A DNA stretch of 64,000 nucleotides from Candidatus Yonathbacteria bacterium (GTDB lineage Bacteria; Patescibacteriota; Minisyncoccia; Phycocordibacterales; UBA1550), in NCBI GenBank assembly GCA_016215205.1, contig JACRKU010000024.1, forward strand, positions 4,321-68,320. Reading direction: 5' to 3'. The notes under the pieces were generated by a model. That model saw nothing but the letters and a program-made list of their open reading frames with translations, did no database searches and was not told the origin of the DNA. Each line of letters starts with the position of its first letter. Position 1 is the stretch's first letter. The translations under genes were made by a program, and so were the position numbers. Positions 1-64,000 of this stretch are shown in pieces.

Positions 1-794
1 TACTCGAGCGCCAACCCAAACGGAATCGCTTTTGAACCGCTAAGAGAAAAAAGTTCTGCGCGAATTGCGGCGGCGCTCTTTTGTTTTTCTTTCAAGACTT
101 TTTGATAGGCAAGCTCCTGCCCTTTTGTCTCTTTTAAAATACGTCTTTTTTCCGCTTCATTTGCGACAAGAAGCTTTCTCTCGAGCTCTTGAATGCGGCG
201 AAGGTCGACTTCTTCCTCTTTTTTGTCCTCAAGAATTTTCTTTTCTTCTTCGGTTGCCCTTTTTGCCACGCCAACTTCTTCAAGCGAAACCCCTATTGAG
301 TCCTCTACATACTGAAAATTATCCAAATCAACAAAAAATTCCGAGAAGTTTTTGTCGGAGAGCGCGACTTCCACAATGGAATATGTGTCGAGCTCGTACG
401 TGCGGCGCATGAGTCCCGCAAGCGATTCGCGTTCGCGATTTATCTTTGTGGAATACTTTACAATCGTGCGATTTTTTACGCCGATATCGTCAACAAGGCC
501 CGCGATGGAAAGATTGCGCGCCTTGATCGACAACTTTGCTTTTTCAATTTGCGCATTGAGTATTGCGATGTCGCGTTCAAGGGAAACTCCTTCGCGTTGT
601 TTATTTGTAAGAATGCTTTCTTGCGCGACAATTTCTTTTTCGCATGTGAGGAGCGCGGCTTCAAGCTCGGGCTTGCTTAACCCGGTAAAGGATTCTGGGC
701 ACCCAGCCGCCGCCGCTGGTATCGTAAAAATACCGAAAAATGACACGGAGAGAACAGAGGATATGAAAAACTTCCGAAAAAAACTTTTGGACAT
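1..794 (-). CDS. Secreted coiled-coil protein, partial (C-terminus beyond left edge); N-terminal region typical of EnvC/M23-type peptidoglycan hydrolase-activator proteins
   Basis: Minus-strand ATG at about 792-794 opens a frame that stays open to position 1. Translation MSKSFFRKFFISSVLSVSFFGIFTIPAAAAG... gives a signal peptide followed by long E/K/L-rich heptad-like coiled coil. It is absent from the ORF track only because it runs off the edge. Confidence 0.5.
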   Translation of the reverse strand, partial: MSKSFFRKFFISSVLSVSFFGIFTIPAAAAGCPESFTGLSKPELEAALLTCEKEIVAQESILTNKQREGVSLERDIAILNAQIEKAKLSIKARNLSIAGLVDDIGVKNRTIVKYSTKINRERESLAGLMRRTYELDTYSIVEVALSDKNFSEFFVDLDNFQYVEDSIGVSLEEVGVAKRATEEEKKILEDKKEEEVDLRRIQELERKLLVANEAEKRRILKETKGQELAYQKVLKEKQKSAAAIRAELFSLSGSKAIPFGLALE

Positions 795-861
795 ACGCTA
801 TTTTATTATAGCAAAAAATCCGTCGAGCACCATTTTGGTGCTCGACGGATTTTTGTGCCTT

Positions 862-1512
862 TTATTTTTCAACTTCCGCGGGAGCTTCTCCTTCCTCTTC
901 TTTCTTTCCTTTCTTTTCAACTTCGATTGCCGAAAGATCCATAACCGGCGCTTCAAGGGGTTCTTCTTTCGCAACCGCAATCGCGGCAACAACATCTGTT
1001 CCGTGAGTTACAAGAGTAATTCCTTTTGGAAGCGCGATACTTTTTGCAAGAATTTGGCTGTCGATAGTGTCGAGTGCTGAAATGTCGATAGTAAAATTGT
1101 GAGGGAGATTTTCCGGCTGACCCTTTACCTCAACCTCGTGAAGAACTTTCACAAGCGAACCGCCGAGGTCCTTTACCGCAGCTGATACACCGGTGAATTC
1201 AAGTGGGATATGCACCGAAACCTCCTGTCCTTTTTCGAGAGCATAAAAATCAACATGTATTGGTTGACCCTTGATTGGGTCTACTTGAACCTCGTGGATA
1301 AGGGCGTTCAATTTCCCCTTTGGCATTTCAAGTGTCACCACTGTTGACTCGCCCGCAGTCTTCCAAACTTTCTTAAAACTATTGAGTGGAAACACGCAGG
1401 GGGTCGCCGCTTCTTTATGACCATAATACACAGCGGGAACAAAACCCTGCGCGCGAATTGCGGTGAGCTTCGTCTTTGGGTCGCGGATTTCTCCTTTAAG
1501 TGTGATATTCAT
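862..1512 (-). CDS. rplY: 50S ribosomal protein L25 / general stress protein Ctc
   Basis: 216 aa, MNITLKGEIR...AIRAQGFVPAVYYG, Ctc-form L25 with acidic C-terminal tail. ATG start and TAA stop verified in the sequence. Confidence 0.85.
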   Translation of the reverse strand: MNITLKGEIRDPKTKLTAIRAQGFVPAVYYGHKEAATPCVFPLNSFKKVWKTAGESTVVTLEMPKGKLNALIHEVQVDPIKGQPIHVDFYALEKGQEVSVHIPLEFTGVSAAVKDLGGSLVKVLHEVEVKGQPENLPHNFTIDISALDTIDSQILAKSIALPKGITLVTHGTDVVAAIAVAKEEPLEAPVMDLSAIEVEKKGKKEEEGEAPAEVEK

Positions 1513-1551
1513 ATTGGGCTAGTATACGGATTTTAAAGGAAAAAGCAAATT

Positions 1552-2427
1552 TTAAAGCCCTGAGAACAACTTCAACCGCGCCTCAATCACCTTCTGCATC
1601 GCTTCGGTTGGCTCCTTCATCACTTTATATGGAGCGACTTCATCAGGATGCGCGGTGAGGTACGAGGCGAGAGATTTTACAAAAGCCACGCGGATTTCGG
1701 TATTTATATGTACCAGACTGATGCCCGCCTTGATAGCATCACGAAAATCTTCGTCCGATGTTCCTGAACCGCCATGGAGAACAAGTGGTACTCCTGCGGC
1801 GGCGCGCACTTTACGGATACGCGGAATATCCAAGCGCGGCTCGGGCGCATTCCTAAGCATGCCGTGCATATTCCCCACTGCGGGAGCAAACAAATCAACT
1901 CCCGTTTCTTTCACAAAACGCTCTGCCTGCTCTGGAGTGGTGAGTGTCGTGTCGTCAAACTTCACGCCTTCGGGAATCGCATCGAGAACTTTTGAAGAAG
2001 TGCCGATGTAGCCCACCTCTGCTTCAACGAGCACATCTCTTCCGGAAGCGCGCGCATAATCCACGCATTCTTTTGTCTTGGCAATATTTTCATCGAGTGA
2101 AAGTTTTGCTCCGTCAAAAATCACTGCGTCAAAGCCAGCGTCAATCGCTTCCTTCACGCGCTCCACGGTGTAGGTGTGGTCTGCGTTGATGAAAATCGGG
2201 TACTGATATTCTTCACGAATGCTTTTTACAAGCGCGACCGCCTGACGCACGCCCACGAAATCACGCTCTCCCTCCGAGAGCCCGACAATGACCGGAAGAT
2301 TGAGCGACTTCGCCGCGCGAAAAATAGCCCACAAGCCCTCAAGGTTTGAAATATTGAAATGCCCGACCGCAATGTGTTTTTTCTCTGCGTCAGTGATAAC
2401 CTCGCGTAATGTTGGAATGATACTCAT
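1552..2427 (-). CDS. fba: Class II fructose-bisphosphate aldolase
   Basis: 291 aa with the conserved class II ketose-bisphosphate aldolase blocks HFNISNLEG, INADHT, LVLHGGSG. ATG and TAA verified. Confidence 0.85.
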   Translation of the reverse strand: MSIIPTLREVITDAEKKHIAVGHFNISNLEGLWAIFRAAKSLNLPVIVGLSEGERDFVGVRQAVALVKSIREEYQYPIFINADHTYTVERVKEAIDAGFDAVIFDGAKLSLDENIAKTKECVDYARASGRDVLVEAEVGYIGTSSKVLDAIPEGVKFDDTTLTTPEQAERFVKETGVDLFAPAVGNMHGMLRNAPEPRLDIPRIRKVRAAAGVPLVLHGGSGTSDEDFRDAIKAGISLVHINTEIRVAFVKSLASYLTAHPDEVAPYKVMKEPTEAMQKVIEARLKLFSGL

Positions 2428-2498
2428 AGTAAAGTTATTCTACCACAAACCAACTGATATGGTATACTTTTCACATTACTATTAAAAATTAACACTAC

Positions 2499-3503
2499 AT
2501 GGAACAACTAGATTTCGTAGGCATCGGAGACACGGTCGTAGATGCTTTTATACGCCTTCGCGAGGACCAAGCACACACGACTGTTTGCAAGATTGATGCT
2601 AACGCATCGGAGATCTGCATGCCATTCGGCGCAAAAGTTCCATATGATTTTGTAAAAGTCGTTTACGCCGTCGGAAACAGCGCCAATGCGTGCGTGTCCG
2701 CGTCGCGTCTCGGTCTCAAAAGCGCGCTCATAACAAATCTCGGCAATGATGATGACGGCGCAAAATGCGTCGCATCGCTTAAAAAAGACGGTGTCAGCAC
2801 AGAGTATGTAAAACAATATAACGACATCAAGACAAATTATCACTATGTGCTCTGGTACGGCAGTGAGCGCACGATTCTCATAAAGCACGAGGTGTTCCCT
2901 TATATTCTGCCGCAAGATTTTGTGGGGCCCAAATGGCTATACCTAAGCTCACTCGGTGAAACTTCACTTGATTTTCATCACGAAATCGCAACTTATCTCG
3001 CCGCGCATCCCGAAACCAAGCTCGCATTTCAGCCGGGAACATTCCAAATAAAACTCGGTACGGATGCACTCAAAGATTTATACGCGCATACGGAAGTTTT
3101 CTTCTGCAATGTTGAAGAGGCGCGCCTCATCTTGAAAACAGACGAGCCGGAACCAAAAAAGCTCGCGCGAATGATGACCGCCCTCGGACCAAAAATTACG
3201 GTCATTACCGACGGACCAAAGGGCGCGTATGTATTCGACGGCACAGATGTTTGGTTTATGCCGGTTTACCCGGACATAGCGCCGCCGTATGACCGCACCG
3301 GCGCGGGCGATTCGTTTGCTTCAACATTTATCGCGGCGCTCGCGCTTGGCAAGGAGCCGCGCGAGGCTGTCACATGGGCGCCCGTGAACTCAATGTCTGT
3401 CGTACAGAAAATCGGCGCTCAAGAAGGACTCCTGTCGCGCGCAGAGCTTGAAAAATATCTAGCGGAAGCACCTGCGGATTATAAAGCGGTGAAATTGGAT
3501 TAA
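2499..3503 (+). CDS. PfkB-family carbohydrate kinase (ribokinase-like)
   Basis: 334 aa; C-terminal DRTGAGDSF anion-hole motif of ribokinase/PfkB kinases; N-terminal GxGD-type glycine motif. The sugar substrate cannot be assigned. Confidence 0.8.
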   Translation: MEQLDFVGIGDTVVDAFIRLREDQAHTTVCKIDANASEICMPFGAKVPYDFVKVVYAVGNSANACVSASRLGLKSALITNLGNDDDGAKCVASLKKDGVSTEYVKQYNDIKTNYHYVLWYGSERTILIKHEVFPYILPQDFVGPKWLYLSSLGETSLDFHHEIATYLAAHPETKLAFQPGTFQIKLGTDALKDLYAHTEVFFCNVEEARLILKTDEPEPKKLARMMTALGPKITVITDGPKGAYVFDGTDVWFMPVYPDIAPPYDRTGAGDSFASTFIAALALGKEPREAVTWAPVNSMSVVQKIGAQEGLLSRAELEKYLAEAPADYKAVKLD

Positions 3504-3504
3504 G

Positions 3505-3559
3505 CGCAAAATAAAACATCCAGCCTGCCAGCTGGCAGGCTGGATGTTTTATTTTGCGC
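3505..3559. terminator. Bidirectional intrinsic terminator between convergent pfkB-like and tkt-C genes
   Basis: About 26-bp perfect palindrome gcgcaaaataaaacatccagcctgccagc / gctggcaggctggatgttttattttgcgc, with A/T runs on both sides. Confidence 0.7.
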
Positions 3560-4534
3560 TTACAAAAGTTTCTTCACTGCTTTTTTGATGGAATCCTTAT
3601 CCATTCCGTAATGCTTCACGAGCTCCTCAGGCTTCCCCGACTGCCCAAATTGATCCTGCACGCCAACGAATACAATCTTAGTCGGATGTTCCATTGCAAG
3701 GACTTCGGCAACTGCCGAACCCATTCCTCCTGCAACTTGATGTTCCTCGACAGTGACAATTGCGCCACATTCTTTTGCAAGCTTCACAATCGCCCCGCGG
3801 TCAATCGGCTTCACGGTACCGATATTTAAAACAACTGCGCCGACTACCTCTCCTTCGAGTTCTTTTGCCGCAATGAGCGCATTGTATACGAGCGAACCGC
3901 ACGCAATGATGCCGACTTTGGGTGCAAGCGACGAGCGGAAAAATTCTTGCGCTTTTCCAATCTCAAAAGGCGTGTCCTCTGCCGTGATGATAGGAGTTTT
4001 TTCACGAGCGAGACGAATGTACGTTGGTGAATTTGTTTTCGCCATTGCGATAGTTGCTTTGCGCGCCTCAACGCTGTCGCATGGGGTAATTACCACCATG
4101 CGCGGCATCACGCGCACGAGCGCGATGTCTTCGATTGCTTGATGCGTGCCGCCATCGGGACCAACCGAAACTCCCGCATGCGAGCCCGCGATTTTCACCG
4201 GGCGGTCATTATAGCAAATGTTTGTGCGAATCTGCTCCCAATTTCTGCCGGGAGAAAACATCGCGTACGACGACACAAACGGCACCTTCCCCATCGCCGC
4301 CATTCCGCTTGCCACCGATGCCGACGACTGCTCCATAATTCCCATCTCAAAAAATCGCTTAGGAAATTCTTTTGCGAACGCATCCATCTTTGTGGATTCA
4401 GTAAGGTCGCAACACATCGCCACCACGCGCTCATCCGCACGCCCCGCAAGCACCAGCCCCTCGCCAAAACCCGCGCGAATCGGCGCTTGTTCTACATCAG
4501 TATCAAAAAGTTTTGGGTTGAGTGGGATGTTCAT
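3560..4534 (-). CDS. tkt: Transketolase, C-terminal (pyrimidine-binding) subunit
   Basis: 324 aa with characteristic blocks GEGLVLAGRADERVVAMCCDL, MGIMEQ, VGPDGGTHQAIEDIA. It lacks the TPP-binding N-terminal half, which is encoded separately at 5159-6028. Confidence 0.9.
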   Translation of the reverse strand: MNIPLNPKLFDTDVEQAPIRAGFGEGLVLAGRADERVVAMCCDLTESTKMDAFAKEFPKRFFEMGIMEQSSASVASGMAAMGKVPFVSSYAMFSPGRNWEQIRTNICYNDRPVKIAGSHAGVSVGPDGGTHQAIEDIALVRVMPRMVVITPCDSVEARKATIAMAKTNSPTYIRLAREKTPIITAEDTPFEIGKAQEFFRSSLAPKVGIIACGSLVYNALIAAKELEGEVVGAVVLNIGTVKPIDRGAIVKLAKECGAIVTVEEHQVAGGMGSAVAEVLAMEHPTKIVFVGVQDQFGQSGKPEELVKHYGMDKDSIKKAVKKLL

Positions 4535-4558
4535 ATCTTACCTTAATTACAGTATACA

Positions 4559-4828
4559 TTAAATTTCATACACATTCGATCTATGGCCGATACACGCAAC
4601 CATCAACAAGCGTTCATCTCAACATATTTTATATATCACCCGATAATCACCAATCCTTAACTTAAAAAACCCGACCCACTCTCTTTCAAGCGGCAAAGGC
4701 ACCACCTGGTCAAAATTGCCTTCAGGCCATTCAAGCTTTCTGTGTACGCTCACGCGAATTTTCTTATCTAGCCCAAGAAAATTCTTCTCCGCATCTTTTG
4801 TTAAAACAATTTTCCACGCTTGCACCAT
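4559..4828 (-). pseudogene. RelE/ParE-family toxin interrupted by in-frame TGA (likely inactivated toxin)
   Basis: From the in-frame ATG (MVQAWKIVLTKDAEK...FKLRIGDYRVIYKIC) the frame hits TGA at 4619-4621. The same frame then continues DERLLMVACIGHRSNVYEI and ends at TAA 4559-4561. The segment after the TGA carries the conserved RelE/ParE C-terminal IGHR..VY motif, so the full 90-codon toxin is split by one stop. Confidence 0.6.
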
Positions 4829-4838
4829 AATAACGGGA

Positions 4839-5033
4839 TTAGTTTTTCCTACTAAACTCTTTAAGTGCAATCAGTTTTTTAGGATTTACCTTTTGAGCTT
4901 TTTTAAGTTGTTTTATTGTTTGAGATGACAACATCATGCCAAAATCAGGATCAGCAAAAATCTCCTGAACGGACTCAATAATTGTTTGGCGTACGAGAGA
5001 TTGCAATTGTCTTTGTTGAACGATTGTATTCAT
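4839..5033 (-). CDS. Putative antitoxin cognate to the RelE/ParE-like toxin
   Basis: Small ORF (64 aa from the ATG; the track start is TTG at 5075) located 10 nt upstream of the toxin start, the classic antitoxin-toxin arrangement. No family-specific motif recognised. Confidence 0.5.
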   Translation of the reverse strand: MNTIVQQRQLQSLVRQTIIESVQEIFADPDFGMMLSSQTIKQLKKAQKVNPKKLIALKEFSRKN

Positions 5034-5158
5034 AATTATTATATTACCACAGGCACTAGTCTTTGTAAAAATCAATTTCCATCAAAAATTTTGGGTTGAG
5101 GGGGGTCATGTTTCTATTTATTAAAGTCCGCGTTCATTCCGCGTCTAGTCCGCATCTA

Positions 5159-6028
5159 CTATTCGTGCTCACTCTCAATCTGCCCGCCGAGCGTACGAAG
5201 CTCTGCCATCGCATTCGCACCCTGTTCTTTGTCTGGCGGGTTGCCGTGCCACTTGAAGTCGCGCTGAAACATTTCAACACCCTTGCCCGGAATAGTGTGC
5301 GCGATTATGACTGACGGCTTTTCAAAGATCGCTTTTGCTTCATCAATCGCATCAACAATCGCAGACATATTGTGTCCGTCAATCTCGAGAACGTGCCAGC
5401 CGAATGCTGCCCACTTATCCGCAAGCGGTTCGAGGGGCATCACGTTTTCCGTAAAGCCGTCTATTTGGATATTGTTGCGGTCTACAACGGCGACGAGGTT
5501 GTGAAGCTTTTCGCGACCCGCTAGCATCGCCGCCTCCCAGATTTGCCCTTCGTTCAATTCACCGTCGCCCAAAAAAGAGTAAATGGTTCTGTTTGAGCTT
5601 TGTCCGCGGTCGAGGCGGTCCGCAAGCGCCATCCCCACTGCCTGCGAAAGCCCTTGTCCAAGAGGACCGGAGCTTGTTTCAAGCATCGGCAAATACTCGC
5701 GGTGCGGATGCCCCTGAAGTCGTGTGCCGAATTTGCGGAGCGTTTTTAATTCTTTTACAGGGAAATATCCCGCGTGCGCCATCGCCGCATACATCACCGG
5801 GCAAATGTGGCCGTTGGAAAGCACTAGTCGGTCACGGTCTTCCCACTCCGGATTCTTTGGGTCGTGTTTGAGAATATGAAAATAAAATGCGGTAAAAATA
5901 TCCGCCATGCCGAGCGGTCCCGCCGTGTGTCCGGACTTTGCTTCAACAAGCGATTCAATAATCGACTTCCTGATCTCAAGCGCTTTCTCTTCGAGAAATT
6001 TTATTTTGTCGTCGTGGAGATGGGTCAT
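5159..6028 (-). CDS. tkt: Transketolase, N-terminal (TPP-binding) subunit
   Basis: 289 aa; blocks SGHTAGPLGMADI, GDGELNEGQIWEAAMLA, GHPH; TAG stop. Separated from the C-terminal subunit by the TA cassette. Confidence 0.9.
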   Translation of the reverse strand: MTHLHDDKIKFLEEKALEIRKSIIESLVEAKSGHTAGPLGMADIFTAFYFHILKHDPKNPEWEDRDRLVLSNGHICPVMYAAMAHAGYFPVKELKTLRKFGTRLQGHPHREYLPMLETSSGPLGQGLSQAVGMALADRLDRGQSSNRTIYSFLGDGELNEGQIWEAAMLAGREKLHNLVAVVDRNNIQIDGFTENVMPLEPLADKWAAFGWHVLEIDGHNMSAIVDAIDEAKAIFEKPSVIIAHTIPGKGVEMFQRDFKWHGNPPDKEQGANAMAELRTLGGQIESEHE

Positions 6029-6032
6029 AAGA

Positions 6033-6704
6033 CTATGATACTAGATTTCTCATTTCAGTGATAGCTTGAGTAAAATCATCGCTCCCAAGTATCGCCGAGC
6101 CGGACACGAGACGCGTTACTCCGGCATCTACAAGCCTCTTTGCGGTTTCCATATTTACAGCGCCGTCGACGCTGATAGGCATATCTGGGCGCGTACTTCG
6201 TGCCACACGCACTTGGTCGAGTACGCGCTCATCAAAAGCTTCTCCCTGAAAACCGATGCGCGCGATACCCATACACTGCACAAAGTCGATACGGTGGCAA
6301 AATGGCGCGAGTGTCTGGATTGGAGTCGTGGTATTTATCGCGAGACCGAGTTCGATAAGCCCCTCCGGTACTGCCGCGCGAATTTTTTCAAAATCCTTCA
6401 TTGATTCCACATGCACAATAATACGCCGAGCGCCGGCGGAAACCCATTTGGGCACCGCAAGCTCGGGATTCTCTATCATCAAGTCAACTTCAAAATCAAG
6501 TGTTTCCCACTCGGGCATCCCCTCTTCCTCAGCGACAATGGCGTCAAAATGCGCATCCCGCGGATACGGCCATGTGCGCTCGGGTACAAATTTTCCGTCC
6601 ATGATGTCGAGCTGCACAAGAGGAACAACACCCGCAAAAAGACTCATCATCTCATCAAGATGCTCGTAGTCCTTTGGCATTATCGCGGGAATAATCTCTA
6701 TCAT
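6033..6704 (-). CDS. rpe: Ribulose-phosphate 3-epimerase
   Basis: 223 aa; LDIMDGKFVP and SVDGAVN blocks typical of Rpe. Confidence 0.85.
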   Translation of the reverse strand: MIEIIPAIMPKDYEHLDEMMSLFAGVVPLVQLDIMDGKFVPERTWPYPRDAHFDAIVAEEEGMPEWETLDFEVDLMIENPELAVPKWVSAGARRIIVHVESMKDFEKIRAAVPEGLIELGLAINTTTPIQTLAPFCHRIDFVQCMGIARIGFQGEAFDERVLDQVRVARSTRPDMPISVDGAVNMETAKRLVDAGVTRLVSGSAILGSDDFTQAITEMRNLVS

Positions 6705-6710
6705 AAAAAA

Positions 6711-7151
6711 TTATTTATCCAGTTTTTGAATTCTTCGCTCGTGCCGTTCATCGCCCGAAAAAGGTGTTTCGAGCCACACGCGCACCACTTCTTTCGCTTC
6801 GTCTTCTTCAATGAACCGCGCACCGAGAGAGAGGATGTTCGCATCATTGTGCTCGCGCGAGAGTACCACGATATCCACAGTACCTCCATAGTAGACTGCC
6901 GCGCGCGCGCCGGGCACCCTGTTTGCGCACATCGCTTCACCCTGACCAGAACCGCCAAGTATAATTCCGCGCGACTTGGGGTCGCGAGCAACATTTTCCG
7001 CAACCGGACGAATGAAATCCGGATAGTCATCGAGGCTATCGAACTTATGCGCGCCAATATCCTCCACCTCATGTCCGCGCGCGCGAAGAAATGGAATAAG
7101 CGATTCCTTGAGTTCAAACCCTGCGTGGTCGGTGCCGATATAAATGCGCAT
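6711..7151 (-). CDS. rpiB: Ribose-5-phosphate isomerase B
   Basis: 146 aa; MRIYIGTDHAGFELK N-terminus and GGSGQGEAMCANR block of RpiB/LacAB family. Confidence 0.85.
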   Translation of the reverse strand: MRIYIGTDHAGFELKESLIPFLRARGHEVEDIGAHKFDSLDDYPDFIRPVAENVARDPKSRGIILGGSGQGEAMCANRVPGARAAVYYGGTVDIVVLSREHNDANILSLGARFIEEDEAKEVVRVWLETPFSGDERHERRIQKLDK

Positions 7152-7158
7152 GATGCTG

Positions 7159-8202
7159 TTAAAGATTCTCTGCCACCTTAACTACATGTTTTACCAAAGT
7201 GTTCGTGTAACCCATTTCATTGTCATACCACGACATAACTTTCACGAGGTTGCCGTCCACCACGCGCGTCAAATCAAGGTCGGCAATCGCGCCATAGAGA
7301 GTTCCCACAATATCAGACGACACAAGGGGCTCATCGGTGACCGTAAAGATACCTTCCCATCGCGGGGTTTTTGAGGCATCGCGCAAAATTTTGTTTACCT
7401 CTAGAACACTGGTGTTCCTTTTTGCGATGAACGTAATGTCGGCGATAGAGCCGGCAATAATCGGCACGCGCACGGCGATGCCGTCAAACTTGCCCTTCAA
7501 ATCAGGCACCGCTTCCGTGACAGCAATAGCCGCACCCGTCGATGATGGCACCATGTTTGCCGCACCCGCGCGCCCACCGCGAAGGTCTTTGCCGCCGGGA
7601 CCGTCCACAATTTTTTGCGTACCGGTGTACGCGTGCGTGGTGTTAAGCACTGCTTTCTCAATACCAATAGTTTCATTCAAAATAGTAATGACCGGCGAAG
7701 CGGCGTTTGTCGTGCACGAAGCATTTGAAGAAATCTGACATGTCGCAAGTTTTTCATCGTTGATACCCATAAGCACGGTCGCACCGGTGATACCCTCAAT
7801 CATTTCGCCTTTCACTGGCGCAGTAATTACAACTCGTTTTGCGCCTGCATCCAAATGCACTTTTGATTTTTCGTAGCTCGTGTAAAAGCCGGTTGATTCA
7901 ACCACGACATCAATGTCGTACTTTGCCCACGGAAGTTTCGTTGCGTCTTTTTCCTGAATCAAAACAACTTTTTCCACACCAACGCGGAAACCCGGCTCCT
8001 CGCCATTGCCGGGAGGGACGACTGCCACATCGAAGTCCGCGCGCCCGTACGCGGTGTCGTACTTGAGGAGATACGCCATGTTCTCTGGGTCGCCGAGGTC
8101 GTTCACCGCCACAATCTCAAGCTCTGGTTGCGTGCGCGCCAACTTATAAAACGCGCGTCCTATGCGCCCAAACCCATTAATCGCTACTCGTGTCTTTTTC
8201 AT
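7159..8202 (-). CDS. gap: Type I glyceraldehyde-3-phosphate dehydrogenase
   Basis: 347 aa; INGFGRIGR NAD-binding N-terminus, ASCTTN catalytic Cys block, WYDNE C-terminal block. Confidence 0.9.
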   Translation of the reverse strand: MKKTRVAINGFGRIGRAFYKLARTQPELEIVAVNDLGDPENMAYLLKYDTAYGRADFDVAVVPPGNGEEPGFRVGVEKVVLIQEKDATKLPWAKYDIDVVVESTGFYTSYEKSKVHLDAGAKRVVITAPVKGEMIEGITGATVLMGINDEKLATCQISSNASCTTNAASPVITILNETIGIEKAVLNTTHAYTGTQKIVDGPGGKDLRGGRAGAANMVPSSTGAAIAVTEAVPDLKGKFDGIAVRVPIIAGSIADITFIAKRNTSVLEVNKILRDASKTPRWEGIFTVTDEPLVSSDIVGTLYGAIADLDLTRVVDGNLVKVMSWYDNEMGYTNTLVKHVVKVAENL

Positions 8203-8246
8203 TTTTGTGGTGGTTAAATTGATTAAAACTATGCGTCCATTTTAGC

Positions 8247-8276
8247 ACACAGAGCAAAAAAGAGCACAATTTGTGC
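8247..8276. terminator. Hairpin terminator downstream of the yafQ-like toxin gene
   Basis: aaaaaagaGCACAAtTTGTGCcctttt: short GC stem flanked by an A-run and a T-run. Confidence 0.45.
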
Positions 8277-8280
8277 CCTT

Positions 8281-8541
8281 TTATGAATACAATTCGCTAT
8301 GACTTCCAATATCAGCAAATTCAACGTGTTTGTCGTCTATTTCTTCAAACACTGCGCGAATGTCGCCAGTGACATTAATACTTCTGCACCCATCCCATTC
8401 CCCGCCGAGTGCGTGATTATTAAGTAGTGGATAGTGCGGATTCTTTATAAACAAAGCGAGCCTCTCATAAAATTTTTCTTGTATCACTTTTGATTGCTTG
8501 CGAAGCATCTTCTTGAACACTCGACCATAAGTGATAGTCAT
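8281..8541 (-). CDS. Type II toxin, RelE/YafQ family (mRNA interferase)
   Basis: 86 aa; C-terminal ...GEWDGCRSINVTGDIRAVFEEIDDKHVEFADIGSHSELYS matches the YafQ/RelE pattern (GxW.G.R..H...D.Lxxy......l.RtGSHS.Lf). ATG and TAA verified. Confidence 0.75.
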   Translation of the reverse strand: MTITYGRVFKKMLRKQSKVIQEKFYERLALFIKNPHYPLLNNHALGGEWDGCRSINVTGDIRAVFEEIDDKHVEFADIGSHSELYS

Positions 8542-8545
8542 AAAA

Positions 8546-8815
8546 TTATGAACGAAGAGACTTAATCATACTTTCAGCATCGTAAAATGGTCCAACCGAT
8601 TTCCCATGAGCGCGGTCAAGGCGAGCAGACTTAATAGAATGCTTCAAGCGTGGAGATGGCTCAAGGACAGAAAAAGAAACGGTCTTATTTCGCGCCAAAT
8701 TCTTCAAAGACGCATTGATAATAGCCGACAATGTAAAGCCGAGCTCGTCCGCCACCTTTTGTGCCTCATTTTTAACTTTTGGGTCTATTTTGATATTTAA
8801 TACTGCTGTTTTCAT
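8546..8815 (-). CDS. Type II antitoxin, RelB/DinJ family
   Basis: 89 aa; N-terminal AVLNIKIDPKVKNEAQKVADELGFTLSAIINASLKNLA is DinJ-like (ribbon-helix-helix); ends 4 nt upstream of the toxin. Confidence 0.75.
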   Translation of the reverse strand: MKTAVLNIKIDPKVKNEAQKVADELGFTLSAIINASLKNLARNKTVSFSVLEPSPRLKHSIKSARLDRAHGKSVGPFYDAESMIKSLRS

Positions 8816-8936
8816 CCCGTTAGAGGTAGGAAACGCTGTGCGTTTCCGTAATTAACTAATAATTATTGCTGTTAATATACTTAACCTAAATTCCCCATTA
8901 GATTGCACCACTGAACTATGCAACCTCTAACGGGAT
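8814..8936. repeat. About 123-bp element bounded by perfect 14-bp terminal inverted repeats (MITE-like or structured RNA)
   Basis: atcccgttagaggt at the left end and acctctaacgggat at the right end. The interior is AT-rich and contains its own hairpin ggaaacgc-tgt-gcgtttcc. Confidence 0.4.
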
Positions 8937-8989
8937 TCATATATGCTAAAGTATATACTTTGTCATTACTGGTGTCAACGGCAATATTT

Positions 8990-10402
8990 TTACTTCAACC
9001 CCTCTTCAAATAGCGTTTTGAACATCGCAGGATTCCCACTTCCCTTGCTTGCCTTCATTCCTTGCCCGATGAAAAACTGAAGGAGGGCGACTTTGCCCGA
9101 CTTGTAATCGGCTACCACCGTTGGATTCGCAGAAATAATTTCTGCTACCATTTTTTTGAGTGCCTCAACATCATTTTTCTGAATGAGATTGTTTTTCTCT
9201 GCAATTGCGCGAGGATCACCGCCTTCGGCGTACATTATTGCGAGTGTGTCTTTCGCGCCACGCGAAGATAAGTCGCCTGCTTTAATCATTGTCACGAGAT
9301 CAGCAAGTGATTTGCCAGTTACTCCTCCGATTGAGCCAGAGCTCTTCATAAGTCCCACAAAGTCAGAGGTAATATAGTTCTCAATGAGGGCGACGGATGG
9401 TCTGTCTCCGTCAATCGCATTCACAGCATCTTCAAAAAGTCTGCCGAGGATTTTGTCCGCGACAAACACTTCCGCATTTTCCGTCTTCACCCCATACTCA
9501 CGCACGAGGCGCGCGCGCTTCTCCCAAGGAAGTTCCGGCATTGTAGCTTTCAGTTTCTCATTTGAAAATTCCGGAATCTCGGAAATTTTTAATTTTGGCA
9601 AATCGGGGTCAGGGAAATAGCGATAATCATGCGCGCTTTCTTTTTTGCGTTGTGAAAATGTCTTCTGACCTCCTTCATCCCATCCGCGCGTCTCTTGCAC
9701 AATCTCGCCCGGACCACCGTCCAAGATTTTTGTCATACGCTCCACCTCATACACAATCGCGCGCTCAACCGAGCGAAACGAGTTTAAGTTTTTCACTTCT
9801 ACTTTCGTGCCTAGCTTATCGGTCTTTGATATTGAAATGTTTGCCTCCACGCGCATCTCCCCCTTTTCCATGTTTGCGTTCGATACGCCGAGAGTACGAA
9901 GGAGGAGCTGGAGCTCGCGCGCAAATGCGCCCGCTTCTTCTGCGGTGTGAATCACTGGCTTGGTTACGAGCTCCATGAGAGGCACACCCGCGCGATTGTA
10001 GTCCACGAGGCTTCCTTCGCTCCCCTCGTGCGACGAACTCGCGGTGTCTTCCTCCAAATGCACACGCTCAATAGCTATGCCATTTAACATTCCATTTGAA
10101 ACAAGCGGATATTTATACTGGCTAATCTGATACCCTTTTGGAATATCCGGATAAAAATAATTTTTGCGGTCAAACTCGGTGAAGTCCGCGAGGTCGCTCC
10201 CGAGCGCAGTGCCCACACGCAAAACATGATGCACCGCCTGTTTGTTGATGACCGGCAAAGTCCCCGGATGCGCCATGCACACAGGGCAAATGTTCACATT
10301 CGGCTCCGCATTAAACGGGTCGTTCGCCGAATTGCAAAACATTTTCGTTTTTGTTTTCAGCTCTGCGTGGACTTCCAGACCAACGGTTAGTTTGTAACTC
10401 AT
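8990..10402 (-). CDS. gatB: Asp-tRNA(Asn)/Glu-tRNA(Gln) amidotransferase subunit B
   Basis: Start moved from the track TTG (10447) to the in-frame ATG giving MSYKLTVGLEVHAEL..., the canonical GatB N-terminus. The GatB/YqeY C-terminal domain is present. Confidence 0.9.
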   Translation of the reverse strand: MSYKLTVGLEVHAELKTKTKMFCNSANDPFNAEPNVNICPVCMAHPGTLPVINKQAVHHVLRVGTALGSDLADFTEFDRKNYFYPDIPKGYQISQYKYPLVSNGMLNGIAIERVHLEEDTASSSHEGSEGSLVDYNRAGVPLMELVTKPVIHTAEEAGAFARELQLLLRTLGVSNANMEKGEMRVEANISISKTDKLGTKVEVKNLNSFRSVERAIVYEVERMTKILDGGPGEIVQETRGWDEGGQKTFSQRKKESAHDYRYFPDPDLPKLKISEIPEFSNEKLKATMPELPWEKRARLVREYGVKTENAEVFVADKILGRLFEDAVNAIDGDRPSVALIENYITSDFVGLMKSSGSIGGVTGKSLADLVTMIKAGDLSSRGAKDTLAIMYAEGGDPRAIAEKNNLIQKNDVEALKKMVAEIISANPTVVADYKSGKVALLQFFIGQGMKASKGSGNPAMFKTLFEEGLK

Positions 10403-10505
10403 AATGGGGAGTATATCGTCAAACGAGGAGCGGCGCAAACATAGCAATGTTTATGACGTCCGAGTGCCGACAATATATAGTAATCTATATAACACGAAAC
10501 CTATT

Positions 10506-10724
10506 TTATTTTTTATCCCACGCTTCCCTGCTTATCCCTGCTTGACGAAGAATCCTCACGAGCAAATCAACACTTATTTCTTTTTCGTGAGGGTTTGGGA
10601 TTGTAACCATGAGATTCCCTTTAACCATATATGGATGCTTTCCTTCCTTGTACGGTCCATCAAATCCAAACTTGCGGAGTCGTTGAATCAAAACGCGCAG
10701 AGAAACTGGTCCGAGTTTAGGCAT
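10506..10724 (-). CDS. hicA: Type II toxin HicA (YcfA-like mRNA interferase)
   Basis: 72 aa; LIQRLRKFGFDGPYKEGKHPYMVKG...LVRILRQAGIS follows the HicA pattern (l..Lek.Gw......GSHh.f.h......ip.H..kel..gtl..ilkqag). Confidence 0.75.
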   Translation of the reverse strand: MPKLGPVSLRVLIQRLRKFGFDGPYKEGKHPYMVKGNLMVTIPNPHEKEISVDLLVRILRQAGISREAWDKK

Positions 10725-10974
10725 AAACTTCTTTTTTCGTCTGTATCTTTAGTCGAGGCACTCTAAATCCAGGAATAGGAAGGTTCATTCGCAGACGAAG
10801 AATAACCCACCCCTCTAAAACACTTGCGAGCTCCTTACGGCATGACTCAAGAGTCTTCCCTGTCGCCCACACGCCTTTTAACTGAGGTATCTCGCCGTAG
10901 TACCGTTCCTTATTGTCGATAATTTCATAGCGAGCCTTATCCAAATATGACATTATGTAATCGTGAATCATCAT
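10717..10974 (-). CDS. hicB: Type II antitoxin HicB (N-terminal RNase-H-like domain)
   Basis: Motif YYGEIPQLKGVWATGKTLESCRKELASVLEGWV fits the HicB/UPF0150 pattern. The track start is TTG; in-frame ATGs lie at 10974, 10971 and 10953, so the start is uncertain. Overlaps hicA by 8 nt. Confidence 0.7.
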   Translation of the reverse strand: MMIHDYIMSYLDKARYEIIDNKERYYGEIPQLKGVWATGKTLESCRKELASVLEGWVILRLRMNLPIPGFRVPRLKIQTKKEVYA

Positions 10975-11089
10975 ACGCAAATGGTATCATGGCTAAAAAT
11001 CAAAATCAACGCACGCTGTCACCTAATTCTAATTTTGACCCCTAATTTTTCGTGACGGCACTAAACAAAGGTACCTGACCCCTAATTTT

Positions 11090-11173
11090 TCAAAATACCG
11101 AATGCTTTGCTCCTTCGCGAACAAGAGTGCATCCTTCCCTCAATAAATATCGCACAAGAATCACACGCTTCAT
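11090..11173 (-). pseudogene. HicA remnant (27 codons, ends at in-frame TGA)
   Basis: The ATG lies 3 nt after the upstream hicB-like stop. The product MKRVILVRYLLREGCTLVREGAKHSVF matches only the N-terminal half of HicA, then TGA. It sits in a region with direct repeats tgacccc(c)taatttttc. Confidence 0.4.
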
Positions 11174-11176
11174 ATA

Positions 11177-11395
11177 TTAAACTGTAACCAAAAGCGGTTC
11201 GCGACGCGCTGTTTTCCCTGCGTCATTTTGATTCACCAAACGGTTTGTTTCAATAACAAGCATGAGTGCGTCTTTTAGGTTTTCACGGACTTCTGCAATC
11301 GTGCGTCCTTGTGTATTCACGCCAGAAAGTTCCTCGACCCAGCCAAGGTACCATTTACCGCTTTTTTTATACACTGCTGTGAATTGCTGTTTCAT
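11177..11395 (-). CDS. HicB-like antitoxin (UPF0150 family)
   Basis: 72 aa; FTAVYKKSGKWYLGWVEELSGVNTQGRTIAEVRENLKDALMLVIE fits the HicB N-domain pattern. Confidence 0.6.
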   Translation of the reverse strand: MKQQFTAVYKKSGKWYLGWVEELSGVNTQGRTIAEVRENLKDALMLVIETNRLVNQNDAGKTARREPLLVTV

Positions 11396-11428
11396 GTTTG
11401 ATATATTACCACAGCCAATTATAGGCGT

Positions 11429-12409
11429 CTATGCCATTGATTTCAGTAATTTCAGTAGTTCATCCTGAAATACTTTCATTCCTTTATCATCAAGAATCGT
11501 GATGGCAAACACTTCCGAATGCGGGTAAGTTTTTTTGAATGCAGTCGCGACTTCTTTCACATGTTCGGGGGTCACCATGTCCGTTTTGGTGAGAATAATT
11601 ATTTCGTGCTTCGAAGCCAAGTCTTTATCAAAAGCAGAAAGTTCTTTGCGCACGGTTTCATACACCGCGAGTGGATCTTCATTTTCAAGTGACACTAAAT
11701 GCGCGAGCATTTTTGTGCGCTTTACATGGCGGAGGAATTTGTGACCGAGACCGCGTCCTTCTGATGCACCCTCAATGAGCCCCGGAATATCTGCGATGAT
11801 GAAACCGAAACATTCACCCAAGTTTGGTTCAAGTGTGGTGAAAGCATAGTCGGCAGTCTTTGCGCTCGCGCGCGTGAGGGCGTTCAGAAGCGACGACTTG
11901 CCTGCGTTAGGAAGACCGACAAGTCCGATGTCAGCAACAATCTGAAGTTCCAATTTAAAATCCGCTTCTTGTCCCTTTTGTCCCGGCACATGCTCTTTTG
12001 GCGTGCGGTTGGTTGCCGACTTAAAATGCTCATTACCAAAACCACCGCGACCACCCTTGAGCACCAAAGTCTCCGCGCCGTCTTTAAGGAGCTGATACTC
12101 CACGCCCGTATCGAGGTTCGTCACAATGGAACCAATCGGCAAATCCAATATAAAATCATTACCGTTTCTGCCGTGAAGGCTGTCATTGCCTCCATCGCCA
12201 GCGCGCTCTGCGGAAAATTCTTTTTGATGGCGGTATTTTGAAAGAATGTGCACATCACGAATGGCGCGAATGTACACATCCCCGCCCTTTCCGCCGTCGC
12301 CGCCGGAAGGCCCGGCAAATTCTTTTCCTTTTTCATGCTTAAGACGCATCACGCCGTTTCCGCCGTTGCCCGCCTTCATATGCATCGTCATTTCATCAAC
12401 AAAAGCCAT
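11429..12409 (-). CDS. obg: GTPase Obg/CgtA
   Basis: Start moved to the ATG giving MAFVDEMTMHMKAGNGGNG (Obg fold N-terminus). Contains G1 GLPNAGKSSLL and G3 DIPGLIEGA motifs. Confidence 0.9.
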   Translation of the reverse strand: MAFVDEMTMHMKAGNGGNGVMRLKHEKGKEFAGPSGGDGGKGGDVYIRAIRDVHILSKYRHQKEFSAERAGDGGNDSLHGRNGNDFILDLPIGSIVTNLDTGVEYQLLKDGAETLVLKGGRGGFGNEHFKSATNRTPKEHVPGQKGQEADFKLELQIVADIGLVGLPNAGKSSLLNALTRASAKTADYAFTTLEPNLGECFGFIIADIPGLIEGASEGRGLGHKFLRHVKRTKMLAHLVSLENEDPLAVYETVRKELSAFDKDLASKHEIIILTKTDMVTPEHVKEVATAFKKTYPHSEVFAITILDDKGMKVFQDELLKLLKSMA

Positions 12410-12444
12410 AGTAAAATTAGTTAAATCCAACTATATCACAAAAA

Positions 12445-13347
12445 TTACAGAGCGTCCACTGCTATTTTTGCGAGCGCGAGCGCGCCTTCTTTCGAGCCAG
12501 CCACAGCGATAAAAAGTTTATTGTGACAAAAAAGAGCGTCGTCTACTCCGGAAACTTCCGCCAATTCTTTCCCTGTCTTTCCCGCCCACGCACTCGGCAA
12601 ATTCTTCCTGTTTTTAAACGAATGCACATCGCCTCGCACCGCTTCTATTTTCCACTTGCCCATATTCCCGCGATCCGGCTTTACGACAAAAAGCGGTTCC
12701 GGCTTTGTGCCGAGCGCTTCATACCACAAATAATGGTCGTCAAGAATGATGATGCGTTTGTCCGCGGCACGAATGTATGCTTCTTCCGCGTGTTTTTTCC
12801 CTTCTTCCTCTGTTCGCGTGCGCACTATTTCTCGCGACAAAATTTTTTCTGCCACCGCGACTGCTTCAAAAAATCCTTCGTCTTCGGTGCGCGCTTCATT
12901 CCATCCGGGACGAAATGCGCTTATCACGTCTTGAAGAATATACGGAGCGACTTCCCCACGAACACCGAATGTCTCAAAACCATTGTCCCCCGCGTCAACC
13001 GGTTGAACGAGACGCTTGTCAATAATACTCATTGCGTACGGAGAGCCTGCAATCTTTTCCCCAAATTCCTTCCACACCAACCCAAATGATGAATAAGGGA
13101 CGCCATTTTCACGACTACCCGCTCCGCCGCTCTGATGGTGGTCAAACCGCCCGCGCGAAGCATCGTACTCGCCACCCACATCCACCACATAGTCGCCTTT
13201 TGCCCATACTTCCGGCTCGCGACTGCGCGCGATTTCTACATTCCCATCATGCAAAACAGAAAGGACTGCGCATGCAAAAACCTCATCAGTATGGAAATTA
13301 CCGCTGTGGGTGACTATCAGAAGATTCTTCGAGTTCTTTTTGTCCAT
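12445..13347 (-). CDS. MYG1 family (UPF0160) metal-dependent hydrolase
   Basis: 300 aa; THSGNFHTDEVFAC and DHHQ blocks typical of the MYG1/GAMM1 family. Confidence 0.75.
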   Translation of the reverse strand: MDKKNSKNLLIVTHSGNFHTDEVFACAVLSVLHDGNVEIARSREPEVWAKGDYVVDVGGEYDASRGRFDHHQSGGAGSRENGVPYSSFGLVWKEFGEKIAGSPYAMSIIDKRLVQPVDAGDNGFETFGVRGEVAPYILQDVISAFRPGWNEARTEDEGFFEAVAVAEKILSREIVRTRTEEEGKKHAEEAYIRAADKRIIILDDHYLWYEALGTKPEPLFVVKPDRGNMGKWKIEAVRGDVHSFKNRKNLPSAWAGKTGKELAEVSGVDDALFCHNKLFIAVAGSKEGALALAKIAVDAL

Positions 13348-13921
13348 AGTATTTAGATGTCGAGCGTTGAATCAGGATAAACCCTATCACAAAAATGAGC
13401 GCAATCAAAGCAAATTGCGCCGCCCTGTGCGTGACGGCAAGCGCCGCGTGTCCAAACATAAAACCAACCACTGAAAAAATCGCGACCCAAGCAAACGAAG
13501 CAATCAGCTCCGCTTTTATAAAAAGCTGAAATTTCACGCGCACAATCCCCGACAATACGAGCGCTGCGTGGTTTGCGCCATAAATAAATTTGGAAAGAAA
13601 AATCGAGTTGAACGGATTCTCGCGAAAACGCGGCAAAAGAATCAGGACTGTCCTTTCGGCGGCGCGCATAAGGAACAAAAATTTTCTTGAACGTGCGGTG
13701 AACATTCCGAGCCAATACCAAAATATGTCGCCAACCATCACACCGGCAAAAGACACCCACAAAACATCGCCGAGGTCCAGAGCTTTTAATCGCGCGAGTA
13801 TTCCCGCGACGATAAGAAACATTTCCCCTTCTGCCACCATTGCGAGGAAAAGAACGACATACCCCAAAACACGGTGGTCCTGCACAAACAAAATAAAAAA
13901 ATCGATAGATTGCTCGAGCAT
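13298..13921 (-). CDS. DedA/SNARE-associated (VTT-domain) membrane protein
   Basis: 207 aa, multi-TM; FLAMVAEGEMFLIVAG and IYGANHAALVLSG blocks of the DedA family. Its 3' end overlaps the MYG1 start by about 50 nt. Confidence 0.75.
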   Translation of the reverse strand: MLEQSIDFFILFVQDHRVLGYVVLFLAMVAEGEMFLIVAGILARLKALDLGDVLWVSFAGVMVGDIFWYWLGMFTARSRKFLFLMRAAERTVLILLPRFRENPFNSIFLSKFIYGANHAALVLSGIVRVKFQLFIKAELIASFAWVAIFSVVGFMFGHAALAVTHRAAQFALIALIFVIGFILIQRSTSKYYGQKELEESSDSHPQR

Positions 13922-13923
13922 AA

Positions 13924-14265
13924 CTATTCTTTAGAAAATATGACGTGCATGACAGAGCTTACCGCGGAAACAACGAGTGACCCGATGAGCGCCGGCACGA
14001 AACCAGCCACCTCGAAACCCTTTACAAACGACCCGACTCCCCAAAAAAGAAGAGCATTCACGACAAACGAAAAAAGCCCGAAGGTGATGAGTGTAATCGG
14101 AAACGCGACGAGCAAAATGAGCGGACGCACGACCGTATTCAGGATACCGAAAAACGCCGCGACAAGGAGCGCAGTGCCAAATGATGTTATTGTAATTCCT
14201 GGCACAAACGAAGGAAGAGCGAGAATCGTAAGCGCTACAATAATCCATTTCGCAATGAGTTTCAT
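13924..14265 (-). CDS. Small four-TM membrane protein, phage-holin-family-like (PF04020/DUF360-like)
   Basis: 113 aa with four predicted TM helices; resembles the phage holin 4 family common in bacterial genomes. Function uncertain. Confidence 0.5.
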   Translation of the reverse strand: MKLIAKWIIVALTILALPSFVPGITITSFGTALLVAAFFGILNTVVRPLILLVAFPITLITFGLFSFVVNALLFWGVGSFVKGFEVAGFVPALIGSLVVSAVSSVMHVIFSKE

Positions 14266-14276
14266 TGTTTAAAAAG

Positions 14277-15251
14277 TTAGGCGAGCGCGTTCGGCGCGGT
14301 GCGACCCGAAAGATGTTCAATGATGTTCGTTGCGACCAACTCCGCCATTTTTGTGCGTGTTTCTTCGGTTGCTGAAGCGAGGTGCGGGTTCACCACCACA
14401 TTCTGCAAAGTTAAAAGTTCAGGTGTTATGTTCGGTTCAAACTCAAACACATCAAGCGCCGCGCCGCGAATGGTTCCTGCTTTGAGCGCGGAAACAAGCG
14501 CAAGCTCGTCCACCACAGGTCCGCGCGAAGTATTTACAAGGAGCGCGCTCTTCTTCATGAGCGCAAGACGCTCCTTGTTGATAAGGTGGTGTGTCGCAGG
14601 AAGGAGCGGCACATGAATACTCACCACGTCGGACTGCGCGAGCACTTCTTCGTATGTCGTGTAGTGCTTCGCATCACACAGAGCTTCAAGCGCTTCATTT
14701 TTCTTGGTGTCATAATAAACAATCTTCATTCCAAAACCATTGTACAAAATCCCCGCAACCTCGGAGCCGATGCGTCCGGCGCCCACGAGACCAAGCGTCT
14801 TGTTTTTGATGTCTGTCCCCAAAAGAAGCATCGGCTCCCATCCGACAAATTTCCCCTCGCGAATAAAGCGGTCCCCTTCTGCAGTGCGAGAAGCAAGTGT
14901 TAAAATAAGCGCCACCGTATGCTCGGCGACGGTCGCCGTGAGAACCTCGGGGGTATTGGTTACCACTATTCCGCGCTCTTTCGCCTTGGGAATATCAATG
15001 TGATTAAAACCAACTGAATAGCTTGCAATTATTTTTACCGATGGGGGCATCGCCGCAATCATATCTGCGTCAATAGTGTCGGTAAGAAGAGGGACAACCG
15101 CATCATACGGCGCCTGCGCCAAAGCCTTCTTCAACTCATCGCGCGTAAGCACACCATCTTTTGAGCTTACGGTCACCCCGTATCCCGCCCCGCGCAACAT
15201 TTCTTCGGCGCGCGCCGGAATGCGTCTCGTCATAAATATCTGTTTTGTCAT
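14277..15251 (-). CDS. D-isomer-specific 2-hydroxyacid dehydrogenase (glyoxylate/hydroxypyruvate reductase-like)
   Basis: Start moved to the ATG giving MTKQIFMTRRIPARAEEML... NAD-binding motif GLVGAGRIGSEVA; catalytic R/E/H positions present. Confidence 0.8.
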   Translation of the reverse strand: MTKQIFMTRRIPARAEEMLRGAGYGVTVSSKDGVLTRDELKKALAQAPYDAVVPLLTDTIDADMIAAMPPSVKIIASYSVGFNHIDIPKAKERGIVVTNTPEVLTATVAEHTVALILTLASRTAEGDRFIREGKFVGWEPMLLLGTDIKNKTLGLVGAGRIGSEVAGILYNGFGMKIVYYDTKKNEALEALCDAKHYTTYEEVLAQSDVVSIHVPLLPATHHLINKERLALMKKSALLVNTSRGPVVDELALVSALKAGTIRGAALDVFEFEPNITPELLTLQNVVVNPHLASATEETRTKMAELVATNIIEHLSGRTAPNALA

Positions 15252-15364
15252 ATACTCAATATTATACCATGAGGACTCTAGCGTGTGCACGTTGCCCGTT
15301 TGAAAAAAACATGGTATACAGACTATACGTTTACGCCCCGTAACCGCGGGCATTTTTACCAAAA
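15252..15364. promoter_or_regulatory. Divergent promoter region between the 2-hydroxyacid DH and GT2 synthase genes, with 8-bp inverted repeat
   Basis: ataccatg ... catggtat inverted repeat separated by about 37 bp; AT-rich. No sigma-70-like consensus could be placed with confidence. Confidence 0.3.
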
Positions 15365-16606
15365 ATGGTCGAAACATTTTTCAACAGCATTCTTTATGTA
15401 TTCCTCTTTCTCACCCTCTATCTCGAGGTGTTTTTTCTCATTACCTTTTTTGAAGAGCGGCTAAAGCTAGGCATCATATCCGTACGCGCAAAACTTTCCC
15501 GATATCCCTCCGTCACTATTATTGTCCCATGCTGGAACGAGGAAAAAACTGTTTCAAAAACAGTCGACTCTCTTCTCGCGCTCCATTACCCGAAAGACAA
15601 ACTCGAAATTTTCATTATTGATGACGGCTCAACCGACCGCACGTGGGAAGTCGTGCAAAAATTTGCAAAAAACACGCAGGTGAAACTTTTCCGCAAAGAG
15701 AACGGCGGAAAACACACTGCGGTAAACTTTGGCATTGAAAATTCCACGGGCGAGCTTGTTGGATGCCTCGACGCGGATTCATTCGTAGACAAAGATGCGC
15801 TCCACGAAATCGCAAGTGCTTTCAACGAAGACCGGCAAATGATGGCGGCAACGCCGATGCTTGTCGTTCATGAGCCGAAAACAATTCTTCAAAAAATGCA
15901 AAAAACAGAGTACCATACGGGCGCATTTTTGAAACGAATGCTTTCGCCTCTTGACGCTATCACGGTGACACCCGGACCATTTTCCATTTTTCGCCGAGAA
16001 GTATTCAAAAAAATCGGCCTCTACAAAAAAGCGCACAATACAGAGGATATGGAATTTGCGCTCCGTATGCAGGCAAACCACATGCGTATCAGGAATGTTC
16101 ACACGGCGCAGGTGCACACCACAACACCCGGAACGCTCTACACGCTCTATCGCCAGCGCCTGCGCTGGGCATACGGCATAATGAAAAATACGCTTGATTA
16201 TCGCTTTATGATTTTCCGGAGCGAGTACGGCATCCTCGGAACGATTGCGCTCCCTTTGTCATTCTTTGGTGTCTTTATTTTTCTCTACAATTTCGGCTTT
16301 ATCGTATTTCATATAGCGCGCGTAATTATAAGCAAAACGGTAGAGATAAGCACCGTCGGACTTTCGTTCGCGCTTCCCCGCGCCGATTCGTTTTTCTTTA
16401 ACACCGATTTTATGTCAATCCTTTCGTATGTCTTTCTTGGGCTTGGGCTGGTCATCATTTGGAACGGGGTCAAGCTCGCGGAGGGGCGTTTCCGTCCAAG
16501 TTCCGGTATCTTTTATTTCATTTTCCTTTATGGTATTGTGGCACCAATCTGGTTTACTCGCGCCGTTGTCAATGTCGCCATTTCTCGAGGCACATCATGG
16601 CGATAG
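15365..16606 (+). CDS. Processive family-2 glycosyltransferase (NodC/HasA/IcaA/PgaC-like polysaccharide synthase)
   Basis: 413 aa: N-terminal TM helices; GT-A core with IVPCWNEE, DDGSTD and DADS (DxD); C-terminal QRLRWAYG (QxxRW processivity motif) followed by 3-4 TM helices. Size class matches NodC/HasA/IcaA. Confidence 0.8.
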   Translation: MVETFFNSILYVFLFLTLYLEVFFLITFFEERLKLGIISVRAKLSRYPSVTIIVPCWNEEKTVSKTVDSLLALHYPKDKLEIFIIDDGSTDRTWEVVQKFAKNTQVKLFRKENGGKHTAVNFGIENSTGELVGCLDADSFVDKDALHEIASAFNEDRQMMAATPMLVVHEPKTILQKMQKTEYHTGAFLKRMLSPLDAITVTPGPFSIFRREVFKKIGLYKKAHNTEDMEFALRMQANHMRIRNVHTAQVHTTTPGTLYTLYRQRLRWAYGIMKNTLDYRFMIFRSEYGILGTIALPLSFFGVFIFLYNFGFIVFHIARVIISKTVEISTVGLSFALPRADSFFFNTDFMSILSYVFLGLGLVIIWNGVKLAEGRFRPSSGIFYFIFLYGIVAPIWFTRAVVNVAISRGTSWR

Positions 16607-16624
16607 GATAGTCGCTACCAAACC

Positions 16625-17332
16625 ATGCGCGCAAAAATCGAAACAAAAAAATATGTATTCGCCTTCATTATTGCCGCAATAGTGTTTTTCGGCGCGCTCG
16701 GCGTGAGCAACCGCTTTTCGGAAAAACGCATCGCGGAAATTAAAACAGTCGAAGATAAAATATCTCTGGATATTCTTTCGTCTGAAACGCAATTCGCGCT
16801 CCTAAAAGAATCTTCGTGCAGGGCCATCGACCACGGAACCGCATTTTCAGAGGAGCTGGGTTCTCTCGCGGCAAAACTCTCATATATGGAAGACAATTTG
16901 GGTAACAATAACCCCAATGTGATAAGCCTCAAAAAATACTATTCTCTCCTCCAGATCAAGGACTACCTTTTGGTCGCGCAAATCAAAGAAAAATGCGGCA
17001 CTAAACCCATTACAGTCATTTATTTCTACTCCAACAATGGCGACTGCGATGATTGCAAAAAAGAAGGATATGTTTTGACAAAACTCCGCGAGGAATATCC
17101 TGAACTTCGCATTTACTCGTTTGACTACAACCTCGACCTTTCCGCGGTTAAAACAATGAAGTCAATCCAGGGGGTGCAAAACAAACTCCCCGCGCTGGTC
17201 ATTTGGGATGAACCATACTACGGTTTCAAGAGCGCCGAGGATGTTGAAAAAATAATTCCACAACTCAAACGCCTCCGCGCCGTGCGCGAAAAAGCCGAGG
17301 CCGCAAAAAGCGCAACAAGCACCAAGAAATAG
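16625..17332 (+). CDS. Membrane-anchored thioredoxin-fold protein with CxxC motif
   Basis: 235 aa; one N-terminal TM helix; VIYFYSNNGDCDDCKK (CxxC) and ...LPALVIW (cis-Pro loop) indicate a thioredoxin fold. It lies 19 nt downstream of the GT2 gene on the same strand. Confidence 0.6.
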   Translation: MRAKIETKKYVFAFIIAAIVFFGALGVSNRFSEKRIAEIKTVEDKISLDILSSETQFALLKESSCRAIDHGTAFSEELGSLAAKLSYMEDNLGNNNPNVISLKKYYSLLQIKDYLLVAQIKEKCGTKPITVIYFYSNNGDCDDCKKEGYVLTKLREEYPELRIYSFDYNLDLSAVKTMKSIQGVQNKLPALVIWDEPYYGFKSAEDVEKIIPQLKRLRAVREKAEAAKSATSTKK

Positions 17333-17376
17333 GACATAGAAAAAATCCGCCTTTGGGCGGATTTTTTCTATGTCCT
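17331..17376. terminator. Strong bidirectional intrinsic terminator
   Basis: 21-bp perfect stem aggacatagaaaaaatccgcc-tttg-ggcggattttttctatgtcct between convergent genes. Confidence 0.75.
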
Positions 17377-17400
17377 AAACTCTACTTTCTAATTTCTATT

Positions 17401-17958
17401 CTACGCTCCCTTCTCAATGAGATCCATGAACGCAACAACTTTTGCTGTGTATGTTGGAACAACCGAATTGTTGTAGTGATGAAGAATCTCCGTGGTAGTT
17501 GCATCCTTGTAGTACTGTTCAGTCTTAGGGTTATTACCGCCAAGGTTCATTGCGACAGTCTCGATAGCGGAATCAAAGTCCTTGAACTTGATTTTGCATG
17601 ACCCCCAACCAAATGGGTTGTTGTTGCAAGCAAACTTACCGCCGGTCGATTCCGCGATAGCAATGGCTGGAAGAAGGCGCCAATCTAGATCATTGTCTAT
17701 GGCTTCTTTCACAAGCTTCGCGCCATAGCCTTCAAGAGGCATATCACGCTTTGCAAAGTAATCATCAATCTTTTTCGCGTGCATTGCATCAGTAGAGGCC
17801 TGCTCGCTTTGCGACATACCATTGGCGTCTATGGCCAAGCCACGAATCAGCTGATTCGAAAACGCAAAGTTAGTATTGAACATCGCGAGCGGGCTTCCGG
17901 CGGTCAAAAATGGAATAAGCATCAAACCGCGCGCGAACTGTATTGTTTGTTTTTTCAT
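17401..17958 (-). CDS. Secreted glucosaminidase/muramidase-domain protein (FlgJ-like)
   Basis: 185 aa; signal peptide; LPAIAIAESTGGKF...NNNPFGWGS fits the glucosaminidase-domain pattern (ESgwG ... NlFG). Confidence 0.5.
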   Translation of the reverse strand: MKKQTIQFARGLMLIPFLTAGSPLAMFNTNFAFSNQLIRGLAIDANGMSQSEQASTDAMHAKKIDDYFAKRDMPLEGYGAKLVKEAIDNDLDWRLLPAIAIAESTGGKFACNNNPFGWGSCKIKFKDFDSAIETVAMNLGGNNPKTEQYYKDATTTEILHHYNNSVVPTYTAKVVAFMDLIEKGA

Positions 17959-18004
17959 ATAGTGGCAATATTTGCTTTGCCGAACGCCATGTCTATTTCG
18001 TCCA

Positions 18005-18035
18005 ACAAAAAAGCACCATTAAAGGTGCATTTGAG
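18005..18035 (-). terminator. Candidate secA terminator
   Basis: On the minus strand, gcacc-tttaat-ggtgc hairpin followed by TTTTTT, about 170 nt downstream of the secA stop. Confidence 0.4.
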
Positions 18036-18202
18036 CCTGACTGAAGGTAAACCAAGCCTATCATATCCAGTCCCAAAAGTCAAGGATTTTTCTTCTGTTT
18101 TGACATAGTTTTTGATGGAAAATTGCCAAAATATCCTTATTTTTCAATAGTTTTTATGCAATGGGCTTTACGCCCTGTCAAACCTGTTTTTTCGTTACTT
18201 TT

Positions 18203-20665
18203 CTACGCCCCGTGGCACTTCTTGTATTTTTTACCTGAACCGCACGGACAAGGGTCGTTGCGCCCAATTTTGTCGGAGCGGATAGGCGCCACAGTAGACG
18301 CCTCATCTTCTCCACCGCCGATTAGAGTAGCGTGTTTCACCACCTCGCGGGCTTTTTCTTCTTCTTTTTTAAATGCGTCGGCGGCAATTGCGGGTACAAG
18401 GCGCAAAATTTCGTTCTGCACATTCTCCTTCATCTCGCGGAAAAGGCGAAGTCCTTCTTTTTTGTATTCCACAAGCGGGTCGCGCTGTCCGTACGCGCGA
18501 AGGTTCACCGATGACTTCAAATATTCCATCGCGTCCAAATGTTCCATCCACATCATATCGACAACCTGGAGAATGAGGCGCTTCACCGCGTGATAAAATT
18601 CTGTCTCGCCGAGTCCGGAAACTTTCTCTCCAATAATTTTCGTAAGTTCTTCGTTGCCCGCTACAATTTCCGTGATATAAGCCTTTGATTCTGGAATGCC
18701 GCCCAAGAGAATCCCGCGACGCATGCCGTACACATACGCGCGCTGTTTGGTCATCACGTCGTCATACGAAAGCACGTGCTTGCGCGAGTCAAAATGAAAT
18801 CCTTCGATTTTTTCCTGCGCGGTCTCAAGCGAACGAGAAATCATTTTGTTTTGAATCGCCTCATCTTCGGGGATACCGAGCCTGCCCATCATATTCTTCA
18901 CGACATCCGATGCAAAGACCCGCATAAGACTGTCTTCCATCGATACAAAAAACTGTGTTTCGCCGGGGTCCCCTTGGCGACCTGCGCGCCCGCGAAGCTG
19001 ATTGTCGATACGGCGCGCTTCGTGGCGTTCGGTACCGAGCACAAAAAGCCCGCCAAGGGATTTGACTTCCTCATACAACTCCGTGGTCGACGGATTTCCG
19101 CCGAGCTTGATGTCCACACCGCGACCCGCCATGTTGGTCGCAATGACCACGCTCCCCTTTCGACCCGCCTGCGCGATAATTTCTCCCTCGCGTTCGTGGT
19201 TCTTTGCATTCAAAACCTCATGCGGAACGCCTTCGCGCTTTAAATACTCCGAGAGAAGCTCGTTCTTTTCAATCGAAACTGTGCCAATGAGCACAGGCTG
19301 ACCTTTTGCGTTAAGCTCCTTCACTTTTCGCGCAATAGCTTTGAACTTTCCATTTTCAGTTTGAAAAATAAGGTCGGTGCGGTCAAGGCGCGACACAGAG
19401 CGATTGGTTGGGATCTGCGTCACCTCAAGTCCGTACACTTTATAGAACTCCTCGCTCGAAGTTTCCGCAGTTCCGGTCATCCCCGAAAGCTTGTCGTAAA
19501 GACGGAAGTAGTTTTGGAATGTGATTGACGCAAATGTCCGCGATTCTTTTTGAATTTTCACCGCCTCTTTTGCCTCTACTGCCTGATGCAAGCCCTCTGA
19601 CCAACGACGCCCCGGCTGAAGGCGCCCCGTAAACTCATCTACAATAATAACCTCATCATCTTTTACGACGTATTCCTTGTCTTTAATAAAAAGCGCCTGT
19701 GCGCGAACAGCGGTCTCCAAATGATGCACATATTTCACCCCGCGTTCAGTGTAAATGTTCTCTACGCCCAAAAGCTCTTCGGCGCGATTGATTCCCTCTT
19801 CGGTAAGCTGAATTGCTTTCAACTTTTCGTCCACTGTATAGTGCTCTGGTGCTTTCAGTTTTCCTGCAATGCCCGCAAAAACGGTGTATAAATTTTCCGC
19901 ATCGCCAGATGGCGCAGAAATGATGAGCGGGGTGCGCGCTTCGTCTATTAAAATGGAGTCAATCTCGTCCACGATTGCGAAATGATAATCGCGCTGTGCT
20001 ATGTCCCCGGTCGTGTACGCGACATTGTCGCGGAGATAATCAAAACCGAATTCGTTATTGGTACCGTATGTAATGTCCGCGCGGTATGCATCCTGTTTTG
20101 AACAAGGACGCATAAATTCGTGAATGACTTTAAATGAACCAAGCATGTCACGCTCAGAATCAAGCTCTTGGTGGTTCGGATCGTAGAGATACGAAGACAT
20201 GTGGTTGAGCACCCCGACAGATAGACCGAGGAAAGAATAAATCTGCCCCATCCATGTTGCATCGCGACGAGAAAGATAATCATTCACCGTCACGACATGC
20301 ACGCCTTTGGAAGAGAGGGCATTTAAATATGCCGGAAGGGTTGCGACAAGAGTTTTTCCTTCTCCGGTCATCATCTCGGCAATTTTCCCCTCGTGGAGCG
20401 CGATTCCGCCGGCAAGCTGAACATCGTAGTGGCGCTGGCCTAGGGTTCGGCGCGACGCTTCACGCACAACCGCAAATGCTTCGGGAAGAATGTCGTCCAA
20501 AGCCGTACCGGAGGTCAAACGTGCGCGAAATTCCTCCGTTTTCGCGCGCAGAGCGTCATCTGAAAGCGTTTTCAGAATAGGTTCAAAATTATTAATTTTC
20601 TTTACCAATGGCGCGTACTTCCGGGCTTCCCCGCCGCCTCCAAAGATGGTTTTTAGAAATGACAT
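18203..20665 (-). CDS. secA: Preprotein translocase ATPase SecA
   Basis: 820 aa; DEAD-like motor motifs (MTGEGKT Walker A, DEID), and C-terminal zinc-binding [14 protein letters not shown]. Confidence 0.95.
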
Positions 20666-20725
20666 TTAAACACTTTAACATAAAACCCCGTTCTGCTGAA
20701 GTAGCCGCTTCTGCGGGCTCAAAAA

Positions 20726-20761
20726 GCAAAATCCCCGCCTAAAACCAGACGGGGATTTTGC
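20726..20761 (-). terminator. Intrinsic terminator or attenuator hairpin in the secA leader (minus strand)
   Basis: gcaaaatccccg...cggggattttgc stem, followed on the minus strand by TTTTGCTTTTTGAG. It lies immediately downstream of a 22-codon K/A-rich ORF and about 60 nt upstream of the secA ATG. Confidence 0.5.
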
Positions 20762-21203
20762 GAAAGCGTGGTTACGCGCGCTTTGCAGAGCGCTTCTTTG
20801 ACTTTTTTGCTGCTTTCTTAGCCTTTTTCTTTGCTGCCATGTTTTTGTATGCTGTCTCGAGATGCATTGCTATATCTCAAAACGATGTATGCAAATTATT
20901 ATCTACAATAATGTTCGACCCGAGGTATAAATTATTTTCTAAACCTCGCGTATAATTATTGGATCATTTTTTGTGTGGAATTTCATCCACACTCTGTACT
21001 GTGATCTACTATTATTATCCCGCATACAAAAATCAAACACAATACGTTTTGAAATTAAACTGTGGATAACTCGCATGCACAGATTTTTTTCAAAAAATCT
21101 GTGCATGCGTCAAAAGTTGAAAGTCACAAGTAAAAAGTAAATGCAAAATGCATTCACTTTCAACTTCGAATCAACTGATTTCGTGGCTCGGCCATAAACA
21201 CTT

Positions 21204-22214
21204 TTAACTTTTTACTAGTATCACTTCTTCTTCAAGCAATACTCCTGTTTTTTCTTTTATGTCGCTCTTCATTTCATCTGTGAGCGACAATATTTCTTCC
21301 GCAGTCGCAGTGCCATAGTTTACTAAAATGAGTGCGTTTTTTTCATGCACGCCCGCGCCCTGTCGACGTACGCCGCGCCACTTTCCAGCATGGTCAAGGA
21401 GCCATCCAGCCGAAAGCTTTACGCTATTATCTGCTTGTAAATAGCCCTTAATCTCAGGAAGCTCGTTTTTTAGCGCTTCGTATTCTGGAACAGAAACAAC
21501 TGGATTTTTGAAAAATGAACCTGCGGTGCCAATGCCGGGTGCAGGCATTTTCCATGTGCGAATAGCGACAATCGCTTCACGAATTTCTCCAAGCGCGGGC
21601 GACTTAATCCCGCGTTCCGCAAAATAATTTTTTACATCTTCGTAGTCCGCGCGCGGAGTACCGTTCTGCGCGAGCTCAAATGTAACGCGCGTAACGACAA
21701 GATTTTTATTTTTTTTGAAAATACTTTCGCGGTAGCCAAATTCACATTCCGCTCGCAAAAATATTTTTGTTTGCGTCGTTTTCATATCAAATGCTTCTAC
21801 AGAGAAAATTGTGTCGCATGCCTCCACTCCGTACGCGCCAATATTTTGTACCGCCGCGCCGCCGACTGTCCCGGGAATAAGCGACAGATTTTCGATCCCA
21901 CACAAATTGTGCGCCACAACATCGCTCACAACTTCATCCCACACAACGCCCGCGCCCGCGGTAATATGATTATTTTTATAAGTGATTCCCTTGAATTCTA
22001 TCTTTATGACTAGTCCAAAAAATCCAGCTCCCGAAACAAGCGTGTTTGAGCCGCCGCCAAGTATGAATATTGGCAGGTTTTTTGAACGAGCAAAAAACAC
22101 CGCTTCGGAAAGCTCGTCGACCGTTCCGACACGCGCGAAGAAGCGCGCATTTCCGCCGACTCGCATCGTGGTAAATGGCGCTAGCAACACTTGTTCTTTA
22201 ACTTGAATACCCAT
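21204..22214 (-). CDS. murB: UDP-N-acetylenolpyruvoylglucosamine reductase
   Basis: 336 aa; FAD-binding PCMH domain (LAPFTTMRVGG, ILGGGSN), MurB C-terminal domain. Confidence 0.9.
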   Translation of the reverse strand: MGIQVKEQVLLAPFTTMRVGGNARFFARVGTVDELSEAVFFARSKNLPIFILGGGSNTLVSGAGFFGLVIKIEFKGITYKNNHITAGAGVVWDEVVSDVVAHNLCGIENLSLIPGTVGGAAVQNIGAYGVEACDTIFSVEAFDMKTTQTKIFLRAECEFGYRESIFKKNKNLVVTRVTFELAQNGTPRADYEDVKNYFAERGIKSPALGEIREAIVAIRTWKMPAPGIGTAGSFFKNPVVSVPEYEALKNELPEIKGYLQADNSVKLSAGWLLDHAGKWRGVRRQGAGVHEKNALILVNYGTATAEEILSLTDEMKSDIKEKTGVLLEEEVILVKS

Positions 22215-22462
22215 AAATAACTATACCACAAGAAAATCCAGAGAACCTCTGGGTTTTCTTTTCCTGTACTCTTATGGCCAGCGTGGGCGAGCTCCAAAAC
22301 AAATGTCTATGAGTGCAGACGCTAGCCATAGGAACACACGAACTATCTTAGTGCATGGAAAGTAGAATGTCGGAGCCGGAGTCTAGTCGGAACCAAACTC
22401 ACCATTCCATGCATGCCACATATTGTAAGCGATTTAGCTTTGAGGTGCAATCAAAAAACATA

Positions 22463-22486
22463 AAACCCCGCTTGCGCGGGGTTTTA
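22463..22486. terminator. Intrinsic terminator downstream of metalloprotease-like gene
   Basis: aaaaccccgc-ttgc-gcggggtttt; on the minus strand followed by TTTTATGTTTTTT. Confidence 0.6.
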
Positions 22487-22588
22487 TGTAGACATTCGTT
22501 TGTTTTGGAAGTACCTAGAGGTTTCCCTCACTGCACTCATACAAACATACTAGCAGAAACAAGAAAAAAGTCGAGCAGGCCCCTACGG

Positions 22589-23395
22589 TTAGTCCGCCCA
22601 GATTACGAAAGTAAAGACTTTCTGGCCATTTCCAAGATTGCGCTCATGGAGAGAGCTCCGCCCGTCATTAGATTTTCGTATCACCTTTCCCCATTCCGAT
22701 GGATTTTCAGTATCAATATCAGAAACACGAGCAGGAGCCACGCCGGATATTTTGTTCAGAAGCGTCGTAATACTGTCGAAGTGCGCATAAATAGTATCAA
22801 GCATATCGTAATCGTGCGTGTTCGGGCGCTCGTTGCTTGGCTGATTATAGAGGACTCCGCTCGGATCATTCGTATAATCCATACATGTGCCGAGATTTAT
22901 GTTGGTGAATATCTCATCTTGATGGTCAAGACCGAAAGTATGCCCGACTTCTTGACACATAACGAACTGTCTCCACGCGGTGGTATTATATTTTGCGGTA
23001 TTAAAGTATGTGTCGTTCAACTTTACTGTGCCCTGCGTAATATGACCGCCACTTGCCCATATGGAAGCAATCCCCAACCAGCCGTTGTTACCGTATGTTT
23101 TGTTGCAAACTTCCACACGACCGTTTGTCGGACGGCAATTTTTTTTACTCTGCCCAGGCACGATATTGGTATCGAGAACCGAAGAAATGCTCCAATCGTA
23201 TGAAGTTGCGACAAGGCGAGTGTCCCATATCGCTCCAACATTATCTCCAAGTTTCAAGGTAAACGGGTTTGCGGTACGCGCCCAGTGGTAACCGCCCCAC
23301 GAATGACTCGCTGACGCGACTGTCGCGAACGCGGAAACTGACAATACTACGGCCACAACTCCGATAAACGCCTTAATGCGATATTGTTTGTTCAT
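22589..23395 (-). CDS. Secreted putative zinc metallopeptidase with variant metzincin-like motif
   Basis: 268 aa; signal peptide; motif CQEVGHTFGLDH resembles HExxHxxGxxH with Gln in place of the first His (a Cys immediately precedes); the downstream Met-turn region is not resolved. Confidence 0.5.
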   Translation of the reverse strand: MNKQYRIKAFIGVVAVVLSVSAFATVASASHSWGGYHWARTANPFTLKLGDNVGAIWDTRLVATSYDWSISSVLDTNIVPGQSKKNCRPTNGRVEVCNKTYGNNGWLGIASIWASGGHITQGTVKLNDTYFNTAKYNTTAWRQFVMCQEVGHTFGLDHQDEIFTNINLGTCMDYTNDPSGVLYNQPSNERPNTHDYDMLDTIYAHFDSITTLLNKISGVAPARVSDIDTENPSEWGKVIRKSNDGRSSLHERNLGNGQKVFTFVIWAD

Positions 23396-23445
23396 ACTTG
23401 CATTGTATACCCCTATTTTAAAATTACAATGTCCTTGGTTTTTTA

Positions 23446-25413
23446 CTACAGGCTTACATTTGGAATAGGATGTGCTTTCAAGATTTTTTCCGCTTCGGCT
23501 CTTTTCCCGTTCACCATCAAAATCTGCAAATAATACTTCTCGGCAGTCTCAAACTCTGGTGCGAGTTCAAATGCGCGCTTAAATATTTCCTCAGTTTTTA
23601 CTGTGTCCTTCTTGCCGTAATACGCGCTTCCAAGCTCAAATAAAATTGTTTGCTTTGTTGGTGAAAGTTCCAATGCCTTGGTTAAATAAGTGATTCCCTT
23701 ATCTATCTCCCCTGTTTTTGCTAGGAAAGAGCCGGCGAAAAGTTGATGACGCGCGTCGCGCGGAAGCTCTGTGACCTGTTTCTCAATCTCGCTTCCGGCA
23801 AGAGCGAGAAATTGTTTCTGCATGTCCGATATTCCTTTCGATTGGTCGAAAGCGTTCATTGAAAAAGATGCGAGCTGTTCGCGAATCTCTGCTGTTCCAA
23901 ACGAATTATACCCGATAGCATCTTTGAAAAGACCTAGATTATACGACGCTCCTATTTCTGATCGCTCCGATAGTGCGCGAATAAGCGTCGTGTTTTGCAT
24001 ATAGCCGTTGTAGTTTACTGTATAGATGAGCACAAGCGCGAGAATAACTGCGCCACCAGAAACTATGAACGTTAAGTCTTCCTCTTCGGCCCCTGCTTTG
24101 AGTTTGCCCTGTGGTTTTTTGCTTTCGATTTCTCTATGACTCATGCTTTCAATATACGCAAGAATTGTCCCAAAGTAGATAAGTGAAGAGATATTATCAA
24201 ACACAAAAAGATTTTGGAAAAAGTATCCGCCGAGGAGGCCCGTGAACACACTTTTCTCCACAATAGACAATTCGTCTGCTCGACGCCAGATACAATATAT
24301 AGCGCATCCAAAAAGCGACAAGTATCCGAAAAGTCCGAGTGCGCCGCCGGCAATAAGCCAATCAAAAAATACATTGTGCGCGCGGTCAAACCACTGCTCC
24401 TGACCCCACATGTTCGGGTCGTAGTATTTATTGAAAACATAATTGAAATTATCCATTCCCCATCCAAGGATTGGGCGTTCTTTGAATCCTTCAATTGCCA
24501 TGCCCCAAACCATAAGGCGCGCCTTACCTGTTCCCTCGCTTGGAGATATAGCTGCGAGGCGCGACAGAACTGGGCTATTCTGTATGAAAGATGCATCACG
24601 AAGAGCAACAAACCCTCCAACAAAGATTACAATTGCGAGCAAAACACCAATCGCGCCTTTCTGGACAGCTTTGTTGTTTCTCTCAAAAATAGCAACAAGA
24701 AACGTTGCGAGGCCAAGTCCCGCAAGAAGCCCGAGCGTTGCTCCACGCGTCCCAGCGTGGTAAAGCACAAATGTTTGAATGAGAATAATTGCGCCGTATA
24801 TTGCCACACGCGCTCTTTCGCCTGCTGTTGTAAAACTTTGGCGAACAATAAAAAATCCTGCTAAAAAAATATTAAAGAGCGCGTAGGTGCTCAAATACTC
24901 CGCATTGCCGAGAGTACCATTGATACGGATGCCGTCTTGCACGACTTCAAGCGCCCCCGCCCATTGCATGACACCGTAAAGAGCCATGATGACCCCGACG
25001 CCGAGATTAAAGTTTAAATATGGCCGCCAAAAACCGCGCGCGGTGAGCACCGTAGTCGCGACGATAAAGTACGCAAAAAGATGAAAATATGTTACCACTC
25101 CCTCCATTCGCTCAAAGTTGGACCAGAAACTCTTTGCGGGATTTTCGCCAAAGATTGCCGCCATAGTAATAATGCTGATAAATGCGGCAAAAACGCCGAG
25201 GAGATAGCTTTTCTTTGGTCGGTACGTCGGGTCGATAAATGCGAGGACAAGCCACGCAGAAAACATTATTTCAACAACGATACGGAATGCGAAGTTCTTC
25301 CCGACAATAAAAGGGAAAAACGTTGTATCGCCAAGTATGATAAACGGAATAAAAGGCACCGCGAGGAAACCCGCCAAAACCACCGCATTCGCCAAAATTT
25401 TATGTATGTTCAT
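23446..25413 (-). CDS. O-antigen ligase/Wzy-like polytopic membrane protein with C-terminal TPR repeats
   Basis: Start moved to the ATG (MNIHKIL...). About 10 TM helices in the Wzy_C/O-antigen ligase arrangement, then a C-terminal domain of about 250 aa with TPR-like repeats (AYYGKKDTVKTEEIFKRAFEL...). Confidence 0.75.
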   Translation of the reverse strand: MNIHKILANAVVLAGFLAVPFIPFIILGDTTFFPFIVGKNFAFRIVVEIMFSAWLVLAFIDPTYRPKKSYLLGVFAAFISIITMAAIFGENPAKSFWSNFERMEGVVTYFHLFAYFIVATTVLTARGFWRPYLNFNLGVGVIMALYGVMQWAGALEVVQDGIRINGTLGNAEYLSTYALFNIFLAGFFIVRQSFTTAGERARVAIYGAIILIQTFVLYHAGTRGATLGLLAGLGLATFLVAIFERNNKAVQKGAIGVLLAIVIFVGGFVALRDASFIQNSPVLSRLAAISPSEGTGKARLMVWGMAIEGFKERPILGWGMDNFNYVFNKYYDPNMWGQEQWFDRAHNVFFDWLIAGGALGLFGYLSLFGCAIYCIWRRADELSIVEKSVFTGLLGGYFFQNLFVFDNISSLIYFGTILAYIESMSHREIESKKPQGKLKAGAEEEDLTFIVSGGAVILALVLIYTVNYNGYMQNTTLIRALSERSEIGASYNLGLFKDAIGYNSFGTAEIREQLASFSMNAFDQSKGISDMQKQFLALAGSEIEKQVTELPRDARHQLFAGSFLAKTGEIDKGITYLTKALELSPTKQTILFELGSAYYGKKDTVKTEEIFKRAFELAPEFETAEKYYLQILMVNGKRAEAEKILKAHPIPNVSL

Positions 25414-25444
25414 TGTCTCCAACTATATCATAAAAAATCAAAAA

Positions 25445-26113
25445 CTACTCGCTATGCCGTTTCAAGAGCCACGAGCTCGATTGCACCTTCCCTCCACCGA
25501 CATTAAAGACCATCTCAACACCGAGCTCTTTGCAAATTTTCGCCTCTGGAATATCCGCTTCTGCTTTGCGGTCTCCGCCATTCGCAAACACATTAGGACG
25601 AATTCTTTCAATGGCTTCTCCAACATCATTACGGTCGCTCTCAAGAATAAACACGTCATCGACACAGCTGAAACCGCGAACGATTCCTGCGCGTTCTTCT
25701 TGATTCATAAAATTTTTGCCCTTTTTGCGAATGAGCCATTTATCTGAGTTGAGCACCACAACCAATTTATCGCCGAGCTTTTTTGCTTCCTCAAACATTT
25801 GCAAATGACCGACATGGACAGGGTCGAAACCGCCGCTTACCATCACCACGCGCTTTGCGGTCTCACGACCATAATCATCTTCGTAGCGAATGATATCATT
25901 TTCATCCGGCTCTCCGTGTATAAACTCAAAATACACGCCGGGCAAGAGCCGATGTTTTTGCATCGGGTCAACTCGGTAAAACCCAAAGTGCCATTCGGTG
26001 CGCCGGCTATGGGACTGCAAACTCGTACGTCCGCGCACTAAAATAAACTTAAGCCAAGAATGCTTGGTGCTAAAAACCTTCCACATTGTCCCCCATGGTC
26101 GTACGATTTTCAT
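25445..26113 (-). CDS. Fusion protein: PMI-type cupin domain + RfaE-domain-II-like nucleotidyltransferase (HxGH cytidylyl/adenylyltransferase)
   Basis: N-terminus RPWGTMWKV...SLQSHSRRTEWHF is a mannose-6-P-isomerase-type cupin. The C-terminal GGFDPVHVGHLQMFEEAKKLGDKLVVVLNSD closely follows the RfaE/HldE adenylyltransferase domain II and TagD-type HxGH nucleotidyltransferases. Confidence 0.65.
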   Translation of the reverse strand: MKIVRPWGTMWKVFSTKHSWLKFILVRGRTSLQSHSRRTEWHFGFYRVDPMQKHRLLPGVYFEFIHGEPDENDIIRYEDDYGRETAKRVVMVSGGFDPVHVGHLQMFEEAKKLGDKLVVVLNSDKWLIRKKGKNFMNQEERAGIVRGFSCVDDVFILESDRNDVGEAIERIRPNVFANGGDRKAEADIPEAKICKELGVEMVFNVGGGKVQSSSWLLKRHSE

Positions 26114-26186
26114 GTAAAATACTGTAGCATAAAGAATCCCGCCAAGCTACTCAACGAAACCAAAATAGTGTACTATGCTCGTATAT

Positions 26187-27269
26187 ATGAAAAAAGCGCT
26201 TATCACCGGCATCACGGGGCAGGACGGTTCATACCTCGCTGAGCTCCTTATCGAAAAAGGGTACGAGGTGCACGGCATCATACGCCGCGCAAGCAGTTTC
26301 AACACGGGAAGAATCGACCACATCTACCAAGACCCGCACGACAAGGGCAAGAGACTATTCCTTCATTATGGCGACCTCACCGACTCCACAAACTTGATAA
26401 GAATAATCAAAGATGTTCAACCTGATGAAATTTACAACCTTGCGGCGCAAAGCCATGTAAAAGTATCTTTTGAGACTCCTGAATATACGGGAAACTCTGA
26501 TGCGCTTGGCACACTTCGAATACTTGAAGCAATTCGCCTACTTGGTCTAGATAAAAAAACAAAATACTATCAGGCATCAACCTCAGAAATGTTTGGGTCG
26601 ACTCCCCCGCCACAGAGTGAAGGTACGGCCTTTTATCCGCGCAGTCCCTACGGAGCGGCAAAACTCTACGCCCACTTTATAACCATAAACTACAGAGAGG
26701 CGTATGGCATCTTTGCGGTGTCGGGAATACTTTTCAATCATGAATCACCTCGCCGCGGCGAAACATTCGTCACAAAAAAAATTACACGCGCGGCCGCAAG
26801 AATAAAATTGGGACTTCAAGAAAAACTATTTTTGGGGAACCTCAACGCAAAACGAGACTGGGGGCACGCCAAAGATTATGTCAAAGCGATGTATCTGATG
26901 CTTCAACAACCCGCGCCAAAAGACTACGTCATAGCAACAGGTACACAATATTCCGTAAGAGAATTCTGTGAAGCTGTTTTTAAAGAACTGGACATAACAA
27001 TCATCTGGCAAGGAAAAGGTATCGACGAAAAAGGCATTGACAAAAAAACCGGAAAAACAATTATTGAAATTGACCCGCGCTATTTCCGCCCCGCAGAAGT
27101 CGAGTCACTGCTTGGCGACCCGACCAAAGCAAAAAATGAACTGGGATGGGGGGCCGAGATAAGTTTCGCGGAGCTGGTCAAAGAAATGGTCGCGACTGAC
27201 CTCGAAGAAGCGCAGATGGATGTCCACATGGAAAAGGGAGGTTTTATAACCAAAAAGCATCACGAATAA
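26187..27269 (+). CDS. gmd: GDP-mannose 4,6-dehydratase
   Basis: Start at the ATG giving [31 protein letters not shown], nearly identical in pattern to the E. coli Gmd N-terminus; SEMFG, YGAAK (YxxxK), NHESPRRG blocks. Confidence 0.9.
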
Positions 27270-27270
27270 T

Positions 27271-27744
27271 ATGCAAAATTTGCTCCCACGCGAAAAATAT
27301 AGAGAGGTTCTCGACATTACTCCTGTTTGTACTGCTGATATATTATTTTTCAACAGTGATAAAACAAAAACACTTCTCTTTAAAAGAGAAAACGAGCCGC
27401 TTCGAGGTGTTTATTTTTCTGTCGGCGGACGGCTTCTAAAGAATGAGCTATTGGAAAACTGCGCCGTACGCCAAGGGCTTCGAGAAGCGGGTATAAACAT
27501 AAATAGAAACGAGCTCACATTTGGCGGCGTACAAGAAGAGCTTCATCCGAATTCAGTGTTTGAAGGAGTGTCCTACCACGCGGTCGTTATTTACTACGGC
27601 TATGTGCTCAATGATGATGAGCTGATAAAACTTGATAGTCAGCACAGCGATTACGAATGGTTTTCTGTGTCTGATGATTCACTGCATCCGTTCATTAAAT
27701 CCAGAATTGCCAATTTGTTAAAAATCTATGGGAAAAAAATCTAA
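27271..27744 (+). CDS. NUDIX-family hydrolase (GDP-mannose mannosyl hydrolase-like by position)
   Basis: 157 aa; degenerate Nudix box GGRLLKNELLENCAVRQGLREAGI; sits between gmd and fcl as wcaH/gmm does in colanic-acid-type loci. Confidence 0.55.
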   Translation: MQNLLPREKYREVLDITPVCTADILFFNSDKTKTLLFKRENEPLRGVYFSVGGRLLKNELLENCAVRQGLREAGININRNELTFGGVQEELHPNSVFEGVSYHAVVIYYGYVLNDDELIKLDSQHSDYEWFSVSDDSLHPFIKSRIANLLKIYGKKI

Positions 27745-28657
27745 AATTTTTGTTGCGGGTCATCGCGGGCTCGTGGGTTCGGCGATTGTGCGCGCGCTTC
27801 AAAAAAGGGGTTTCGCAAACCTCGTCCTCAAAACGCATGCGGAGCTCGACCTGACTAATCAAGATGCAGTTGCAGATTTTTTTGCACAAGAAAAGCCGGA
27901 GTATGTCTTTCTTTCAGCCGCAAAGGTGGGCGGCATCATGGCAAACAAAACCTTCCCCGCCGATTTCATTTACAATAACCTCGCAATACAAACAAATGTC
28001 ATTCATAATGCCCATATACACAAAGTAAAAAAATTGTTGTTTCTCGGAAGCTCCTGCATCTATCCCAAGTTATGTCCGCAACCAATAAAAGAGGAGTATC
28101 TTTTGACGAGCGCCCTTGAACCATCCAACAAGGCTTACGCGGTAGCAAAAATCGCGGGAATAATTATGTGTCAGTCATACAACGAACAGTATGGCACCAA
28201 TTTCATCTCGCTTATGCCAACCAACCTTTATGGTCCTCACGACAACTTTGACCTTGAAAACTCGCATGTGATGCCGGGAATGATTCGAAAATTCCACGAA
28301 GCTAAACTGGGCGATAAACCGAGTGTTACCTTGTGGGGCACAGGGAGCGCGATGCGCGAATTTCTGCACATAGACGACCTCGCGGAGGCAAGTTTATTTT
28401 TGATGGAGAATTACAACGATTCTTCTATTATTAATGTGGGGACAGGAGAAGACGTGACAATAAAAGAACTCGCGGAAAAAATAAAAAAAGTCGTAGGATA
28501 TAATGGCGAGATTGTTTGGGACAAAACTATGCCGGATGGTACTCCTAGAAAACTTCTTGATGTAAGCAAGCTCCACGCGCTTGGATGGAAACACTCTGTT
28601 CAACTCGGCGAAGGCATCTCATCAACGTATAATTGGTTTAAAGAGAACTATAAATAA
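27728..28657 (+). CDS. fcl: GDP-L-fucose synthase (GDP-4-keto-6-deoxymannose 3,5-epimerase/4-reductase)
   Basis: 309 aa; IFVAGHRGLVGSAIVR, SSCIYPK, YAVAK (YxxxK), NLYGPHDNF blocks characteristic of Fcl/WcaG. Confidence 0.85.
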   Translation: MGKKSKIFVAGHRGLVGSAIVRALQKRGFANLVLKTHAELDLTNQDAVADFFAQEKPEYVFLSAAKVGGIMANKTFPADFIYNNLAIQTNVIHNAHIHKVKKLLFLGSSCIYPKLCPQPIKEEYLLTSALEPSNKAYAVAKIAGIIMCQSYNEQYGTNFISLMPTNLYGPHDNFDLENSHVMPGMIRKFHEAKLGDKPSVTLWGTGSAMREFLHIDDLAEASLFLMENYNDSSIINVGTGEDVTIKELAEKIKKVVGYNGEIVWDKTMPDGTPRKLLDVSKLHALGWKHSVQLGEGISSTYNWFKENYK

Positions 28658-28663
28658 CTAACC

Positions 28664-29524
28664 TTAGATCCTCACCCACCCTTCGGGGATTATGTTGGGA
28701 TGTGGGTCTGGAGCTATGTTTACCCATTTTTTAGGAGCAATGACTATCTTGTTTGGATTTTTATTAAGGTATGCTCCCCACCAAGAAAAAGAAGAGTTTG
28801 CGATGATGTTGTGGGCACATGAGGACATTAACATTAGCTCTTCATACTCCTCGAGACTAGGGCTTGAAACATATTTAAAATCGGCATGCTCCCCGAACTC
28901 TTTTTTGACCCACTCGATATCGTCAGAGAAAAAGTAGAATATTGGCGAATCAACTTTTGACCTCATTAAACTCATTGCCTGCTCATAATACTCCTTCGAA
29001 CATACCCCGTGAGTACTATTTATTTTAGGGTCGCTCACATAGTCCCCTCTTCTAATATGCACGGAGACACTATTCACTTTATCAATCTTACTTTTCTCCA
29101 GTAAAAAAATTTTTGATTCATTTTTAAAAGTGAACTCTTTAAGTACCTTATCCTTTATGTTGAGAAAGTTTTTTTCTGACTGAAAATATCCTTCAATATA
29201 ATTGTGGCTTTTCTTTAAAAAATTGGGATTATAATCCAGATTATGCTTCTTTAAAACCCTTTGATTAAGAGCTCTCAACAATTTTGAAATAACCCCGAGC
29301 GGATTTCTCGCCTTTTCAACTTCGTTGATAGTCGCGATATTTCCTGAAAGATTAAGGGGAAACATTTTATATTGCCTCGGCGTATTCGCATTAACATAGC
29401 GCGGGTCATCATACCCAGTAATATCAAGCTTCATCTCTTGGTTGTGCGCAGTAGCAATAGCAAGCCCTGTCGCATACTGAAACATCTGGTTCCCGAGACC
29501 TCCTTTTAATTTAATGGTAATCAT
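28664..29524 (-). CDS. GT11-family alpha-1,2-fucosyltransferase
   Basis: 286 aa; LKGGLGNQMFQYA N-terminal motif and HIRRGDY motif are the signature of glycosyltransferase family 11 (FutC/WbgL-like). Confidence 0.8.
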   Translation of the reverse strand: MITIKLKGGLGNQMFQYATGLAIATAHNQEMKLDITGYDDPRYVNANTPRQYKMFPLNLSGNIATINEVEKARNPLGVISKLLRALNQRVLKKHNLDYNPNFLKKSHNYIEGYFQSEKNFLNIKDKVLKEFTFKNESKIFLLEKSKIDKVNSVSVHIRRGDYVSDPKINSTHGVCSKEYYEQAMSLMRSKVDSPIFYFFSDDIEWVKKEFGEHADFKYVSSPSLEEYEELMLMSSCAHNIIANSSFSWWGAYLNKNPNKIVIAPKKWVNIAPDPHPNIIPEGWVRI

Positions 29525-29526
29525 AA

Positions 29527-30252
29527 TTATTTTTTAAACAAAAAGCATCCGCAAGCATAGTTTTGATATTGTACGAGATTGGGATCTGCGTTTTTAATAA
29601 AATCCCCCTGTTCCACCATATCGGTAACCATCGAAAATTCCACGAGTTTTAAGTCTGGAAAAAGAGATGGGACTTGCTCGTAACTATAAATGCGGTGCGC
29701 GTTAAATTCTATTTTGGGCTTTCCAACTGGCACTACAAAAATGAGATGCCCGCCCACTGTAAGTACGCGAGAAAGTTCACGCGTAGCCTTAATATCGCCA
29801 TTAGGGTCAATAGTATCACCGTATCTTCCAAGCCCGATATGCTCAACAGTATGCATACACGAAAGCGACTTAATCGAGTTGTCCTTAAATTGCATTTTTG
29901 TAAGGTCGCAAGCACCACTTTCTACGCCAGACAATTTTAATTGAGCTGGTCGATAATCATAAAATTTTACGGGAACAAAAGCTGATACAATACCCGCAAA
30001 ATAGAGAGAAGAGGAAATATCCGTATGAAACGGAGGATTTATTTCCTTCACTTTCCTTGCCGCCCAAGACGTATGATAGACATAATGTCTATCAAATCCA
30101 GTTTTTACTGTCTTGTCTTTTATGCAAGGGTAAAAATCAGATAATAATAAACTGAATCGAGGATTTTTATCCTGCTTCCAAAACTTCAAAAAATCCATCA
30201 GCACAAATGGAGTAAGGAACAGACGTATAGTTTTTTTTATTATTTTTTTCAT
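29527..30252 (-). CDS. Methyltransferase-like protein (DUF268-like; CMHTVEHIGLGRYGD motif)
   Basis: 241 aa; the LSCMHTVEHIGLGRYGD...LIFVVPVG block recalls DUF268/class I SAM-MTase-like proteins. Assignment is tentative. Confidence 0.45.
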   Translation of the reverse strand: MKKIIKKTIRLFLTPFVLMDFLKFWKQDKNPRFSLLLSDFYPCIKDKTVKTGFDRHYVYHTSWAARKVKEINPPFHTDISSSLYFAGIVSAFVPVKFYDYRPAQLKLSGVESGACDLTKMQFKDNSIKSLSCMHTVEHIGLGRYGDTIDPNGDIKATRELSRVLTVGGHLIFVVPVGKPKIEFNAHRIYSYEQVPSLFPDLKLVEFSMVTDMVEQGDFIKNADPNLVQYQNYACGCFLFKK

Positions 30253-30298
30253 TTTTGATTTTTATCCATTTTGTCTTTTTGTTTGACTTATCTAATTT

Positions 30299-30991
30299 AT
30301 GTATCAAAATGTAAATTATGGTATAGTGTCAATTATATCATTAAATATGAAACAAAGTACGCCAAAAAACAAGAAAAATGCAGTCAAAGCAGTACTTTTT
30401 GACCTAGATGGTGTTCTGGTAAACATGCCGGACGGGCACTACGAAGCACTGAATAAAGCACTCGGGCTTTTTGGTGTCTGTATAAACAAGGACGAGCATT
30501 ACGGTCATTTTAACGGGCTACCGACAAGAAAGAAGCTGGAAACACTTGAGCAACAAGGGCGCCTGCCAACTGGTTTGCGAGAATTCATCAATGATATAAA
30601 ACAGAAATACACAAAAGAAATTATTCCTCAGTACTGCGCGCCGGATTATTCAAAAATAATACTCCTACGCCATCTTAAGGAACAAGGATTTAAGCTTGGG
30701 TGTTGCTCAAATTCTACAAAAGAAACACTTCATTTGATGTTAAAATCCGCTCAACTTTTTGATTTTTTTGATATAATTATAGGGAATGACGAGGTTAAAA
30801 ACCCGAAACCGAGTCCCGAGATATATCAAGTAGCATTTGAAAAACTTTGTGTTTCTCCAGAAGAGTGTGTCGTTGTCGAGGATTCCCCCCATGGAATTGC
30901 GTCCGCGAAGGCAAGCGGCGCGGCGGTATACGAAGTTAAAGATGTCGATGATGTGACCTTATCTTTGTTTGAAAAAATTTTATCAAAATAA
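30299..30991 (+). CDS. HAD-superfamily hydrolase (HAD-IA phosphatase/beta-PGM-like)
   Basis: Motif I AVLFDLDGVLV, motif III K, motif IV EDSPHG. An alternative ATG at 30347 (MKQSTPK...) is equally possible. Confidence 0.7.
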   Translation: MYQNVNYGIVSIISLNMKQSTPKNKKNAVKAVLFDLDGVLVNMPDGHYEALNKALGLFGVCINKDEHYGHFNGLPTRKKLETLEQQGRLPTGLREFINDIKQKYTKEIIPQYCAPDYSKIILLRHLKEQGFKLGCCSNSTKETLHLMLKSAQLFDFFDIIIGNDEVKNPKPSPEIYQVAFEKLCVSPEECVVVEDSPHGIASAKASGAAVYEVKDVDDVTLSLFEKILSK

Positions 30992-31003
30992 CTAAACTAT
31001 ACT

Positions 31004-31750
31004 ATGCTCAATATTGTCATCCCTATGGCCGGAAAAGGCTCTCGTTTCCAAGAAGCTGGTTATGCGTTTCCTAAGCCACTCATTGATATCAATGGCGAAA
31101 CAATGATTGAAGTGGTTATCAGAAACCTAAAACCACAATGCGAACATAAGTTTATTTTTATTTGCCAGAGAGAACATTATGAAAAATATGACCTTCATAA
31201 TGTTCTAAAGAACGCAACTAACAATAATTTTGAAGTTGTTTTGCTGAACGACATCACACAAGGCGCAGCCTGCACTGTTTTGACCGCCGCACAATATATT
31301 AATAACGATGACGATTTAATTATCGCCAACTCAGACCAGTTCATCGAATTCGATATTAACGATTTCATCAAGGAATCGCGCGAGGATGGAAAAGATGGGC
31401 TCATTATGACGTTCAAAGCAAGCCACCCCAAATGGAGCTACGCTCGTGTTGACAGCACAGACAAAGTGGTTGAGGTTGCAGAAAAGAAGGTAATTTCAGA
31501 CAAGGCAACTGTAGGAATCTACTATATAAAAAATGGCAAGGATTTTGTGAAAGGGGCACAATCAATGATCCATAAAGACATCCGTCACAATAATGAATTC
31601 TACGTCTGTCCAGTGTATAATGAGCTCATTCTTGAAGGAAGGAAAATTTACATTTACAACATTGACGCTGGGAAAATGCATGGACTCGGAACACCTGAAG
31701 ACCTTGGTGCATTTCTTAGAAAAGTAGATGAGGGGAAAATAACCCAATAA
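31004..31750 (+). CDS. MobA/LicC-like sugar- or polyol-phosphate nucleotidyltransferase
   Basis: 248 aa; N-terminal IVIPMAGKGSRF nucleotide-binding loop and GT-A-like fold pattern of small nucleotidyltransferases (LicC/IspD/KpsU type). Confidence 0.6.
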   Translation: MLNIVIPMAGKGSRFQEAGYAFPKPLIDINGETMIEVVIRNLKPQCEHKFIFICQREHYEKYDLHNVLKNATNNNFEVVLLNDITQGAACTVLTAAQYINNDDDLIIANSDQFIEFDINDFIKESREDGKDGLIMTFKASHPKWSYARVDSTDKVVEVAEKKVISDKATVGIYYIKNGKDFVKGAQSMIHKDIRHNNEFYVCPVYNELILEGRKIYIYNIDAGKMHGLGTPEDLGAFLRKVDEGKITQ

Positions 31751-32610
31751 TGCAAACTATTACACACCGCGGGCTTGACCCATCAATAAAAGATTATTTC
31801 GTTGAAAGTTCGCGCGAGGCATTCAAGGATCAACTAACTCGCGGTTTTGGACTTGAGTTTGACCTTCAATTAACAAAAGATAATAGAATCATTATCCTGC
31901 ACGACAGCACACTTAGCCGTATTTCAAACGAGAAAGATGAACGAAAAATTTGCCAAGTTACCGAAGAGGAAATACTTTCTATGGAGTTTCGTGGTTGCCA
32001 CTTGGTCTCGTTCGATACACTACTAACACTTATTCAAGATAATCAGGCACCAAACGCTATTTCAGCAATTCACCTTAAGCAAAGAAATCAAGATAAGGAG
32101 ACGCTTGATATCATCCTTTCTTATTTGGAGCATCAAGATACAACGAAATTCCTAGTGTTTGATGTTACATTAGAGACTGCCAAATACATAAAAGGTAAGA
32201 ATAGTAAAATAAATCTCGCGCCATCAGTAGCACATCCTTTTGATATAGTACGTTACGGCAGTGCTGTTGGCGGTACTCTTATGGATTTAGAGACTGCACT
32301 TAAACATAAAGATCTTTTTAGTTGGGTGTGGCTTGACGAATGGGACATTACGGGCGAGAATAATTGCACAAAACTGTTTTATACTGAGGAAGTGTTTAAT
32401 AAGATTCGCAAGGCTAATATAAAGATTGGCCTTGTAACACCGGAGTTGCACGCTACCTCTCCTAATTTATTGGGTGGAGAAGGCCACCCAGATGCCGCGG
32501 ACAAAGACGGATTATTTGCACGAATTAAAGAAATAATTAAACTTAAACCCGATGCAATTTGTACAGATTACCCAGATTATGTTAATAATTTATCCAAACA
32601 GCGGGTATGA
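31750..32610 (+). CDS. Glycerophosphodiester phosphodiesterase (GDPD)-family protein
   Basis: 286 aa; HRG...E.S.EAF...GFGLEFDLQLTKDNRIIILHDSTLSR fits the GDPD catalytic N-terminal block (HR..ENT/E..D..T.DG..V..HD). TGA stop overlapping the next ATG (ATGA). Confidence 0.65.
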   Translation: MQTITHRGLDPSIKDYFVESSREAFKDQLTRGFGLEFDLQLTKDNRIIILHDSTLSRISNEKDERKICQVTEEEILSMEFRGCHLVSFDTLLTLIQDNQAPNAISAIHLKQRNQDKETLDIILSYLEHQDTTKFLVFDVTLETAKYIKGKNSKINLAPSVAHPFDIVRYGSAVGGTLMDLETALKHKDLFSWVWLDEWDITGENNCTKLFYTEEVFNKIRKANIKIGLVTPELHATSPNLLGGEGHPDAADKDGLFARIKEIIKLKPDAICTDYPDYVNNLSKQRV

Positions 32611-33677
32611 CATCAAATATATTTAAAATTCGAAATATAAGACAAATAGTAGTCAGGATTCGCAAACGACTATCGTCTTGGGAAATACTTAATTTTTTAC
32701 TTTTGCTTATTATTAAAATTAAAGAAGCAAGAGAAAATAGTTTCTACACAATACACAGAAGGCCGCAGAAATCTTCTGGCATTTCTACTTATGTAATAAA
32801 ATATAAAGAAAAACAAAATACAGCAATTGTTATGCATGGCCAAATTATTACTAAAAATAATTTTACACTGGAGACAGCTTCCCTCTATAAGAAAAATTTT
32901 CCTAACACAATTTTGATACTTTCTACGTGGCTAAACGAGGACAAGAAAACTATACAAAAGATACGGCAGGTTGGTTGGACCGTGGTACAAAATGAAAAAC
33001 CATCATACTCTGGGTACTACAATATAAATTATCAACTCACTAGTTCTAGTAACGGAATTCAGGCTGCTAAAAAATCAGGTGCTGAATATGTTCTAAAAAC
33101 TCGTACTGACCAACGCATTTATAATCCAAATGCTATTAGGCTACTCCATAGCTTCAGCAAACTATACCCCCCAAATAAAGATTCGCAACAAGCTAAACGC
33201 TTAATTATTCCAAATATTGATACATTCAAATATAGACCATACGGCATAGGAGACATGATTATGTTTGGACATATTGACGATATGTTGCTTTATTGGGGAA
33301 CAGAGCACGACATGAGATCGGCGCCCCTCAATAGATACCCGACAGTTATTGAAGATGCGCAAGCAAAAACGAGCGAGGTCTATCTTTGTACAGAATATAT
33401 GAAAAAGTTAAAACAACCACTAATCTGGACAATTGATAATTCCTGGAAAGTATTCGGGAAGTACTTTTGTATATTTGATTACTCTCTTTTGGATATGTTT
33501 TGGTATAAATATAAGGTGCATGAAGAATACAGATCACACTATTATAATTCAACTCACAGTCTTCAAATTATGCAATACTACGAATGGATTTCCTGCTACG
33601 AAAATACCTATAACCCGAATTCTCTTCCAGAAGAAATACTTAATGTGAAGATTGGCGACTCACTACCAAAAAGGTAA
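32607..33677 (+). CDS. Hypothetical protein in glycan cluster (no confident family; possibly LPS/glycan-modifying)
   Basis: 356 aa, AT-rich codon usage consistent with island neighbours, translationally coupled (ATGA) to the upstream gene; no diagnostic motif recognised. Confidence 0.55.
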   Translation: MTSNIFKIRNIRQIVVRIRKRLSSWEILNFLLLLIIKIKEARENSFYTIHRRPQKSSGISTYVIKYKEKQNTAIVMHGQIITKNNFTLETASLYKKNFPNTILILSTWLNEDKKTIQKIRQVGWTVVQNEKPSYSGYYNINYQLTSSSNGIQAAKKSGAEYVLKTRTDQRIYNPNAIRLLHSFSKLYPPNKDSQQAKRLIIPNIDTFKYRPYGIGDMIMFGHIDDMLLYWGTEHDMRSAPLNRYPTVIEDAQAKTSEVYLCTEYMKKLKQPLIWTIDNSWKVFGKYFCIFDYSLLDMFWYKYKVHEEYRSHYYNSTHSLQIMQYYEWISCYENTYNPNSLPEEILNVKIGDSLPKR

Positions 33678-33709
33678 GCTATATTATAGAGACCTTACTC
33701 AATATCGCC

Positions 33710-34621
33710 ATGTTTACTACCCCAATACTACTCATCATATTCAACCGCCCCGACAAGGTTGAACGGCTAATTAACTCCTTGCGCAGTGTGAAACCTACGA
33801 AAGTATACGTTTCTGCAGATGGACCACGGGAGAATGTTGCTACAGACCATTCACGCTGTGATAGAGCGCGCGCGGTCGTTAGTCAGATTGACTGGCCATG
33901 TGAAGTTTTTACGAATTTCCATGAATATAATACGGGGGCAGATTTTGGTCCAGAAAAGGCGATTAATTGGTTTTTCGATAATGTTGATGAGGGGATTATT
34001 CTTGAGGATGACTGTATCGCGCATCCTGATTTCTTTCGCTTTGCGAAAGAAATGCTTTCGCGATATCGTGCCAATGATCAAGTAATGATGATTTCAGGCA
34101 ACAATTTTCAGAACGAAATTATACGAGGTGATGGGAGTTATTATTTCTCAAAATACCCGAGCACGTGGGGCTGGGCTTCATGGAGGCGGGCATGGATGCA
34201 TTACGACACAAGAATTTCTGGCTACAGAGAATTCACCGATAGAAATATACTGGACACTATATGCCAAAGCCCTGCTGAAAAAAAATACTGGACGAAATTC
34301 TTTGAGAAAATTAACAGCGGAGAACTCAATCATTGGGATATTAAATGGATATTTGCAGTTTGGAATAATAATGGCATTTCAATCACACCAAATGTAAATC
34401 TTGTTCAGAATATTGGCTTTGGAAACGACGCGACACACACCTTTACGCATGATGATACAATGGTAGTAAGAGCAGTTGAACTAGGTGAGATAACCCACCC
34501 ATCAACCACTATAGTAGATAAAAAGGCGGACGCATACCTTTTCGAGCATGTCTACAAATTCACTCTTATAAAAAGGTTTTTCTATCTTATAGAACTTATA
34601 AAAAGAAGACTTACTAGATGA
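33710..34621 (+). CDS. Putative GT-A-fold glycosyltransferase (GNT-I/HlpA-like)
   Basis: 303 aa; N-terminal PILLIIFNRPDKVERLINSL and EDDC (DxD-like) blocks recall GlcNAc-transferase-I/HlpA-like GT-A proteins. Tentative. Confidence 0.45.
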   Translation: MFTTPILLIIFNRPDKVERLINSLRSVKPTKVYVSADGPRENVATDHSRCDRARAVVSQIDWPCEVFTNFHEYNTGADFGPEKAINWFFDNVDEGIILEDDCIAHPDFFRFAKEMLSRYRANDQVMMISGNNFQNEIIRGDGSYYFSKYPSTWGWASWRRAWMHYDTRISGYREFTDRNILDTICQSPAEKKYWTKFFEKINSGELNHWDIKWIFAVWNNNGISITPNVNLVQNIGFGNDATHTFTHDDTMVVRAVELGEITHPSTTIVDKKADAYLFEHVYKFTLIKRFFYLIELIKRRLTR

Positions 34622-34654
34622 AAAAATACCCCACATATACATGTGGGGTATTTC
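34621..34654. terminator. Intrinsic terminator after the plus-strand sub-operon
   Basis: aaaaa-ataccccaca-tataca-tgtggggtat-tt hairpin directly after the TGA stop of 33710-34621. Confidence 0.6.
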
Positions 34655-34662
34655 CTTAATTA

Positions 34663-35181
34663 CTACTGACACCATCCATTGTTTCTTGTGAAGGCGACTG
34701 CGCAGAATGACCAATAGAGATCCCGCTCGCTCACAATCACATCGACAAATCCGAGATCAAGGAGTAACCGCTCCATATCTTTCGGATAAAACATGTGGAA
34801 GTGTTTTTTATTATTCTGAGGCAACCAGCAGACCATATCGGGATGCGGTAAGTAGAGGAAGAGAACCCCGTCAATTTCTTTCAAATGCTCCTTCCAATAC
34901 ATGAGCGCGCGCACATAGTCAGGAAGATGTTCGAGCGTATGACTGCTAAAAATAAAATCAAACTTTCCGGCGGGCAGGTTATATGCATCAAATTTGTCCG
35001 GAATAACAACATTAATTGCTTGAGCTCCGGGGAAAACCGAATTATCAAACCCGCCGATATCAAGACCCCTACCTTTACAAAATTCAACTGCGAAAGGCAT
35101 GATATATGAACACGCATTCCCTCTTTTCATATAGGATGGGTACCTGATGCCCTTGCAATATACTTCCAGTGCTTCTGCCAT
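34663..35181 (-). CDS. Class I SAM-dependent methyltransferase
   Basis: 172 aa; motif I LDIGGFDNS, motif post-I FDFIFSSHTLEHL. Confidence 0.7.
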   Translation of the reverse strand: MAEALEVYCKGIRYPSYMKRGNACSYIMPFAVEFCKGRGLDIGGFDNSVFPGAQAINVVIPDKFDAYNLPAGKFDFIFSSHTLEHLPDYVRALMYWKEHLKEIDGVLFLYLPHPDMVCWLPQNNKKHFHMFYPKDMERLLLDLGFVDVIVSERDLYWSFCAVAFTRNNGWCQ

Positions 35182-35220
35182 GACAACCTCCGTATAATTA
35201 GGTTACGAACAGATCCTCAG

Positions 35221-35733
35221 TTACACTACCACACTTATAGATTTTTGTAAATGAATCATCGCTTCGGAGGGTTTATTAGGTTGCACAAAAATTGATTTAC
35301 CCAATCCAAACTGCTCCCCCATATAAACATCGTCAACCGAGTCGGAAATGAGCAACGATTGAGTTTTGTCAAATTTATAAAGCTCCATAGCTTCACGAAG
35401 CATCCCATCTTTGGGTTTCCTGCACTCGCAGGTATTATTTTCATGAGGGCAGTATAAAATATCTAGAATTTCAATTCCCTTTTTATAAAATTCATCTTTC
35501 ATGTGCCTGTGAATTTTACGTACTGTTTCTTCTGTGTAAAGTCCCCTTGCGACCCCTCGTTGATTAGTTATAACAATAAACTCAAATCCTTCATTTTTTA
35601 ACTTTGAAACAACCCCAAATATACCCTCGTTAAAAATGAAATCTTCTACGCGCGTGATGTAATAGTGTTCTTCTGCTTTCTTATTTATCACACCATCACG
35701 ATCTAAAAAAGCAATTTTTTTACTTTTTCCCAT
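35221..35733 (-). CDS. gmhB: D-glycero-D-manno-heptose 1,7-bisphosphate phosphatase
   Basis: 170 aa; IAFLDRDGVINK (HAD motif I), ITNQ, and the GmhB-specific CxC-RKP zinc loop (CECRKPKDGML). Confidence 0.8.
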   Translation of the reverse strand: MGKSKKIAFLDRDGVINKKAEEHYYITRVEDFIFNEGIFGVVSKLKNEGFEFIVITNQRGVARGLYTEETVRKIHRHMKDEFYKKGIEILDILYCPHENNTCECRKPKDGMLREAMELYKFDKTQSLLISDSVDDVYMGEQFGLGKSIFVQPNKPSEAMIHLQKSISVVV

Positions 35734-36325
35734 TTTTTTCTATGATATGGTCAAAATAATCCTGGAAGTAACTGGTAAGTAAGTGCAGTATGGCATTATG
35801 AACACTTTCAACTACTGCATAAGCTCCAGACTTCGTCTTTACCACAATTTTTGCATCTGCCAATTCATTTAATTTACCGCCTGTAAATCCCGAAACTCCG
35901 ATGACCGGCACGTGGTGAGATTTTGCCAGTTCCACTGCTTTAATAATATTCAGAGAATTACCAGAACTGCTTATTGCAATAAGGCAATCTGTCTCCTGCA
36001 AGTAATTCTTAAGCGGACCGGCAAAGACCATGTCAAAACCAACATCATTTGCCCAAGCGGTAATCTCTGCCTCTGTTGAAGGAAGCCGGATTGCTTGGAA
36101 TCTTTTTATGCTGGAATCTAGATTGTGACTAAATACTGTCTTATTAAAATCACCGACCCAATGTGTTGCCATCGCCATTGACCCTCCGTTTCCAAAAACG
36201 TAGATTCTTCCATCGCGCTCATAGACTGACTGAATAATATGAATGGCTTTGGCTATCTCATCTTTGGGAAGATTCCTCATTTGTTCTATTACCTCGTCTG
36301 CAAAATTATCAATATATTTATACAT
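35720..36325 (-). CDS. gmhA: Sedoheptulose-7-phosphate isomerase (SIS domain)
   Basis: 201 aa; GNGGSMAMATHWVGDF and SSSGNS SIS-domain blocks as in GmhA. 14-nt overlap with gmhB. Confidence 0.8.
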   Translation of the reverse strand: MYKYIDNFADEVIEQMRNLPKDEIAKAIHIIQSVYERDGRIYVFGNGGSMAMATHWVGDFNKTVFSHNLDSSIKRFQAIRLPSTEAEITAWANDVGFDMVFAGPLKNYLQETDCLIAISSSGNSLNIIKAVELAKSHHVPVIGVSGFTGGKLNELADAKIVVKTKSGAYAVVESVHNAILHLLTSYFQDYFDHIIEKNGKK

Positions 36326-36327
36326 AA

Positions 36328-37335
36328 CTATAATATGTTAGATGAGTTAAATAAAACATCAATCCCAGATACGGTTAAACCAAAATGTACTCTTTTGAAA
36401 TCATTAAGTTTTAATCCCTTCGCTTTCTTCTCCAAAGCTTCTTGAATTTTTTCCTGTGTCCCTGGTTCTGCCATAAAAAGCAAGCACCCCCCGCCACCCG
36501 CGCCTAAAATCTTGCCGCCCCAAGCCCCCGCCTTTATGGCCGTCTCGTACAATGCATCGGTTGAATCATTTGTGACAGATGAAGCAAGGGTCTTTTTTCT
36601 CTGCCATGCTTCATGAAGCATCTCTCCCATACCTCGTAAATCTTGCGATAATAACTTATCCCTAAAAACAAGAACGGAGTCAGACATTTTTTTGTAGGTT
36701 TCAAAATTATCATCAATTTTTTTCTTTTGCCCAGAAAGGACGCTACTTGCCGATCTTGTCATCCCAGTAAAAAAAAGCATCATGTGGTTTTCAAACTTTG
36801 ACTTGAATTTAAAATCCATAAATACTGGCTCCACAGAAACGGTTCCATCCGTATTAAAAGTAATGACGTTTAATCCGCCATACGCTGCTGCATATTGATC
36901 CTGCTTACCGATTGGCTCTTTCAAAATATCTATTTCAAGTTCGCATGCAGCTTGTGCTGTTTCTTCTTTACTAATCTTTTTGCCTTTAATTGAATAAAGG
37001 GCTTTCATTAGGGCGACAGTAAAAGAAGAGGATGACCCGAGACCAGTTTTTGCAGGTAAATCAGCAAAAGAAGCGATTTCAATCCCTTTTGGGATTTCCA
37101 TTTTTACTAAGGCTTCTTTGAATCGAGTGTGGGATATCTCTAAAACATCTTCAACAGTTTCTGTTTTAGAATATTTCATAATGAAATTACCAAAGTTGCC
37201 GGTGTGGGCAACTATATAAACAAATTTATCTATGCTTGTAGACAAAACTCGCCCCGGGTAACGAGAATAAAATTCTTTTATATCGGTTCCGCCTCCAACA
37301 AAACTAATTCTAAGCGGGGCTCGTGTAATAATCAT
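36328..37335 (-). CDS. hddA: GHMP-family D-glycero-alpha-D-manno-heptose 7-phosphate kinase
   Basis: 335 aa; MIITRAPLRISFVGGGTD N-terminus and PAKTGLGSSSSF (GHMP motif II) as in HddA of the GDP-heptose pathway. Confidence 0.75.
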   Translation of the reverse strand: MIITRAPLRISFVGGGTDIKEFYSRYPGRVLSTSIDKFVYIVAHTGNFGNFIMKYSKTETVEDVLEISHTRFKEALVKMEIPKGIEIASFADLPAKTGLGSSSSFTVALMKALYSIKGKKISKEETAQAACELEIDILKEPIGKQDQYAAAYGGLNVITFNTDGTVSVEPVFMDFKFKSKFENHMMLFFTGMTRSASSVLSGQKKKIDDNFETYKKMSDSVLVFRDKLLSQDLRGMGEMLHEAWQRKKTLASSVTNDSTDALYETAIKAGAWGGKILGAGGGGCLLFMAEPGTQEKIQEALEKKAKGLKLNDFKRVHFGLTVSGIDVLFNSSNIL

Positions 37336-37370
37336 AATCTATGTAAGTGATTTAAGGCTTGTTTTACAAG

Positions 37371-38087
37371 CTAAATTGATATGCCTTGGGCATCATTATA
37401 GCTTTCTGGGGTGCCAATATCAAGTAAAATTTCATCCATTTTATATACATACATTTCCTCATTTTTGACAAGTAGATAAGGAAAAATGTCGTGTCCAAAA
37501 TCAAGGGGTGTTTTATCAATAGAATTTAGATACTTAAAAATTCTACTGTTTAAAACATAAATGCCTGCATTGGCATATTTACTAATAATCTTGTTAGATC
37601 TTGGCTTTTCTATAAATTTAAGTATCTTACCATTCTCGTTAAAACTTATGATGCCTTTGCCTTCTGGATGCTCCTCCACATAAGAAGCAATCGTTGCGAT
37701 ACCATTTTTTTCTTTATGTGCCGCTATCAATTTTCCATAGTTTATATTTGTCAGATTATCACCATACACAACCAAAAAATCATCCTCGCCCTTAAAAAAG
37801 GGGGCGTTTTTTTTCAAAGTGCCGGCACTTCCTAAGAGCTCCTTTTCAAAAGCTATCTGTATAGTAAGTCCGTTAAATCTATCTCTATTATTTTTTACAA
37901 ACTCGTTTATCTGTTTATGCAAGTAATGAGTATTAATTAAAATATCTCTGACACCGTATTTATACAGACTTTCTAAATGATAAGAGAGTAGCGGTTTGCC
38001 ATTAATCGGCAATAATGACTTTGGTGTTGTTTCCGTAAGTTGCCGCAGTCTTGTCCCTAAGCCAGCAGATAAAATTAATGCTTTCAT
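37371..38087 (-). CDS. hddC: D-glycero-alpha-D-manno-heptose 1-phosphate guanylyltransferase-like nucleotidyltransferase
   Basis: 238 aa; MKALILSAGLGTRLRQLT nucleotide-binding loop. It is positioned with gmhA/gmhB/hddA, consistent with HddC. Confidence 0.7.
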   Translation of the reverse strand: MKALILSAGLGTRLRQLTETTPKSLLPINGKPLLSYHLESLYKYGVRDILINTHYLHKQINEFVKNNRDRFNGLTIQIAFEKELLGSAGTLKKNAPFFKGEDDFLVVYGDNLTNINYGKLIAAHKEKNGIATIASYVEEHPEGKGIISFNENGKILKFIEKPRSNKIISKYANAGIYVLNSRIFKYLNSIDKTPLDFGHDIFPYLLVKNEEMYVYKMDEILLDIGTPESYNDAQGISI

Positions 38088-38102
38088 TTTTATTGTTTTA
38101 GT

Positions 38103-40022
38103 TTATCTTATTGCATTTACCATCATGTTCTCTGGTTTTTCATTTTTATAATGATGAAATGAAATAGACTTGTACTTATTTGCGTATTGTTTTGTTAACG
38201 CTGATAACGGGAGCAACTTTTCTCTTGGTAGAGCCGTGTTATAAAAAGGAGTGAAGCAAATCTCTGATGGATAATTTCTCTTCATCCAGTTTGCGTATGT
38301 GTCATAATCAGAAACACACGAGGGCTCCTTCTGATCTATTGTTGACAAATACACCTTATCCCACGTTGCACCATGTAGATCCCCAATACGCTTCTTCATC
38401 TCTTTAAGTCTCTCGCAATCAAAAATCATCATATGCGCTGTATAGGAGAGCGTATTATTGCTTGAGTACCCAAATAATTTTTTAAACGCTCTAAAATACT
38501 GGTCATGCCATTCCTCACTTTGCAAAAATACATCCTTTCCATTTTTAATAAACGAATGTGGTTTAATTAAAATAGTATCAGAATCTAAAATAAAATACTT
38601 TTTTTGTGTTACGAATATGTCTCCTGATAGCTTCAATAATTGCTGAAATATCCACCCGCTTCTATCCTTCCCGTTTACTACATAATTAATAAAATCTTTC
38701 CCGTACCCCAAAACGGAAACCTCATCTACAAAAACATAATTATGCTTTTCGCAAAATTCCAGCATTTCCTTATTTTTTTGAGAGACAATATAGAAATTAG
38801 AAATCTTGTGCTTCAGATTTTCCTTTATAGATTCTATAACTTCCCCAACTAATGTATAGTCTTTTGACACAGTAGGGATAACCACATCAATAATCTCTGA
38901 TTGGGTATGCAAATCAATCTCGTTAAATTCAACCTTAAAAACTTTTCTTATCTTCAAAAAAAGAAAGGCGGAAATGAGAAAAGGGTTCCATTCTCTTGAT
39001 TTGCATAAATTTATAAATACATCAACCTTTTTGATAAATGTAAAAATCATTCCAATACCAGCTTTAAATAAAATTGTTGTCCTTTTTTTTATTCTCATCA
39101 TAATCCCTTTTATGCTCGCGCGTTTTATATACTTTCTATTGTGAAATAATGTCTTATCTTTTTTACGGGCAGGCGTCAAAAAGGCTGCGTAATTTTCGTT
39201 AAGTATGTTTCCTTTTTTCTTTAACTCCTCAAAAAGATTTCGCGAGAAATCCTGACAATCAAACTTCAGGATGAAGTTTTGTGCTTCGGCATTAAACAAC
39301 GACAAGTGCTCTGACAAAATATCCTGCCAATTATAATTTATCTTTCCAGAATCAGATTCCCTAATATAATAGGATTTTTTGTATTGTACCCTGTGCAGAT
39401 ACGAAGCCTCCGGGCAAGTATAAGCAACAAGTCCGCTAGCGAGAAATCTCCATGCAAACCCCTGTGTATCAAAACCGTGTTCCGTGGGGTACCCGCCCGC
39501 AATAACAAAAGCTCTTTTAGTATGCATGAATGTTGAATAGAGAGGGCACATAATTCCATCCTTTTGCAAAAGGCTTTCAAAGGGTATTTTTTCTCCTGCA
39601 AAACTAAAAATATCTACGCGCTCAATATCATTAGTATTTCTCCCCCTAAACTTGATTGATTTATGAATACCCACCCCATCACATTTTTTCTCATTCATAA
39701 ATTTGAACATTCTGGAAAGAGTGTCCTGTGGGAGGATATCATCGCTATCAAGGCAAAAAATAATTTCTGCGCTTGTGTGACTGACAGCGGTGTTCCTTGT
39801 TGCTCCGCCACCTCTATTTTTATCATGGTAAAAAATCTTAATTTCAGAATGCTTATTTGCGAGCTCCTTCATCACCGTCTTTGTGCTATCAGTTGACCAA
39901 TCATCCACCATTATGATTTCAAAATTCCGCAGACCTTGAACATAGCAGGATTCCACTGCCTCCTCAAGAGTTTCAGCGCAATTGAAGCAGGGGATTACTA
40001 TTGAAATATCTTTTTTAGGCAT
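38103..40022 (-). CDS. Two-domain glycosyltransferase: N-terminal GT2 domain + uncharacterised C-terminal domain of about 350 aa
   Basis: Start moved to the ATG (MPKKDISIVIPCFN...). GT2 blocks IVIPCFN, MVDDWSTD, DSDD. The C-terminal half (from about aa 300) has no recognised motif. Confidence 0.7.
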   Translation of the reverse strand: MPKKDISIVIPCFNCAETLEEAVESCYVQGLRNFEIIMVDDWSTDSTKTVMKELANKHSEIKIFYHDKNRGGGATRNTAVSHTSAEIIFCLDSDDILPQDTLSRMFKFMNEKKCDGVGIHKSIKFRGRNTNDIERVDIFSFAGEKIPFESLLQKDGIMCPLYSTFMHTKRAFVIAGGYPTEHGFDTQGFAWRFLASGLVAYTCPEASYLHRVQYKKSYYIRESDSGKINYNWQDILSEHLSLFNAEAQNFILKFDCQDFSRNLFEELKKKGNILNENYAAFLTPARKKDKTLFHNRKYIKRASIKGIMMRIKKRTTILFKAGIGMIFTFIKKVDVFINLCKSREWNPFLISAFLFLKIRKVFKVEFNEIDLHTQSEIIDVVIPTVSKDYTLVGEVIESIKENLKHKISNFYIVSQKNKEMLEFCEKHNYVFVDEVSVLGYGKDFINYVVNGKDRSGWIFQQLLKLSGDIFVTQKKYFILDSDTILIKPHSFIKNGKDVFLQSEEWHDQYFRAFKKLFGYSSNNTLSYTAHMMIFDCERLKEMKKRIGDLHGATWDKVYLSTIDQKEPSCVSDYDTYANWMKRNYPSEICFTPFYNTALPREKLLPLSALTKQYANKYKSISFHHYKNEKPENMMVNAIR

Positions 40023-41064
40023 AATCTTTGTGAATACCAATAACACCTCCAAGACTTTCTAAATCCGCTTTTGTAATTATTTCTACCAATTCATCAAAGG
40101 TCACCTTTGGTTCCCATTTAAGAACTTTCTTTGCGCGAGAACTATCTCCTAGCACACTATTTACTTCATTCGGTCTATAGTATTTTGGGTTAATTCTTAA
40201 AATAATTTTCCCTGAGGAATCTTTAGCAACTTCTTTAAGCCCCTTTCCATGCCATGTTATTTTCATATCAAGAGCGTTTGCTGTTGCATTCACAAAATCC
40301 CTGACCGAATGGCTTTCACCGGTTGAAATAACAAAATCTTGCGGGGTTTTTTGCTGAAGCATCAACCACATAGCCTCAACATAATCTTTTGCATATCCCC
40401 AATCTCGCTTTGCGTCAAGATTACCAAGCTCAAACGAGTCCTGAAGGCCTAACTTTATTTTTACCATTGAATGAGTAATTTTCCTAGTTACAAAGTTTCT
40501 GCCTCGTCGGGGAGATTCGTGGTTGAAAAGAATCCCTGCGCAGATAAAAAAATTATGTCGTTTCCTATATTCAACAACGTAATCATTGTGAGCTTTTACC
40601 TTCGATTCTGCGTATGGACTTACTGGATTAAAAGGAGTTGTTTCTTTTTGTGGTGTTTCAAGCACATTCCCAAACATTTCAGAGGATGATGCCTGATATA
40701 TCCTTACCTGCGGATTTAAGTGAGTCGCCTCGCTAACTAATCTACCAAATCCATTATAATTGACCTCCATGGTTTCTTCTGGACACTGAAAAGAAACTCC
40801 GACTTGAGATTGCGCTCCTAGGTTATATATTTCATCTGGTCTTGATTCTTCTAGCGCTCGGATAATAGAATTATTATCCCTCATGTCACCGTAAATAATT
40901 TTTATCATGCGGTCCAAAGATAACCTCTCAATTCTCATTAATGGATCGGTGCTTGCTGGTCTCACAAGGCCATACACTTTATATCTCTTCTTTAACAAAA
41001 ATTCAGCAAGATAAGAGCCGTCCTGGCCGGTAATGCCTGTAATTAAGGCTCTTTTTTGTTTCAT
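40015..41064 (-). CDS. Second GDP-sugar 4,6-dehydratase paralogue (Gmd family; candidate GDP-manno-heptose 4,6-dehydratase DmhA-like)
   Basis: 349 aa; [29 protein letters not shown] (YxxxK), NHESPRRG. Clearly homologous to Gmd at 26187 but divergent (not a recent duplicate). Directly upstream of the GDP-heptose genes. Confidence 0.8.
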   Translation of the reverse strand: MKQKRALITGITGQDGSYLAEFLLKKRYKVYGLVRPASTDPLMRIERLSLDRMIKIIYGDMRDNNSIIRALEESRPDEIYNLGAQSQVGVSFQCPEETMEVNYNGFGRLVSEATHLNPQVRIYQASSSEMFGNVLETPQKETTPFNPVSPYAESKVKAHNDYVVEYRKRHNFFICAGILFNHESPRRGRNFVTRKITHSMVKIKLGLQDSFELGNLDAKRDWGYAKDYVEAMWLMLQQKTPQDFVISTGESHSVRDFVNATANALDMKITWHGKGLKEVAKDSSGKIILRINPKYYRPNEVNSVLGDSSRAKKVLKWEPKVTFDELVEIITKADLESLGGVIGIHKDYA

Positions 41065-41072
41065 GGGCTTGA

Positions 41073-41774
41073 TTATAGCATTTCAAAAACTATCAAGCCA
41101 ACGCTTTCTGGTGGCTTAACTTCTTTGTATACTCTCCATTTTCCACCCCTCAACAGTATAGGCTTTAGCTCTCTCGTCTTTTCTGTATTCCAATCGTGCA
41201 CCATAAGTATGGTTCCTTTATGGAAAAATGGCAGGAAATAATTATATTGCGAAAGAGTTTGATTACTATCCTCTGCGCCATCAAGAAAGGCGCAATCAAC
41301 ACGTACATATAATTTTATAATTTTATCAAAATCCTGCGCTTTGTCGCCAAACATAAATTCAACATGTTTTGCAACTACTGGTATTTTTTCTGCATAATAT
41401 TTCTTGGCCTTATTATAAAAATATGGATCATTTTCCAGTGTTACAAGATGACCCGACCCAACACTTTCAAAAGCTTTTGAAATAAAATAGGTGCTTCCGC
41501 CTCCAGTGTACGTACCTACCTCAAAACAGTGGCGTGGTTTCTTTTCTTTGATTACATCAAATAATACTTTTCTTTCTGCAATATACATTTGTCCAGGAAG
41601 AGCGAGTGAGCCTTCAAAGAAGAAACGTCTTTTTTTATCCCAAAATGACCTAATAAAAATAAGATAAATAAGCATTTCAAGCACGGTTAACTCATGAAAG
41701 TTGTGCGTAAGTTTTTCCTTGAAGTTTGGCGTTATTTTGAGCCCTTTGATTACAAATAATATTTTGTTTTTCAT
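41073..41774 (-). CDS. Class I SAM-dependent methyltransferase (TylF/MycF or Methyltransf_24-like sugar O-methyltransferase)
   Basis: 233 aa; CFEVGTYTGGGSTYF glycine-rich SAM loop and FLDGAED/HDW blocks reminiscent of macrocin-O-MTase-like enzymes. Confidence 0.55.
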   Translation of the reverse strand: MKNKILFVIKGLKITPNFKEKLTHNFHELTVLEMLIYLIFIRSFWDKKRRFFFEGSLALPGQMYIAERKVLFDVIKEKKPRHCFEVGTYTGGGSTYFISKAFESVGSGHLVTLENDPYFYNKAKKYYAEKIPVVAKHVEFMFGDKAQDFDKIIKLYVRVDCAFLDGAEDSNQTLSQYNYFLPFFHKGTILMVHDWNTEKTRELKPILLRGGKWRVYKEVKPPESVGLIVFEML

Positions 41775-41775
41775 A

Positions 41776-42666
41776 TTAATCTTTTGCGTTCCTTATCTTA
41801 TCAGTCCAATAGTCCATATACAATAGGGCCTGATTTGAACCCTTTTTTATGTTTTCAAATTTATTCTCAATATCCTTTTCACTAAGACCGTCTAGATCAT
41901 GCCAATCTTTGACCAACCAAAGAGGTATTCCCAGTTTTTCAAAATAATCTATTGTTACAGAACTTTTTACCACCGGTACAACGCCGAGATACAAAGCATC
42001 CCACGTCCTATGCCCCTCCACGCACGAACCAGGCGGTGAAGCAACAAATTTATAGGTTGCGAGCAAGCATAAATAATTATAAAAATTAAGCCATCTCTTA
42101 ACAGTCTCCGCTAGTGGATTACTTTTTAAAACATCCAGTGCCACTTGTCTTTCGTTTGTATTTGTTGACACAGTGAAACCGTAAAAAATACGGTTCATTT
42201 TAGTAATTTGTTTTTTAGTTACATTATTAAATATTGCGGGGATCCCCGTAACATACCAATGCTTATTTTCGATTCCTAGCGGAATAGGGACAACTCTTGG
42301 ATCAACTACTAAAACATTTATACCATACCATTTTAAAATTTTATCATCTGAAAGATCCAGTACTTCCTGACCTACAACAGCATCACCATTGTGGGTAATT
42401 AAAATGTAGGGATGTTTTATCTCTGGGTGAATCTCCGTAAGAAATTTTTTTATCTTACTATCACCAACAAAAACAATGTTTCTTTCTTTTATATCCGCAG
42501 GATTAAAAGTTTTAAGATCGTCATATACATAGTCTGCAAAGTTGCGAAAACCGTCACCCGTCACATATGGATAACTTGATGGCCGCGGGTTAGATGAATA
42601 CTTTATTAAAATACGCCCTGCAATGCGGTATATACGAAAGATGAGGTCAAGTAATTTCTGTATCAT
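41776..42666 (-). CDS. Hypothetical protein (candidate novel glycosyltransferase)
   Basis: 296 aa, no recognised family; translationally coupled within the operon. Confidence 0.55.
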   Translation of the reverse strand: MIQKLLDLIFRIYRIAGRILIKYSSNPRPSSYPYVTGDGFRNFADYVYDDLKTFNPADIKERNIVFVGDSKIKKFLTEIHPEIKHPYILITHNGDAVVGQEVLDLSDDKILKWYGINVLVVDPRVVPIPLGIENKHWYVTGIPAIFNNVTKKQITKMNRIFYGFTVSTNTNERQVALDVLKSNPLAETVKRWLNFYNYLCLLATYKFVASPPGSCVEGHRTWDALYLGVVPVVKSSVTIDYFEKLGIPLWLVKDWHDLDGLSEKDIENKFENIKKGSNQALLYMDYWTDKIRNAKD

Positions 42667-43553
42667 AGTCCTTTTATTAGTAATGTAACATAGCGTGCCA
42701 CTTTATTATAAAATATGACGACTCTAATTAGTTTTTTATAAATAAAAACAGGAATGTATTCTCTTATTCCTGTACGAAAAGCTAACTTCCAATGTGGTAT
42801 TTCAACCGTGGAAGCCACTGGTCTAAGAACTCTTTTGGAATAGAGATCTCTTGACTGAAGAGAGTAACCTTCACCACCGTCATCAATTGAGGCAAAGAGC
42901 TCATATTTTGGAATAGCGTAATGAATGGGCAACCACTGAACCTCTTCTGCTCCCTTTTCAAAATCAAGAGGTGTTTTTTTGGGATAGCTCCGCAATACTG
43001 GAGCGCCTCTTTTAATAATTTTTTTAAATAGGCTCGTTGCGAATATGCCAAGCATGCTTATTATGTAAGCTGAGTATTTTTCATTTATTCTATGATTTGC
43101 TTCTTGATCAAGAATAAAGCTGAAAATATTTTTTGATTCCTTCTTTTTTACATCACGATAAATTTCCAATGGTCGACCAGAAAACCACCAAGAATGAGTC
43201 AAATACTCTGCCCCCGTTGATTTCATCTCACTAATAATCTCCTTATACCTAGTAACATCCACCTGATTTACATGATCTTCAACCCAGAATAAGATGAAAT
43301 CTGTATCAATAATATCGATCATTTGTTTTGTATCATCGAACCACCCTTCTTTGCTATCAAGTGCATAAGAAATTAACTTTTGTTTCAAATTGCTGCGCAA
43401 AAAGATCATTGCATCTTCTTTAAATTCCCCCCTAATATTAATTACCCATTTCTGAGCCTCTATATCTTTAAATGAAAGGAAGGAGTCTTTCATTCTTAAA
43501 AACCGCTCTTCGTCGTTAACATAAAAATTAGCGAAGATGCTTAGAGTTGCCAT
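42663..43553 (-). CDS. Hypothetical protein (candidate novel glycosyltransferase or modifying enzyme)
   Basis: 296 aa, no recognised family; ATGA overlap with the downstream gene. Confidence 0.55.
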   Translation of the reverse strand: MATLSIFANFYVNDEERFLRMKDSFLSFKDIEAQKWVINIRGEFKEDAMIFLRSNLKQKLISYALDSKEGWFDDTKQMIDIIDTDFILFWVEDHVNQVDVTRYKEIISEMKSTGAEYLTHSWWFSGRPLEIYRDVKKKESKNIFSFILDQEANHRINEKYSAYIISMLGIFATSLFKKIIKRGAPVLRSYPKKTPLDFEKGAEEVQWLPIHYAIPKYELFASIDDGGEGYSLQSRDLYSKRVLRPVASTVEIPHWKLAFRTGIREYIPVFIYKKLIRVVIFYNKVARYVTLLIKGL

Positions 43554-43556
43554 ATT

Positions 43557-44702
43557 TTACCAGAAAGTCACCTGTGGGTTTATATTCTCAAGAATATCTT
43601 TTTTAATTTCTTCATCATAACCCCCTGCCCTCAAAATCACATTTACTGGACCCTTGTTTTTGAGTACCCTAGGCGATTCTATCACAAAATTAGTACCGTA
43701 CAATCTTTTACCTTGCTTAATTGGGCTATTATCTAAAATAGCGATAATTTTATCAGTCTTGAGCCCAAATTGAATTAAGGTCTGTGAAAATATATGCGCC
43801 CCAAATAAATAAATTGGTTGATCACTTTTTTCTATTAAACTATTCAGATCACTAATCATGTCGAGATGGTAGTTTATATAACCCATAAATACCTTCTTGT
43901 ACTCCTCGTACTTATTCTCTATTGAAGCTGGTGCAAGCGGAACATCAGTTTTTTCTGTAGCATAAAATATACTATGGGGGTCTCCGTAATATTGCTTTTC
44001 CAAAATAACAAAACCGTATTTCTCTAGTATGTATTCCGTAAAGTATTCAGTTAAAAAAACTGTATGCTCAAAATTTATGCAATTTGTCCAGTTTAATTTG
44101 AGCATCGGCATAAGGTTAGGAAATGTGAAGATATGTTTGTCTCCATTTTTCATAAACTTTGAGATATGCTCGATAAAAACTATCGGATTATATGTATGCT
44201 CAAATACATGCGAATGAATAATTGTATCAAAATGTTCATCTATGACAAATTTATCATCAAACCAAGCCTTGATAACTTTTATTTGCGGATCGTCTATGTG
44301 TTCAGGGTTCGGCTCAACTATGGTCCATTTTATATTTTGATCAAGCGCACGATAATTTCTAGCTATCTGGTCGTGGGCTCCCCCTACTTCTAATATATTT
44401 TTCGGTTTATATTTATGAAGAAATTGCGCGAAAGCAGTATAATGCTCTTTCCATATTTTACCAGTGCCATCATTGTGCTGATTCTTGTATAAGATTTCCA
44501 GAGGGATTAATTTTCGGAGCTGGATCAATCCAGTATCCTTACAAATGTCCCAAATCATATCAGCTACGATGTCCTCATCTTCTGGACTATCAACGCACCC
44601 CATAAACACAGGGAAATTCTCAAGTGTGTGCAAGTGCTCTAAATTATCCCCGCTGGCAAGCAAGCTTTTTGTTCTTTCATTAAACGTAGCGAGTTTTTTC
44701 AT
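43557..44702 (-). CDS. SAM-dependent methyltransferase, two-domain (possible sugar C-/O-methyltransferase, TylC3/NovU-like architecture)
   Basis: 381 aa; central ILEVGGAHDQ SAM loop and HSHVFEH block, with an extra C-terminal domain of about 150 aa as in C-methyltransferases. Confidence 0.5.
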   Translation of the reverse strand: MKKLATFNERTKSLLASGDNLEHLHTLENFPVFMGCVDSPEDEDIVADMIWDICKDTGLIQLRKLIPLEILYKNQHNDGTGKIWKEHYTAFAQFLHKYKPKNILEVGGAHDQIARNYRALDQNIKWTIVEPNPEHIDDPQIKVIKAWFDDKFVIDEHFDTIIHSHVFEHTYNPIVFIEHISKFMKNGDKHIFTFPNLMPMLKLNWTNCINFEHTVFLTEYFTEYILEKYGFVILEKQYYGDPHSIFYATEKTDVPLAPASIENKYEEYKKVFMGYINYHLDMISDLNSLIEKSDQPIYLFGAHIFSQTLIQFGLKTDKIIAILDNSPIKQGKRLYGTNFVIESPRVLKNKGPVNVILRAGGYDEEIKKDILENINPQVTFW

Positions 44703-44713
44703 ACACCGTTGTA

Positions 44714-45106
44714 CTACTTCTGCTTGTGTTCGCTTTCAATCTTTCCATCAGGTCTTTGTGTATCATCCTCAATACGAACGACATCATCAACTTCTGGTGT
44801 TGAAACTTCCTGAAGAACAATGTCCGTTATTGCAATAACTCTATGCTTTTTTGGTGGAGCAACATTGAAAAAATCTCCTGCCTTCATCTGGAATTTTTCC
44901 ACAACGCCCTTATCGTTTTCTAGCCAAACCTCTGCTTCACCATCTATAATATAATTGGTTTCTCTTTTTTTATTATGATACTGGAAGCTTGTTCTCGTGC
45001 CCGCATTTATATAAATTCGCTTGTAGCAGTAGGAATCATTTAACTCAAGCCAAATTTCCTTCCCCCATGGTTTTGAAACCTCCTTAAACGGATTATTCTT
45101 GTACAT
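44714..45106 (-). CDS. Small PMI-type cupin protein (possible sugar isomerase/epimerase)
   Basis: 130 aa; KPWGKEIW...TSFQYHNKKRETNYIIDGEAEV follows the cupin_2/mannose-6-P-isomerase motif (PWG...S.Q.H..R.E...i..G). Confidence 0.6.
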   Translation of the reverse strand: MYKNNPFKEVSKPWGKEIWLELNDSYCYKRIYINAGTRTSFQYHNKKRETNYIIDGEAEVWLENDKGVVEKFQMKAGDFFNVAPPKKHRVIAITDIVLQEVSTPEVDDVVRIEDDTQRPDGKIESEHKQK

Positions 45107-46112
45107 AATGATTAATTACATCTGATATAATGTTTATAATTGACTCCTTTATATCCTCACGCTTAGCCAGCTCTTCAATTAGAAACATGTACTCTGGTGA
45201 GGCAAAATGATAATGTCCAGCAATAACAGAGCATAACATTTTATTGTCAGGAGTATTTTTATTCATCCATTTTTTCCATTTGCCGCCTTGATAAACTTTT
45301 TCTAAGAAATTATCTAATGATATTCCGTAAACAAGACATTTTGTTATAACAATTTGTGTTTGAATAACGCCAAGCTGTGGAGCGATATTTACGGCGTCAA
45401 CAATTCCGCCCCTCATCTTAATTTCATCCTTAGTTAGGTAGTCGGCGTTGTGCTCCTTTAATTTGAGCCCCTTGCTCTTGAGCATTCTTGATACATTTTC
45501 AACAAATGGCTTATTAAACGACCCAGCTTGATTAATTTCTTTAATTACTGTGCCGGTCTGAACCACATAAAACTCTGGTTCACAAAAACTTTTAAAGAAA
45601 TCAATCTCCCTCTCCCATTCAGCTAAATTGGGAAGACTGTAATTTGTTCCTGTATTCTCATCGGTACCTATCTCTATTTGAATAGATGGTTTCAATGATA
45701 GACAATGTAAAATTGCTTTTTTAGTTGCCTCTAACCTTTCACTATTTGTTCCTTTGAAATGACAAAAATCTATGTGAATTAAGTCAAAGCCGTTCTTAAT
45801 ATCATCCTCGATTGTTGAGTATGTATCTGTAATATCATAATTACCATTAAAACCTGGGCCACAATGGTCTCGGCAGATTTTAACCTCAGCATTTGGATTT
45901 TGCTTCCTCACCTCTCCTACAAACTCCATATATTCTTTAGTCGTCCAGTTATTTACATACCCTCCAGAATAATCTACTTGGTTTTTAGATGCAATAAGCA
46001 TCAGTGGTTTCCGGTTAAAATGGGAATACCTGAACACCGCCTCGACAATCTCTGGGCTCATCGGCCCAAGCGCTAAGGAAACTAAATTTTTGTTGTTTTT
46101 AACAGGTGTCAT
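45093..46112 (-). CDS. GatZ/KbaZ-family protein (tagatose-bisphosphate-aldolase accessory / ketose-6-phosphate 4-epimerase-like)
   Basis: 339 aa; LMLIASKNQVDYSGGYVNNWTTKEY, KICRDHCGPGF, DLIHIDFCH align block-by-block with E. coli KbaZ ([36 protein letters not shown]). It is shorter than KbaZ by about 90 aa. Confidence 0.65.
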   Translation of the reverse strand: MTPVKNNKNLVSLALGPMSPEIVEAVFRYSHFNRKPLMLIASKNQVDYSGGYVNNWTTKEYMEFVGEVRKQNPNAEVKICRDHCGPGFNGNYDITDTYSTIEDDIKNGFDLIHIDFCHFKGTNSERLEATKKAILHCLSLKPSIQIEIGTDENTGTNYSLPNLAEWEREIDFFKSFCEPEFYVVQTGTVIKEINQAGSFNKPFVENVSRMLKSKGLKLKEHNADYLTKDEIKMRGGIVDAVNIAPQLGVIQTQIVITKCLVYGISLDNFLEKVYQGGKWKKWMNKNTPDNKMLCSVIAGHYHFASPEYMFLIEELAKREDIKESIINIISDVINHYVQE

Positions 46113-46130
46113 AATCGTGATATTTTATCA

Positions 46131-47147
46131 TTATTTAAGAGATTTATTAAGCATATTTCTTCCTAAACTATGCAGTAACGTATCAAACGGCGCATTATGA
46201 AGTGGCGCCATATTAAGAAATATTAACGATGTGAGAATATTTACTTTTTTAACATCAAATTTATTGTCACGCAGAAATTGCTCATAATGCTCTTTTACCT
46301 CTAATAAATCACTTTTAATGAAGAAGTTATAGCATGCATTATCATCACAAATACTGGAGGAGAACATCCCGTCTTTAATTAGCGGGTAAGACAAAATCAT
46401 GCCACCATATAGTTTTGCTAGATCATAATACAAGTCCCCAAAATCAGTGAGTCCGCCAAACTCATGTCGCCAGTCAATTAGTAAAAATTTCTCTTTGTCT
46501 GAATGTGGGTTTCTGGGGATAAGGACATTATCAAATTGTAAATCACCATGAAAATTAGCTGGTACGCCATTTGTTATATAATCCCAATCAATTTTGCTTA
46601 ACAGTTCATCTGTTGTTGGTATCTCTATTCCATTAATAAACCTGCTTTCCTCAGTTGTGCCAATTTTATCATAGAACATTTGCAGTCGCTTTTTTGTCTT
46701 CGTGTAATAGAAGTCATAGCAAGCTTTAGTAAACTTATCCCTATCCTTGTCTGATAAGCTAACCTCTTTCCATAAGTATTTTTTTGCCCACGAAAGGAAA
46801 TCTGTTGCTATTTTGGGATCCAGAACACTATAGACAGTTTGACCATCAACGAGAAGGTACGAGTAAAAATTATTTCTATACCCCTCAACAACTGGCGTCA
46901 ATCCTCGGAGTGCATTGTTTGCGCGATAATTTCTTTTTTCAGCTACTGTTTTATCAGAAAAAAACTTAATCACACGATTATTCACAAAATATAAAAATTC
47001 ATCTTCTTTGCTAAAATTAAATTTTTTCTCCTCACCAGAAAAATTTTTATTTGTTTCATCGTATTTTGAATCAGAACCAGTGTCAAACCATGTAAAACCG
47101 ATAGGTACTAATCTCCTCTCGAGAAGACCCTTAAGCCCATCTGTCAT
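46131..47147 (-). CDS. APH/choline-kinase-fold small-molecule kinase (LicA/AmgK/NahK-like)
   Basis: Start moved to the ATG (MTDGLKG...). Catalytic loop HGDLQFDNVLI and Mg-binding LIDWRHEFGG (the IDW/DFE-type motif) of the APH/ChoK kinase fold. Confidence 0.7.
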   Translation of the reverse strand: MTDGLKGLLERRLVPIGFTWFDTGSDSKYDETNKNFSGEEKKFNFSKEDEFLYFVNNRVIKFFSDKTVAEKRNYRANNALRGLTPVVEGYRNNFYSYLLVDGQTVYSVLDPKIATDFLSWAKKYLWKEVSLSDKDRDKFTKACYDFYYTKTKKRLQMFYDKIGTTEESRFINGIEIPTTDELLSKIDWDYITNGVPANFHGDLQFDNVLIPRNPHSDKEKFLLIDWRHEFGGLTDFGDLYYDLAKLYGGMILSYPLIKDGMFSSSICDDNACYNFFIKSDLLEVKEHYEQFLRDNKFDVKKVNILTSLIFLNMAPLHNAPFDTLLHSLGRNMLNKSLK

Positions 47148-47182
47148 CTGCAATTCATTGTCTCGAAGTTCTCTGTTTTGCT

Positions 47183-47725
47183 CTAGTGCTGAAAAAACTC
47201 TTTGTAGTCGTGAATACCAGCGAGACCAATAAAGGCAAACTTGTTATCTGTTTTAATCTTTGTATCGAGTTGATAGATAAGATTATTTTTCATTTTTATT
47301 GTGCAATAAGCCTCTGTTTCGCGCACGGGGGCAACACCAATCCAGTTCTCTTCTGGTAGTGGGACATCTTCAAGTACCATCGTGTCTGCGGTAGAAAAAA
47401 TAAACGGGCAATCTAAATATTTTTTACATGCAAGAAGCGAGTACCCAGGCCCGCTACCTGGACCTGTATATTTATCAACTTCAACAAAATTAAAAATTCT
47501 GTCTGGGTAGGCGAGTTTTAGGTAATCAATAACAGTATCTTTCTTGTGACCAACTGCTATTACTATCTCTGTATCAACTGGAAATTTCTCAATAATATAC
47601 GAAATAACTGCTTTATTATTTATTGGCAAGATACCCTTATTGATAGACTCGGAAAAATGACCCATTCTAGATCCTACTCCAGCTGTTAAAATACATACCT
47701 TATATTTTTCATCTTTATCTTTCAT
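47183..47725 (-). CDS. LicC/MurU-like nucleotidyltransferase
   Basis: 180 aa; KVCILTAGVGSRMG nucleotide-binding loop. It lies immediately downstream (minus strand) of the AroE-like gene with a 4-nt overlap. Confidence 0.7.
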   Translation of the reverse strand: MKDKDEKYKVCILTAGVGSRMGHFSESINKGILPINNKAVISYIIEKFPVDTEIVIAVGHKKDTVIDYLKLAYPDRIFNFVEVDKYTGPGSGPGYSLLACKKYLDCPFIFSTADTMVLEDVPLPEENWIGVAPVRETEAYCTIKMKNNLIYQLDTKIKTDNKFAFIGLAGIHDYKEFFQH

Positions 47726-48555
47726 ATTTCTTTAAGAATGTCTTTTACATACTTTGTCATCATTTTAAGTGGCGCTTTTTTGCCCGTATACAATGTGAAC
47801 TGTTCAGCCGCTTGATAGACGGCCATTTCATATCCGGAGATTATTATTTTCCCTTCTTTTTTTGCTGTTTTTATAAGCTTAGTATGAATTGGTGACACCA
47901 CAACGTCCATTATAGCATGGTAGTTTTTTAGTTCATCCTTATCAATAATCATATCTTGGACTAATGGAGTCATACCTACTGGTGTTGCATTTATGAGTAT
48001 GTCGGCCTTTATTTGCTTGCGCGCATTACTTGGACAATATTTTATGCCAAATTTTTTTGAAATTATGCGAGCCTTTTTCTCGTCTCTATTTGATAGTGTT
48101 ATTTCCTTACATTGACCCCTTTTAAGAGCTACTATTATTGCCCTTGATGCGCCACCTGCTCCAATGATGTGGGCAGTTTTACCCTTAATTGGATAGTATT
48201 TTTTAAGGGCCGTTTCTACGCCAACGACATCGGTATTATGTCCGGTAAGGACGCCTTTTTTATTCACAATAGTATTTATAGCTCCAATTTCTTTTGCGAC
48301 AGTGGTTACTGCGTCTACATATTTGTGTACGATTGTTTTATGCGGCATTGAGACACCGCAACCACGAATATCTAGCGCGCGTATTCCCAATATTGCCTTA
48401 TTTAAATTATCAGGAGTGACACGAAATGGTTTATAAATAAAATCAAGAGACAGAGACTTGAAAGTTCTATTAAAAATAAGGCTCCCAAAATTTCCAGGAG
48501 CAGACGCAATTGAAATGCAGAATTCCGTATTTTTTGTAATCTTAATATTTTTCAT
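47722..48555 (-). CDS. Shikimate/quinate-dehydrogenase-like NAD(P)-dependent oxidoreductase (AroE family)
   Basis: Start moved to the ATG (MKNIKITKN...). Substrate-domain S..P..F N-terminus, GHNTD catalytic block, GAGGASRAI dinucleotide loop. Confidence 0.7.
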   Translation of the reverse strand: MKNIKITKNTEFCISIASAPGNFGSLIFNRTFKSLSLDFIYKPFRVTPDNLNKAILGIRALDIRGCGVSMPHKTIVHKYVDAVTTVAKEIGAINTIVNKKGVLTGHNTDVVGVETALKKYYPIKGKTAHIIGAGGASRAIIVALKRGQCKEITLSNRDEKKARIISKKFGIKYCPSNARKQIKADILINATPVGMTPLVQDMIIDKDELKNYHAIMDVVVSPIHTKLIKTAKKEGKIIISGYEMAVYQAAEQFTLYTGKKAPLKMMTKYVKDILKEI

Positions 48556-48567
48556 AACAATCAATTA

Positions 48568-49071
48568 CTAGAGAATATTTTTAAGACTACGGGGTACTTC
48601 TAAAAACTTTTCCATTAAATGCAGGCACGCCTCTGCGACCGCTCCTTCTCCAGATTTTGCACTAGTTACAAAATCTGCTTTATTGCGTGCTAAATAAAAA
48701 GCATTCGCAGGCGCAATACTGTATGCTACGTGCTCAAAAATCATCGCATCATAAATACCATCCCCGACATATGCAGATTCACTAAGATCAAAATTTTCTT
48801 GAAGCCACGAGAGCCTTGTGGATTCACTTACTAGATTGAGTTTTAGTCCCATATCAACAGCAACCCTTTTTTCGGTTATTTCAAACCCTCTTTTGTCTGC
48901 AGAAATTGCGCAGACATTTATTAATTTACTTATCAGCTTGACGCCATCATTGTCATGCGGCCCGAAGACTTTTGCGAGTTTACCGTCTTTCGTGTATAGG
49001 AACTGCCCCGTTGTTAACACTCCATCAACATCCAGAATTAGATTCTTTATTACTTTTTGTTTGCCGTTCAT
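48568..49071 (-). CDS. KdsC-family HAD phosphatase (3-deoxy-octulosonate-8-phosphate-phosphatase-like)
   Basis: Start moved to the ATG (MNGKQKVIKNLILDVDGVLTTG). DVDGVLTDG-type motif I, GDGIYD motif III as in KdsC/YrbI. Confidence 0.75.
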   Translation of the reverse strand: MNGKQKVIKNLILDVDGVLTTGQFLYTKDGKLAKVFGPHDNDGVKLISKLINVCAISADKRGFEITEKRVAVDMGLKLNLVSESTRLSWLQENFDLSESAYVGDGIYDAMIFEHVAYSIAPANAFYLARNKADFVTSAKSGEGAVAEACLHLMEKFLEVPRSLKNIL

Positions 49072-49215
49072 AAACGCGATTATAGACCATAAAGCTACGT
49101 TTTGCAATTTGAATTATTGCTCAAAATCTATGCGTAGCTATCTCAAGCCTACAGCAAACACCATATAATCAACAAGGGGAAAAGACATTAAGAAATGGTG
49201 AACTGGTACCTTATT

Positions 49216-50769
49216 TTAAAAACGGTTATTTAAGGTAGCGATGGCTTGCCTTATGAAATTATAAATATCGTGAGAGTCTTCTTTTTCAAAAAAACCAAGG
49301 AGATAGTGGGTGGACATAAATAAAATGCCGGAAATCCCCAAACCAACGATAACCAGCGGGAAACTGCTGATAAGTGGTTTTATAAAAAATACATCTACCA
49401 AAAAAACTATCGTTGATGTTATAAAAAGTTGTCTCATAAGTTTCAAATAATGAGCGCGTCGGAACGTGAGTTCTAAATATGACTTTTCTGTTATGTAAAT
49501 AAGGAATATGTACGGAATGAGCGCCAGAAAATATGCCCAAGCCGCGCCAACGAGACCAAAACGAGGAAGTAGTGTGACCAAAAGAATGGCATTAAGCACT
49601 GCGGTACTCACTGAGGTAATACTCAATGCTTTCAATTTACCCATACCCAAAAGAAAATTATTAAGTGGGTAGGTGATTGCAAGAGCAAGGTTTGTTAGCG
49701 CCAAAATTACAAGTACACTCGTGGCTTTTTCTGCAAGCTCAGGACTAATCCAATACTCCAGCATTTGATAAGCGAATGCTATAAACGAGATGGTAACTGC
49801 CGTAGAAATAATAGTTATTAACCGCATAGACCTCACATAAAGATTTTTTGTCATTTCTCTGTTCCCTCCCCCTTCAAAGTGGGCGGTCATTGGAAAAACA
49901 ACAGTAGAAAGAGTAGTCGATAAAGATGGCACCTTGTTGGTAATGCTTCCCGGGAGAGAATAAAATGTTAAGTTTGACGGCCCAAGAAATAGCGGAATAA
50001 TCATACGGTCTAGATAGGTGAGTGATGACCCCGCAAGATTATTTAAAAATGAAACTATCCCAAATCTGTAACATTTAATGGCTACCAATTTATTCCATCC
50101 ATACATTCTAATATATGAACACTCGTCTGGGTTCAATATCGTCATAGAATATTTCTTGTATACAAAATAAAAGACAAGAGCAAGAAGTGCTTGCAAAAGA
50201 AAAAGAGTATTAATGGACCAACCAAGAAACACAACTGCCAAAATACCCGCTTGTTGAATCGTTATAAAACTAATGCCAATCTTAGAACTTATATCAAAGC
50301 GCTGATACGCTATAGGAATTAATGCATAAAGACCACTGATACTATTTGTAAAAAACAGGACACCTGCATACATGAAAGCAGGAATGTATGCCCGATATGC
50401 GCCAACAGTTTCCCCGGGGAATGATACTAACCCTATAAAAATAGAAGAAATAATAAAGATGGCTCCAGTAAGCCCAATAATGACCAGTATAGTATTAGTG
50501 GTCTTGAATAAATCCTTTATCCCCTCCTTGTCTTGACTACCATGCTTTTCGGCAATAAATTTGCTCAGTGCGACAGAAACCCCCAGATCTAAAAGACCTG
50601 CTAGGCTGACAAGTGTACTAATAAAAATATAAATACCATACTCCTTGACTCCGAAATGGTGAACAATTATTGGTGTAACGAAGATGGCAATAAGCACTGG
50701 CCCCCCAAAAGAAAGCAGGCTGTACGAGATATTTTTGAGGGCGCGTTCTTTTATATTTATGGCGTTCAT
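49216..50769 (-). CDS. wzx: Wzx-type oligosaccharide flippase (MOP superfamily polysaccharide biosynthesis protein)
   Basis: Start at the ATG (MNAINIKERALKN...). About 14 TM helices, typical PST-family length and N-terminal KN..Y........pvl pattern. Confidence 0.8.
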   Translation of the reverse strand: MNAINIKERALKNISYSLLSFGGPVLIAIFVTPIIVHHFGVKEYGIYIFISTLVSLAGLLDLGVSVALSKFIAEKHGSQDKEGIKDLFKTTNTILVIIGLTGAIFIISSIFIGLVSFPGETVGAYRAYIPAFMYAGVLFFTNSISGLYALIPIAYQRFDISSKIGISFITIQQAGILAVVFLGWSINTLFLLQALLALVFYFVYKKYSMTILNPDECSYIRMYGWNKLVAIKCYRFGIVSFLNNLAGSSLTYLDRMIIPLFLGPSNLTFYSLPGSITNKVPSLSTTLSTVVFPMTAHFEGGGNREMTKNLYVRSMRLITIISTAVTISFIAFAYQMLEYWISPELAEKATSVLVILALTNLALAITYPLNNFLLGMGKLKALSITSVSTAVLNAILLVTLLPRFGLVGAAWAYFLALIPYIFLIYITEKSYLELTFRRAHYLKLMRQLFITSTIVFLVDVFFIKPLISSFPLVIVGLGISGILFMSTHYLLGFFEKEDSHDIYNFIRQAIATLNNRF

Positions 50770-50837
50770 TTGCAAGGTTTCTTTATCTTCCCCATTATAG
50801 CTGAAATTAGAGGAAATAGGATATAATATAAGTTCCT

Positions 50838-51611
50838 ATGAAATTTAGCATAATTACCCCAACATACAGACGAAGAGACTTACTTGAGCGCGCAATCAAG
50901 TCGGTGCTTTCTCAAACCTACACTGACTGGGAAATGATTATAGTCAATGATTCTCCAGATGACCCGAAGTATCAAAATCTTGCTTCGTCGATTACCGATC
51001 CACGAATTCGTTACTATGTAAATGACATAAACAGCGGCGTAAACTACTCGCGGAACCGCGCGCTTGATAATCTTTCCAGGGATTCAGCCTGGGTTGTCTT
51101 TTTAGATGATGACGACTATTTTGTTCCAGATGCGCTTGCAGAATTTAATAAACTCATTACAGCTTTTCCTGATAAAAAATGGTTTATGACAAATCGCGCC
51201 TACGCAGACGGAATACTAGAAACAAGGTTTAGAAGACCAGAGACTCAATATTCTTTTATCTGGGAATATTTAATACTCAAACGCGGTAAGGGCGAGATGA
51301 CTCAGTGTATATCCACTAAACTCATAAACGGGATACGATTTTCAAAACGCGTAAAACAAGGTGAAGAGTGGCTATTTTATTATCAAATAGAACTCCATGA
51401 AAAAATGTACTATCATAATCACAACAGCACGCTCACTGACGGATATGATGAAGTTTCTGGGCTCAATTTTCGTAAGCGTTCTCGCTCTGAGCAATTTAAA
51501 ACATTGCTCACTCTTATCAGAGAAGGGAACCAGCTCCATCTTCTGCACCATCCGACATTTCTCATTTACCTCTTTATGCGCCTCGTGAGATTGTGTATTA
51601 AGACTCAATAG
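50838..51611 (+). CDS. Family-2 glycosyltransferase
   Basis: 257 aa; FSIITPTYRR, IIVNDSPDD, LDDDDY (DxD). Confidence 0.8.
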   Translation: MKFSIITPTYRRRDLLERAIKSVLSQTYTDWEMIIVNDSPDDPKYQNLASSITDPRIRYYVNDINSGVNYSRNRALDNLSRDSAWVVFLDDDDYFVPDALAEFNKLITAFPDKKWFMTNRAYADGILETRFRRPETQYSFIWEYLILKRGKGEMTQCISTKLINGIRFSKRVKQGEEWLFYYQIELHEKMYYHNHNSTLTDGYDEVSGLNFRKRSRSEQFKTLLTLIREGNQLHLLHHPTFLIYLFMRLVRLCIKTQ

Positions 51612-51616
51612 TATAT

Positions 51617-51646
51617 AAAAAGCCCGACACGAAGTGTCGGGCTTTT
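51617..51646. terminator. Bidirectional intrinsic terminator
   Basis: aaaagcccgacac-gaa-gtgtcgggctttt between convergent genes. Confidence 0.7.
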
Positions 51647-51662
51647 GTTTGTAACAAAAATA

Positions 51663-52607
51663 TTACTTATAGGCTTTAGATTTGATACACTCCAAAAGCC
51701 CTTGGTCTAAAGTAAACTTTGGATTCCATCCAAGGTTCCTTAATTTTGAATCATCAATGGACTGATCTTTGCTTTCATGAAAAAATGCAAGTTTTTCAAC
51801 TGTTTCAATCTCTCCATCGTAACCCATTAACAAACAAATTTTTCTTACCAAAGCATTTATAGAGATAGCTTCAGGGCCTCCAACACAAAAGATTTCTCCG
51901 TTGTTTGCCTTTTCCTCAATAAGAAGAATTGCATCAATCAGGTCATCAATGAAAACAAATTCCCTAATTGAATCTCTAACGCTGGAATATACCTGCGGTT
52001 TCTCCTTTCTGTTGATTGTCTTGATCGTTGTCGGAATAATCCTGCTTTCATTTGGATCATTCGGGCCATACAAATTTGAACACCGAACAATGTTTATCGG
52101 CAAGCCATAACTGGAAAAATAATTCTGCGCAACGATATCTTGACAGGCCTTGGTACTTTCGTACGTATACTTAGGCTTCAGAAGTGTCTTCTCATCATAA
52201 GGCGCCGAAACATCTCCGTACACTTTAGAAGAAGTTGAGACAATAATTTTTTTAACTGTCTCCATCCCTACTTTGTGCACAGCCTCCAACAAATTGACAG
52301 TACCCATAACATTAACCTCGTACGCATTTATCGGATTATCAAAACATCTCTTGAGGATTGAATCGGACGCAAAATGATAAATAGTATTAATTTCATACTT
52401 ACTTATGATGTCGCATAAAGAAGTGTGGTCGTTGAGGTCTCCTTTCACGAAAACGATACAGGGCTCATAAAGATGACTTGTCGGCTTATCGTGGTGATAC
52501 AATAAAACAATTTTTCTATCTTTATTATCATTAAGCTCAAGCAACCGAGAGGTTAAACCTAAGCCCATGAAACCAGCTGAGCCGGTTATTAATATATTGT
52601 TTTTCAT
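51663..52607 (-). CDS. NAD-dependent epimerase/dehydratase (extended SDR; candidate 4-keto-sugar reductase)
   Basis: 314 aa; ITGSAGFMG Rossmann loop, YTYESTK (YxxxK). Confidence 0.75.
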   Translation of the reverse strand: MKNNILITGSAGFMGLGLTSRLLELNDNKDRKIVLLYHHDKPTSHLYEPCIVFVKGDLNDHTSLCDIISKYEINTIYHFASDSILKRCFDNPINAYEVNVMGTVNLLEAVHKVGMETVKKIIVSTSSKVYGDVSAPYDEKTLLKPKYTYESTKACQDIVAQNYFSSYGLPINIVRCSNLYGPNDPNESRIIPTTIKTINRKEKPQVYSSVRDSIREFVFIDDLIDAILLIEEKANNGEIFCVGGPEAISINALVRKICLLMGYDGEIETVEKLAFFHESKDQSIDDSKLRNLGWNPKFTLDQGLLECIKSKAYK

Positions 52608-52747
52608 TTTGTTTAACCTCGCAGAGTGATAATGATACTGCTATATATGCCCAAATTAGAAAAGTGCTACCCGTTGGCAGTATAGGGGAAATCACCTACT
52701 TTTTCAAGGCTCGCTTTACACTAACAATAAGAGTAAGATATACAAAT

Positions 52748-53473
52748 ATGAAGGGAATTATTTTGGCTGGAGGTGCAGGAAAAAGATTAAGTCCGCTTAC
52801 ACGCATCACGTCTAAGCAACTTTTGCCTATCTATAATCGCCCAATGATTTATTATCCTCTCAATACACTCATTAAGGCAGGCGTAAAAGAAATCCTAATC
52901 ATTATCGCCCCAGAAAAAGCTGGGGAATTTCTGAACTTACTTGGTTCTGGAAAAGAATTCGGTGTAAAATTTACATACGAAATTCAAGATAAGCCTGGAG
53001 GGCTCCCTGAAGCATTCATCATTGGAGAGTCGTTTTTAGACAATGATAATGTGGCTATGATTTTAGGAGATAATATCTTTGAAGAGGATTTTTCTGAGCA
53101 CATTCGTTCTTTCAAAAGTGGAGGGCGCGTATTCGCGGTTGAGGTGGCAGACCCCGAACGCTCTGGTGTCGTTGAATTTGATAAAAAAATGAAAGTCCTT
53201 TCAATTGAGGAAAAGCCAGAACATCCGAAGAGCAATTTTATTATTCCCGGGCTTTTTATATATGATTCTCGGGTTGTTCAATTTGCGAAAGAACTCAGAC
53301 CAAGCAAACGCGGTGAACTCGAAATCACTGATCTGCATAAACGATATCTAGAAATTGGCGAACTTGATGTAAAGAAAATTTCAGGAGAATGGATTGACGC
53401 AGGAACATTTGATTCACTGTTGAAAGCTAATCAACTAGCGAAAGAAAAGCTACACAAGGGTCTTATTATCTAA
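52748..53473 (+). CDS. Glucose-1-phosphate thymidylyltransferase-like nucleotidyltransferase (short form)
   Basis: Start at the ATG giving MKGIILAGGAGKRLSPLTRITSKQLLPIYNRPMIYYPL, nearly the RmlA consensus; about 241 aa (short-form RmlA). Confidence 0.75.
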   Translation: MKGIILAGGAGKRLSPLTRITSKQLLPIYNRPMIYYPLNTLIKAGVKEILIIIAPEKAGEFLNLLGSGKEFGVKFTYEIQDKPGGLPEAFIIGESFLDNDNVAMILGDNIFEEDFSEHIRSFKSGGRVFAVEVADPERSGVVEFDKKMKVLSIEEKPEHPKSNFIIPGLFIYDSRVVQFAKELRPSKRGELEITDLHKRYLEIGELDVKKISGEWIDAGTFDSLLKANQLAKEKLHKGLII

Positions 53474-53483
53474 AAAATAATTC

Positions 53484-54362
53484 CTACCGAACCGTTGCAA
53501 CAAATTCTTTAATGTAATCAATGATCTTCTTCTCTGTGTGCCAGCCAAGCTCGTTCCTTGACCGAGCAAGGTCAATTGAAGCACTCATGCGATTCCCTTT
53601 CCTCTCAGGAAGCATGGTGATCTCGCCACCGAAAGCTTTCGCAATATCAAGAATACTATAGCCATCTTCCGCGCCAAGTCCATAGTCGTCACCATCCCCT
53701 TTTTCTCCGACGAGTATGAGTCCGCGCACAATGTCATCAACATGTGTAAAGTTTCGCACCTGTGTTCCTGGGGCAACTACCGTGAGTGACTCACCTTTCT
53801 TAAACTTTTCTTTAAAAAGCGCTATGAGCGTTGCATACTGTCCTGTAGAAATTTCGCGCGGACCATATACATTATAAAAATAAATGATTGCATACGGGAG
53901 GTCAAACCATTCTCCGTAGTTACGGACTAGCTCTGTATTGCTTGCCTTCGTCCACGCGTAAGGACTCTGATCTCTTCCGAGTCCGCCATCGCCAAACTTG
54001 GTGCTAGAGCCAGCATAAATAATCTTTACTTTATTTTTTCTACAAAACTCCAGCACCGCAAAAGTTCCTTGCTTGTTTGACTCCCACACGATGGGCATGT
54101 CCGCAAAGCTTTGCTCCACGCGGGAATATTCACCGAGATGATACACAAGGTCAGGAATAAAGTTGATGAGCTTCGCAATATCCTTTGTATGCCCTTCAAT
54201 ATACGTTGCGCCTAGAATATGATTTTCCTTTTTACCGGTGAAATAATTATCTAGGGAGTAAACATTGTACCGCCCTGCCTCCACCAAGCGTTCAATAAGA
54301 TTTGACCCAATAAAGCCCGCGCCACCAGTGACGAGAATTGTCTTTTTAGCTGTTTTATCCAT
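53484..54362 (-). CDS. NAD-dependent sugar epimerase/dehydratase (extended SDR)
   Basis: 292 aa; VTGGAGFIGSNL, YAWTK (YxxxK). Confidence 0.75.
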   Translation of the reverse strand: MDKTAKKTILVTGGAGFIGSNLIERLVEAGRYNVYSLDNYFTGKKENHILGATYIEGHTKDIAKLINFIPDLVYHLGEYSRVEQSFADMPIVWESNKQGTFAVLEFCRKNKVKIIYAGSSTKFGDGGLGRDQSPYAWTKASNTELVRNYGEWFDLPYAIIYFYNVYGPREISTGQYATLIALFKEKFKKGESLTVVAPGTQVRNFTHVDDIVRGLILVGEKGDGDDYGLGAEDGYSILDIAKAFGGEITMLPERKGNRMSASIDLARSRNELGWHTEKKIIDYIKEFVATVR

Positions 54363-54409
54363 AATTTCAGCAGTATAACACTGATAGGGAGTGCGGGCAA
54401 AGGTCTATT

Positions 54410-55804
54410 TCAATATGGCTCCTCGTCTTCAGTAATTTCAAAATCTTCGGCAGAAATGGTATTCTTTTCTTCTTTTTCTCTGGTGAGACGAATTCCGAGA
54501 AGCGCAAGAGCGGCAAGAAATGCCGCGCCGATGTACCACGGCCACATACTTCCCTCTTTCGGAACAGTAAAAGGCGTTGTCGTTCCAATTGGCATAAATG
54601 CATCTGCTGCGCTAGCAGTTTGTTTATACGACACAGAAGCGACTTTTTCTTGAAGACGCGCTTGCGCTGCGGGTTTTACTATTGGCGCTTGAATGTTCTT
54701 CTGTACATCTTTCAAAGCTTGCTCGTATAGCAGACCATTTGGATAAAAAATCTTGATAAACGAAAGTGGTGCCCGAAAGCCAGTCGTCTCGGGCGCGAGA
54801 GTTATGACAGAGCCGGCAAGAAGCATTGTGTGTTCCGGAAAAGTAAAACGCCTATAATCGGCTTCAACTATCCACGATGATAGGTCGATATCTCTCGCGC
54901 CGTCGTTTGCAATATCCACCGCAGAAGAAGTAGTGGCGTGCAGGGACGCACGGAGAAATGCCGGCGACACAGCAATTTTTATACGCGTACTTACGGAAGG
55001 TGTGCCGTACCCGGTCGATACATCAAGGGCGACACTGTACGTCCCCGGATAGCGGAACACATGCGATGCGATTTTTCCCGAGCCAGTTTCGCCATCGCCA
55101 AATGTCCACAAGTAGTATGCGCCATCAAGCAGTTTCTTGTTTGAATCAACCGCTTCTCCGGAAAAAAATATAGGCGCTCCGGAAACAGTACTGCCTGATT
55201 GTATTATTATGCGCGCGGTTGCGGGTTCTCCGAAAGCTGCCGCGCCTCCTGTGGCAGATGCAGGGGTTTTTGCCTGTGCTCCTCTAGGCGTTTGGCTTGC
55301 CTCTGATGAAGGCGTATTTGCATTCCCCGGAGTTGGCGCCGCTCCTTGCCACGCGCCGTCAATCTTATGAATGGAATTACCATCGCCTGCGCCGCCCTGG
55401 TCTCCTGTATAAACCGCCGTGTCAGAAACAGAGCCATCAGGCATTTTGAATGAGATGGTCTCACCGGTATTTTTTAATGAAAAAGAACTGTCAAGAACAA
55501 TGCCGGAAAAACCCGCATGGTCGCTTAAAAATGTTTGCGCATTGTCGGCAATAATTGCATACGCACCTGAAAGAAGATTCGTGCTCCCCTGTACAGATAC
55601 CAAACTATGGTTGCTTCCTTCTTCAAAAAATTTCGCCTGAGCAATGTCCACAGACGCGCTTCCTTGATTCACTACCTCCACCCACTCATGTCCGGTATCC
55701 GCCCCTTCCGGGTCGTACATTATTTCCGAAATAAAAACCTGCGCGGAGACGGTCCGCGCGAAAAATAAGACAAGAAACGGAAATAAATACTTCATCTTAT
55801 TCAT
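54410..55804 (-). CDS. Cell-surface protein with lamin-tail domain (LTD) and PKD domain, C-terminal TM anchor
   Basis: 464 aa; signal peptide; VFISEIMYDPEGADTGHEWVEVVN (LTD); YLWTFGDGETGSGKIASHVFRYPGTYSVALDV (PKD); C-terminal hydrophobic helix + acidic tail. TGA stop. Confidence 0.7.
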   Translation of the reverse strand: MNKMKYLFPFLVLFFARTVSAQVFISEIMYDPEGADTGHEWVEVVNQGSASVDIAQAKFFEEGSNHSLVSVQGSTNLLSGAYAIIADNAQTFLSDHAGFSGIVLDSSFSLKNTGETISFKMPDGSVSDTAVYTGDQGGAGDGNSIHKIDGAWQGAAPTPGNANTPSSEASQTPRGAQAKTPASATGGAAAFGEPATARIIIQSGSTVSGAPIFFSGEAVDSNKKLLDGAYYLWTFGDGETGSGKIASHVFRYPGTYSVALDVSTGYGTPSVSTRIKIAVSPAFLRASLHATTSSAVDIANDGARDIDLSSWIVEADYRRFTFPEHTMLLAGSVITLAPETTGFRAPLSFIKIFYPNGLLYEQALKDVQKNIQAPIVKPAAQARLQEKVASVSYKQTASAADAFMPIGTTTPFTVPKEGSMWPWYIGAAFLAALALLGIRLTREKEEKNTISAEDFEITEDEEPY

Positions 55805-57710
55805 CTCCTCTTAAAATAGCCGTAAGCACATCTTCGGGGACCTCTTTGAGTTTTGTAGGAGTCTCGCGGTCTCGTTCGCGTAGTGGTTGTTGTTTTGGAG
55901 TCACGGGGAGGACTTTTGGCTCCGCCGCCGATTCTTTCTTTTCCCACGCCTGCCATCGCCTATCTGCTCCGCTTGTGTTCGATGAAGCAGTGGCGGGCAG
56001 GGCCTCTAAAACACCTGCCAAAGCAGCTTTGAGGCCGCTCAAACCCGCTGTGGTAGGACCTTTGCTTTTGGTTGGTAAAATTACGCCTCTGGCCGCCGGT
56101 CGAGCTTGTGTGAGCGTTGAGAAGCTAGCGCTCTCTGGAACAGGTTTCGGCTGCTGTTTTTGCTCTGGTTTCGGGAAAGTTTTGAACGCCTGCGCAAATG
56201 GCTTTTCCAATTTTTCTGGTTTTGCGGCTTGCCCGCTTGAGTTTTTCTCCTTGCCCGCCTCAATTTCTGTGAAATTTTGGCGTGGAGAAAAATTCTGGCG
56301 GGGTCGTTCAAACATCGCATTGCTGTCACGGCGTACAACGGGAGGGCGCGGCGAAATGTCGGCGCGCGGTGCGGGATATTCGCGGGCAGACTCGCGCGGA
56401 GGAATTTCAGCTCCACTTCCATACCACTCGGCTATGTTTTTTTCCACTTCCGCGCGTGGATGCCCATACAAAGCGCGTGATGACGCTATCACTTCTTCAC
56501 GAAGCGATTTTTTAGGCGGAGCGATAGGCCCAAGAGTCACTGATGAAAAAGGATGAGAAGCAACTCCGTCAATCATAAGTTTCAGATAGATCTGCGTGAA
56601 GCCGAGGCTCACCATGTCCTCTGCGGTAAATACCGGCGCATATTCTTTTTCCAAAACCTCGGCGTCGGGTGCGCCGACACGGAACATTATTTGCGTACCT
56701 ACGTTGCCAAAAACCGCGTCCGCAACTTTTTCATCCATCTGCTTAATGTACTGATGCGCCACCACGAGGGCGAGTTTGTACTTGCGCGCTTCTGACAAAA
56801 TATCGGCAAAGGATTCGTTTGCGAACGACTGGAACTCGTCCACATACATATAAAAATTGGGGAGTTTTTTGAGCTCGCCTTCGTTCAAATCCGCGCGCGA
56901 CATAGCTGCGAGATAGATTTTTGTAATGATCATTCCGCCCAAAAGATTTGCGTTGCCTTCACCGAGCTGACCTTTGGAAAGATTCACGATGAGAATCTTT
57001 CGCTCGTCCATCATTTTGCGCAAGTCAAAACTCGAATGCGGCTGGCCGATGATATTTCGAATGAGCGGGTTTGAAGTAAATTGTCCAAGCTTATTTTGAA
57101 TGGCGGGGGTCGCGTCTTTTGCATACTGCTCGCTGTACTTTGCAAACTCGTCAGTCCAATACGTTTTTACCGATGGATCCTTTATGTTATCGACGACTTT
57201 TTTTCGGTACACTTTATCGGTGAGCATTCGATTCACGCCAAGGAGCGTCGACTCCGGGTATTCAAGAAGAGCCAGGAGCGTGTTCATAAGAATATACTCC
57301 ATGCGCGCCGACCATGTCTCGGGTCCCCAAATCTTTTTGAATGCGCTCATAAGTCCATTGGCTACGAGATGCCTCTTGTCGGGTCCCACATCTTCCATCA
57401 CATTAAAAGAAATCGGATTGTCCATATCAAACGGCGCGAAATACACAACGTCTTTCACTCGCTCGTGCGGAATGTAATCGAGGATCATCGCCGCTGACTT
57501 TCCGTGCGGGTCAAGAAACGCAAACCCCTCGCCATTTCTGATATCCTGCACCACCATATTTTCAATGAGCGTGGACTTTCCCATGCCGGTCTTGCCGATG
57601 ATGTACATGTGGCGCGTGCGATCCTCGGCCTTGATGCCAAAAGGTACGCGCTTGTTCCGACGGTCTGTCTCCGCAAAGTATGTAATGCGATTTTTATCGT
57701 AGAGATACAT
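55797..57710 (-). CDS. FtsK/HerA-superfamily ATPase, type IV coupling-protein (TraD/VirD4)-like, with long low-complexity C-terminal tail
   Basis: ATG start (MYLYDKNRITYF...; the track start is GTG at 57728). Walker A IIGKTGMGKST, Walker B LYMYVDEFQSF; C-terminal tail of about 200 aa rich in P/Q/K/A. Confidence 0.7.
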   Translation of the reverse strand: MYLYDKNRITYFAETDRRNKRVPFGIKAEDRTRHMYIIGKTGMGKSTLIENMVVQDIRNGEGFAFLDPHGKSAAMILDYIPHERVKDVVYFAPFDMDNPISFNVMEDVGPDKRHLVANGLMSAFKKIWGPETWSARMEYILMNTLLALLEYPESTLLGVNRMLTDKVYRKKVVDNIKDPSVKTYWTDEFAKYSEQYAKDATPAIQNKLGQFTSNPLIRNIIGQPHSSFDLRKMMDERKILIVNLSKGQLGEGNANLLGGMIITKIYLAAMSRADLNEGELKKLPNFYMYVDEFQSFANESFADILSEARKYKLALVVAHQYIKQMDEKVADAVFGNVGTQIMFRVGAPDAEVLEKEYAPVFTAEDMVSLGFTQIYLKLMIDGVASHPFSSVTLGPIAPPKKSLREEVIASSRALYGHPRAEVEKNIAEWYGSGAEIPPRESAREYPAPRADISPRPPVVRRDSNAMFERPRQNFSPRQNFTEIEAGKEKNSSGQAAKPEKLEKPFAQAFKTFPKPEQKQQPKPVPESASFSTLTQARPAARGVILPTKSKGPTTAGLSGLKAALAGVLEALPATASSNTSGADRRWQAWEKKESAAEPKVLPVTPKQQPLRERDRETPTKLKEVPEDVLTAILRGDE

Positions 57711-57720
57711 GGGGGAGTTG

Positions 57721-57765
57721 ATAGCCACTAGTCAATAGCCAATAGTGAATAGCAGATACGATAAA
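57721..57765 (-). repeat. 7-nt periodic CTATTNN array abutting the start codon of the T4CP-like gene
   Basis: Minus strand reads CTATTCA CTATTGG CTATTGA CTAGTGG CTATCAA CTCCCCC ATG. Confidence 0.5.
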
Positions 57766-57790
57766 GTATATCACCAATCATAAACAAAAT

Positions 57791-57835
57791 AAAAACACAG
57801 GTGCGATTGGCTACGCCAATCGCACCTGTGTTTTT
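57791..57835. terminator. Bidirectional intrinsic terminator
   Basis: aaaaacacaggtgcgattggc-tac-gccaatcgcacctgtgttttt, 18-bp perfect stem. Confidence 0.75.
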
Positions 57836-59075
57836 ACTCCGCCAAGAGCGCCGCCGGCGTATATACATTCTTTGGGTCCCACAAGAGCCACGAAGTGAGG
57901 CCGGAATCGTATGTCGCTTGTATCTGGGCGCGCACTTTCGCGGCATCATAGTCTCCTCCGTAATCAAAATCCTGAAGCCATGGGCGGAGTTTGTTTCGGT
58001 CGTAAACATCTTTTGTATAAACAGCTGGCGTTGACGTGCCGATGCGTTCGCCGCCAAAGTGTAACACAGGTGTCGTGGAAGCCATGGCGCGAACAGCCGC
58101 GCGACTCATTGAAAAATTTACGACATCATACACGTGGTCATTTGGGTTCTTCCATCCGTTGAAAAGAGGAGGGTAATGCGACGGGTACACCATGGGCGAA
58201 ACATAATCAAAATACGGAAGCGCGCGCTCGAGCACTTGCCCGATGTTCAAATCGTCATTGTTTGTCGCTGTCATCCCAAACAAATCAGCGGAAATTTTTG
58301 CGCCGGTATCTTTGAAAGAATCATGAAGGTACGCGAAAAAATGTTCAAGCGCCTCGGCTTTGCTCATTCCCTTGCTCAATGAGAAATCGATATCTTTCAT
58401 ATCCCCGTCCGACGGAAACCGTATGTAATCAAAGTTGAGTTCATCAAAACCCATCGCGTACGATTCTTTGCCGAGAGCCGCGACGTATTCCCAATACGGC
58501 TTCGCGCCCACATCCACAAAACTCAAACCTTTTCTGTCCCTCCAAACACTGCCATCGCTTTTTTTGTGCACAGCAAGTTCGGGATGAACTTTCGTGTAAT
58601 ATGGGTCTTGAAAAACAGTGATGCGCGCAATCGCGTAAATTCCTTTCTTATGAAGCTCCGCGATAAACTCTCGCAAGTCTTTGGTGCGACAGCCCTTCCC
58701 TTCGTTATTTTTCAAAAGAGAATCTTTGGGGGTAAATGCAATCGTGCCACTGAAGTCTTTCACATCAATGATAATACTGTTGATTTCGGTTGTGTCGGCA
58801 ATATTCACGAGTTTGTTGCGAAATGACGGCATGGTCGCAACGCATGCTGTCATATAAATCGCCTTAAGGGGCTCTGGGGTTTGCATATGAGTAACAATAA
58901 TTTGCGGCTCCAAAAAAGTCTCCCTTGCCTCAACTGCCGGCGAAGTGGTAGATGCCATCATATTGTCAGGGCGATATGCCACTGAAGAAAATGCTGGGAT
59001 AAAAAAATAAAAAAGAGAGAACGCGGCTGTAAAAACAGCGCCCGCTACAAAGAGATGCTTGTGGTTGAGATTCAT
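57834..59075 (-). CDS. Secreted or membrane-anchored glycoside-hydrolase-like TIM-barrel protein (DUF4015/GHL-type)
   Basis: 413 aa; N-terminal TM/signal; FDELNFDYIRFPSDGD and GWKNPNDH blocks reminiscent of putative glycosyl-hydrolase-like families found in exopolysaccharide loci. Tentative. Confidence 0.45.
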   Translation of the reverse strand: MNLNHKHLFVAGAVFTAAFSLFYFFIPAFSSVAYRPDNMMASTTSPAVEARETFLEPQIIVTHMQTPEPLKAIYMTACVATMPSFRNKLVNIADTTEINSIIIDVKDFSGTIAFTPKDSLLKNNEGKGCRTKDLREFIAELHKKGIYAIARITVFQDPYYTKVHPELAVHKKSDGSVWRDRKGLSFVDVGAKPYWEYVAALGKESYAMGFDELNFDYIRFPSDGDMKDIDFSLSKGMSKAEALEHFFAYLHDSFKDTGAKISADLFGMTATNNDDLNIGQVLERALPYFDYVSPMVYPSHYPPLFNGWKNPNDHVYDVVNFSMSRAAVRAMASTTPVLHFGGERIGTSTPAVYTKDVYDRNKLRPWLQDFDYGGDYDAAKVRAQIQATYDSGLTSWLLWDPKNVYTPAALLAE

Positions 59076-59338
59076 TATATATTTTGCGGAGGAGCGGCAG
59101 AACTTCCTTCCGAGAGAGCGTCAGTTTTGGGAAGCGCTTGCTCGGCATCTAAAATGAGCTTTTTACAATTACTGCAATATACAACCGACGAAAGATAGGC
59201 AAGGACAGCAATGCCTATTCCGCTTAAAACTAGAATTGTCGTGCGCGCCCATGCCGGGAAACCGCCGATGGCCACGACAACAATGAGAACGCTAAGAAAT
59301 ATTATTACGGTGTGTTTGGTCATAGGGACAGTATACAT
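59075..59338 (-). CDS. Small membrane protein, hypothetical
   Basis: 87 aa, two TM helices and a CSNC motif. A second in-frame ATG (MTKHTVIIF) is 5 codons downstream and may be the real start. Confidence 0.45.
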   Translation of the reverse strand: MYTVPMTKHTVIIFLSVLIVVVAIGGFPAWARTTILVLSGIGIAVLAYLSSVVYCSNCKKLILDAEQALPKTDALSEGSSAAPPQNI

Positions 59339-59366
59339 AGAAAATAGAAAATAGAAAATAGAATCT
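59338..59366 (-). repeat. Tandem heptamer array (CTATTTT x3) directly abutting the start codon
   Basis: Plus strand: catag aaaatag aaaatag aaaatag aat. The minus strand reads CTATTTT CTATTTT CTATTTT CTATG (the ATG is the ORF start). A mirrored AGAANNN array lies on the other side of the adjacent terminator hairpin (59421-59452). Confidence 0.55.
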
Positions 59367-59379
59367 GGGATAAACTCAG

Positions 59380-59420
59380 CAAAAACGGGCAGTGCGACCT
59401 ACGGTCGCACTGCCCGTTTT
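59380..59420. terminator. Bidirectional intrinsic terminator flanked by inverted heptamer arrays
   Basis: aaaaacgggcagtgcgacc-tac-ggtcgcactgcccgttttt, 17-bp perfect stem. Confidence 0.75.
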
Positions 59421-59441
59421 TGCTATTCTACTTTCTATTTT

Positions 59442-60128
59442 CTAACTTCTACCTCTCACAATTACTACAAATTCCCCGCGAACATGGTCGGGGTTTTGAG
59501 TAAAATAAGCTCGGACTTCTCCGACTGTTCCACGCGAAAATTCCTCATAAATTTTGGTTAGTTCACGAGCGACAATTACTCCCCTCTCCGCCTCGCAAAA
59601 TTTTTCGAGTGACTCAAGCGCTTTCAGAATTCGATGCGGTGATTCGTAAAAAACCATAACGCGCGCGGAGTTGGCAATTTCTTTAAACAAAGTTTCTCTT
59701 CCTTTTTTATGCGGCAAAAAACCGAGAAATGTAAACTCTGCGACTGAAATGCCCGCGCTCGAGAGTGCCGTCACCAGAGCCGATGGTCCAGGAATAGGGA
59801 CGATAGCGACTTGGTCGCCAAATCTCTCACGCACCTGAGAAACAATCAGCACGCCGGGGTCAGAAATACACGGCGTCCCCGCGTCAGATACGAGCGCGAG
59901 ATTCTTCCCTTCTTCAAGGAGCGTCAAAATTTTATCCACTTTTGAGAGTTTTGACTGAGCATGATAACTCAAGGTCGGCGTATCAATTTCATATTTTGAA
60001 AGCAAGCGTTTTGTCACACGCGTGTCTTCACACAAAATCATATCGACTTCCTTGAGCACGCGAAGCGCACGCAAGGTAATATCCTCGAGGTTGCCTATTG
60101 GTGTACCGACAATAAAAAAATTTGCCAT
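59442..60128 (-). CDS. rsmI: 16S rRNA (cytidine1402-2'-O)-methyltransferase
   Basis: 228 aa; FIVGTPIGNLEDITLRA, LCEDTR, VSDAGTPCISDPG blocks of RsmI (tetrapyrrole-methylase fold). Confidence 0.85.
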   Translation of the reverse strand: MANFFIVGTPIGNLEDITLRALRVLKEVDMILCEDTRVTKRLLSKYEIDTPTLSYHAQSKLSKVDKILTLLEEGKNLALVSDAGTPCISDPGVLIVSQVRERFGDQVAIVPIPGPSALVTALSSAGISVAEFTFLGFLPHKKGRETLFKEIANSARVMVFYESPHRILKALESLEKFCEAERGVIVARELTKIYEEFSRGTVGEVRAYFTQNPDHVRGEFVVIVRGRS

Positions 60129-60131
60129 GAA

Positions 60132-61430
60132 TTACCTAATGAGTGACTCCCCTATTTTAAAAACATCGCCCGCTCCCATGGTGATTATAATATCATCTTT
60201 TTGGATGGTCGTGCGGATATATTTTTCAACAGCGGAAAATTCACCTAGGACGCGCACATTCTTGTGATGCGCTTTGATAGCTTGCGCAAGTTTTTCCGCG
60301 GTAATTTCCGGGTCAGGCTTCTCGCGCGCGGCATAAATTGGCACAATAATTACCTCGTCAGCGTCAGTAAAACTTTCCGCAAATTCATTAAGTAAAAGCT
60401 TTGTGCGTGAGTAGAGATGCGGTTGAAATATAGCGCGAATTTTACCAGTTGGATATTTTGCACGGAACCCCTGGAGAGTTGCTCTTATTTCTGTCGGATG
60501 GTGCGCATAGTCGTCGTACACAAATGCTCCGTTTTCTGTCTTGCCTTTGAGTTCCTGCCTACGCCATGTACCTTCAAATTTCGCGAGAAGCTTCGTCGCC
60601 TCCACTTCATCGACCGCAAGAATACGCGCGACCGCAAGCGCCGCTTTGGCGTTTTTAATATTATACTCCCCCGAAACCTGAAGCACCAACTTGGACGTCG
60701 GGTTTCCAAGTTGATAGTCGACAATTTTTGCGACGGCTTTTGTAAGCACGGGCGCCACACGCGGGTCACTGGGGTCGCACACGATTGCACCGCCCACGGG
60801 GACTTTTTGAACAAGCTCTCCAAACGCCTTTTGCACTCCTTCTAATGTCCCGTAATAATCGAGGTGATCATTGTCGATATTCGTGATTACTAAAATTTCT
60901 GGAGAGAGATTCAAAAAAGAGTGTTTATACTCACAGGCTTCAACCACAAAAATATCACTTGTGCCTGAAATAAAATTCGAACCGGACTTCATGAGACTAC
61001 CCACAATGACAGTCGGGTTCTTGTGTGCGCCCGCAAGAACCCCCGCTATCATCGCAGTGGTCGTTGTCTTTCCGTGCGTTCCCGACACTGCAACTGTGCG
61101 CATTCCGCGCGAAATCATGCCGAGGGCTTCCGGATACGAAAGTATTTGCACTCCTCTCTCGCGCACAATACGAAGCTCCGGATTGTTTTCCGGTACTGCA
61201 GGCGAATATACCACGAGGTCGCACACCTCGGGCACATTCGCCGCATCATGACCAATGAAAACCTTTGCGCCTTCAGTTTCAAGTTTTTCTGTAATTGGCG
61301 AAGAGATGCGGTCTGAACCTGTCACAGAAACTCCGCGGATGAGCATCATGCGCGCTACTGCTGAAACACCGATGCCGCCGATGCCGATAAAATGTGCGGC
61401 ATGAATATCTTTTAAAAATTCTTCATTCAT
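60132..61430 (-). CDS. murC: UDP-N-acetylmuramate--L-alanine ligase
   Basis: 432 aa; HFIGIGGIGVSAVA N-terminal Rossmann, VSGTHGKTTTTAM P-loop, Mur-ligase C-terminal domain. Confidence 0.9.
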   Translation of the reverse strand: MNEEFLKDIHAAHFIGIGGIGVSAVARMMLIRGVSVTGSDRISSPITEKLETEGAKVFIGHDAANVPEVCDLVVYSPAVPENNPELRIVRERGVQILSYPEALGMISRGMRTVAVSGTHGKTTTTAMIAGVLAGAHKNPTVIVGSLMKSGSNFISGTSDIFVVEACEYKHSFLNLSPEILVITNIDNDHLDYYGTLEGVQKAFGELVQKVPVGGAIVCDPSDPRVAPVLTKAVAKIVDYQLGNPTSKLVLQVSGEYNIKNAKAALAVARILAVDEVEATKLLAKFEGTWRRQELKGKTENGAFVYDDYAHHPTEIRATLQGFRAKYPTGKIRAIFQPHLYSRTKLLLNEFAESFTDADEVIIVPIYAAREKPDPEITAEKLAQAIKAHHKNVRVLGEFSAVEKYIRTTIQKDDIIITMGAGDVFKIGESLIR

Positions 61431-62116
61431 GGGTTCAGGTTAGACAAGATTTCCTCCGCCCGTTTAATATCATGCGGATATGCAATGGGAATCCAAAAAT
61501 CGCTTTCAATAACCGGAATATGGTGGTCACGCACATATCGTTCAATCATGTCTGTGAGATAATACTCACCCATGTGCGTCTTGGAAACATCGTAATCAAA
61601 AATCTTTGGAGTAAGGACGTACACGCCGGTCGCGGCGAGGTTAGATTTTGGATTCGCTGGTTTCTCTTCAATATTTTTAATCGTACCATCCTCATTTACA
61701 ACAACGACACCAAAATCTCGCGGATCATCCACAAACGAAACGAGGATGGCTGTGTCGTGTTCAACACATTTCGCGACCGCCGTTTTGCCGTGTACGTCAT
61801 CGGCGTACATAAGGAGAAACCTTTTTTCTTCCAGAAGATGCGGGCGGCAAATTTTGAGCGCATGCGCGGTGCCGAGCGGTTCTTTTTGCTCAACATACGT
61901 TACCCGTTTCCCCATAAATTCATTACCAAGAAAAGCGCGCATCATCTCACTCTTATAGCCAACCACGACCACCACCTCGTCGATTATTTTCGGCAAAATT
62001 TCCCAGATATGCGCAATGAGCGGCTTACCGAGGACCCGAACAAGCGGCTTTGGTCTATCAAGGGTAAGCGGATGCAAACGCTTCCCTTCCCCTGCGGCAA
62101 AAATAACAGCTTTCAT
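61427..62116 (-). CDS. Sugar-1-phosphate nucleotidyltransferase (GlmU-N-terminal/RmlA-like, no acetyltransferase domain)
   Basis: 229 aa; MKAVIFAAGEGKRLHPLTLDRPKPLV nucleotide loop; ATGA overlap with murC. Confidence 0.7.
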   Translation of the reverse strand: MKAVIFAAGEGKRLHPLTLDRPKPLVRVLGKPLIAHIWEILPKIIDEVVVVVGYKSEMMRAFLGNEFMGKRVTYVEQKEPLGTAHALKICRPHLLEEKRFLLMYADDVHGKTAVAKCVEHDTAILVSFVDDPRDFGVVVVNEDGTIKNIEEKPANPKSNLAATGVYVLTPKIFDYDVSKTHMGEYYLTDMIERYVRDHHIPVIESDFWIPIAYPHDIKRAEEILSNLNP

Positions 62117-62152
62117 GTTGGTTGCAATGATATCAAAAAATTGATGTATCCG

Positions 62153-63550
62153 CTACGCGATATTTTTAACCAATCCCACAAACTGGTCCCCGCGGTCAAA
62201 TTCATTTTTAAATACGCCGAAACTCGCCGCGCCGGGAGAGAGCAGGACGGTATCTCCGCGGCGCGCGAGTACGCGCGCCGCGTCCAGTGCTCCTCTCATT
62301 GACGACACAATGTACACCGAGTACGAAGTTTTTTTCGGAATTAAAGAAAGAAGCTTCTCTGTTGCCGCGCCTTCAATAAGCACAAGGCCTTTTACCGTCT
62401 TGTGAACCAGTCGCGCCATATCGGTATAATCAAGATTTTTATCCGCACCGCCCGCAATCAAAACAATGTTCTTTTTCTTTTTTGAAGCCAACGCCTCAAG
62501 TGCGGCCTTGTTGCCATCTGGGGTTGTCGCTGTAGTGTCGTTATAGTACATCACGCCACCAACAATGCGTACAAGCTCAAGGCGACCGGGTACTCCAAGA
62601 AAACTTTCCACGCCTTTTTTTATTGCATCTTTCGGCACGTCGAGTTCTTGGCATACTAAAATAACGCATGCGATGTTCGCTCTGTTGTGTTCGCCGGGAA
62701 TTTTAATTTTCCACGCTTTTGGAACAATACTCTTCCGCGCAACAAGCATTTCACTTTTAACTTTTAACTTCGAATCAGCTGATTCTGAACCAGCAGGTTC
62801 ACGTCCCGGACGCAAGCTCGGCCATGAAAACTTTTTGACTACCCGTGTTACTTGCTCGCTAAGCACGAGCACATCATCTTCCTTTTGAAATTTAAAAATA
62901 TTCGCCTTATCGTCGAAATATTTACTCATATCTCCTTTGTAATAGTTCAGATGGTCTGGCAAAAAATTGGTAAACACTGAAATATGCGGGGAAAGTTTTG
63001 CATCACCAAAACCCTGCAACTGCCATGAGTCAAGCTCGAGAACAGCAATATCCCCTATTTTTGTTTTTTTGAGAAGCGGGAGTGTCGCCATTCCGCGCAC
63101 ATTGCCGCCAACAAAAACATGCTTCGGGTACACGCGCGCGAGAATGTGCAGAAGAAGATGGGTAACTGTGGACTTGCCCCTTGTCCCCGTCACCCCGACA
63201 ATAGTCGCTGGTGTGAACTTTACAAAGAGTGACGCGTCCATCTCCACAGGAATTTTGTTTTTCATTGCCTCGGCAATAAATGGCGAATCTATCGGCACGC
63301 CAGCCGCCTTGATGACCATGTCGCAACTTTTAAAATCCTCGAGCCTGTGTTCACCTAGCACATAGCGAATGTTTTTAAACTTTGTAAGTTGCTTGATTGA
63401 TGACGCAAGCGCCTCCGCAGATTTCAAATCGGTAATCGTAAGTTCCGCGCCGAGCTCTGCCAAAAATTTTGCCACATTGACCCCACGCCCCAGAAGCCCT
63501 AAGCCAAGCATCGTAATTTTCTTGCCCTTGAAGTAAGTTTTATAGTTCAT
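62153..63550 (-). CDS. murD: UDP-N-acetylmuramoylalanine--D-glutamate ligase
   Basis: Start placed at the ATG giving MNYKTYFKGKKITMLGLGLLGRG. VTGTRGKSTVT P-loop, Mur-ligase domains. In-frame ATGs also lie 3 and 7 codons upstream. Confidence 0.85.
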   Translation of the reverse strand: MNYKTYFKGKKITMLGLGLLGRGVNVAKFLAELGAELTITDLKSAEALASSIKQLTKFKNIRYVLGEHRLEDFKSCDMVIKAAGVPIDSPFIAEAMKNKIPVEMDASLFVKFTPATIVGVTGTRGKSTVTHLLLHILARVYPKHVFVGGNVRGMATLPLLKKTKIGDIAVLELDSWQLQGFGDAKLSPHISVFTNFLPDHLNYYKGDMSKYFDDKANIFKFQKEDDVLVLSEQVTRVVKKFSWPSLRPGREPAGSESADSKLKVKSEMLVARKSIVPKAWKIKIPGEHNRANIACVILVCQELDVPKDAIKKGVESFLGVPGRLELVRIVGGVMYYNDTTATTPDGNKAALEALASKKKKNIVLIAGGADKNLDYTDMARLVHKTVKGLVLIEGAATEKLLSLIPKKTSYSVYIVSSMRGALDAARVLARRGDTVLLSPGAASFGVFKNEFDRGDQFVGLVKNIA

Positions 63551-63678
63551 TTCACTCATAAAACCAATCATAGCAGAAGCCGGGAACCATTGCGAAATAT
63601 ACTGTTTTCTGATATATTCTAGCGAGCGAGAGCAGTAAAAAGCGTACGTTTTTTACTCTCGAGCAAGAAAAACAAAAA

Positions 63679-63752
63679 GCGCGTGTAGCTCAGGTGGTTA
63701 GAGCGCGTCACTGATAATGACGAGGTCCCAGGTTCGAGTCCTGGCATGCGCA
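63679..63752 (+). tRNA. tRNA-Ile (anticodon GAT)
   Basis: Folded by hand: acceptor GCGCGTG/CATGCGC (one G-U pair), D-arm GCTC-AGGTGGTTA-GAGC, anticodon arm CGTCA-CTGATAA-TGACG (anticodon GAT), T-arm CCAGG-TTCGAGT-CCTGG, discriminator A; no encoded CCA. Confidence 0.85.
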
Positions 63753-63852
63753 CTTTGAAAAGAAGATGTGAAAAAACTGCCTGGTGGAAGCCGGAGGTGG
63801 AAAAAGAAACACTGATGATGGCGCCAGAGTAACCCTAGCAATAAGCAAAAGA

Positions 63853-63886
63853 AAAGGCCGAACGCAAGTTCGGCCTTGTTTTTGTC
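63853..63886. terminator. Intrinsic terminator hairpin
   Basis: aaaaggccgaac-gcaa-gttcggcctt followed by gttttt. It probably terminates the tRNA transcript and/or the convergent edge gene. Confidence 0.6.
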
Positions 63887-64000
63887 GTCTTTTTTCAAAA
63901 ATCGACAATCACTTTTTCATACCGTCCTTTCATTGCCTCCTTGCACGGCATCGGACCGTGCGGCCCATATGCGCGGAGACACTTTCCAGTGTTAACACTT

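Follow-up and report, generated by a model that had tools for sequence, protein, structure and literature searches.

Heptose activation cassettes of the HddA/WcbL type place four folds in one operon inside a polysaccharide locus, namely a SIS domain, a GHMP kinase, a HAD-IIIA phosphatase and an RmlA-fold nucleotidyltransferase. The dehydratases DmhA/WcbK/DdahA, which include the Campylobacter jejuni enzyme 7us5 and Yersinia pseudotuberculosis DmhA, are extended SDR proteins with a GDP-sugar substrate and are encoded close to heptose genes. As DdahA uses GDP-mannose poorly (PMC7949155), heptose dehydratases and GDP-mannose 4,6-dehydratases (Gmd) can be treated as specialised enzyme types. Solved Gmd structures include those of E. 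coli (1db3), human (1t2a), Aquifex (2z1m) and P. aeruginosa (1rpn). In the loci for GDP-beta-D-virenose (Coxiella burnetii, PMC3204966) and for methyl-rhamnose or methyl-fucose glycans, a Gmd is found with SAM methyltransferases, among them a C-methyltransferase-like protein, and an Fcl-type enzyme.

The stretch of DNA analysed here, called the window, comprises 64,000 nt of a metagenome-assembled genome of a Candidatus Yonathbacteria bacterium (GCA_016215205.1 JACRKU010000024.1:4321-68320), a member of the Paceibacteria (CPR/Patescibacteria) with a tiny genome. The NCBI names of the identical proteins support this origin and the annotation. By its CPR host the window differs from the known HddA-type pathway; the general view is that CPR bacteria have no outer membrane. 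The GC profile revealed a glycan locus at approximately 23.4-54.4 kb with 36-40% GC, compared to 45-50% in the flanks, and this locus is a hypervariable, serotype-like surface-glycan island of the Wzx/Wzy type. Within it, 17 co-directional genes run on the minus strand from 49107 to 34663 and are separated by -14 to +39 nt; upstream of them, across a gap of 108 nt, lies Wzx (49216-50775, minus strand; Pfam Polysacc_synt and MatE). The open reading frames between 34663 and 41774, all on the minus strand, carried the domains and motifs assigned to them by a first-pass annotation, and with family-match E-values of 1e-9 to 1e-126 these matches are far beyond chance. That annotation proposed a single route to a 6-deoxy, O-methylated heptose. 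We favour, with a probability of roughly 70%, two functionally independent modules that adjoin one another within a single long, co-directional operon of the locus. This reading starts from the observed enzyme families, gene order and comparative distribution, from which we infer the acceptor glycan and the methyltransferase targets.

Gmd1, Gmd2 and their neighbours

A canonical fucose set comprises Gmd1 (26175-27269, plus strand; TIGR01472, 593 bits), a GDP-mannose mannosyl hydrolase-like Nudix protein (27271-27744, plus strand) and Fcl (27728-28657, plus strand; 501 bits, cutoff 500), followed by a GT11 fucosyltransferase-family gene (28664-29524, minus strand). The counterparts in the comparison locus L005 were 85-87% (Fcl and Nudix) and 72% (GT11) identical, and at the edge of that locus, after the GT11/Fcl/Nudix set, a Gmd1-like gene (364 aa) begins.

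The second dehydratase, Gmd2 (40015-41064, minus strand; Pfam GDP_Man_Dehyd, 416 bits), exceeded the TIGR01472 equivalog cutoff by a narrow margin (421.3 versus 415 bits; Gmd1, 592.8 bits). It is approximately 49-51% identical to Gmd1, in keeping with its earlier description as homologous yet divergent; it does not, however, lie directly upstream of the heptose block, as had been stated, since a 1.9-kb gene intervenes. The best solved relatives of Gmd2 were the crystallised Gmds (286-371 bits), versus 106 bits for Rmd and 98 bits for 7us5, the C. jejuni GDP-heptose 4,6-dehydratase that served as the characterised reference. Gmd1 itself scored 131 bits against 7us5, above Gmd2. For comparison, a DdahA/Rmd-clade SDR from the classical heptose locus L062 reached 211 bits with 7us5, 124-156 bits with Gmds and 167 bits with the Gmd model, and the DdahA clade grouped with Rmd. 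An alignment of Gmd2 with Gmd1 and 17 orthologues showed that the catalytic and substrate motifs common to Gmds are kept (SSSEMFG, YxxxK as SPYAESK, and NHESPRRG). Gmd2 is a short form that lacks the 5-residue insertion of Gmd1-type enzymes, and all of its named relatives are from CPR genomes. These features suggest an ordinary GDP-mannose dehydratase of its lineage, as the two-module reading has it.

Unlike a typical Gmd, Gmd2 accompanies a canonical gmd-nudix-fcl set as a second copy, and its partners are Methyltransf_24 and GT2-DUF6492 genes, not an adjacent Fcl or Rmd. Its stop codon is overlapped by 8 nt by the gene for a GT2 glycosyltransferase fused to DUF6492 (38103-40022, minus strand; Pfam Glycos_transf_2, 112 bits; DUF6492, 42 bits; 639 aa as called on the Logan contig), which is 65-78% identical and adjoins Gmd2 in L002-L006. 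On the other side lie the methyltransferase MT24 (41073-41774, minus strand; Pfam Methyltransf_24, 41 bits) and two paralogous 296-aa proteins on the minus strand, u296a (41776-42666; weak RXYLT1_C match) and u296b (42663-43553), which are probably glycosyltransferase-like. The orthologues of MT24 adjoin Gmd2 in L002-L007 and also match Methyltransf_3, with a weak RMNT_CmcI match in L007; a search of the PDB found no sequence homologue of MT24. Beside it, u296a is 78-82% conserved in L002-L005.

Gmd2 could simply be a redundant isozyme of Gmd1 that supplies the same GDP-L-fucose pool through Fcl and has no distinct product. We regard this as improbable, although it survives best among the alternatives: the locus holds a single Fcl (27728-28657) and no Rmd-like reductase, and both the GT11 gene and the occurrence in L006 and L007 of DUF6492 fused to, or beside, genes of the GT11 fucosyltransferase family point to fucose. 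However, related genomes retain both Gmds, at 80-87% identity, and this disfavours simple redundancy; in addition, Gmd2 is accompanied by conserved methyltransferase and glycosyltransferase partners of its own, and a C-methyltransferase-like gene shares its operon. In the two-module reading, the conserved CPR module (module A, ~43553-38103) comprises the 296-aa proteins, MT24, Gmd2 and the GT2-DUF6492 protein. Gmd2 would convert GDP-mannose to GDP-4-keto-6-deoxymannose, which would feed a fucose- or rhamnose-type 6-deoxyhexose; this sugar may carry O- or C-methyl groups and would be transferred by the fused GT2. The product may be finished by Fcl, by an intrinsic reductase activity of Gmd or by another enzyme. 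In L009, an Fcl-like gene lies two genes downstream of the Gmd2 orthologue.

The heptose activation cassette

The polysaccharide locus contains a full predicted set of four genes for heptose activation of the HddA type (alpha-anomer), as the first-pass annotation had recognised. The four genes share the minus strand with gaps of -14 to +35 nt, and their order (nucleotidyltransferase-HddA-GmhA-GmhB) is the same in L002, L011, L012, L014, L015 and L017, all from CPR genomes. All four proteins score below the curated equivalog cutoffs, a difference from the known HddA-type pathway.

The GmhB-like heptose 1,7-bisphosphate 7-phosphatase (35221-35733; NCBIfam PRK08942, 149 bits, cutoff 178) clears the cutoffs of TIGR01656 and TIGR01662 and shows the features of a HAD-IIIA enzyme of this type, a nucleophile motif of the DxDGT type and, ahead of RKP, a Cys/His zinc loop (DRDGV, TNQ, CPH...CECRKP and SDSVDD). 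The SIS-domain protein (35720-36325; TIGR00441, 93 bits, cutoff 209) is probably a CPR subtype of the GmhA-like sedoheptulose-7-phosphate isomerase, and every one of its best PDB matches was a phosphoheptose isomerase (52-78 bits). Both catalytic histidines and the SSSGNS phosphate loop are kept, whereas the catalytic/metal Glu of the known enzymes is replaced by Asp (D59) and a Gln by Glu (E173); identity across CPR cassettes was 65-84%. The GHMP kinase (36328-37335) had the HddA model as its best NCBIfam match (169 bits, cutoff 600). Its best solved relatives were HddA and WcbL (3k85, 159 bits; WcbL, 138-139; 4n3o, 137), with fucokinase as the next class at 59 bits, and GHMP motifs II and III are present (PAKTGLGSSSS and GAGGGG), which places it with the alpha-anomer heptose-7-P 1-kinases of the HddA/WcbL type.

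The fourth protein, an RmlA-fold sugar-1-phosphate nucleotidyltransferase in the putative HddC role (37371-38087; Pfam NTP_transferase, 150 bits; GLGTRL loop), reached 99 bits on the HddC model (cutoff 300). As cassette nucleotidyltransferases from other phyla scored 87-116 bits, the model appears narrow. Unlike in the known pathway, the protein is not near the crystallised HddC: among solved structures it matched UGPase at 109 bits, GMPPB at 96 and Yersinia HddC at 56-58, and archaeal GlmU-type and RmlA-long NCBIfam models outscored HddC. At the base-reading position it has Glu where RmlA-like enzymes have Gln, a purely heuristic marker that is shared with the DdahA-linked cassette nucleotidyltransferase.

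The ranking of UGPase, GlmU-type and RmlA-long matches above HddC could be consistent with a CPR-specific variant of an NDP-alpha-heptose pathway, in which the cassette uses another nucleotide (e.g., UDP, dTDP or CDP) or a related sugar. In favour of it, NDP-heptoses other than ADP- and GDP-heptose occur in nature (PMC11461863, PMC11573728). A GalE-type (UDP-hexose 4-epimerase-like) SDR gene also lies immediately upstream of the nucleotidyltransferase gene in seven CPR-type cassettes. However, HddC-model scores are just as low for the nucleotidyltransferases of classical loci, the DdahA-linked one among them, which likewise carry the Glu, and GMPPB-type guanylyltransferases are almost as near as UGPase. 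To our knowledge, the known non-GDP heptoses come from the beta-anomer HldE route and not from GHMP kinases. We therefore consider this variant unlikely; the nucleotide is probably GTP, and "GDP" is used here as a prediction.

In the two-module reading, module B (38087-35221, perhaps with the methyltransferase at 34663) would carry out HddA-type heptose activation. GmhA would turn sedoheptulose-7-P into D-glycero-D-manno-heptose-7-P, the kinase would yield the alpha-1,7-bisphosphate, and GmhB would strip the 7-phosphate; a glycosyltransferase of the locus would then use the heptose donor, the heptose possibly being O-methylated. Relatives of the kinase in GTDB genomes numbered 582. The setting had been called unexpected, a view that needs softening on two grounds: cassettes of the HddA type occur commonly among CPR genomes, and an earlier paper reported the biosynthesis of heptose nucleotide sugars in Paceibacteria (PMC9166423).

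Gmd2 in relation to the heptose genes

Gmd2 had been proposed to act as a DmhA/WcbK-type dehydratase of GDP-heptose. It shares with these enzymes the extended SDR fold, a predicted GDP-sugar substrate and proximity to heptose genes, but differs from them in its low score to 7us5, the missing partner reductase and orthologues that are unlinked to heptose genes. Among seven other loci with Gmd2 orthologues (56-87% identity), one (L002) contained heptose genes, while the order 296-aa protein, Methyltransf_24, Gmd2 and GT2(+DUF6492) was kept in five. The core of MT24, Gmd2 and GT2 was conserved in L002-L007, with heptose genes solely in L002; the cassette-free genomes were covered for 8-10 kb on each side of the Gmd2 orthologue. 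In a census of 80 other heptose kinase loci, three had a true Gmd at a distance of 6 kb or less from the kinase, and none had one adjacent to it. Within the stretches covered, co-location with heptose genes is thus not a general feature of the Gmd2 orthologues, and the alignment contained no position that jointly separates cassette-linked Gmd2s from cassette-free orthologues.

No DmhB/WcaG/DdahC-like C4 reductase or C3/C5 epimerase was found beside Gmd2 or the cassette, which, unlike the known HddA-type pathway, lacks a dedicated heptose-modifying SDR. The two genes put forward as reductase candidates turned out to be of other kinds. The first (51663-52607, minus strand) is an RmlB-like SDR homologous to dTDP-glucose 4,6-dehydratase (TIGR01181, 179 bits; PDB dTDP-glucose 4,6-dehydratase, 137 bits), and the second (53484-54362, minus strand) is a GalE-like SDR with UDP-glucose 4-epimerase as its best PDB match (112 bits). 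Between them lies an RmlA-like nucleotidyltransferase (52664-53473, plus strand; TIGR01207, 304 bits); the RmlB-like and RmlA-like proteins are 85% and 94% identical, respectively, in L003 and L005. By their family matches, these genes (51663-54362) form a separate NDP-glucose route rather than supplying heptose reductases.

A heptose-specific or dual-specificity Gmd2, its GDP-6-deoxy-4-keto-heptose product being reduced and O-methylated as in Campylobacter capsules, is very unlikely: Gmd2 and the cassette do lie 1.9 kb apart in one operon in the window and L002, which keeps a shared pathway conceivable from the sequences, many other cassettes include an SDR whereas this one does not, methyltransferases flank it, and the DdahA fold accepts both C6 and C7 substrates (PMC7949155), but Gmd2 resembles true Gmds far more than it does the characterised heptose dehydratase, persists with its MT24 and GT2 partners beside no heptose genes in L003-L007, shows no cassette-specific substitutions and has no DmhB/WcaG/DdahC-like reductase, the candidate SDRs being RmlB-like and GalE-like, and heptose kinases do not regularly have a true Gmd nearby. 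The grouping of Gmd2 with GDP-mannose dehydratases, named beforehand as the outcome that would tell against the predicted 6-deoxyheptose, leaves that prediction unsupported.

Methyltransferases and outer genes of the locus

The three methyltransferase genes described as flanking the cassette are all present, one of them being MT24. Another, MT23 (34663-35181, minus strand; Pfam Methyltransf_23, 35.5 bits), encodes a small class I SAM methyltransferase and is the last gene of the array. A 95% identical copy directly follows GmhB in L002, and a 65% homologue occurs in the cassette-free L006, so the association of MT23 with the cassette is not a strict one. It is a candidate O-methyltransferase for heptose or another residue, and an O-methylated heptose is plausible.

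The C-methyltransferase-like protein (43557-44702, minus strand; Pfam Methyltransf_23 and Methyltransf_14 C-terminal domain) is encoded upstream of Gmd2 in the same operon, with a 54% orthologue in L002; the gene is absent from L003 and L005, loci that keep Gmd2. By analogy with GDP-virenose biosynthesis (PMC3204966), it could add a C-methyl group to the 4-keto sugar that Gmd2 produces. The likeness to virenose-type pathways is one of genes, and the absence of this gene from L003 and L005 is a difference from them.

The genes for a WavE-family protein (32607-33677, plus strand; Pfam WavE, 45 bits) and a 303-aa protein (33710-34621, plus strand) are divergent from the heptose cassette. Both proteins are 81-85% conserved in the cassette-bearing L002; in the cassette-free L003 and L005, WavE was not found and the 303-aa protein is just 43% identical. 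The two might be candidate heptose transferases. The left edge of the glycan locus is conserved and is marked by a Wzy_C/TPR polymerase- or ligase-like membrane protein (23446-25422, minus strand; Pfam Wzy_C, 68 bits).

Extent and organisation of the locus

The proteins encoded in the window were identical to the NCBI entries MBI50782xx of a Candidatus Yonathbacteria MAG (CPR/Patescibacteria), for which the PGAP names are generic ('GHMP kinase', 'SIS domain-containing protein', 'HAD-IIIA family hydrolase', 'nucleotidyltransferase family protein' and 'GDP-mannose 4,6-dehydratase'). The GC profile fell from 45–50% in the flanks to 35–40% across ~28–54 kb. With its left-hand neighbours, gmd1-nudix-fcl and a Wzy_C/TPR gene, this low-GC island is a Wzx/Wzy-type glycan locus, flanked by SecA-MurB on one side, and by an LTD/PKD surface protein and a TrwB-like ATPase on the other. 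Seventeen co-directional genes run from 49107 to 34663 with intergenic gaps of −14 to +39 nt, a spacing that fits a single long operon; Wzx lies ahead of the first of them, across a 108-nt gap. A scan for promoter-like sequences was no better than chance (58 vs 60.4 in shuffles) and yielded no operon boundaries.

All of the ORFs reported in the first-pass annotation were present in place on the minus strand, and its domain claims agreed with the Pfam and NCBIfam assignments. The motifs it cited were readable in the translations: GmhB has DRDGV and CPH..CECRKP, the SIS protein GNGGS and SSSGNS, the kinase PAKTGLGSSSS and GAGGGG, and the nucleotidyltransferase (NTase) GLGTRL. Its statement that the second Gmd (Gmd2, 40015–41064, minus strand) directly adjoins the heptose block needs correction, as a GT2+DUF6492 gene (38103–40022) intervenes, with an 8-nt overlap at the Gmd2 stop.

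Identity of the second Gmd

Gmd2 had been proposed to be a GDP-heptose dehydratase of the DmhA/WcbK type. On sequence grounds, it is an ordinary Gmd: four lines of evidence (model, structures, substitutions and gene context) place it with the bona fide Gmds. Gmd2 scored 421 bits against a cutoff of 415 on the curated Gmd equivalog model TIGR01472 (593 bits for Gmd1, 26175–27269, plus strand), and 286–371 bits against the solved Gmd structures of Aquifex, human, E. coli, Arabidopsis and Pseudomonas. The heptose dehydratases were represented by the C. jejuni structure 7us5 and an SDR from a Chloroflexi locus (L062); C. jejuni DmhA, WcbK and DdahA are equated in the literature, and the 19 serotype enzymes are reported to be 89–98% identical (PMC3417588, PMC7949155, PMC10680097). 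In L062, a genuine DdahA-clade SDR adjoins a second SDR and a heptose cassette, and its scores are the reverse of the Gmd2 pattern (Rmd 250 bits, 7us5 211, Gmds 124–156 and the Gmd model only 167). Alignment showed that every Gmd signature motif is retained in Gmd2. No cassette-specific substitutions were found in it, there being no position at which the two cassette-linked proteins, those of the window and of its closest relative, L002, jointly depart from a residue conserved in cassette-free orthologues. As three defining features of the DmhA/WcbK type were tested for and not found, we filed Gmd2 as a Gmd.

The relatives of Gmd2 are many (56–87% identity), and those bearing names are all from CPR. 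The surroundings of seven distinct loci with Gmd2 orthologues were sampled (L004 duplicates L003). The order 296-aa protein, Methyltransf_24, Gmd2, GT2(+DUF6492) was kept in L002, L003, L005, L006 and L007, and heptose genes were found with Gmd2 in L002 only. L005 retains GT11-Fcl-Nudix, beyond which a 364-aa Gmd1-like gene begins at the edge of that locus, and in L009 an Fcl-like gene lies two genes downstream of the Gmd2 orthologue. Across 80 GTDB loci with an HddA-type kinase, a true Gmd was located within 6 kb of it in only three, in one of them as part of a fucose module, and was adjacent in none; two loci had an adjacent Rmd/DdahA-clade SDR, and a GalE-type SDR was found in seven CPR-type cassettes.

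It is improbable (somewhat under one chance in ten) that strains with the cassette have co-opted Gmd2, itself of the true-Gmd clade, for the dehydration of GDP-heptose as well. In the literature searched, no assay of a true Gmd on GDP-heptose is described, and a review of the dehydratases leaves heptose unmentioned. If true, such recruitment would lead to a 6-deoxy (and methylated) heptose on the CPR surface, by a route convergent with, and phylogenetically independent of, DmhA/WcbK.

Taking Gmd2 as an ordinary Gmd, we propose that the operon comprises two independent modules, the heptose cassette and a module of 296-aa proteins, a Methyltransf_24 protein (41073–41774), Gmd2 and the GT2-DUF6492 protein. 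The latter module would produce GDP-4-keto-6-deoxymannose as the precursor of a 6-deoxyhexose, probably methylated, which would be transferred by the translationally coupled GT2-DUF6492. DUF6492 is elsewhere fused to, or adjoins, genes of the GT11 fucosyltransferase family; for the Methyltransf_24 protein, the PDB gave no sequence match. The 4-keto intermediate might be finished by Fcl (27728–28657), which scores above its equivalog cutoff, or by an intrinsic Gmd reductase activity, a property of some Gmds. As a third option, modelled on the GDP-virenose pathway (PMC3204966), the C-methyltransferase-like protein at 43557 could act on the intermediate before it is finished.

The SDRs at 51663 and 53484, earlier put forward as reductases, belong to another pathway, and were rejected as heptose reductases because they are RmlB-like and GalE-like, respectively. 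The closest relatives of the 51663 product are dTDP-glucose 4,6-dehydratases (137 bits in the PDB, 179 bits on TIGR01181); its gene adjoins an RmlA-like NTase (52664–53473, 304 bits), and both are 85–94% conserved in cassette-free relatives. A beta-heptose route via an RfaE-domain-II-like gene (25445–26113, minus strand, 222 aa, between a Wzy-like gene and gmd1) was likewise set aside, since a homologue lay near an HddA kinase in only one of the 89 fetched loci (L023) and no PfkB-type heptose kinase was matched among the locus genes scanned. The N-terminus of this protein resembles a vestigial PMI-type cupin (RPWG...SLQSHSRRTEWH).

The heptose cassette and its nucleotide

The heptose cassette, comprising an NTase (37371–38087), an HddA-type GHMP kinase (36328–37335), a GmhA-like SIS protein (35720–36325) and a GmhB-like HAD-IIIA protein (35221–35733), all on the minus strand, is credible by homology. 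The best solved relatives of the kinase are all heptose kinases (Bacteroides 3k85, 159 bits; Burkholderia WcbL, 138–139; 4n3o, 137), and the next PDB class, fucokinase, scored only 59 bits; GTDB genomes contain 582 relatives of the family, many from CPR and DPANN. Similarly, the best solved relatives of the SIS protein are all phosphoheptose isomerases, and its alignment with C. jejuni GmhA showed both catalytic His residues and the phosphate loop to be kept, with Glu to Asp and Gln to Glu changes. GmhB passes the HAD-IIIA and histidinol-phosphatase-domain cutoffs, and its zinc loop is present. All four proteins score under their equivalog cutoffs. The order NTase-HddA-GmhA-GmhB is repeated elsewhere in CPR, where the NTase, kinase and isomerase are 50–84% identical. 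The cassette would work like the GDP-heptose pathway of Aneurinibacillus, Campylobacter and Burkholderia, and was filed as a putative divergent member of that pathway.

The closest PDB matches of the NTase were a UGPase (109 bits) and GMPPB-type guanylyltransferases (87–96 bits), and the crystallised Yersinia HddC reached only 56–58 bits. On the HddC model (cutoff 300), the cassette NTases of Bacteroidales, Clostridium and the Chloroflexi locus with the DdahA-type dehydratase scored 87–116 bits; as these classical cassette NTases also fail the cutoff, the model is narrow and its cutoff is uninformative for the window NTase. The window NTase shares with these three a Glu where the RmlA-like enzyme of the window has Gln, the residue that reads the pyrimidine base in RmlA. 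This Glu at the base-reading position lends modest support to GTP as the nucleotide used by the cassette.

In other CPR cassettes, a methyltransferase lies between NTase and HddA, which makes methylated heptose a recurring theme, and a GT1-family transferase is fused to GmhB or encoded nearby; this GT1 partner is a candidate dedicated heptosyltransferase. In the window, a small methyltransferase (34663) follows GmhB, and a 65% homologue is also present in the cassette-free L006. The CPR-type cassettes L010–L015 and L017 (~7.5–13.3 kb in each locus) commonly read GalE-type SDR, NTase, methyltransferase, HddA, GmhA, GmhB, and the GalE-type partner raises the question of the nucleotide used. The GmhB-GT1 fusion in L011 (579 aa) was confirmed by Pfam, the GmhB ORFs of L012 and L014 (568–577 aa) look like fusions of this kind, and L010 and L015 have a separate GT1-family gene nearby.

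Module exchange between conserved flanks

The locus ends were 85–94% identical to L003 and L005, and the centre was mosaic. The left flank (SecA-MurB-Wzy/TPR) and the right flank (LTD/PKD protein and TrwB-like ATPase) are conserved. In the comparison of window positions 23446–54362 with L003, L005 and L007, Wzx was only 42% identical, and central genes were swapped between related genomes. The heptose cassette and the divergent WavE/GDPD genes are present in the window and L002 and absent from L003 and L005; the cassette thus acts like a module that can be exchanged within a serotype-like locus. The block divergent from the cassette (30299–33677, plus strand) encodes a beta-phosphoglucomutase-family HAD, an NTP-transferase, a GDPD-family phosphodiesterase-like protein and a WavE-family protein, and may add a phospho-substituent. 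WavE and GDPD are conserved in L002, whose contig ends before the other two genes, and no homologues of the four were detected in L003 or L005.

The block at 43557–49107 (minus strand) contains six genes, in order those for a KdsC-like HAD phosphatase, an AroE-like shikimate-dehydrogenase homologue (245 bits, cutoff 252), an NTP_transf_3 fusion protein, a weak GatZ/KbaZ-like protein, a small PMI-type cupin and the C-methyltransferase-like protein. It is absent from L003 and L005 and partly present in L002. It looks like an extra sugar-activation block, a route to an unusual sugar, alditol or cyclitol in NDP-activated form, and is perhaps the part of the locus that is understood least. At least five genes of the locus encode nucleotidyltransferases and at least five are methyltransferase-like, and the locus resembles an O-antigen-style serotype locus.

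The enzyme specificities are predicted, and no new kind of enzyme or pathway is revealed; such heptose cassettes are common in CPR genomes. If the corrected reading is true, a bacterium of a tiny-genome lineage devotes more than 25 kb to a serotype-like surface-glycan locus comprising a fucose pathway, a second, Gmd-dependent module for a methylated deoxyhexose, the heptose cassette, an RmlA/RmlB-like route, the unusual sugar-activation block and several methyltransferases, and related strains exchange modules between conserved flanks. Module swapping would then indicate that the CPR surface is under strong diversifying selection, for example through host attachment or phage pressure. Expression of the defined enzymes of the locus could also help to reveal the composition of CPR glycans.

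At a T7 homopolymer (about 47195–47200), the window is 1 nt shorter than the Logan contig L001, to which it is otherwise 99.99% identical. The deletion splits a 531-aa NTP_transf_3 gene (46131–47725, minus strand) into 47183–47725 and 46131–47153, and reflects an error of assembly or else a tract prone to slippage.

Follow-up and report, generated by a model that had tools for sequence, protein, structure and literature searches.

A conserved gene cassette in a Candidatus Yonathbacteria glycan island and its possible route to a nucleotide-activated rare sugar

Introduction

Glycan islands may carry genes whose families are familiar one by one and whose joint product is not obvious. The stretch of Candidatus Yonathbacteria DNA analysed here (64,000 nt, termed the window) raises this question at positions 44714-49071, where closely packed genes for sugar-phosphate and nucleotide-sugar enzymes follow one another within such an island. 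A first-pass annotation had described them as six separate genes of unusual composition forming one module for a nucleotide-activated rare sugar or alditol. Do these genes belong together, and if so, what would they make?

Results

The cassette comprises five genes and extends to a methyltransferase

All six annotated ORFs are present on the minus strand, with overlaps of 4-14 nt or gaps of 11-30 nt between them (Table 1). Their assignment to the HAD, AroE-like, nucleotidyltransferase, APH-fold kinase, GatZ/KbaZ and PMI cupin families was reproduced by profile and structure searches. However, the nucleotidyltransferase ORF (47183-47725) and the kinase ORF (46131-47153) are not separate genes. 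Their frames meet at the T6 run, and the kinase frame, when extended upstream, carries on the nucleotidyltransferase fold. A 95% identical homologue, L005, has seven T residues and an intact 531-aa protein, and contig L087 aligns with the window over 7020 bp with 0 mismatches and 1 gap, the missing T, its 531-aa gene being intact. The fused gene in the window is split by a 1-nt deletion within the T7 run, leaving the nucleotidyltransferase truncated and the kinase without its natural start. Since both ORFs belong to a single gene, the cassette consists of five genes. Nor does the co-conserved block stop at 44714 as had been supposed: it runs on to the adjacent methyltransferase gene, which falls within an 88%-identical block common to the window and L005. 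The low G+C content (0.34-0.38 versus 0.45-0.51) is not particular to the module and belongs to the whole island (~29-53.5 kb).

Table 1. Features of the cassette and of nearby genes in the window.
Feature	Position	Strand	Evidence
KdsC-type HAD phosphatase, C0 (cap-less), 167 aa	48568..49071	-	TIGR01670; PDB KdsC/YrbI
SdhL-type shikimate dehydrogenase family oxidoreductase, 277 aa	47722..48555	-	TIGR00507; PDB HI0607
Bifunctional nucleotidyltransferase-kinase, 531 aa if intact	46131..47725	-	NTP_transf_3; AF2 fold; intact copies
Homopolymer T6 (T7 in intact copies), frameshift site in fused gene	47192..47197	-	Comparison with L005, L087
GatZ/KbaZ-family protein, short (339 aa), divergent, class II aldolase fold	45093..46112	-	PF08013; AF2
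Type II PMI-like cupin, 130 aa	44714..45106	-	PF01050; TIGR01479
NDP-hexose C-methyltransferase family protein, 381 aa	43557..44702	-	PF13489 + PF08484
Family-less 296-aa protein, candidate transferase	42663..43553	-	W..EDH.N and PFD.EK motifs
GmhB, GmhA, HddA, HddC-like nucleotidyltransferase (GDP-heptose route)	35221..38087	-	NCBIfam matches

The same neighbourhood recurs in unrelated genomes and viruses

The GatZ-like protein has 1980 homologues at 60-94% identity, and very small bacteria and archaea as well as uncultured viruses, the latter in their hundreds, carry the cassette. We surveyed 80 genome loci around the GatZ-like gene in Patescibacteria, DPANN archaea and several other phyla. 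The fused gene lies beside it in 68 of them; the corresponding counts are 62 for the cupin and 56 for the phosphatase. The accompanying reductase is SdhL-type in 24 and an SDR in 22. When the count is confined to the 50 genome loci flanked by 5 kb or more on each side, 44 contain the fused gene, and in 24 it occurs along with the cupin, the phosphatase and a reductase. Of 80 viral loci, about 60 also hold the cassette, often next to DNA replication genes. As the same neighbourhood is found in dozens of unrelated genomes, the cassette is not a chance arrangement. This recurrence supports the earlier proposal that the genes act as a single module making a nucleotide-activated sugar, and goes against the possibility, named there as a refutation, that they never occur together elsewhere.

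The methyltransferase adjoins the cassette in 21 genome loci, is present in 13 of the 35 reductase-less loci, and is fused to a nucleotidyltransferase in three cases (L010, L023 and L044). Its best PDB match is the mycarose 3-C-methyltransferase MtmC (4rv9), and the EH motif is retained. The 296-aa protein encoded downstream had no match in Pfam, NCBIfam or PDB; its two motifs are invariant. It occurs near the cassette at 12 loci by ORF clustering and at 13 by tblastn, and six loci encode versions of 389-404 aa with a C-terminal cupin fusion.

The fused enzyme shows remote homology to a phage sugar-activating enzyme

In the fused enzyme, the N-terminal domain belongs to NTP_transf_3, and a PDB profile search returned LicC (1jyk, best, 6e-11) and RmlA (3hl3). 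The C-terminal kinase domain has no Pfam match; among solved structures, its AF2 model resembles choline kinases, ethanolamine kinases, LicA, APH(2'') and MtnK. Foldseek against BFVD retrieved phage nucleotidyltransferase-kinase fusions, including RB69 ORF052c (TM 0.66, E 1e-10), as compared to a TM of ~0.45 for PDB choline kinases. With hhalign the fused enzyme scored 91.9% against RB69 gp52 (kinase) and 84% against RB69 gp53 (nucleotidyltransferase), and direct tblastn matches were also obtained. The cassette enzyme is remotely homologous to gp53 plus gp52, the RB69 version of AfhE. In phage HY126, AfhE reportedly acts as arabinose-5-P 1-kinase as well as UDP-arabinose pyrophosphorylase. Its nucleotidyltransferase is N-terminal and its APH-like kinase C-terminal; it is fed by an isomerase, and the HAD phosphatase of this route, AfhF, takes the 1,5-bisphosphate as substrate (PMC13326640). 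The RB69 homologue was likewise deposited in split form, owing to a sequencing error (PMC13326640). The activation half of the cassette thus most likely resembles the characterised phage UDP-arabinose pathway, albeit with a phosphatase of the KdsC subfamily where AfhF is GmhB-like.

The GxGxR, VIKF, HGDLQFDN and DWR motifs are kept across the fused-enzyme family. Where the GxGxR arginine is lost, a second nucleotidyltransferase gene is present at 18 of 20 loci, versus 5 of 39 with the motif intact (Fisher p = 8e-9). This compensation indicates that the cassette requires nucleotidyltransferase activity.

The remaining enzymes point to sugar-phosphate chemistry

PF08013 matches only the N-terminal 100 aa of the GatZ-like protein. 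Its AF2 model (pLDDT 85) matches GatZ (2fiq/3txv, TM 0.74-0.81) and next class II FBP aldolases in Foldseek searches. D82-H83 line up with Asp87-His88 of GatZ, so that the catalytic Asp-His pair is retained, and I40 stands where GatZ has Glu44, a family-specific active-site position. Fructose-6-P 4-epimerisation is consequently not assured, although GatZ and KbaZ, judging from tagatose made in vivo by E. coli, reportedly convert fructose-6-P into tagatose-6-P (PMC11907403). We propose that the protein could be a ketose-phosphate C4 epimerase, acting by retro-aldol/aldol chemistry, or an aldolase, supplying a rare ketose phosphate. The cupin covers the PF01050 model in full (1e-8) and also matches the C-terminal region of TIGR01479. 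In 46 members the KPWGxExW, SxQxHxxKxE and His88 motifs are kept, together with the D..R..D..R tail. The cupin sequence varies in step with the reductase type; the protein is a candidate ketose-phosphate to aldose-phosphate isomerase.

The phosphatase scores 78 bits with TIGR01670 (8e-22), under the model cutoff, with KdsC/YrbI proteins heading its PDB matches (6e-16 to 1e-13). The DxDGV and GDGxxD motifs are kept in 49 members. We propose as substrate either a sugar 1,n-bisphosphate or a sugar n-phosphate, which would lose its terminal phosphate. The oxidoreductase passes the TIGR00507 cutoff (212 bits versus 200) and in PDB best matches H. influenzae HI0607 'SdhL' (1npy, 3e-47) over residues 6-261. 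A further match is 5-ketofructose reductase (7cok, 3e-26), a ketohexose reductase within the shikimate dehydrogenase family. Both catalytic residues, Lys (SMPHK) and Asp (NTD), are retained by 25 members. In E. coli ST648 an sdhL gene adjoins the L-sorbose operon and is upregulated with sorbose (PMC12817954). We propose that the SdhL-type protein may act as an NAD(P)H oxidoreductase on a keto-sugar intermediate. Across loci the reductase is of SdhL, SDR or GFO-family type, about one cassette in three having none, and the HAD phosphatase is swapped for an IMPase or a GmhB-type HAD at some of them. That these two roles are filled by non-homologous alternatives points to conservation of the functions rather than common descent.

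Discussion

We favour, at a probability of roughly 0.55, a route of the five enzymes and the tailoring methyltransferase that starts from a central ketose phosphate and ends in a rare sugar, activated as its NDP derivative, for the glycan that the surrounding island builds and flips. The GatZ-like protein would perform a metal-dependent retro-aldol/aldol reaction giving an unusual ketose phosphate, in the simplest case tagatose-6-P from fructose-6-P, and the cupin would isomerise it to an aldose phosphate. The kinase domain would then add a phosphate at the anomeric C1, yielding a 1,n-bisphosphate from which the KdsC-type HAD would take off the terminal phosphate, and the nucleotidyltransferase domain, at the N-terminus of the same protein as the kinase, would join the sugar 1-phosphate to an NTP. 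The SdhL-type NADPH oxidoreductase would act on the carbonyl of some intermediate as an optional and exchangeable part, and the methyltransferase would finally tailor the NDP-sugar. The gene structure, folds, catalytic motifs, neighbourhood conservation and RB69 homology are shown above, whereas we infer the substrates, the step order, the nucleotide and the sugar finally made.

The GDP-heptose route of the window itself (GmhA/HddA/GmhB/HddC), encoded in the same minus-strand gene string, follows the same logic, as does LmbR/N/P/K/O (PMC4351081). Searches of Pfam, NCBIfam, PDB and the literature gave no characterised pathway comprising all of these genes, nor one containing the GatZ-like, cupin and SdhL front end. 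The earlier statement to this effect holds for the complete set and not for the activation half, which has the phage precedent (PMC13326640).

Some observations fit the proposed route less easily. A PMI-type product would be a cyclic aldose devoid of a free carbonyl, leaving the reductase and the C-methyltransferase with no obvious substrate. In a Sinorhizobium relative the GatZ-like protein and the cupin are accompanied by a DegT aminotransferase, which points to a keto intermediate absent from this simple scheme. The frameshift of the fused gene counts against the route in the window.

An unlikely reading, which fares best among the alternatives, is a route via a CDP-alditol or CDP-ketose that would serve a teichoic-acid- or LicCA-type decoration held by phosphodiester linkage. 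A ketose phosphate would be reduced to a hexitol phosphate, dephosphorylated, rephosphorylated at a primary hydroxyl by a choline-kinase-like kinase and activated by a LicC-like cytidylyltransferase, after which a phosphotransferase would attach the phospho-alditol to the glycan. LicCA fusions share the nucleotidyltransferase-then-kinase order of the cassette enzyme, and cytidylyltransferases are paired with reductases in the CDP-6-glucitol and CDP-arabinitol routes; an NADPH-type reductase lies within the cassette. With LicC heading the nucleotidyltransferase search and choline/ethanolamine kinases and LicA as the best solved kinase folds, a CDP-alcohol product fits these matches equally well. 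The kinase model is, however, far closer to the AfhE-type phage kinases, the frequent neighbours included no recognised phosphotransferase of LicD, TagF or Stealth type, and an isomerase would be needless for an alditol. The alditol of the earlier annotation is thus possible and not favoured, as about a third of cassettes are reductase-less and their methyltransferase is of an NDP-hexose family.

Next in rank, and also improbable, is an order in which the HAD first frees the sugar and an anomeric kinase rephosphorylates it before activation, in the style of MupP/AmgK/MurU or of salvage. This was the order originally suggested. It would employ identical enzyme families, and KdsC-type HADs, the best matches of the cassette phosphatase, normally work on monophosphates such as Kdo-8-P and KDN-9-P. 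On the other hand, a free sugar would waste ATP and might be lost as an intermediate. AfhE, the only characterised relative, phosphorylates a sugar 5-phosphate, its partner phosphatase using the bisphosphate (PMC13326640), and the heptose and octose routes run likewise (PMC4351081). As these precedents proceed from kinase to phosphatase (on the 1,n-bisphosphate) to nucleotidyltransferase, we infer the same order here.

We hold it quite improbable that the GatZ-like protein is an aldolase or transaldolase-like enzyme condensing a C3 ketol unit with a phosphorylated pentose or tetrose. This would give a heptulose or octulose phosphate, to be isomerised, phosphorylated, dephosphorylated and activated as for GDP-octose. 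The class II aldolase fold with its Asp-His pair would suit such chemistry, as would the KdsC-like phosphatase, since KdsC-type enzymes are specialists for C8 and C9 sugars. The cassette also corresponds step for step to LmbR/N/P/K/O (PMC4351081). Yet GatZ and KbaZ are epimerases (PMC11907403), and the spirochaete stand-alone relatives (48-50% identity), which adjoin a ROK hexokinase-type sugar kinase and a sugar ABC transporter, better fit a hexose-6-P epimerase.

As little credit is given to a decaying remnant, in which the frameshift would be real and the pathway off here, as a pseudogene or by phase variation at the T tract: the shortened T run and its damage to the fused gene are what such decay would leave, but assemblies commonly miscount homopolymers, the other genes keep all their catalytic motifs with no further lesion, and the second assembly, L087, differs by that one base and has the gene intact.

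Gene layout of the cassette and repair of its frameshifted gene

All six minus-strand open reading frames that the first-pass annotation had described as a module were found, at 44714-49107, and its family assignments were all reproduced by profile and structure searches. They sit in a same-strand run of at least 16 genes, separated by overlaps or very short spacers, that starts with a Wzx-type flippase gene and ends with gmhB (see table below). Promoter and terminator scans inside the module gave nothing above the shuffled background, and no terminator-like site was detected between the genes of the run. The unusual composition initially attributed to the module is in fact that of the whole island of about 29-53.5 kb, where G+C content is low (0.34-0.38) when compared to the 0.45-0.51 measured outside. 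The unit is also larger than first bounded: nucleotide similarity (88%) between the window and L005, a Candidatus Yonathbacteria contig, is confined to a block that extends from the HAD phosphatase gene through a methyltransferase gene and includes the first part of the gene after it; on either side of the block the sequences have diverged. Finally, the genes number five and not six, the nucleotidyltransferase and kinase reading frames being parts of one fused gene.

When the kinase frame is followed back past its TTG start, it supplies the C-terminal third that the nucleotidyltransferase fold was lacking (E-x-Q-x-TD, W-F-D-T-G), and the two frames join at a run of six T. A 532-aa protein from a related contig aligns with both frames, and the frame switch falls exactly at the T run. 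At this position L005 has seven T, and its uninterrupted gene encodes a 531-aa protein with 95% identity, and a Logan contig (L087) matches the window over 7020 bp with 0 mismatches and a single gap, the extra T, its gene being called at 531 aa. The split in the window is thus a one-base homopolymer difference, most likely generated by an assembly error and less likely by heterogeneity of the population; the alternative to an assembly error is that the T run is a phase-variable tract. The homologue in phage RB69 was likewise deposited as two open reading frames through a sequencing error (PMC13326640). After frameshift repair the protein measures 531 aa, as compared to 526-564 aa in about 60 homologues, and carries an N-terminal nucleotidyltransferase and a C-terminal APH/choline-kinase-fold kinase on a single polypeptide. 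The motifs of both domains are intact in the window: GVGSRM (GxGxR), the VIKF lysine, HGDLQFDN and IDWR.

Profile searches identified the N-terminal half as a small sugar-phosphate nucleotidyltransferase, which also matches the HddC structures 5xhw and 6jq8. For the kinase half, no useful match came from sequence searches of Pfam, NCBIfam and the PDB, and this half was placed only by structure prediction (AlphaFold model with pLDDT 84, APH/choline-kinase fold) and by comparison with a viral structure library. The fused enzyme has lost the GxGxR arginine in 20 loci, 18 of which carry a second nucleotidyltransferase, either stand-alone or differently fused, as opposed to only 5 of the 39 loci with an intact GxGxR loop (Fisher p = 8e-9). 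Both exceptions without a detectable second nucleotidyltransferase are short contigs (13-15 kb). This compensation for the lost arginine points to a nucleotidyltransferase function essential to the cassette.

Coordinates of the features discussed in the text
Feature	Locus	Coordinates	Strand	Remark
Wzx-type flippase	window	49216-50775	minus	start of same-strand gene run
GmhB	window	35221-35733	minus	end of same-strand gene run
GmhB, GmhA, HddA, HddC-like nucleotidyltransferase	window	35221-38087		same gene string
Block similar to L005	window	43419-49110
Run of six T	window	47192-47197	minus	junction of the two frames
Methyltransferase (MT381)	window	43557-44702	minus
296-aa protein	window	42663-43553
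Second GMD-type 4,6-dehydratase	window	40015-41064
Stronger GMD	window	26175-27269
TraD/VirD4-like ATPase	window	55797-57728		just beyond low-G+C island
Nucleotidyltransferase + C-methyltransferase-family fusion	L010	11697-13442		581-630 aa in the three loci
Nucleotidyltransferase + C-methyltransferase-family fusion	L023	11378-13270
Nucleotidyltransferase + C-methyltransferase-family fusion	L044	3906-5765
GatZ-like gene after ROK-family kinase	L066 (Spirochaete MAG)	4430-6416
GatZ-like gene after ROK-family kinase	L073 (Spirochaete MAG)	8972-15456
GatZ-like/cupin/DegT cluster	L085 (Sinorhizobium plasmid)	12022-15498
Viral cassette	L088	7962-10879		
Viral cassette	L099	5484-8972
358-374-aa family member	L099	8969-10063
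358-374-aa family member	L130	5745-6836
Block with a relative of the fused enzyme	L169 (Enterococcus phage 9183)	3893-13551

The fused enzyme is a remote homologue of phage AfhE

In arabinosyl-5-hydroxycytosine phages, an arabinose-5-P isomerase makes arabinose-5-P, which is converted to the 1,5-bisphosphate by AfhE, an enzyme composed of an N-terminal MurU/LicC-like nucleotidyltransferase and a C-terminal APH-like kinase; the HAD phosphatase AfhF then takes off the 5-phosphate and AfhE forms UDP-arabinose (PMC13326640). In RB69 the isomerase gp55, the AfhE homologue gp53+gp52 and the HAD gp51 are encoded next to the DNA polymerase. Using hhalign, the fused family was matched to the gp52 kinase (91.9%, E 7e-7, 243 columns) and to the gp53 nucleotidyltransferase (84%, E 7e-6, 100 columns), and tblastn with gp52 gave direct matches to members of the family (E 1e-7 to 9e-5). 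When the kinase model was compared by Foldseek with the viral structure library, phage nucleotidyltransferase-kinase fusions were found first (RB69 ORF052c, TM 0.66, E 1e-10); the model is closer to these AfhE-type kinases than to the choline kinases of the PDB (TM only about 0.45). We conclude that the fused family of the window is a remote homologue of RB69 gp53+gp52, with sequence identity no higher than about 23-28% in alignments of 177-243 residues.

The phage UDP-arabinose route and the cassette share the domain order of the fused enzyme and the clustering of its gene with those of a HAD phosphatase and a ketose-to-aldose phosphate isomerase, and the viral copies of the cassette, as in RB69, lie beside DNA polymerase genes. 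The two systems differ in the isomerase, which is a PMI-type cupin in the cassette and a SIS-domain arabinose-5-P isomerase in the phages, and in the HAD, which is of KdsC type as opposed to the GmhB-like AfhF. Only the cassette encodes a GatZ-like protein together with an SdhL-type reductase or an SDR, plus an enzyme of a C-methyltransferase family, and in the window it forms part of a glycan island of a cell, which also encodes a Wzx flippase, and not of a DNA-modification module. None of the 160 loci contained a match to the SIS isomerase gp55, and gp51, used as a query for AfhF-type HADs, gave one distant match only among them. The sugar made by the cassette is very probably not arabinose.

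The cassette is shared between cells and viruses

We fetched 80 genome loci with the GatZ-like protein and counted partner genes within 8 kb of the GatZ-like gene. These loci originate from Patescibacteria, Nanoarchaeota, Woesearchaeota and other DPANN archaea, and also from MAGs titled Bdellovibrionales, SAR86, Pelagibacteraceae, Omnitrophota, Myxococcota, Planctomycetota and Spirochaetota. Of the 80 loci, 68 have the fused gene, 62 the cupin, 56 the HAD, 24 the SdhL-type reductase, 22 an SDR and 21 the methyltransferase. Fifty loci extend for 5 kb or more in both directions; 44 of these carry the fused gene and 24 all four partner functions. An IMPase-family or GmhB-type phosphatase is often there where the KdsC-type HAD is missing, and such a swapping of phosphatase and reductase for unrelated enzymes is as expected of required pathway roles. 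Catalytic motifs are conserved in every family of the cassette, whose proteins are 60-94% identical across bacteria and archaea and which is among the most conserved pieces of the glycan islands of Patescibacteria and DPANN archaea. Both groups have a lifestyle of attachment to other cells, and hardly any work has been done on their surface glycans.

The neighbourhood, whose conservation elsewhere was a check proposed in the first-pass annotation, thus recurs across the genome loci, and it recurs in viral loci as well. Scanning IMG/VR with the GatZ-like alignment yielded 317 viral contigs with a relative; among the best 80 of these 317, the adjacent genes encode the fused enzyme in 63, the cupin in 61, the HAD in 50 and the SdhL-type reductase in 32. 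These contigs reach 160-450 kb, and the viral cassette is often adjacent to a gene for a DNA polymerase, a primase or a helicase. On a 160-kb viral contig the cassette directly follows genes for a DnaB-type helicase, a primase, an exonuclease and a DNA polymerase, and on other contigs DNA polymerase III alpha or family B polymerases are encoded near it. No ThyA-like 5-hydroxycytosine synthase could be detected within 8 kb of the viral cassettes. We conclude that the cassette is real, widespread and horizontally shared between cells and viruses. Its viral copies may point to sugar modification of viral DNA or virions and, being located beside replication genes, may mark further DNA sugar modification, which would be relevant to restriction evasion.

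The cultured Enterococcus phage 9183 carries in one block genes for a thymidylate kinase, a ThyA homologue, a dUTPase, a small HAD, a 'nucleotide sugar synthetase-like' protein and DNA polymerase III alpha, a layout typical of DNA hypermodification clusters. The same block encodes a full-length relative of the fused enzyme (544 aa), which is 24% identical.

Enzymes of the front end

The AlphaFold model of the GatZ-like protein (pLDDT 85) is a class II aldolase-type TIM barrel, for which Foldseek retrieved the GatZ structures 2fiq and 3txv (E 1e-14, TM 0.74-0.81) as the closest, and the pair D82-H83, invariant in 17 sequences, aligns with the catalytic Asp87-His88 of GatZ. Common to the GatZ-like protein and to E. 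coli GatZ and KbaZ, reported as fructose-6-P/tagatose-6-P 4-epimerases (PMC11907403), are the fold (TM about 0.8) and the Asp-His pair. However, GatZ has 420 aa and the GatZ-like protein 339 aa, their sequences align over the first 100 residues only, and the setting of GatZ/KbaZ is catabolic whereas that of the GatZ-like protein is biosynthetic and glycan-related. The family-specific active-site residues of GatZ/KbaZ are Cys20, Glu44 and Lys279 (PMC11907403), a set that is not found in the GatZ-like protein: among its 98 invariant residues, which include C-R-D-H-C-G-P-G, Ile40 occupies the position of Glu44, while Cys20 and Lys279 lie beyond the aligned stretch and correspond by motif reading to Gly16 and Asn242. 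No GatY/KbaY-like partner occurs among the frequent neighbours of the GatZ-like gene. In two Spirochaete MAGs, relatives with 48-50% identity are encoded after a ROK-family kinase, together with a sugar ABC transporter and a two-component system, which looks like a catabolic use of this enzyme family. The retained Asp-His pair, this kinase and transporter context and the lack of a GatY-like partner make the conversion of fructose-6-P to tagatose-6-P the simplest guess for the reaction of the GatZ-like protein. Given the Ile at the Glu44 position and the short alignment, another ketose, another carbon or a true aldol condensation are alternatives.

The cupin matches PF01050 (type II PMI) with 35.6 bits for a cutoff of 23.6, over positions 9-116 of 116, and its motifs (PWG, QxH...E, H, DD..R..D..R) are conserved in 46 members. 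It scores far under the cutoffs of the equivalogs TIGR01479 and PRK15460 (36 vs 373 bits), both of which also span an N-terminal GMP domain that is absent here. Median identity to the cupin of the window is 77% in loci with an SdhL-type reductase, 49% in those with an SDR and 41% in reductase-less loci; in the same comparison the two reductase types are not separated by the GatZ-like protein (62, 64 and 50%, respectively) or by the fused enzyme (59, 58 and 35%). This co-variation of cupin sequence with reductase type suggests that the two enzymes probably act on the same intermediate.

The HAD, in which the DxDGV and GDGxxD motifs are conserved, is of KdsC type with scores below the KdsC cutoffs (TIGR01670, 78 vs 107 bits; PRK09484, 67 vs 208 bits). 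As the module moreover lacks KdsA, KdsB and KdsD and its nucleotidyltransferase does not belong to the CMP-forming enzymes, a Kdo (KdsC-KdsB) pathway was rejected.

The nearest solved relative of the SdhL-type reductase is HI0607 (PDB 1npy, 3e-47), with which it shares an N-terminal T..C.S...P..FG....N motif. It reaches 212 bits with TIGR00507 (cutoff 200), and all full-length equivalog models remain below cutoff. The catalytic Lys and Asp are kept; by our reading, the AroE motif HSxSP is PGNFGS here and the carboxylate-binding serines of AroE are not kept. This best match and the glycan and viral settings of the cassette argue against a genuine AroE of the shikimate pathway and against aromatic amino acid synthesis. 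As we know of no physiological substrate of SdhL, the HI0607 match indicates a family and not a reaction. The gene is here embedded in a nucleotide-sugar cassette. The family includes the 5-ketofructose reductase 7cok, and in E. coli ST648 an sdhL gene located beside an L-sorbose operon is upregulated with sorbose (PMC12817954), so that a keto-sugar is a plausible substrate of the cassette enzyme.

The methyltransferase, whose gene comes after that of the cupin in the window, matches PF13489 and PF08484, and its best PDB match is MtmC (4rv9, 7.5e-4), with which the catalytic E-H motif is aligned; the N-terminal Cys4 zinc domain (PF08421) was not detected in it. Judging from these matches, it would belong to the NDP-hexose C-methyltransferase family (TylC3/TcaB9/MtmC type). 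The fusion of enzymes of this family to a nucleotidyltransferase in three loci suggests that the methyltransferase is linked to nucleotidyltransferase function.

A proposed pathway to an activated sugar

In the proposed pathway, the GatZ-like protein would supply an unusual ketose phosphate, which the cupin, in place of SIS-type isomerases, would convert to an aldose phosphate. The kinase domain would then turn this aldose n-phosphate into a 1,n-bisphosphate, the HAD would release the aldose 1-phosphate, and the nucleotidyltransferase domain would form the NDP-sugar. The order kinase, HAD, nucleotidyltransferase is the most likely one for the activation half, in view of the homology with AfhE and of the analogy with GmhA/HddA/GmhB/HddC and LmbR/N/P/K/O (PMC4351081). 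The claim of an undescribed nucleotide-sugar pathway stands for the full gene set; the activation chemistry is of a known kind, that of AfhE/AfhF.

The most far-reaching reading is tentative (probability of about 0.3). The cassette would make an undescribed NDP-sugar, for example a talo- or tagato-configured or a C-methyl-branched hexose, by a phosphomutase-independent route that provides a physiological role for the orphan SdhL (HI0607) and for the short GatZ-like clade, and its copies in hundreds of uncultured large phages, placed by the DNA polymerase genes, would make the donor with which viral DNA receives a new sugar hypermodification, as the homologous AfhE/AfhF do for arabinose. The cassette gives a substrate context to both orphan groups and extends the activation logic of AfhE/AfhF from phage DNA modification to cellular glycans. 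An alditol as product, also envisaged in the first-pass annotation, is retained as a possible rival that we regard as rather improbable.

The main weakness of the model, and its most interesting point, is that a simple ketose-to-pyranose scheme gives no free carbonyl, when several observations suggest that an intermediate of the pathway has one. The reductase is dispensable in about one third of the cassettes, where the C-methyltransferase family is commoner (MT381 in 13 of 35 such loci), and in Myxococcota loci the GatZ-like protein and the cupin are paired with a GFO/IDH/MocA oxidoreductase. The third observation is a pairing with a DegT-family aminotransferase on the symbiotic plasmid pSS05631a of Sinorhizobium sp. 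CCBAU 05631, in a cluster that also encodes a GatZ-like protein (35% identity), a cupin, a HAD and a DeoR regulator; this locus, surrounded by IS elements and with the T3SS effector gene nopM nearby, may be an amino-sugar variant of the cassette front end.

Comparison with other known systems

The GDP-D-glycero-alpha-D-manno-heptose route, whose genes lie 7 kb further downstream in the string, follows an identical logic of ketose phosphate isomerase, anomeric kinase, terminal phosphatase and nucleotidyltransferase. Three of these four roles are nevertheless filled by non-homologous enzymes (cupin and SIS isomerase, APH-fold and GHMP kinase, KdsC-type and GmhB-type HAD, respectively), and in the cassette kinase and nucleotidyltransferase are fused and an epimerase/aldolase and a reductase are added. 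The GDP-octose route of lincomycin (LmbR, LmbN, LmbP, LmbK, LmbO; PMC4351081) resembles our proposal in that a C-C bond enzyme forms the unusual ketose phosphate, on which isomerase, kinase, phosphatase and nucleotidyltransferase then act in turn; its enzyme families all differ, LmbR being a class I transaldolase as opposed to the class II GatZ-like protein.

MupP/AmgK/MurU, the initial analogy, and LicA/LicC (LicCA) also associate an APH-fold kinase with a small nucleotidyltransferase, and in PDB searches the best match is LicC for the nucleotidyltransferase and choline kinases for the kinase, LicA being found further down. Both systems, however, act on a free sugar or alcohol that is taken up or recycled, and operate without an epimerase, isomerase and reductase front end. 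The MupP/AmgK/MurU analogy holds for the folds but probably not for the order of steps, for which AfhE/AfhF is the better and recent precedent. CDP-choline decoration, taken literally, would leave the GatZ-like protein, the cupin and the reductase without use and is a fold analogy only. Some folds of the cassette also occur in methionine salvage (MtnK, MtnD, MtnC) and in inositol catabolism (IolB cupin, IolC kinase, IolJ class II aldolase); neither pathway would account for the nucleotidyltransferase or for the glycan and viral context. Literature searches for GatZ with cupin and nucleotidyltransferase, for GatZ/KbaZ with O-antigen or capsule and for anomeric kinase fusions gave empty or irrelevant results.

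Candidate product users and other genes of the island

A 296-aa protein encoded in the window has family members in L014, L027, L030, L040, L060, L062 and L067, with invariant W..EDH.N and PFD.EK motifs. This family accompanies the cassette in 12 loci by clustering of open reading frames and in 13 by tblastn, and most of its longer versions carry a C-terminal cupin domain. Profile searches placed the window protein in no described family, and no relatives outside its own family were detected; as a candidate transferase, it might act on the product of the cassette. In the viral loci, a different family of 358-374 aa, without match in Pfam or PHROG, is encoded directly after the GatZ-like gene in 40 of 80 cases and may represent a glycosyltransferase or another enzyme that uses the product.

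Besides its GDP-heptose genes, the island encodes a second GMD-type 4,6-dehydratase, which scores just over the cutoff of TIGR01472 (421 bits), and a stronger GMD lies at 26175-27269 of the window; the island would make at least three or four different activated sugars. A TraD/VirD4-like coupling-protein ATPase, with weak matches to conjugative coupling proteins, is also encoded in the window.
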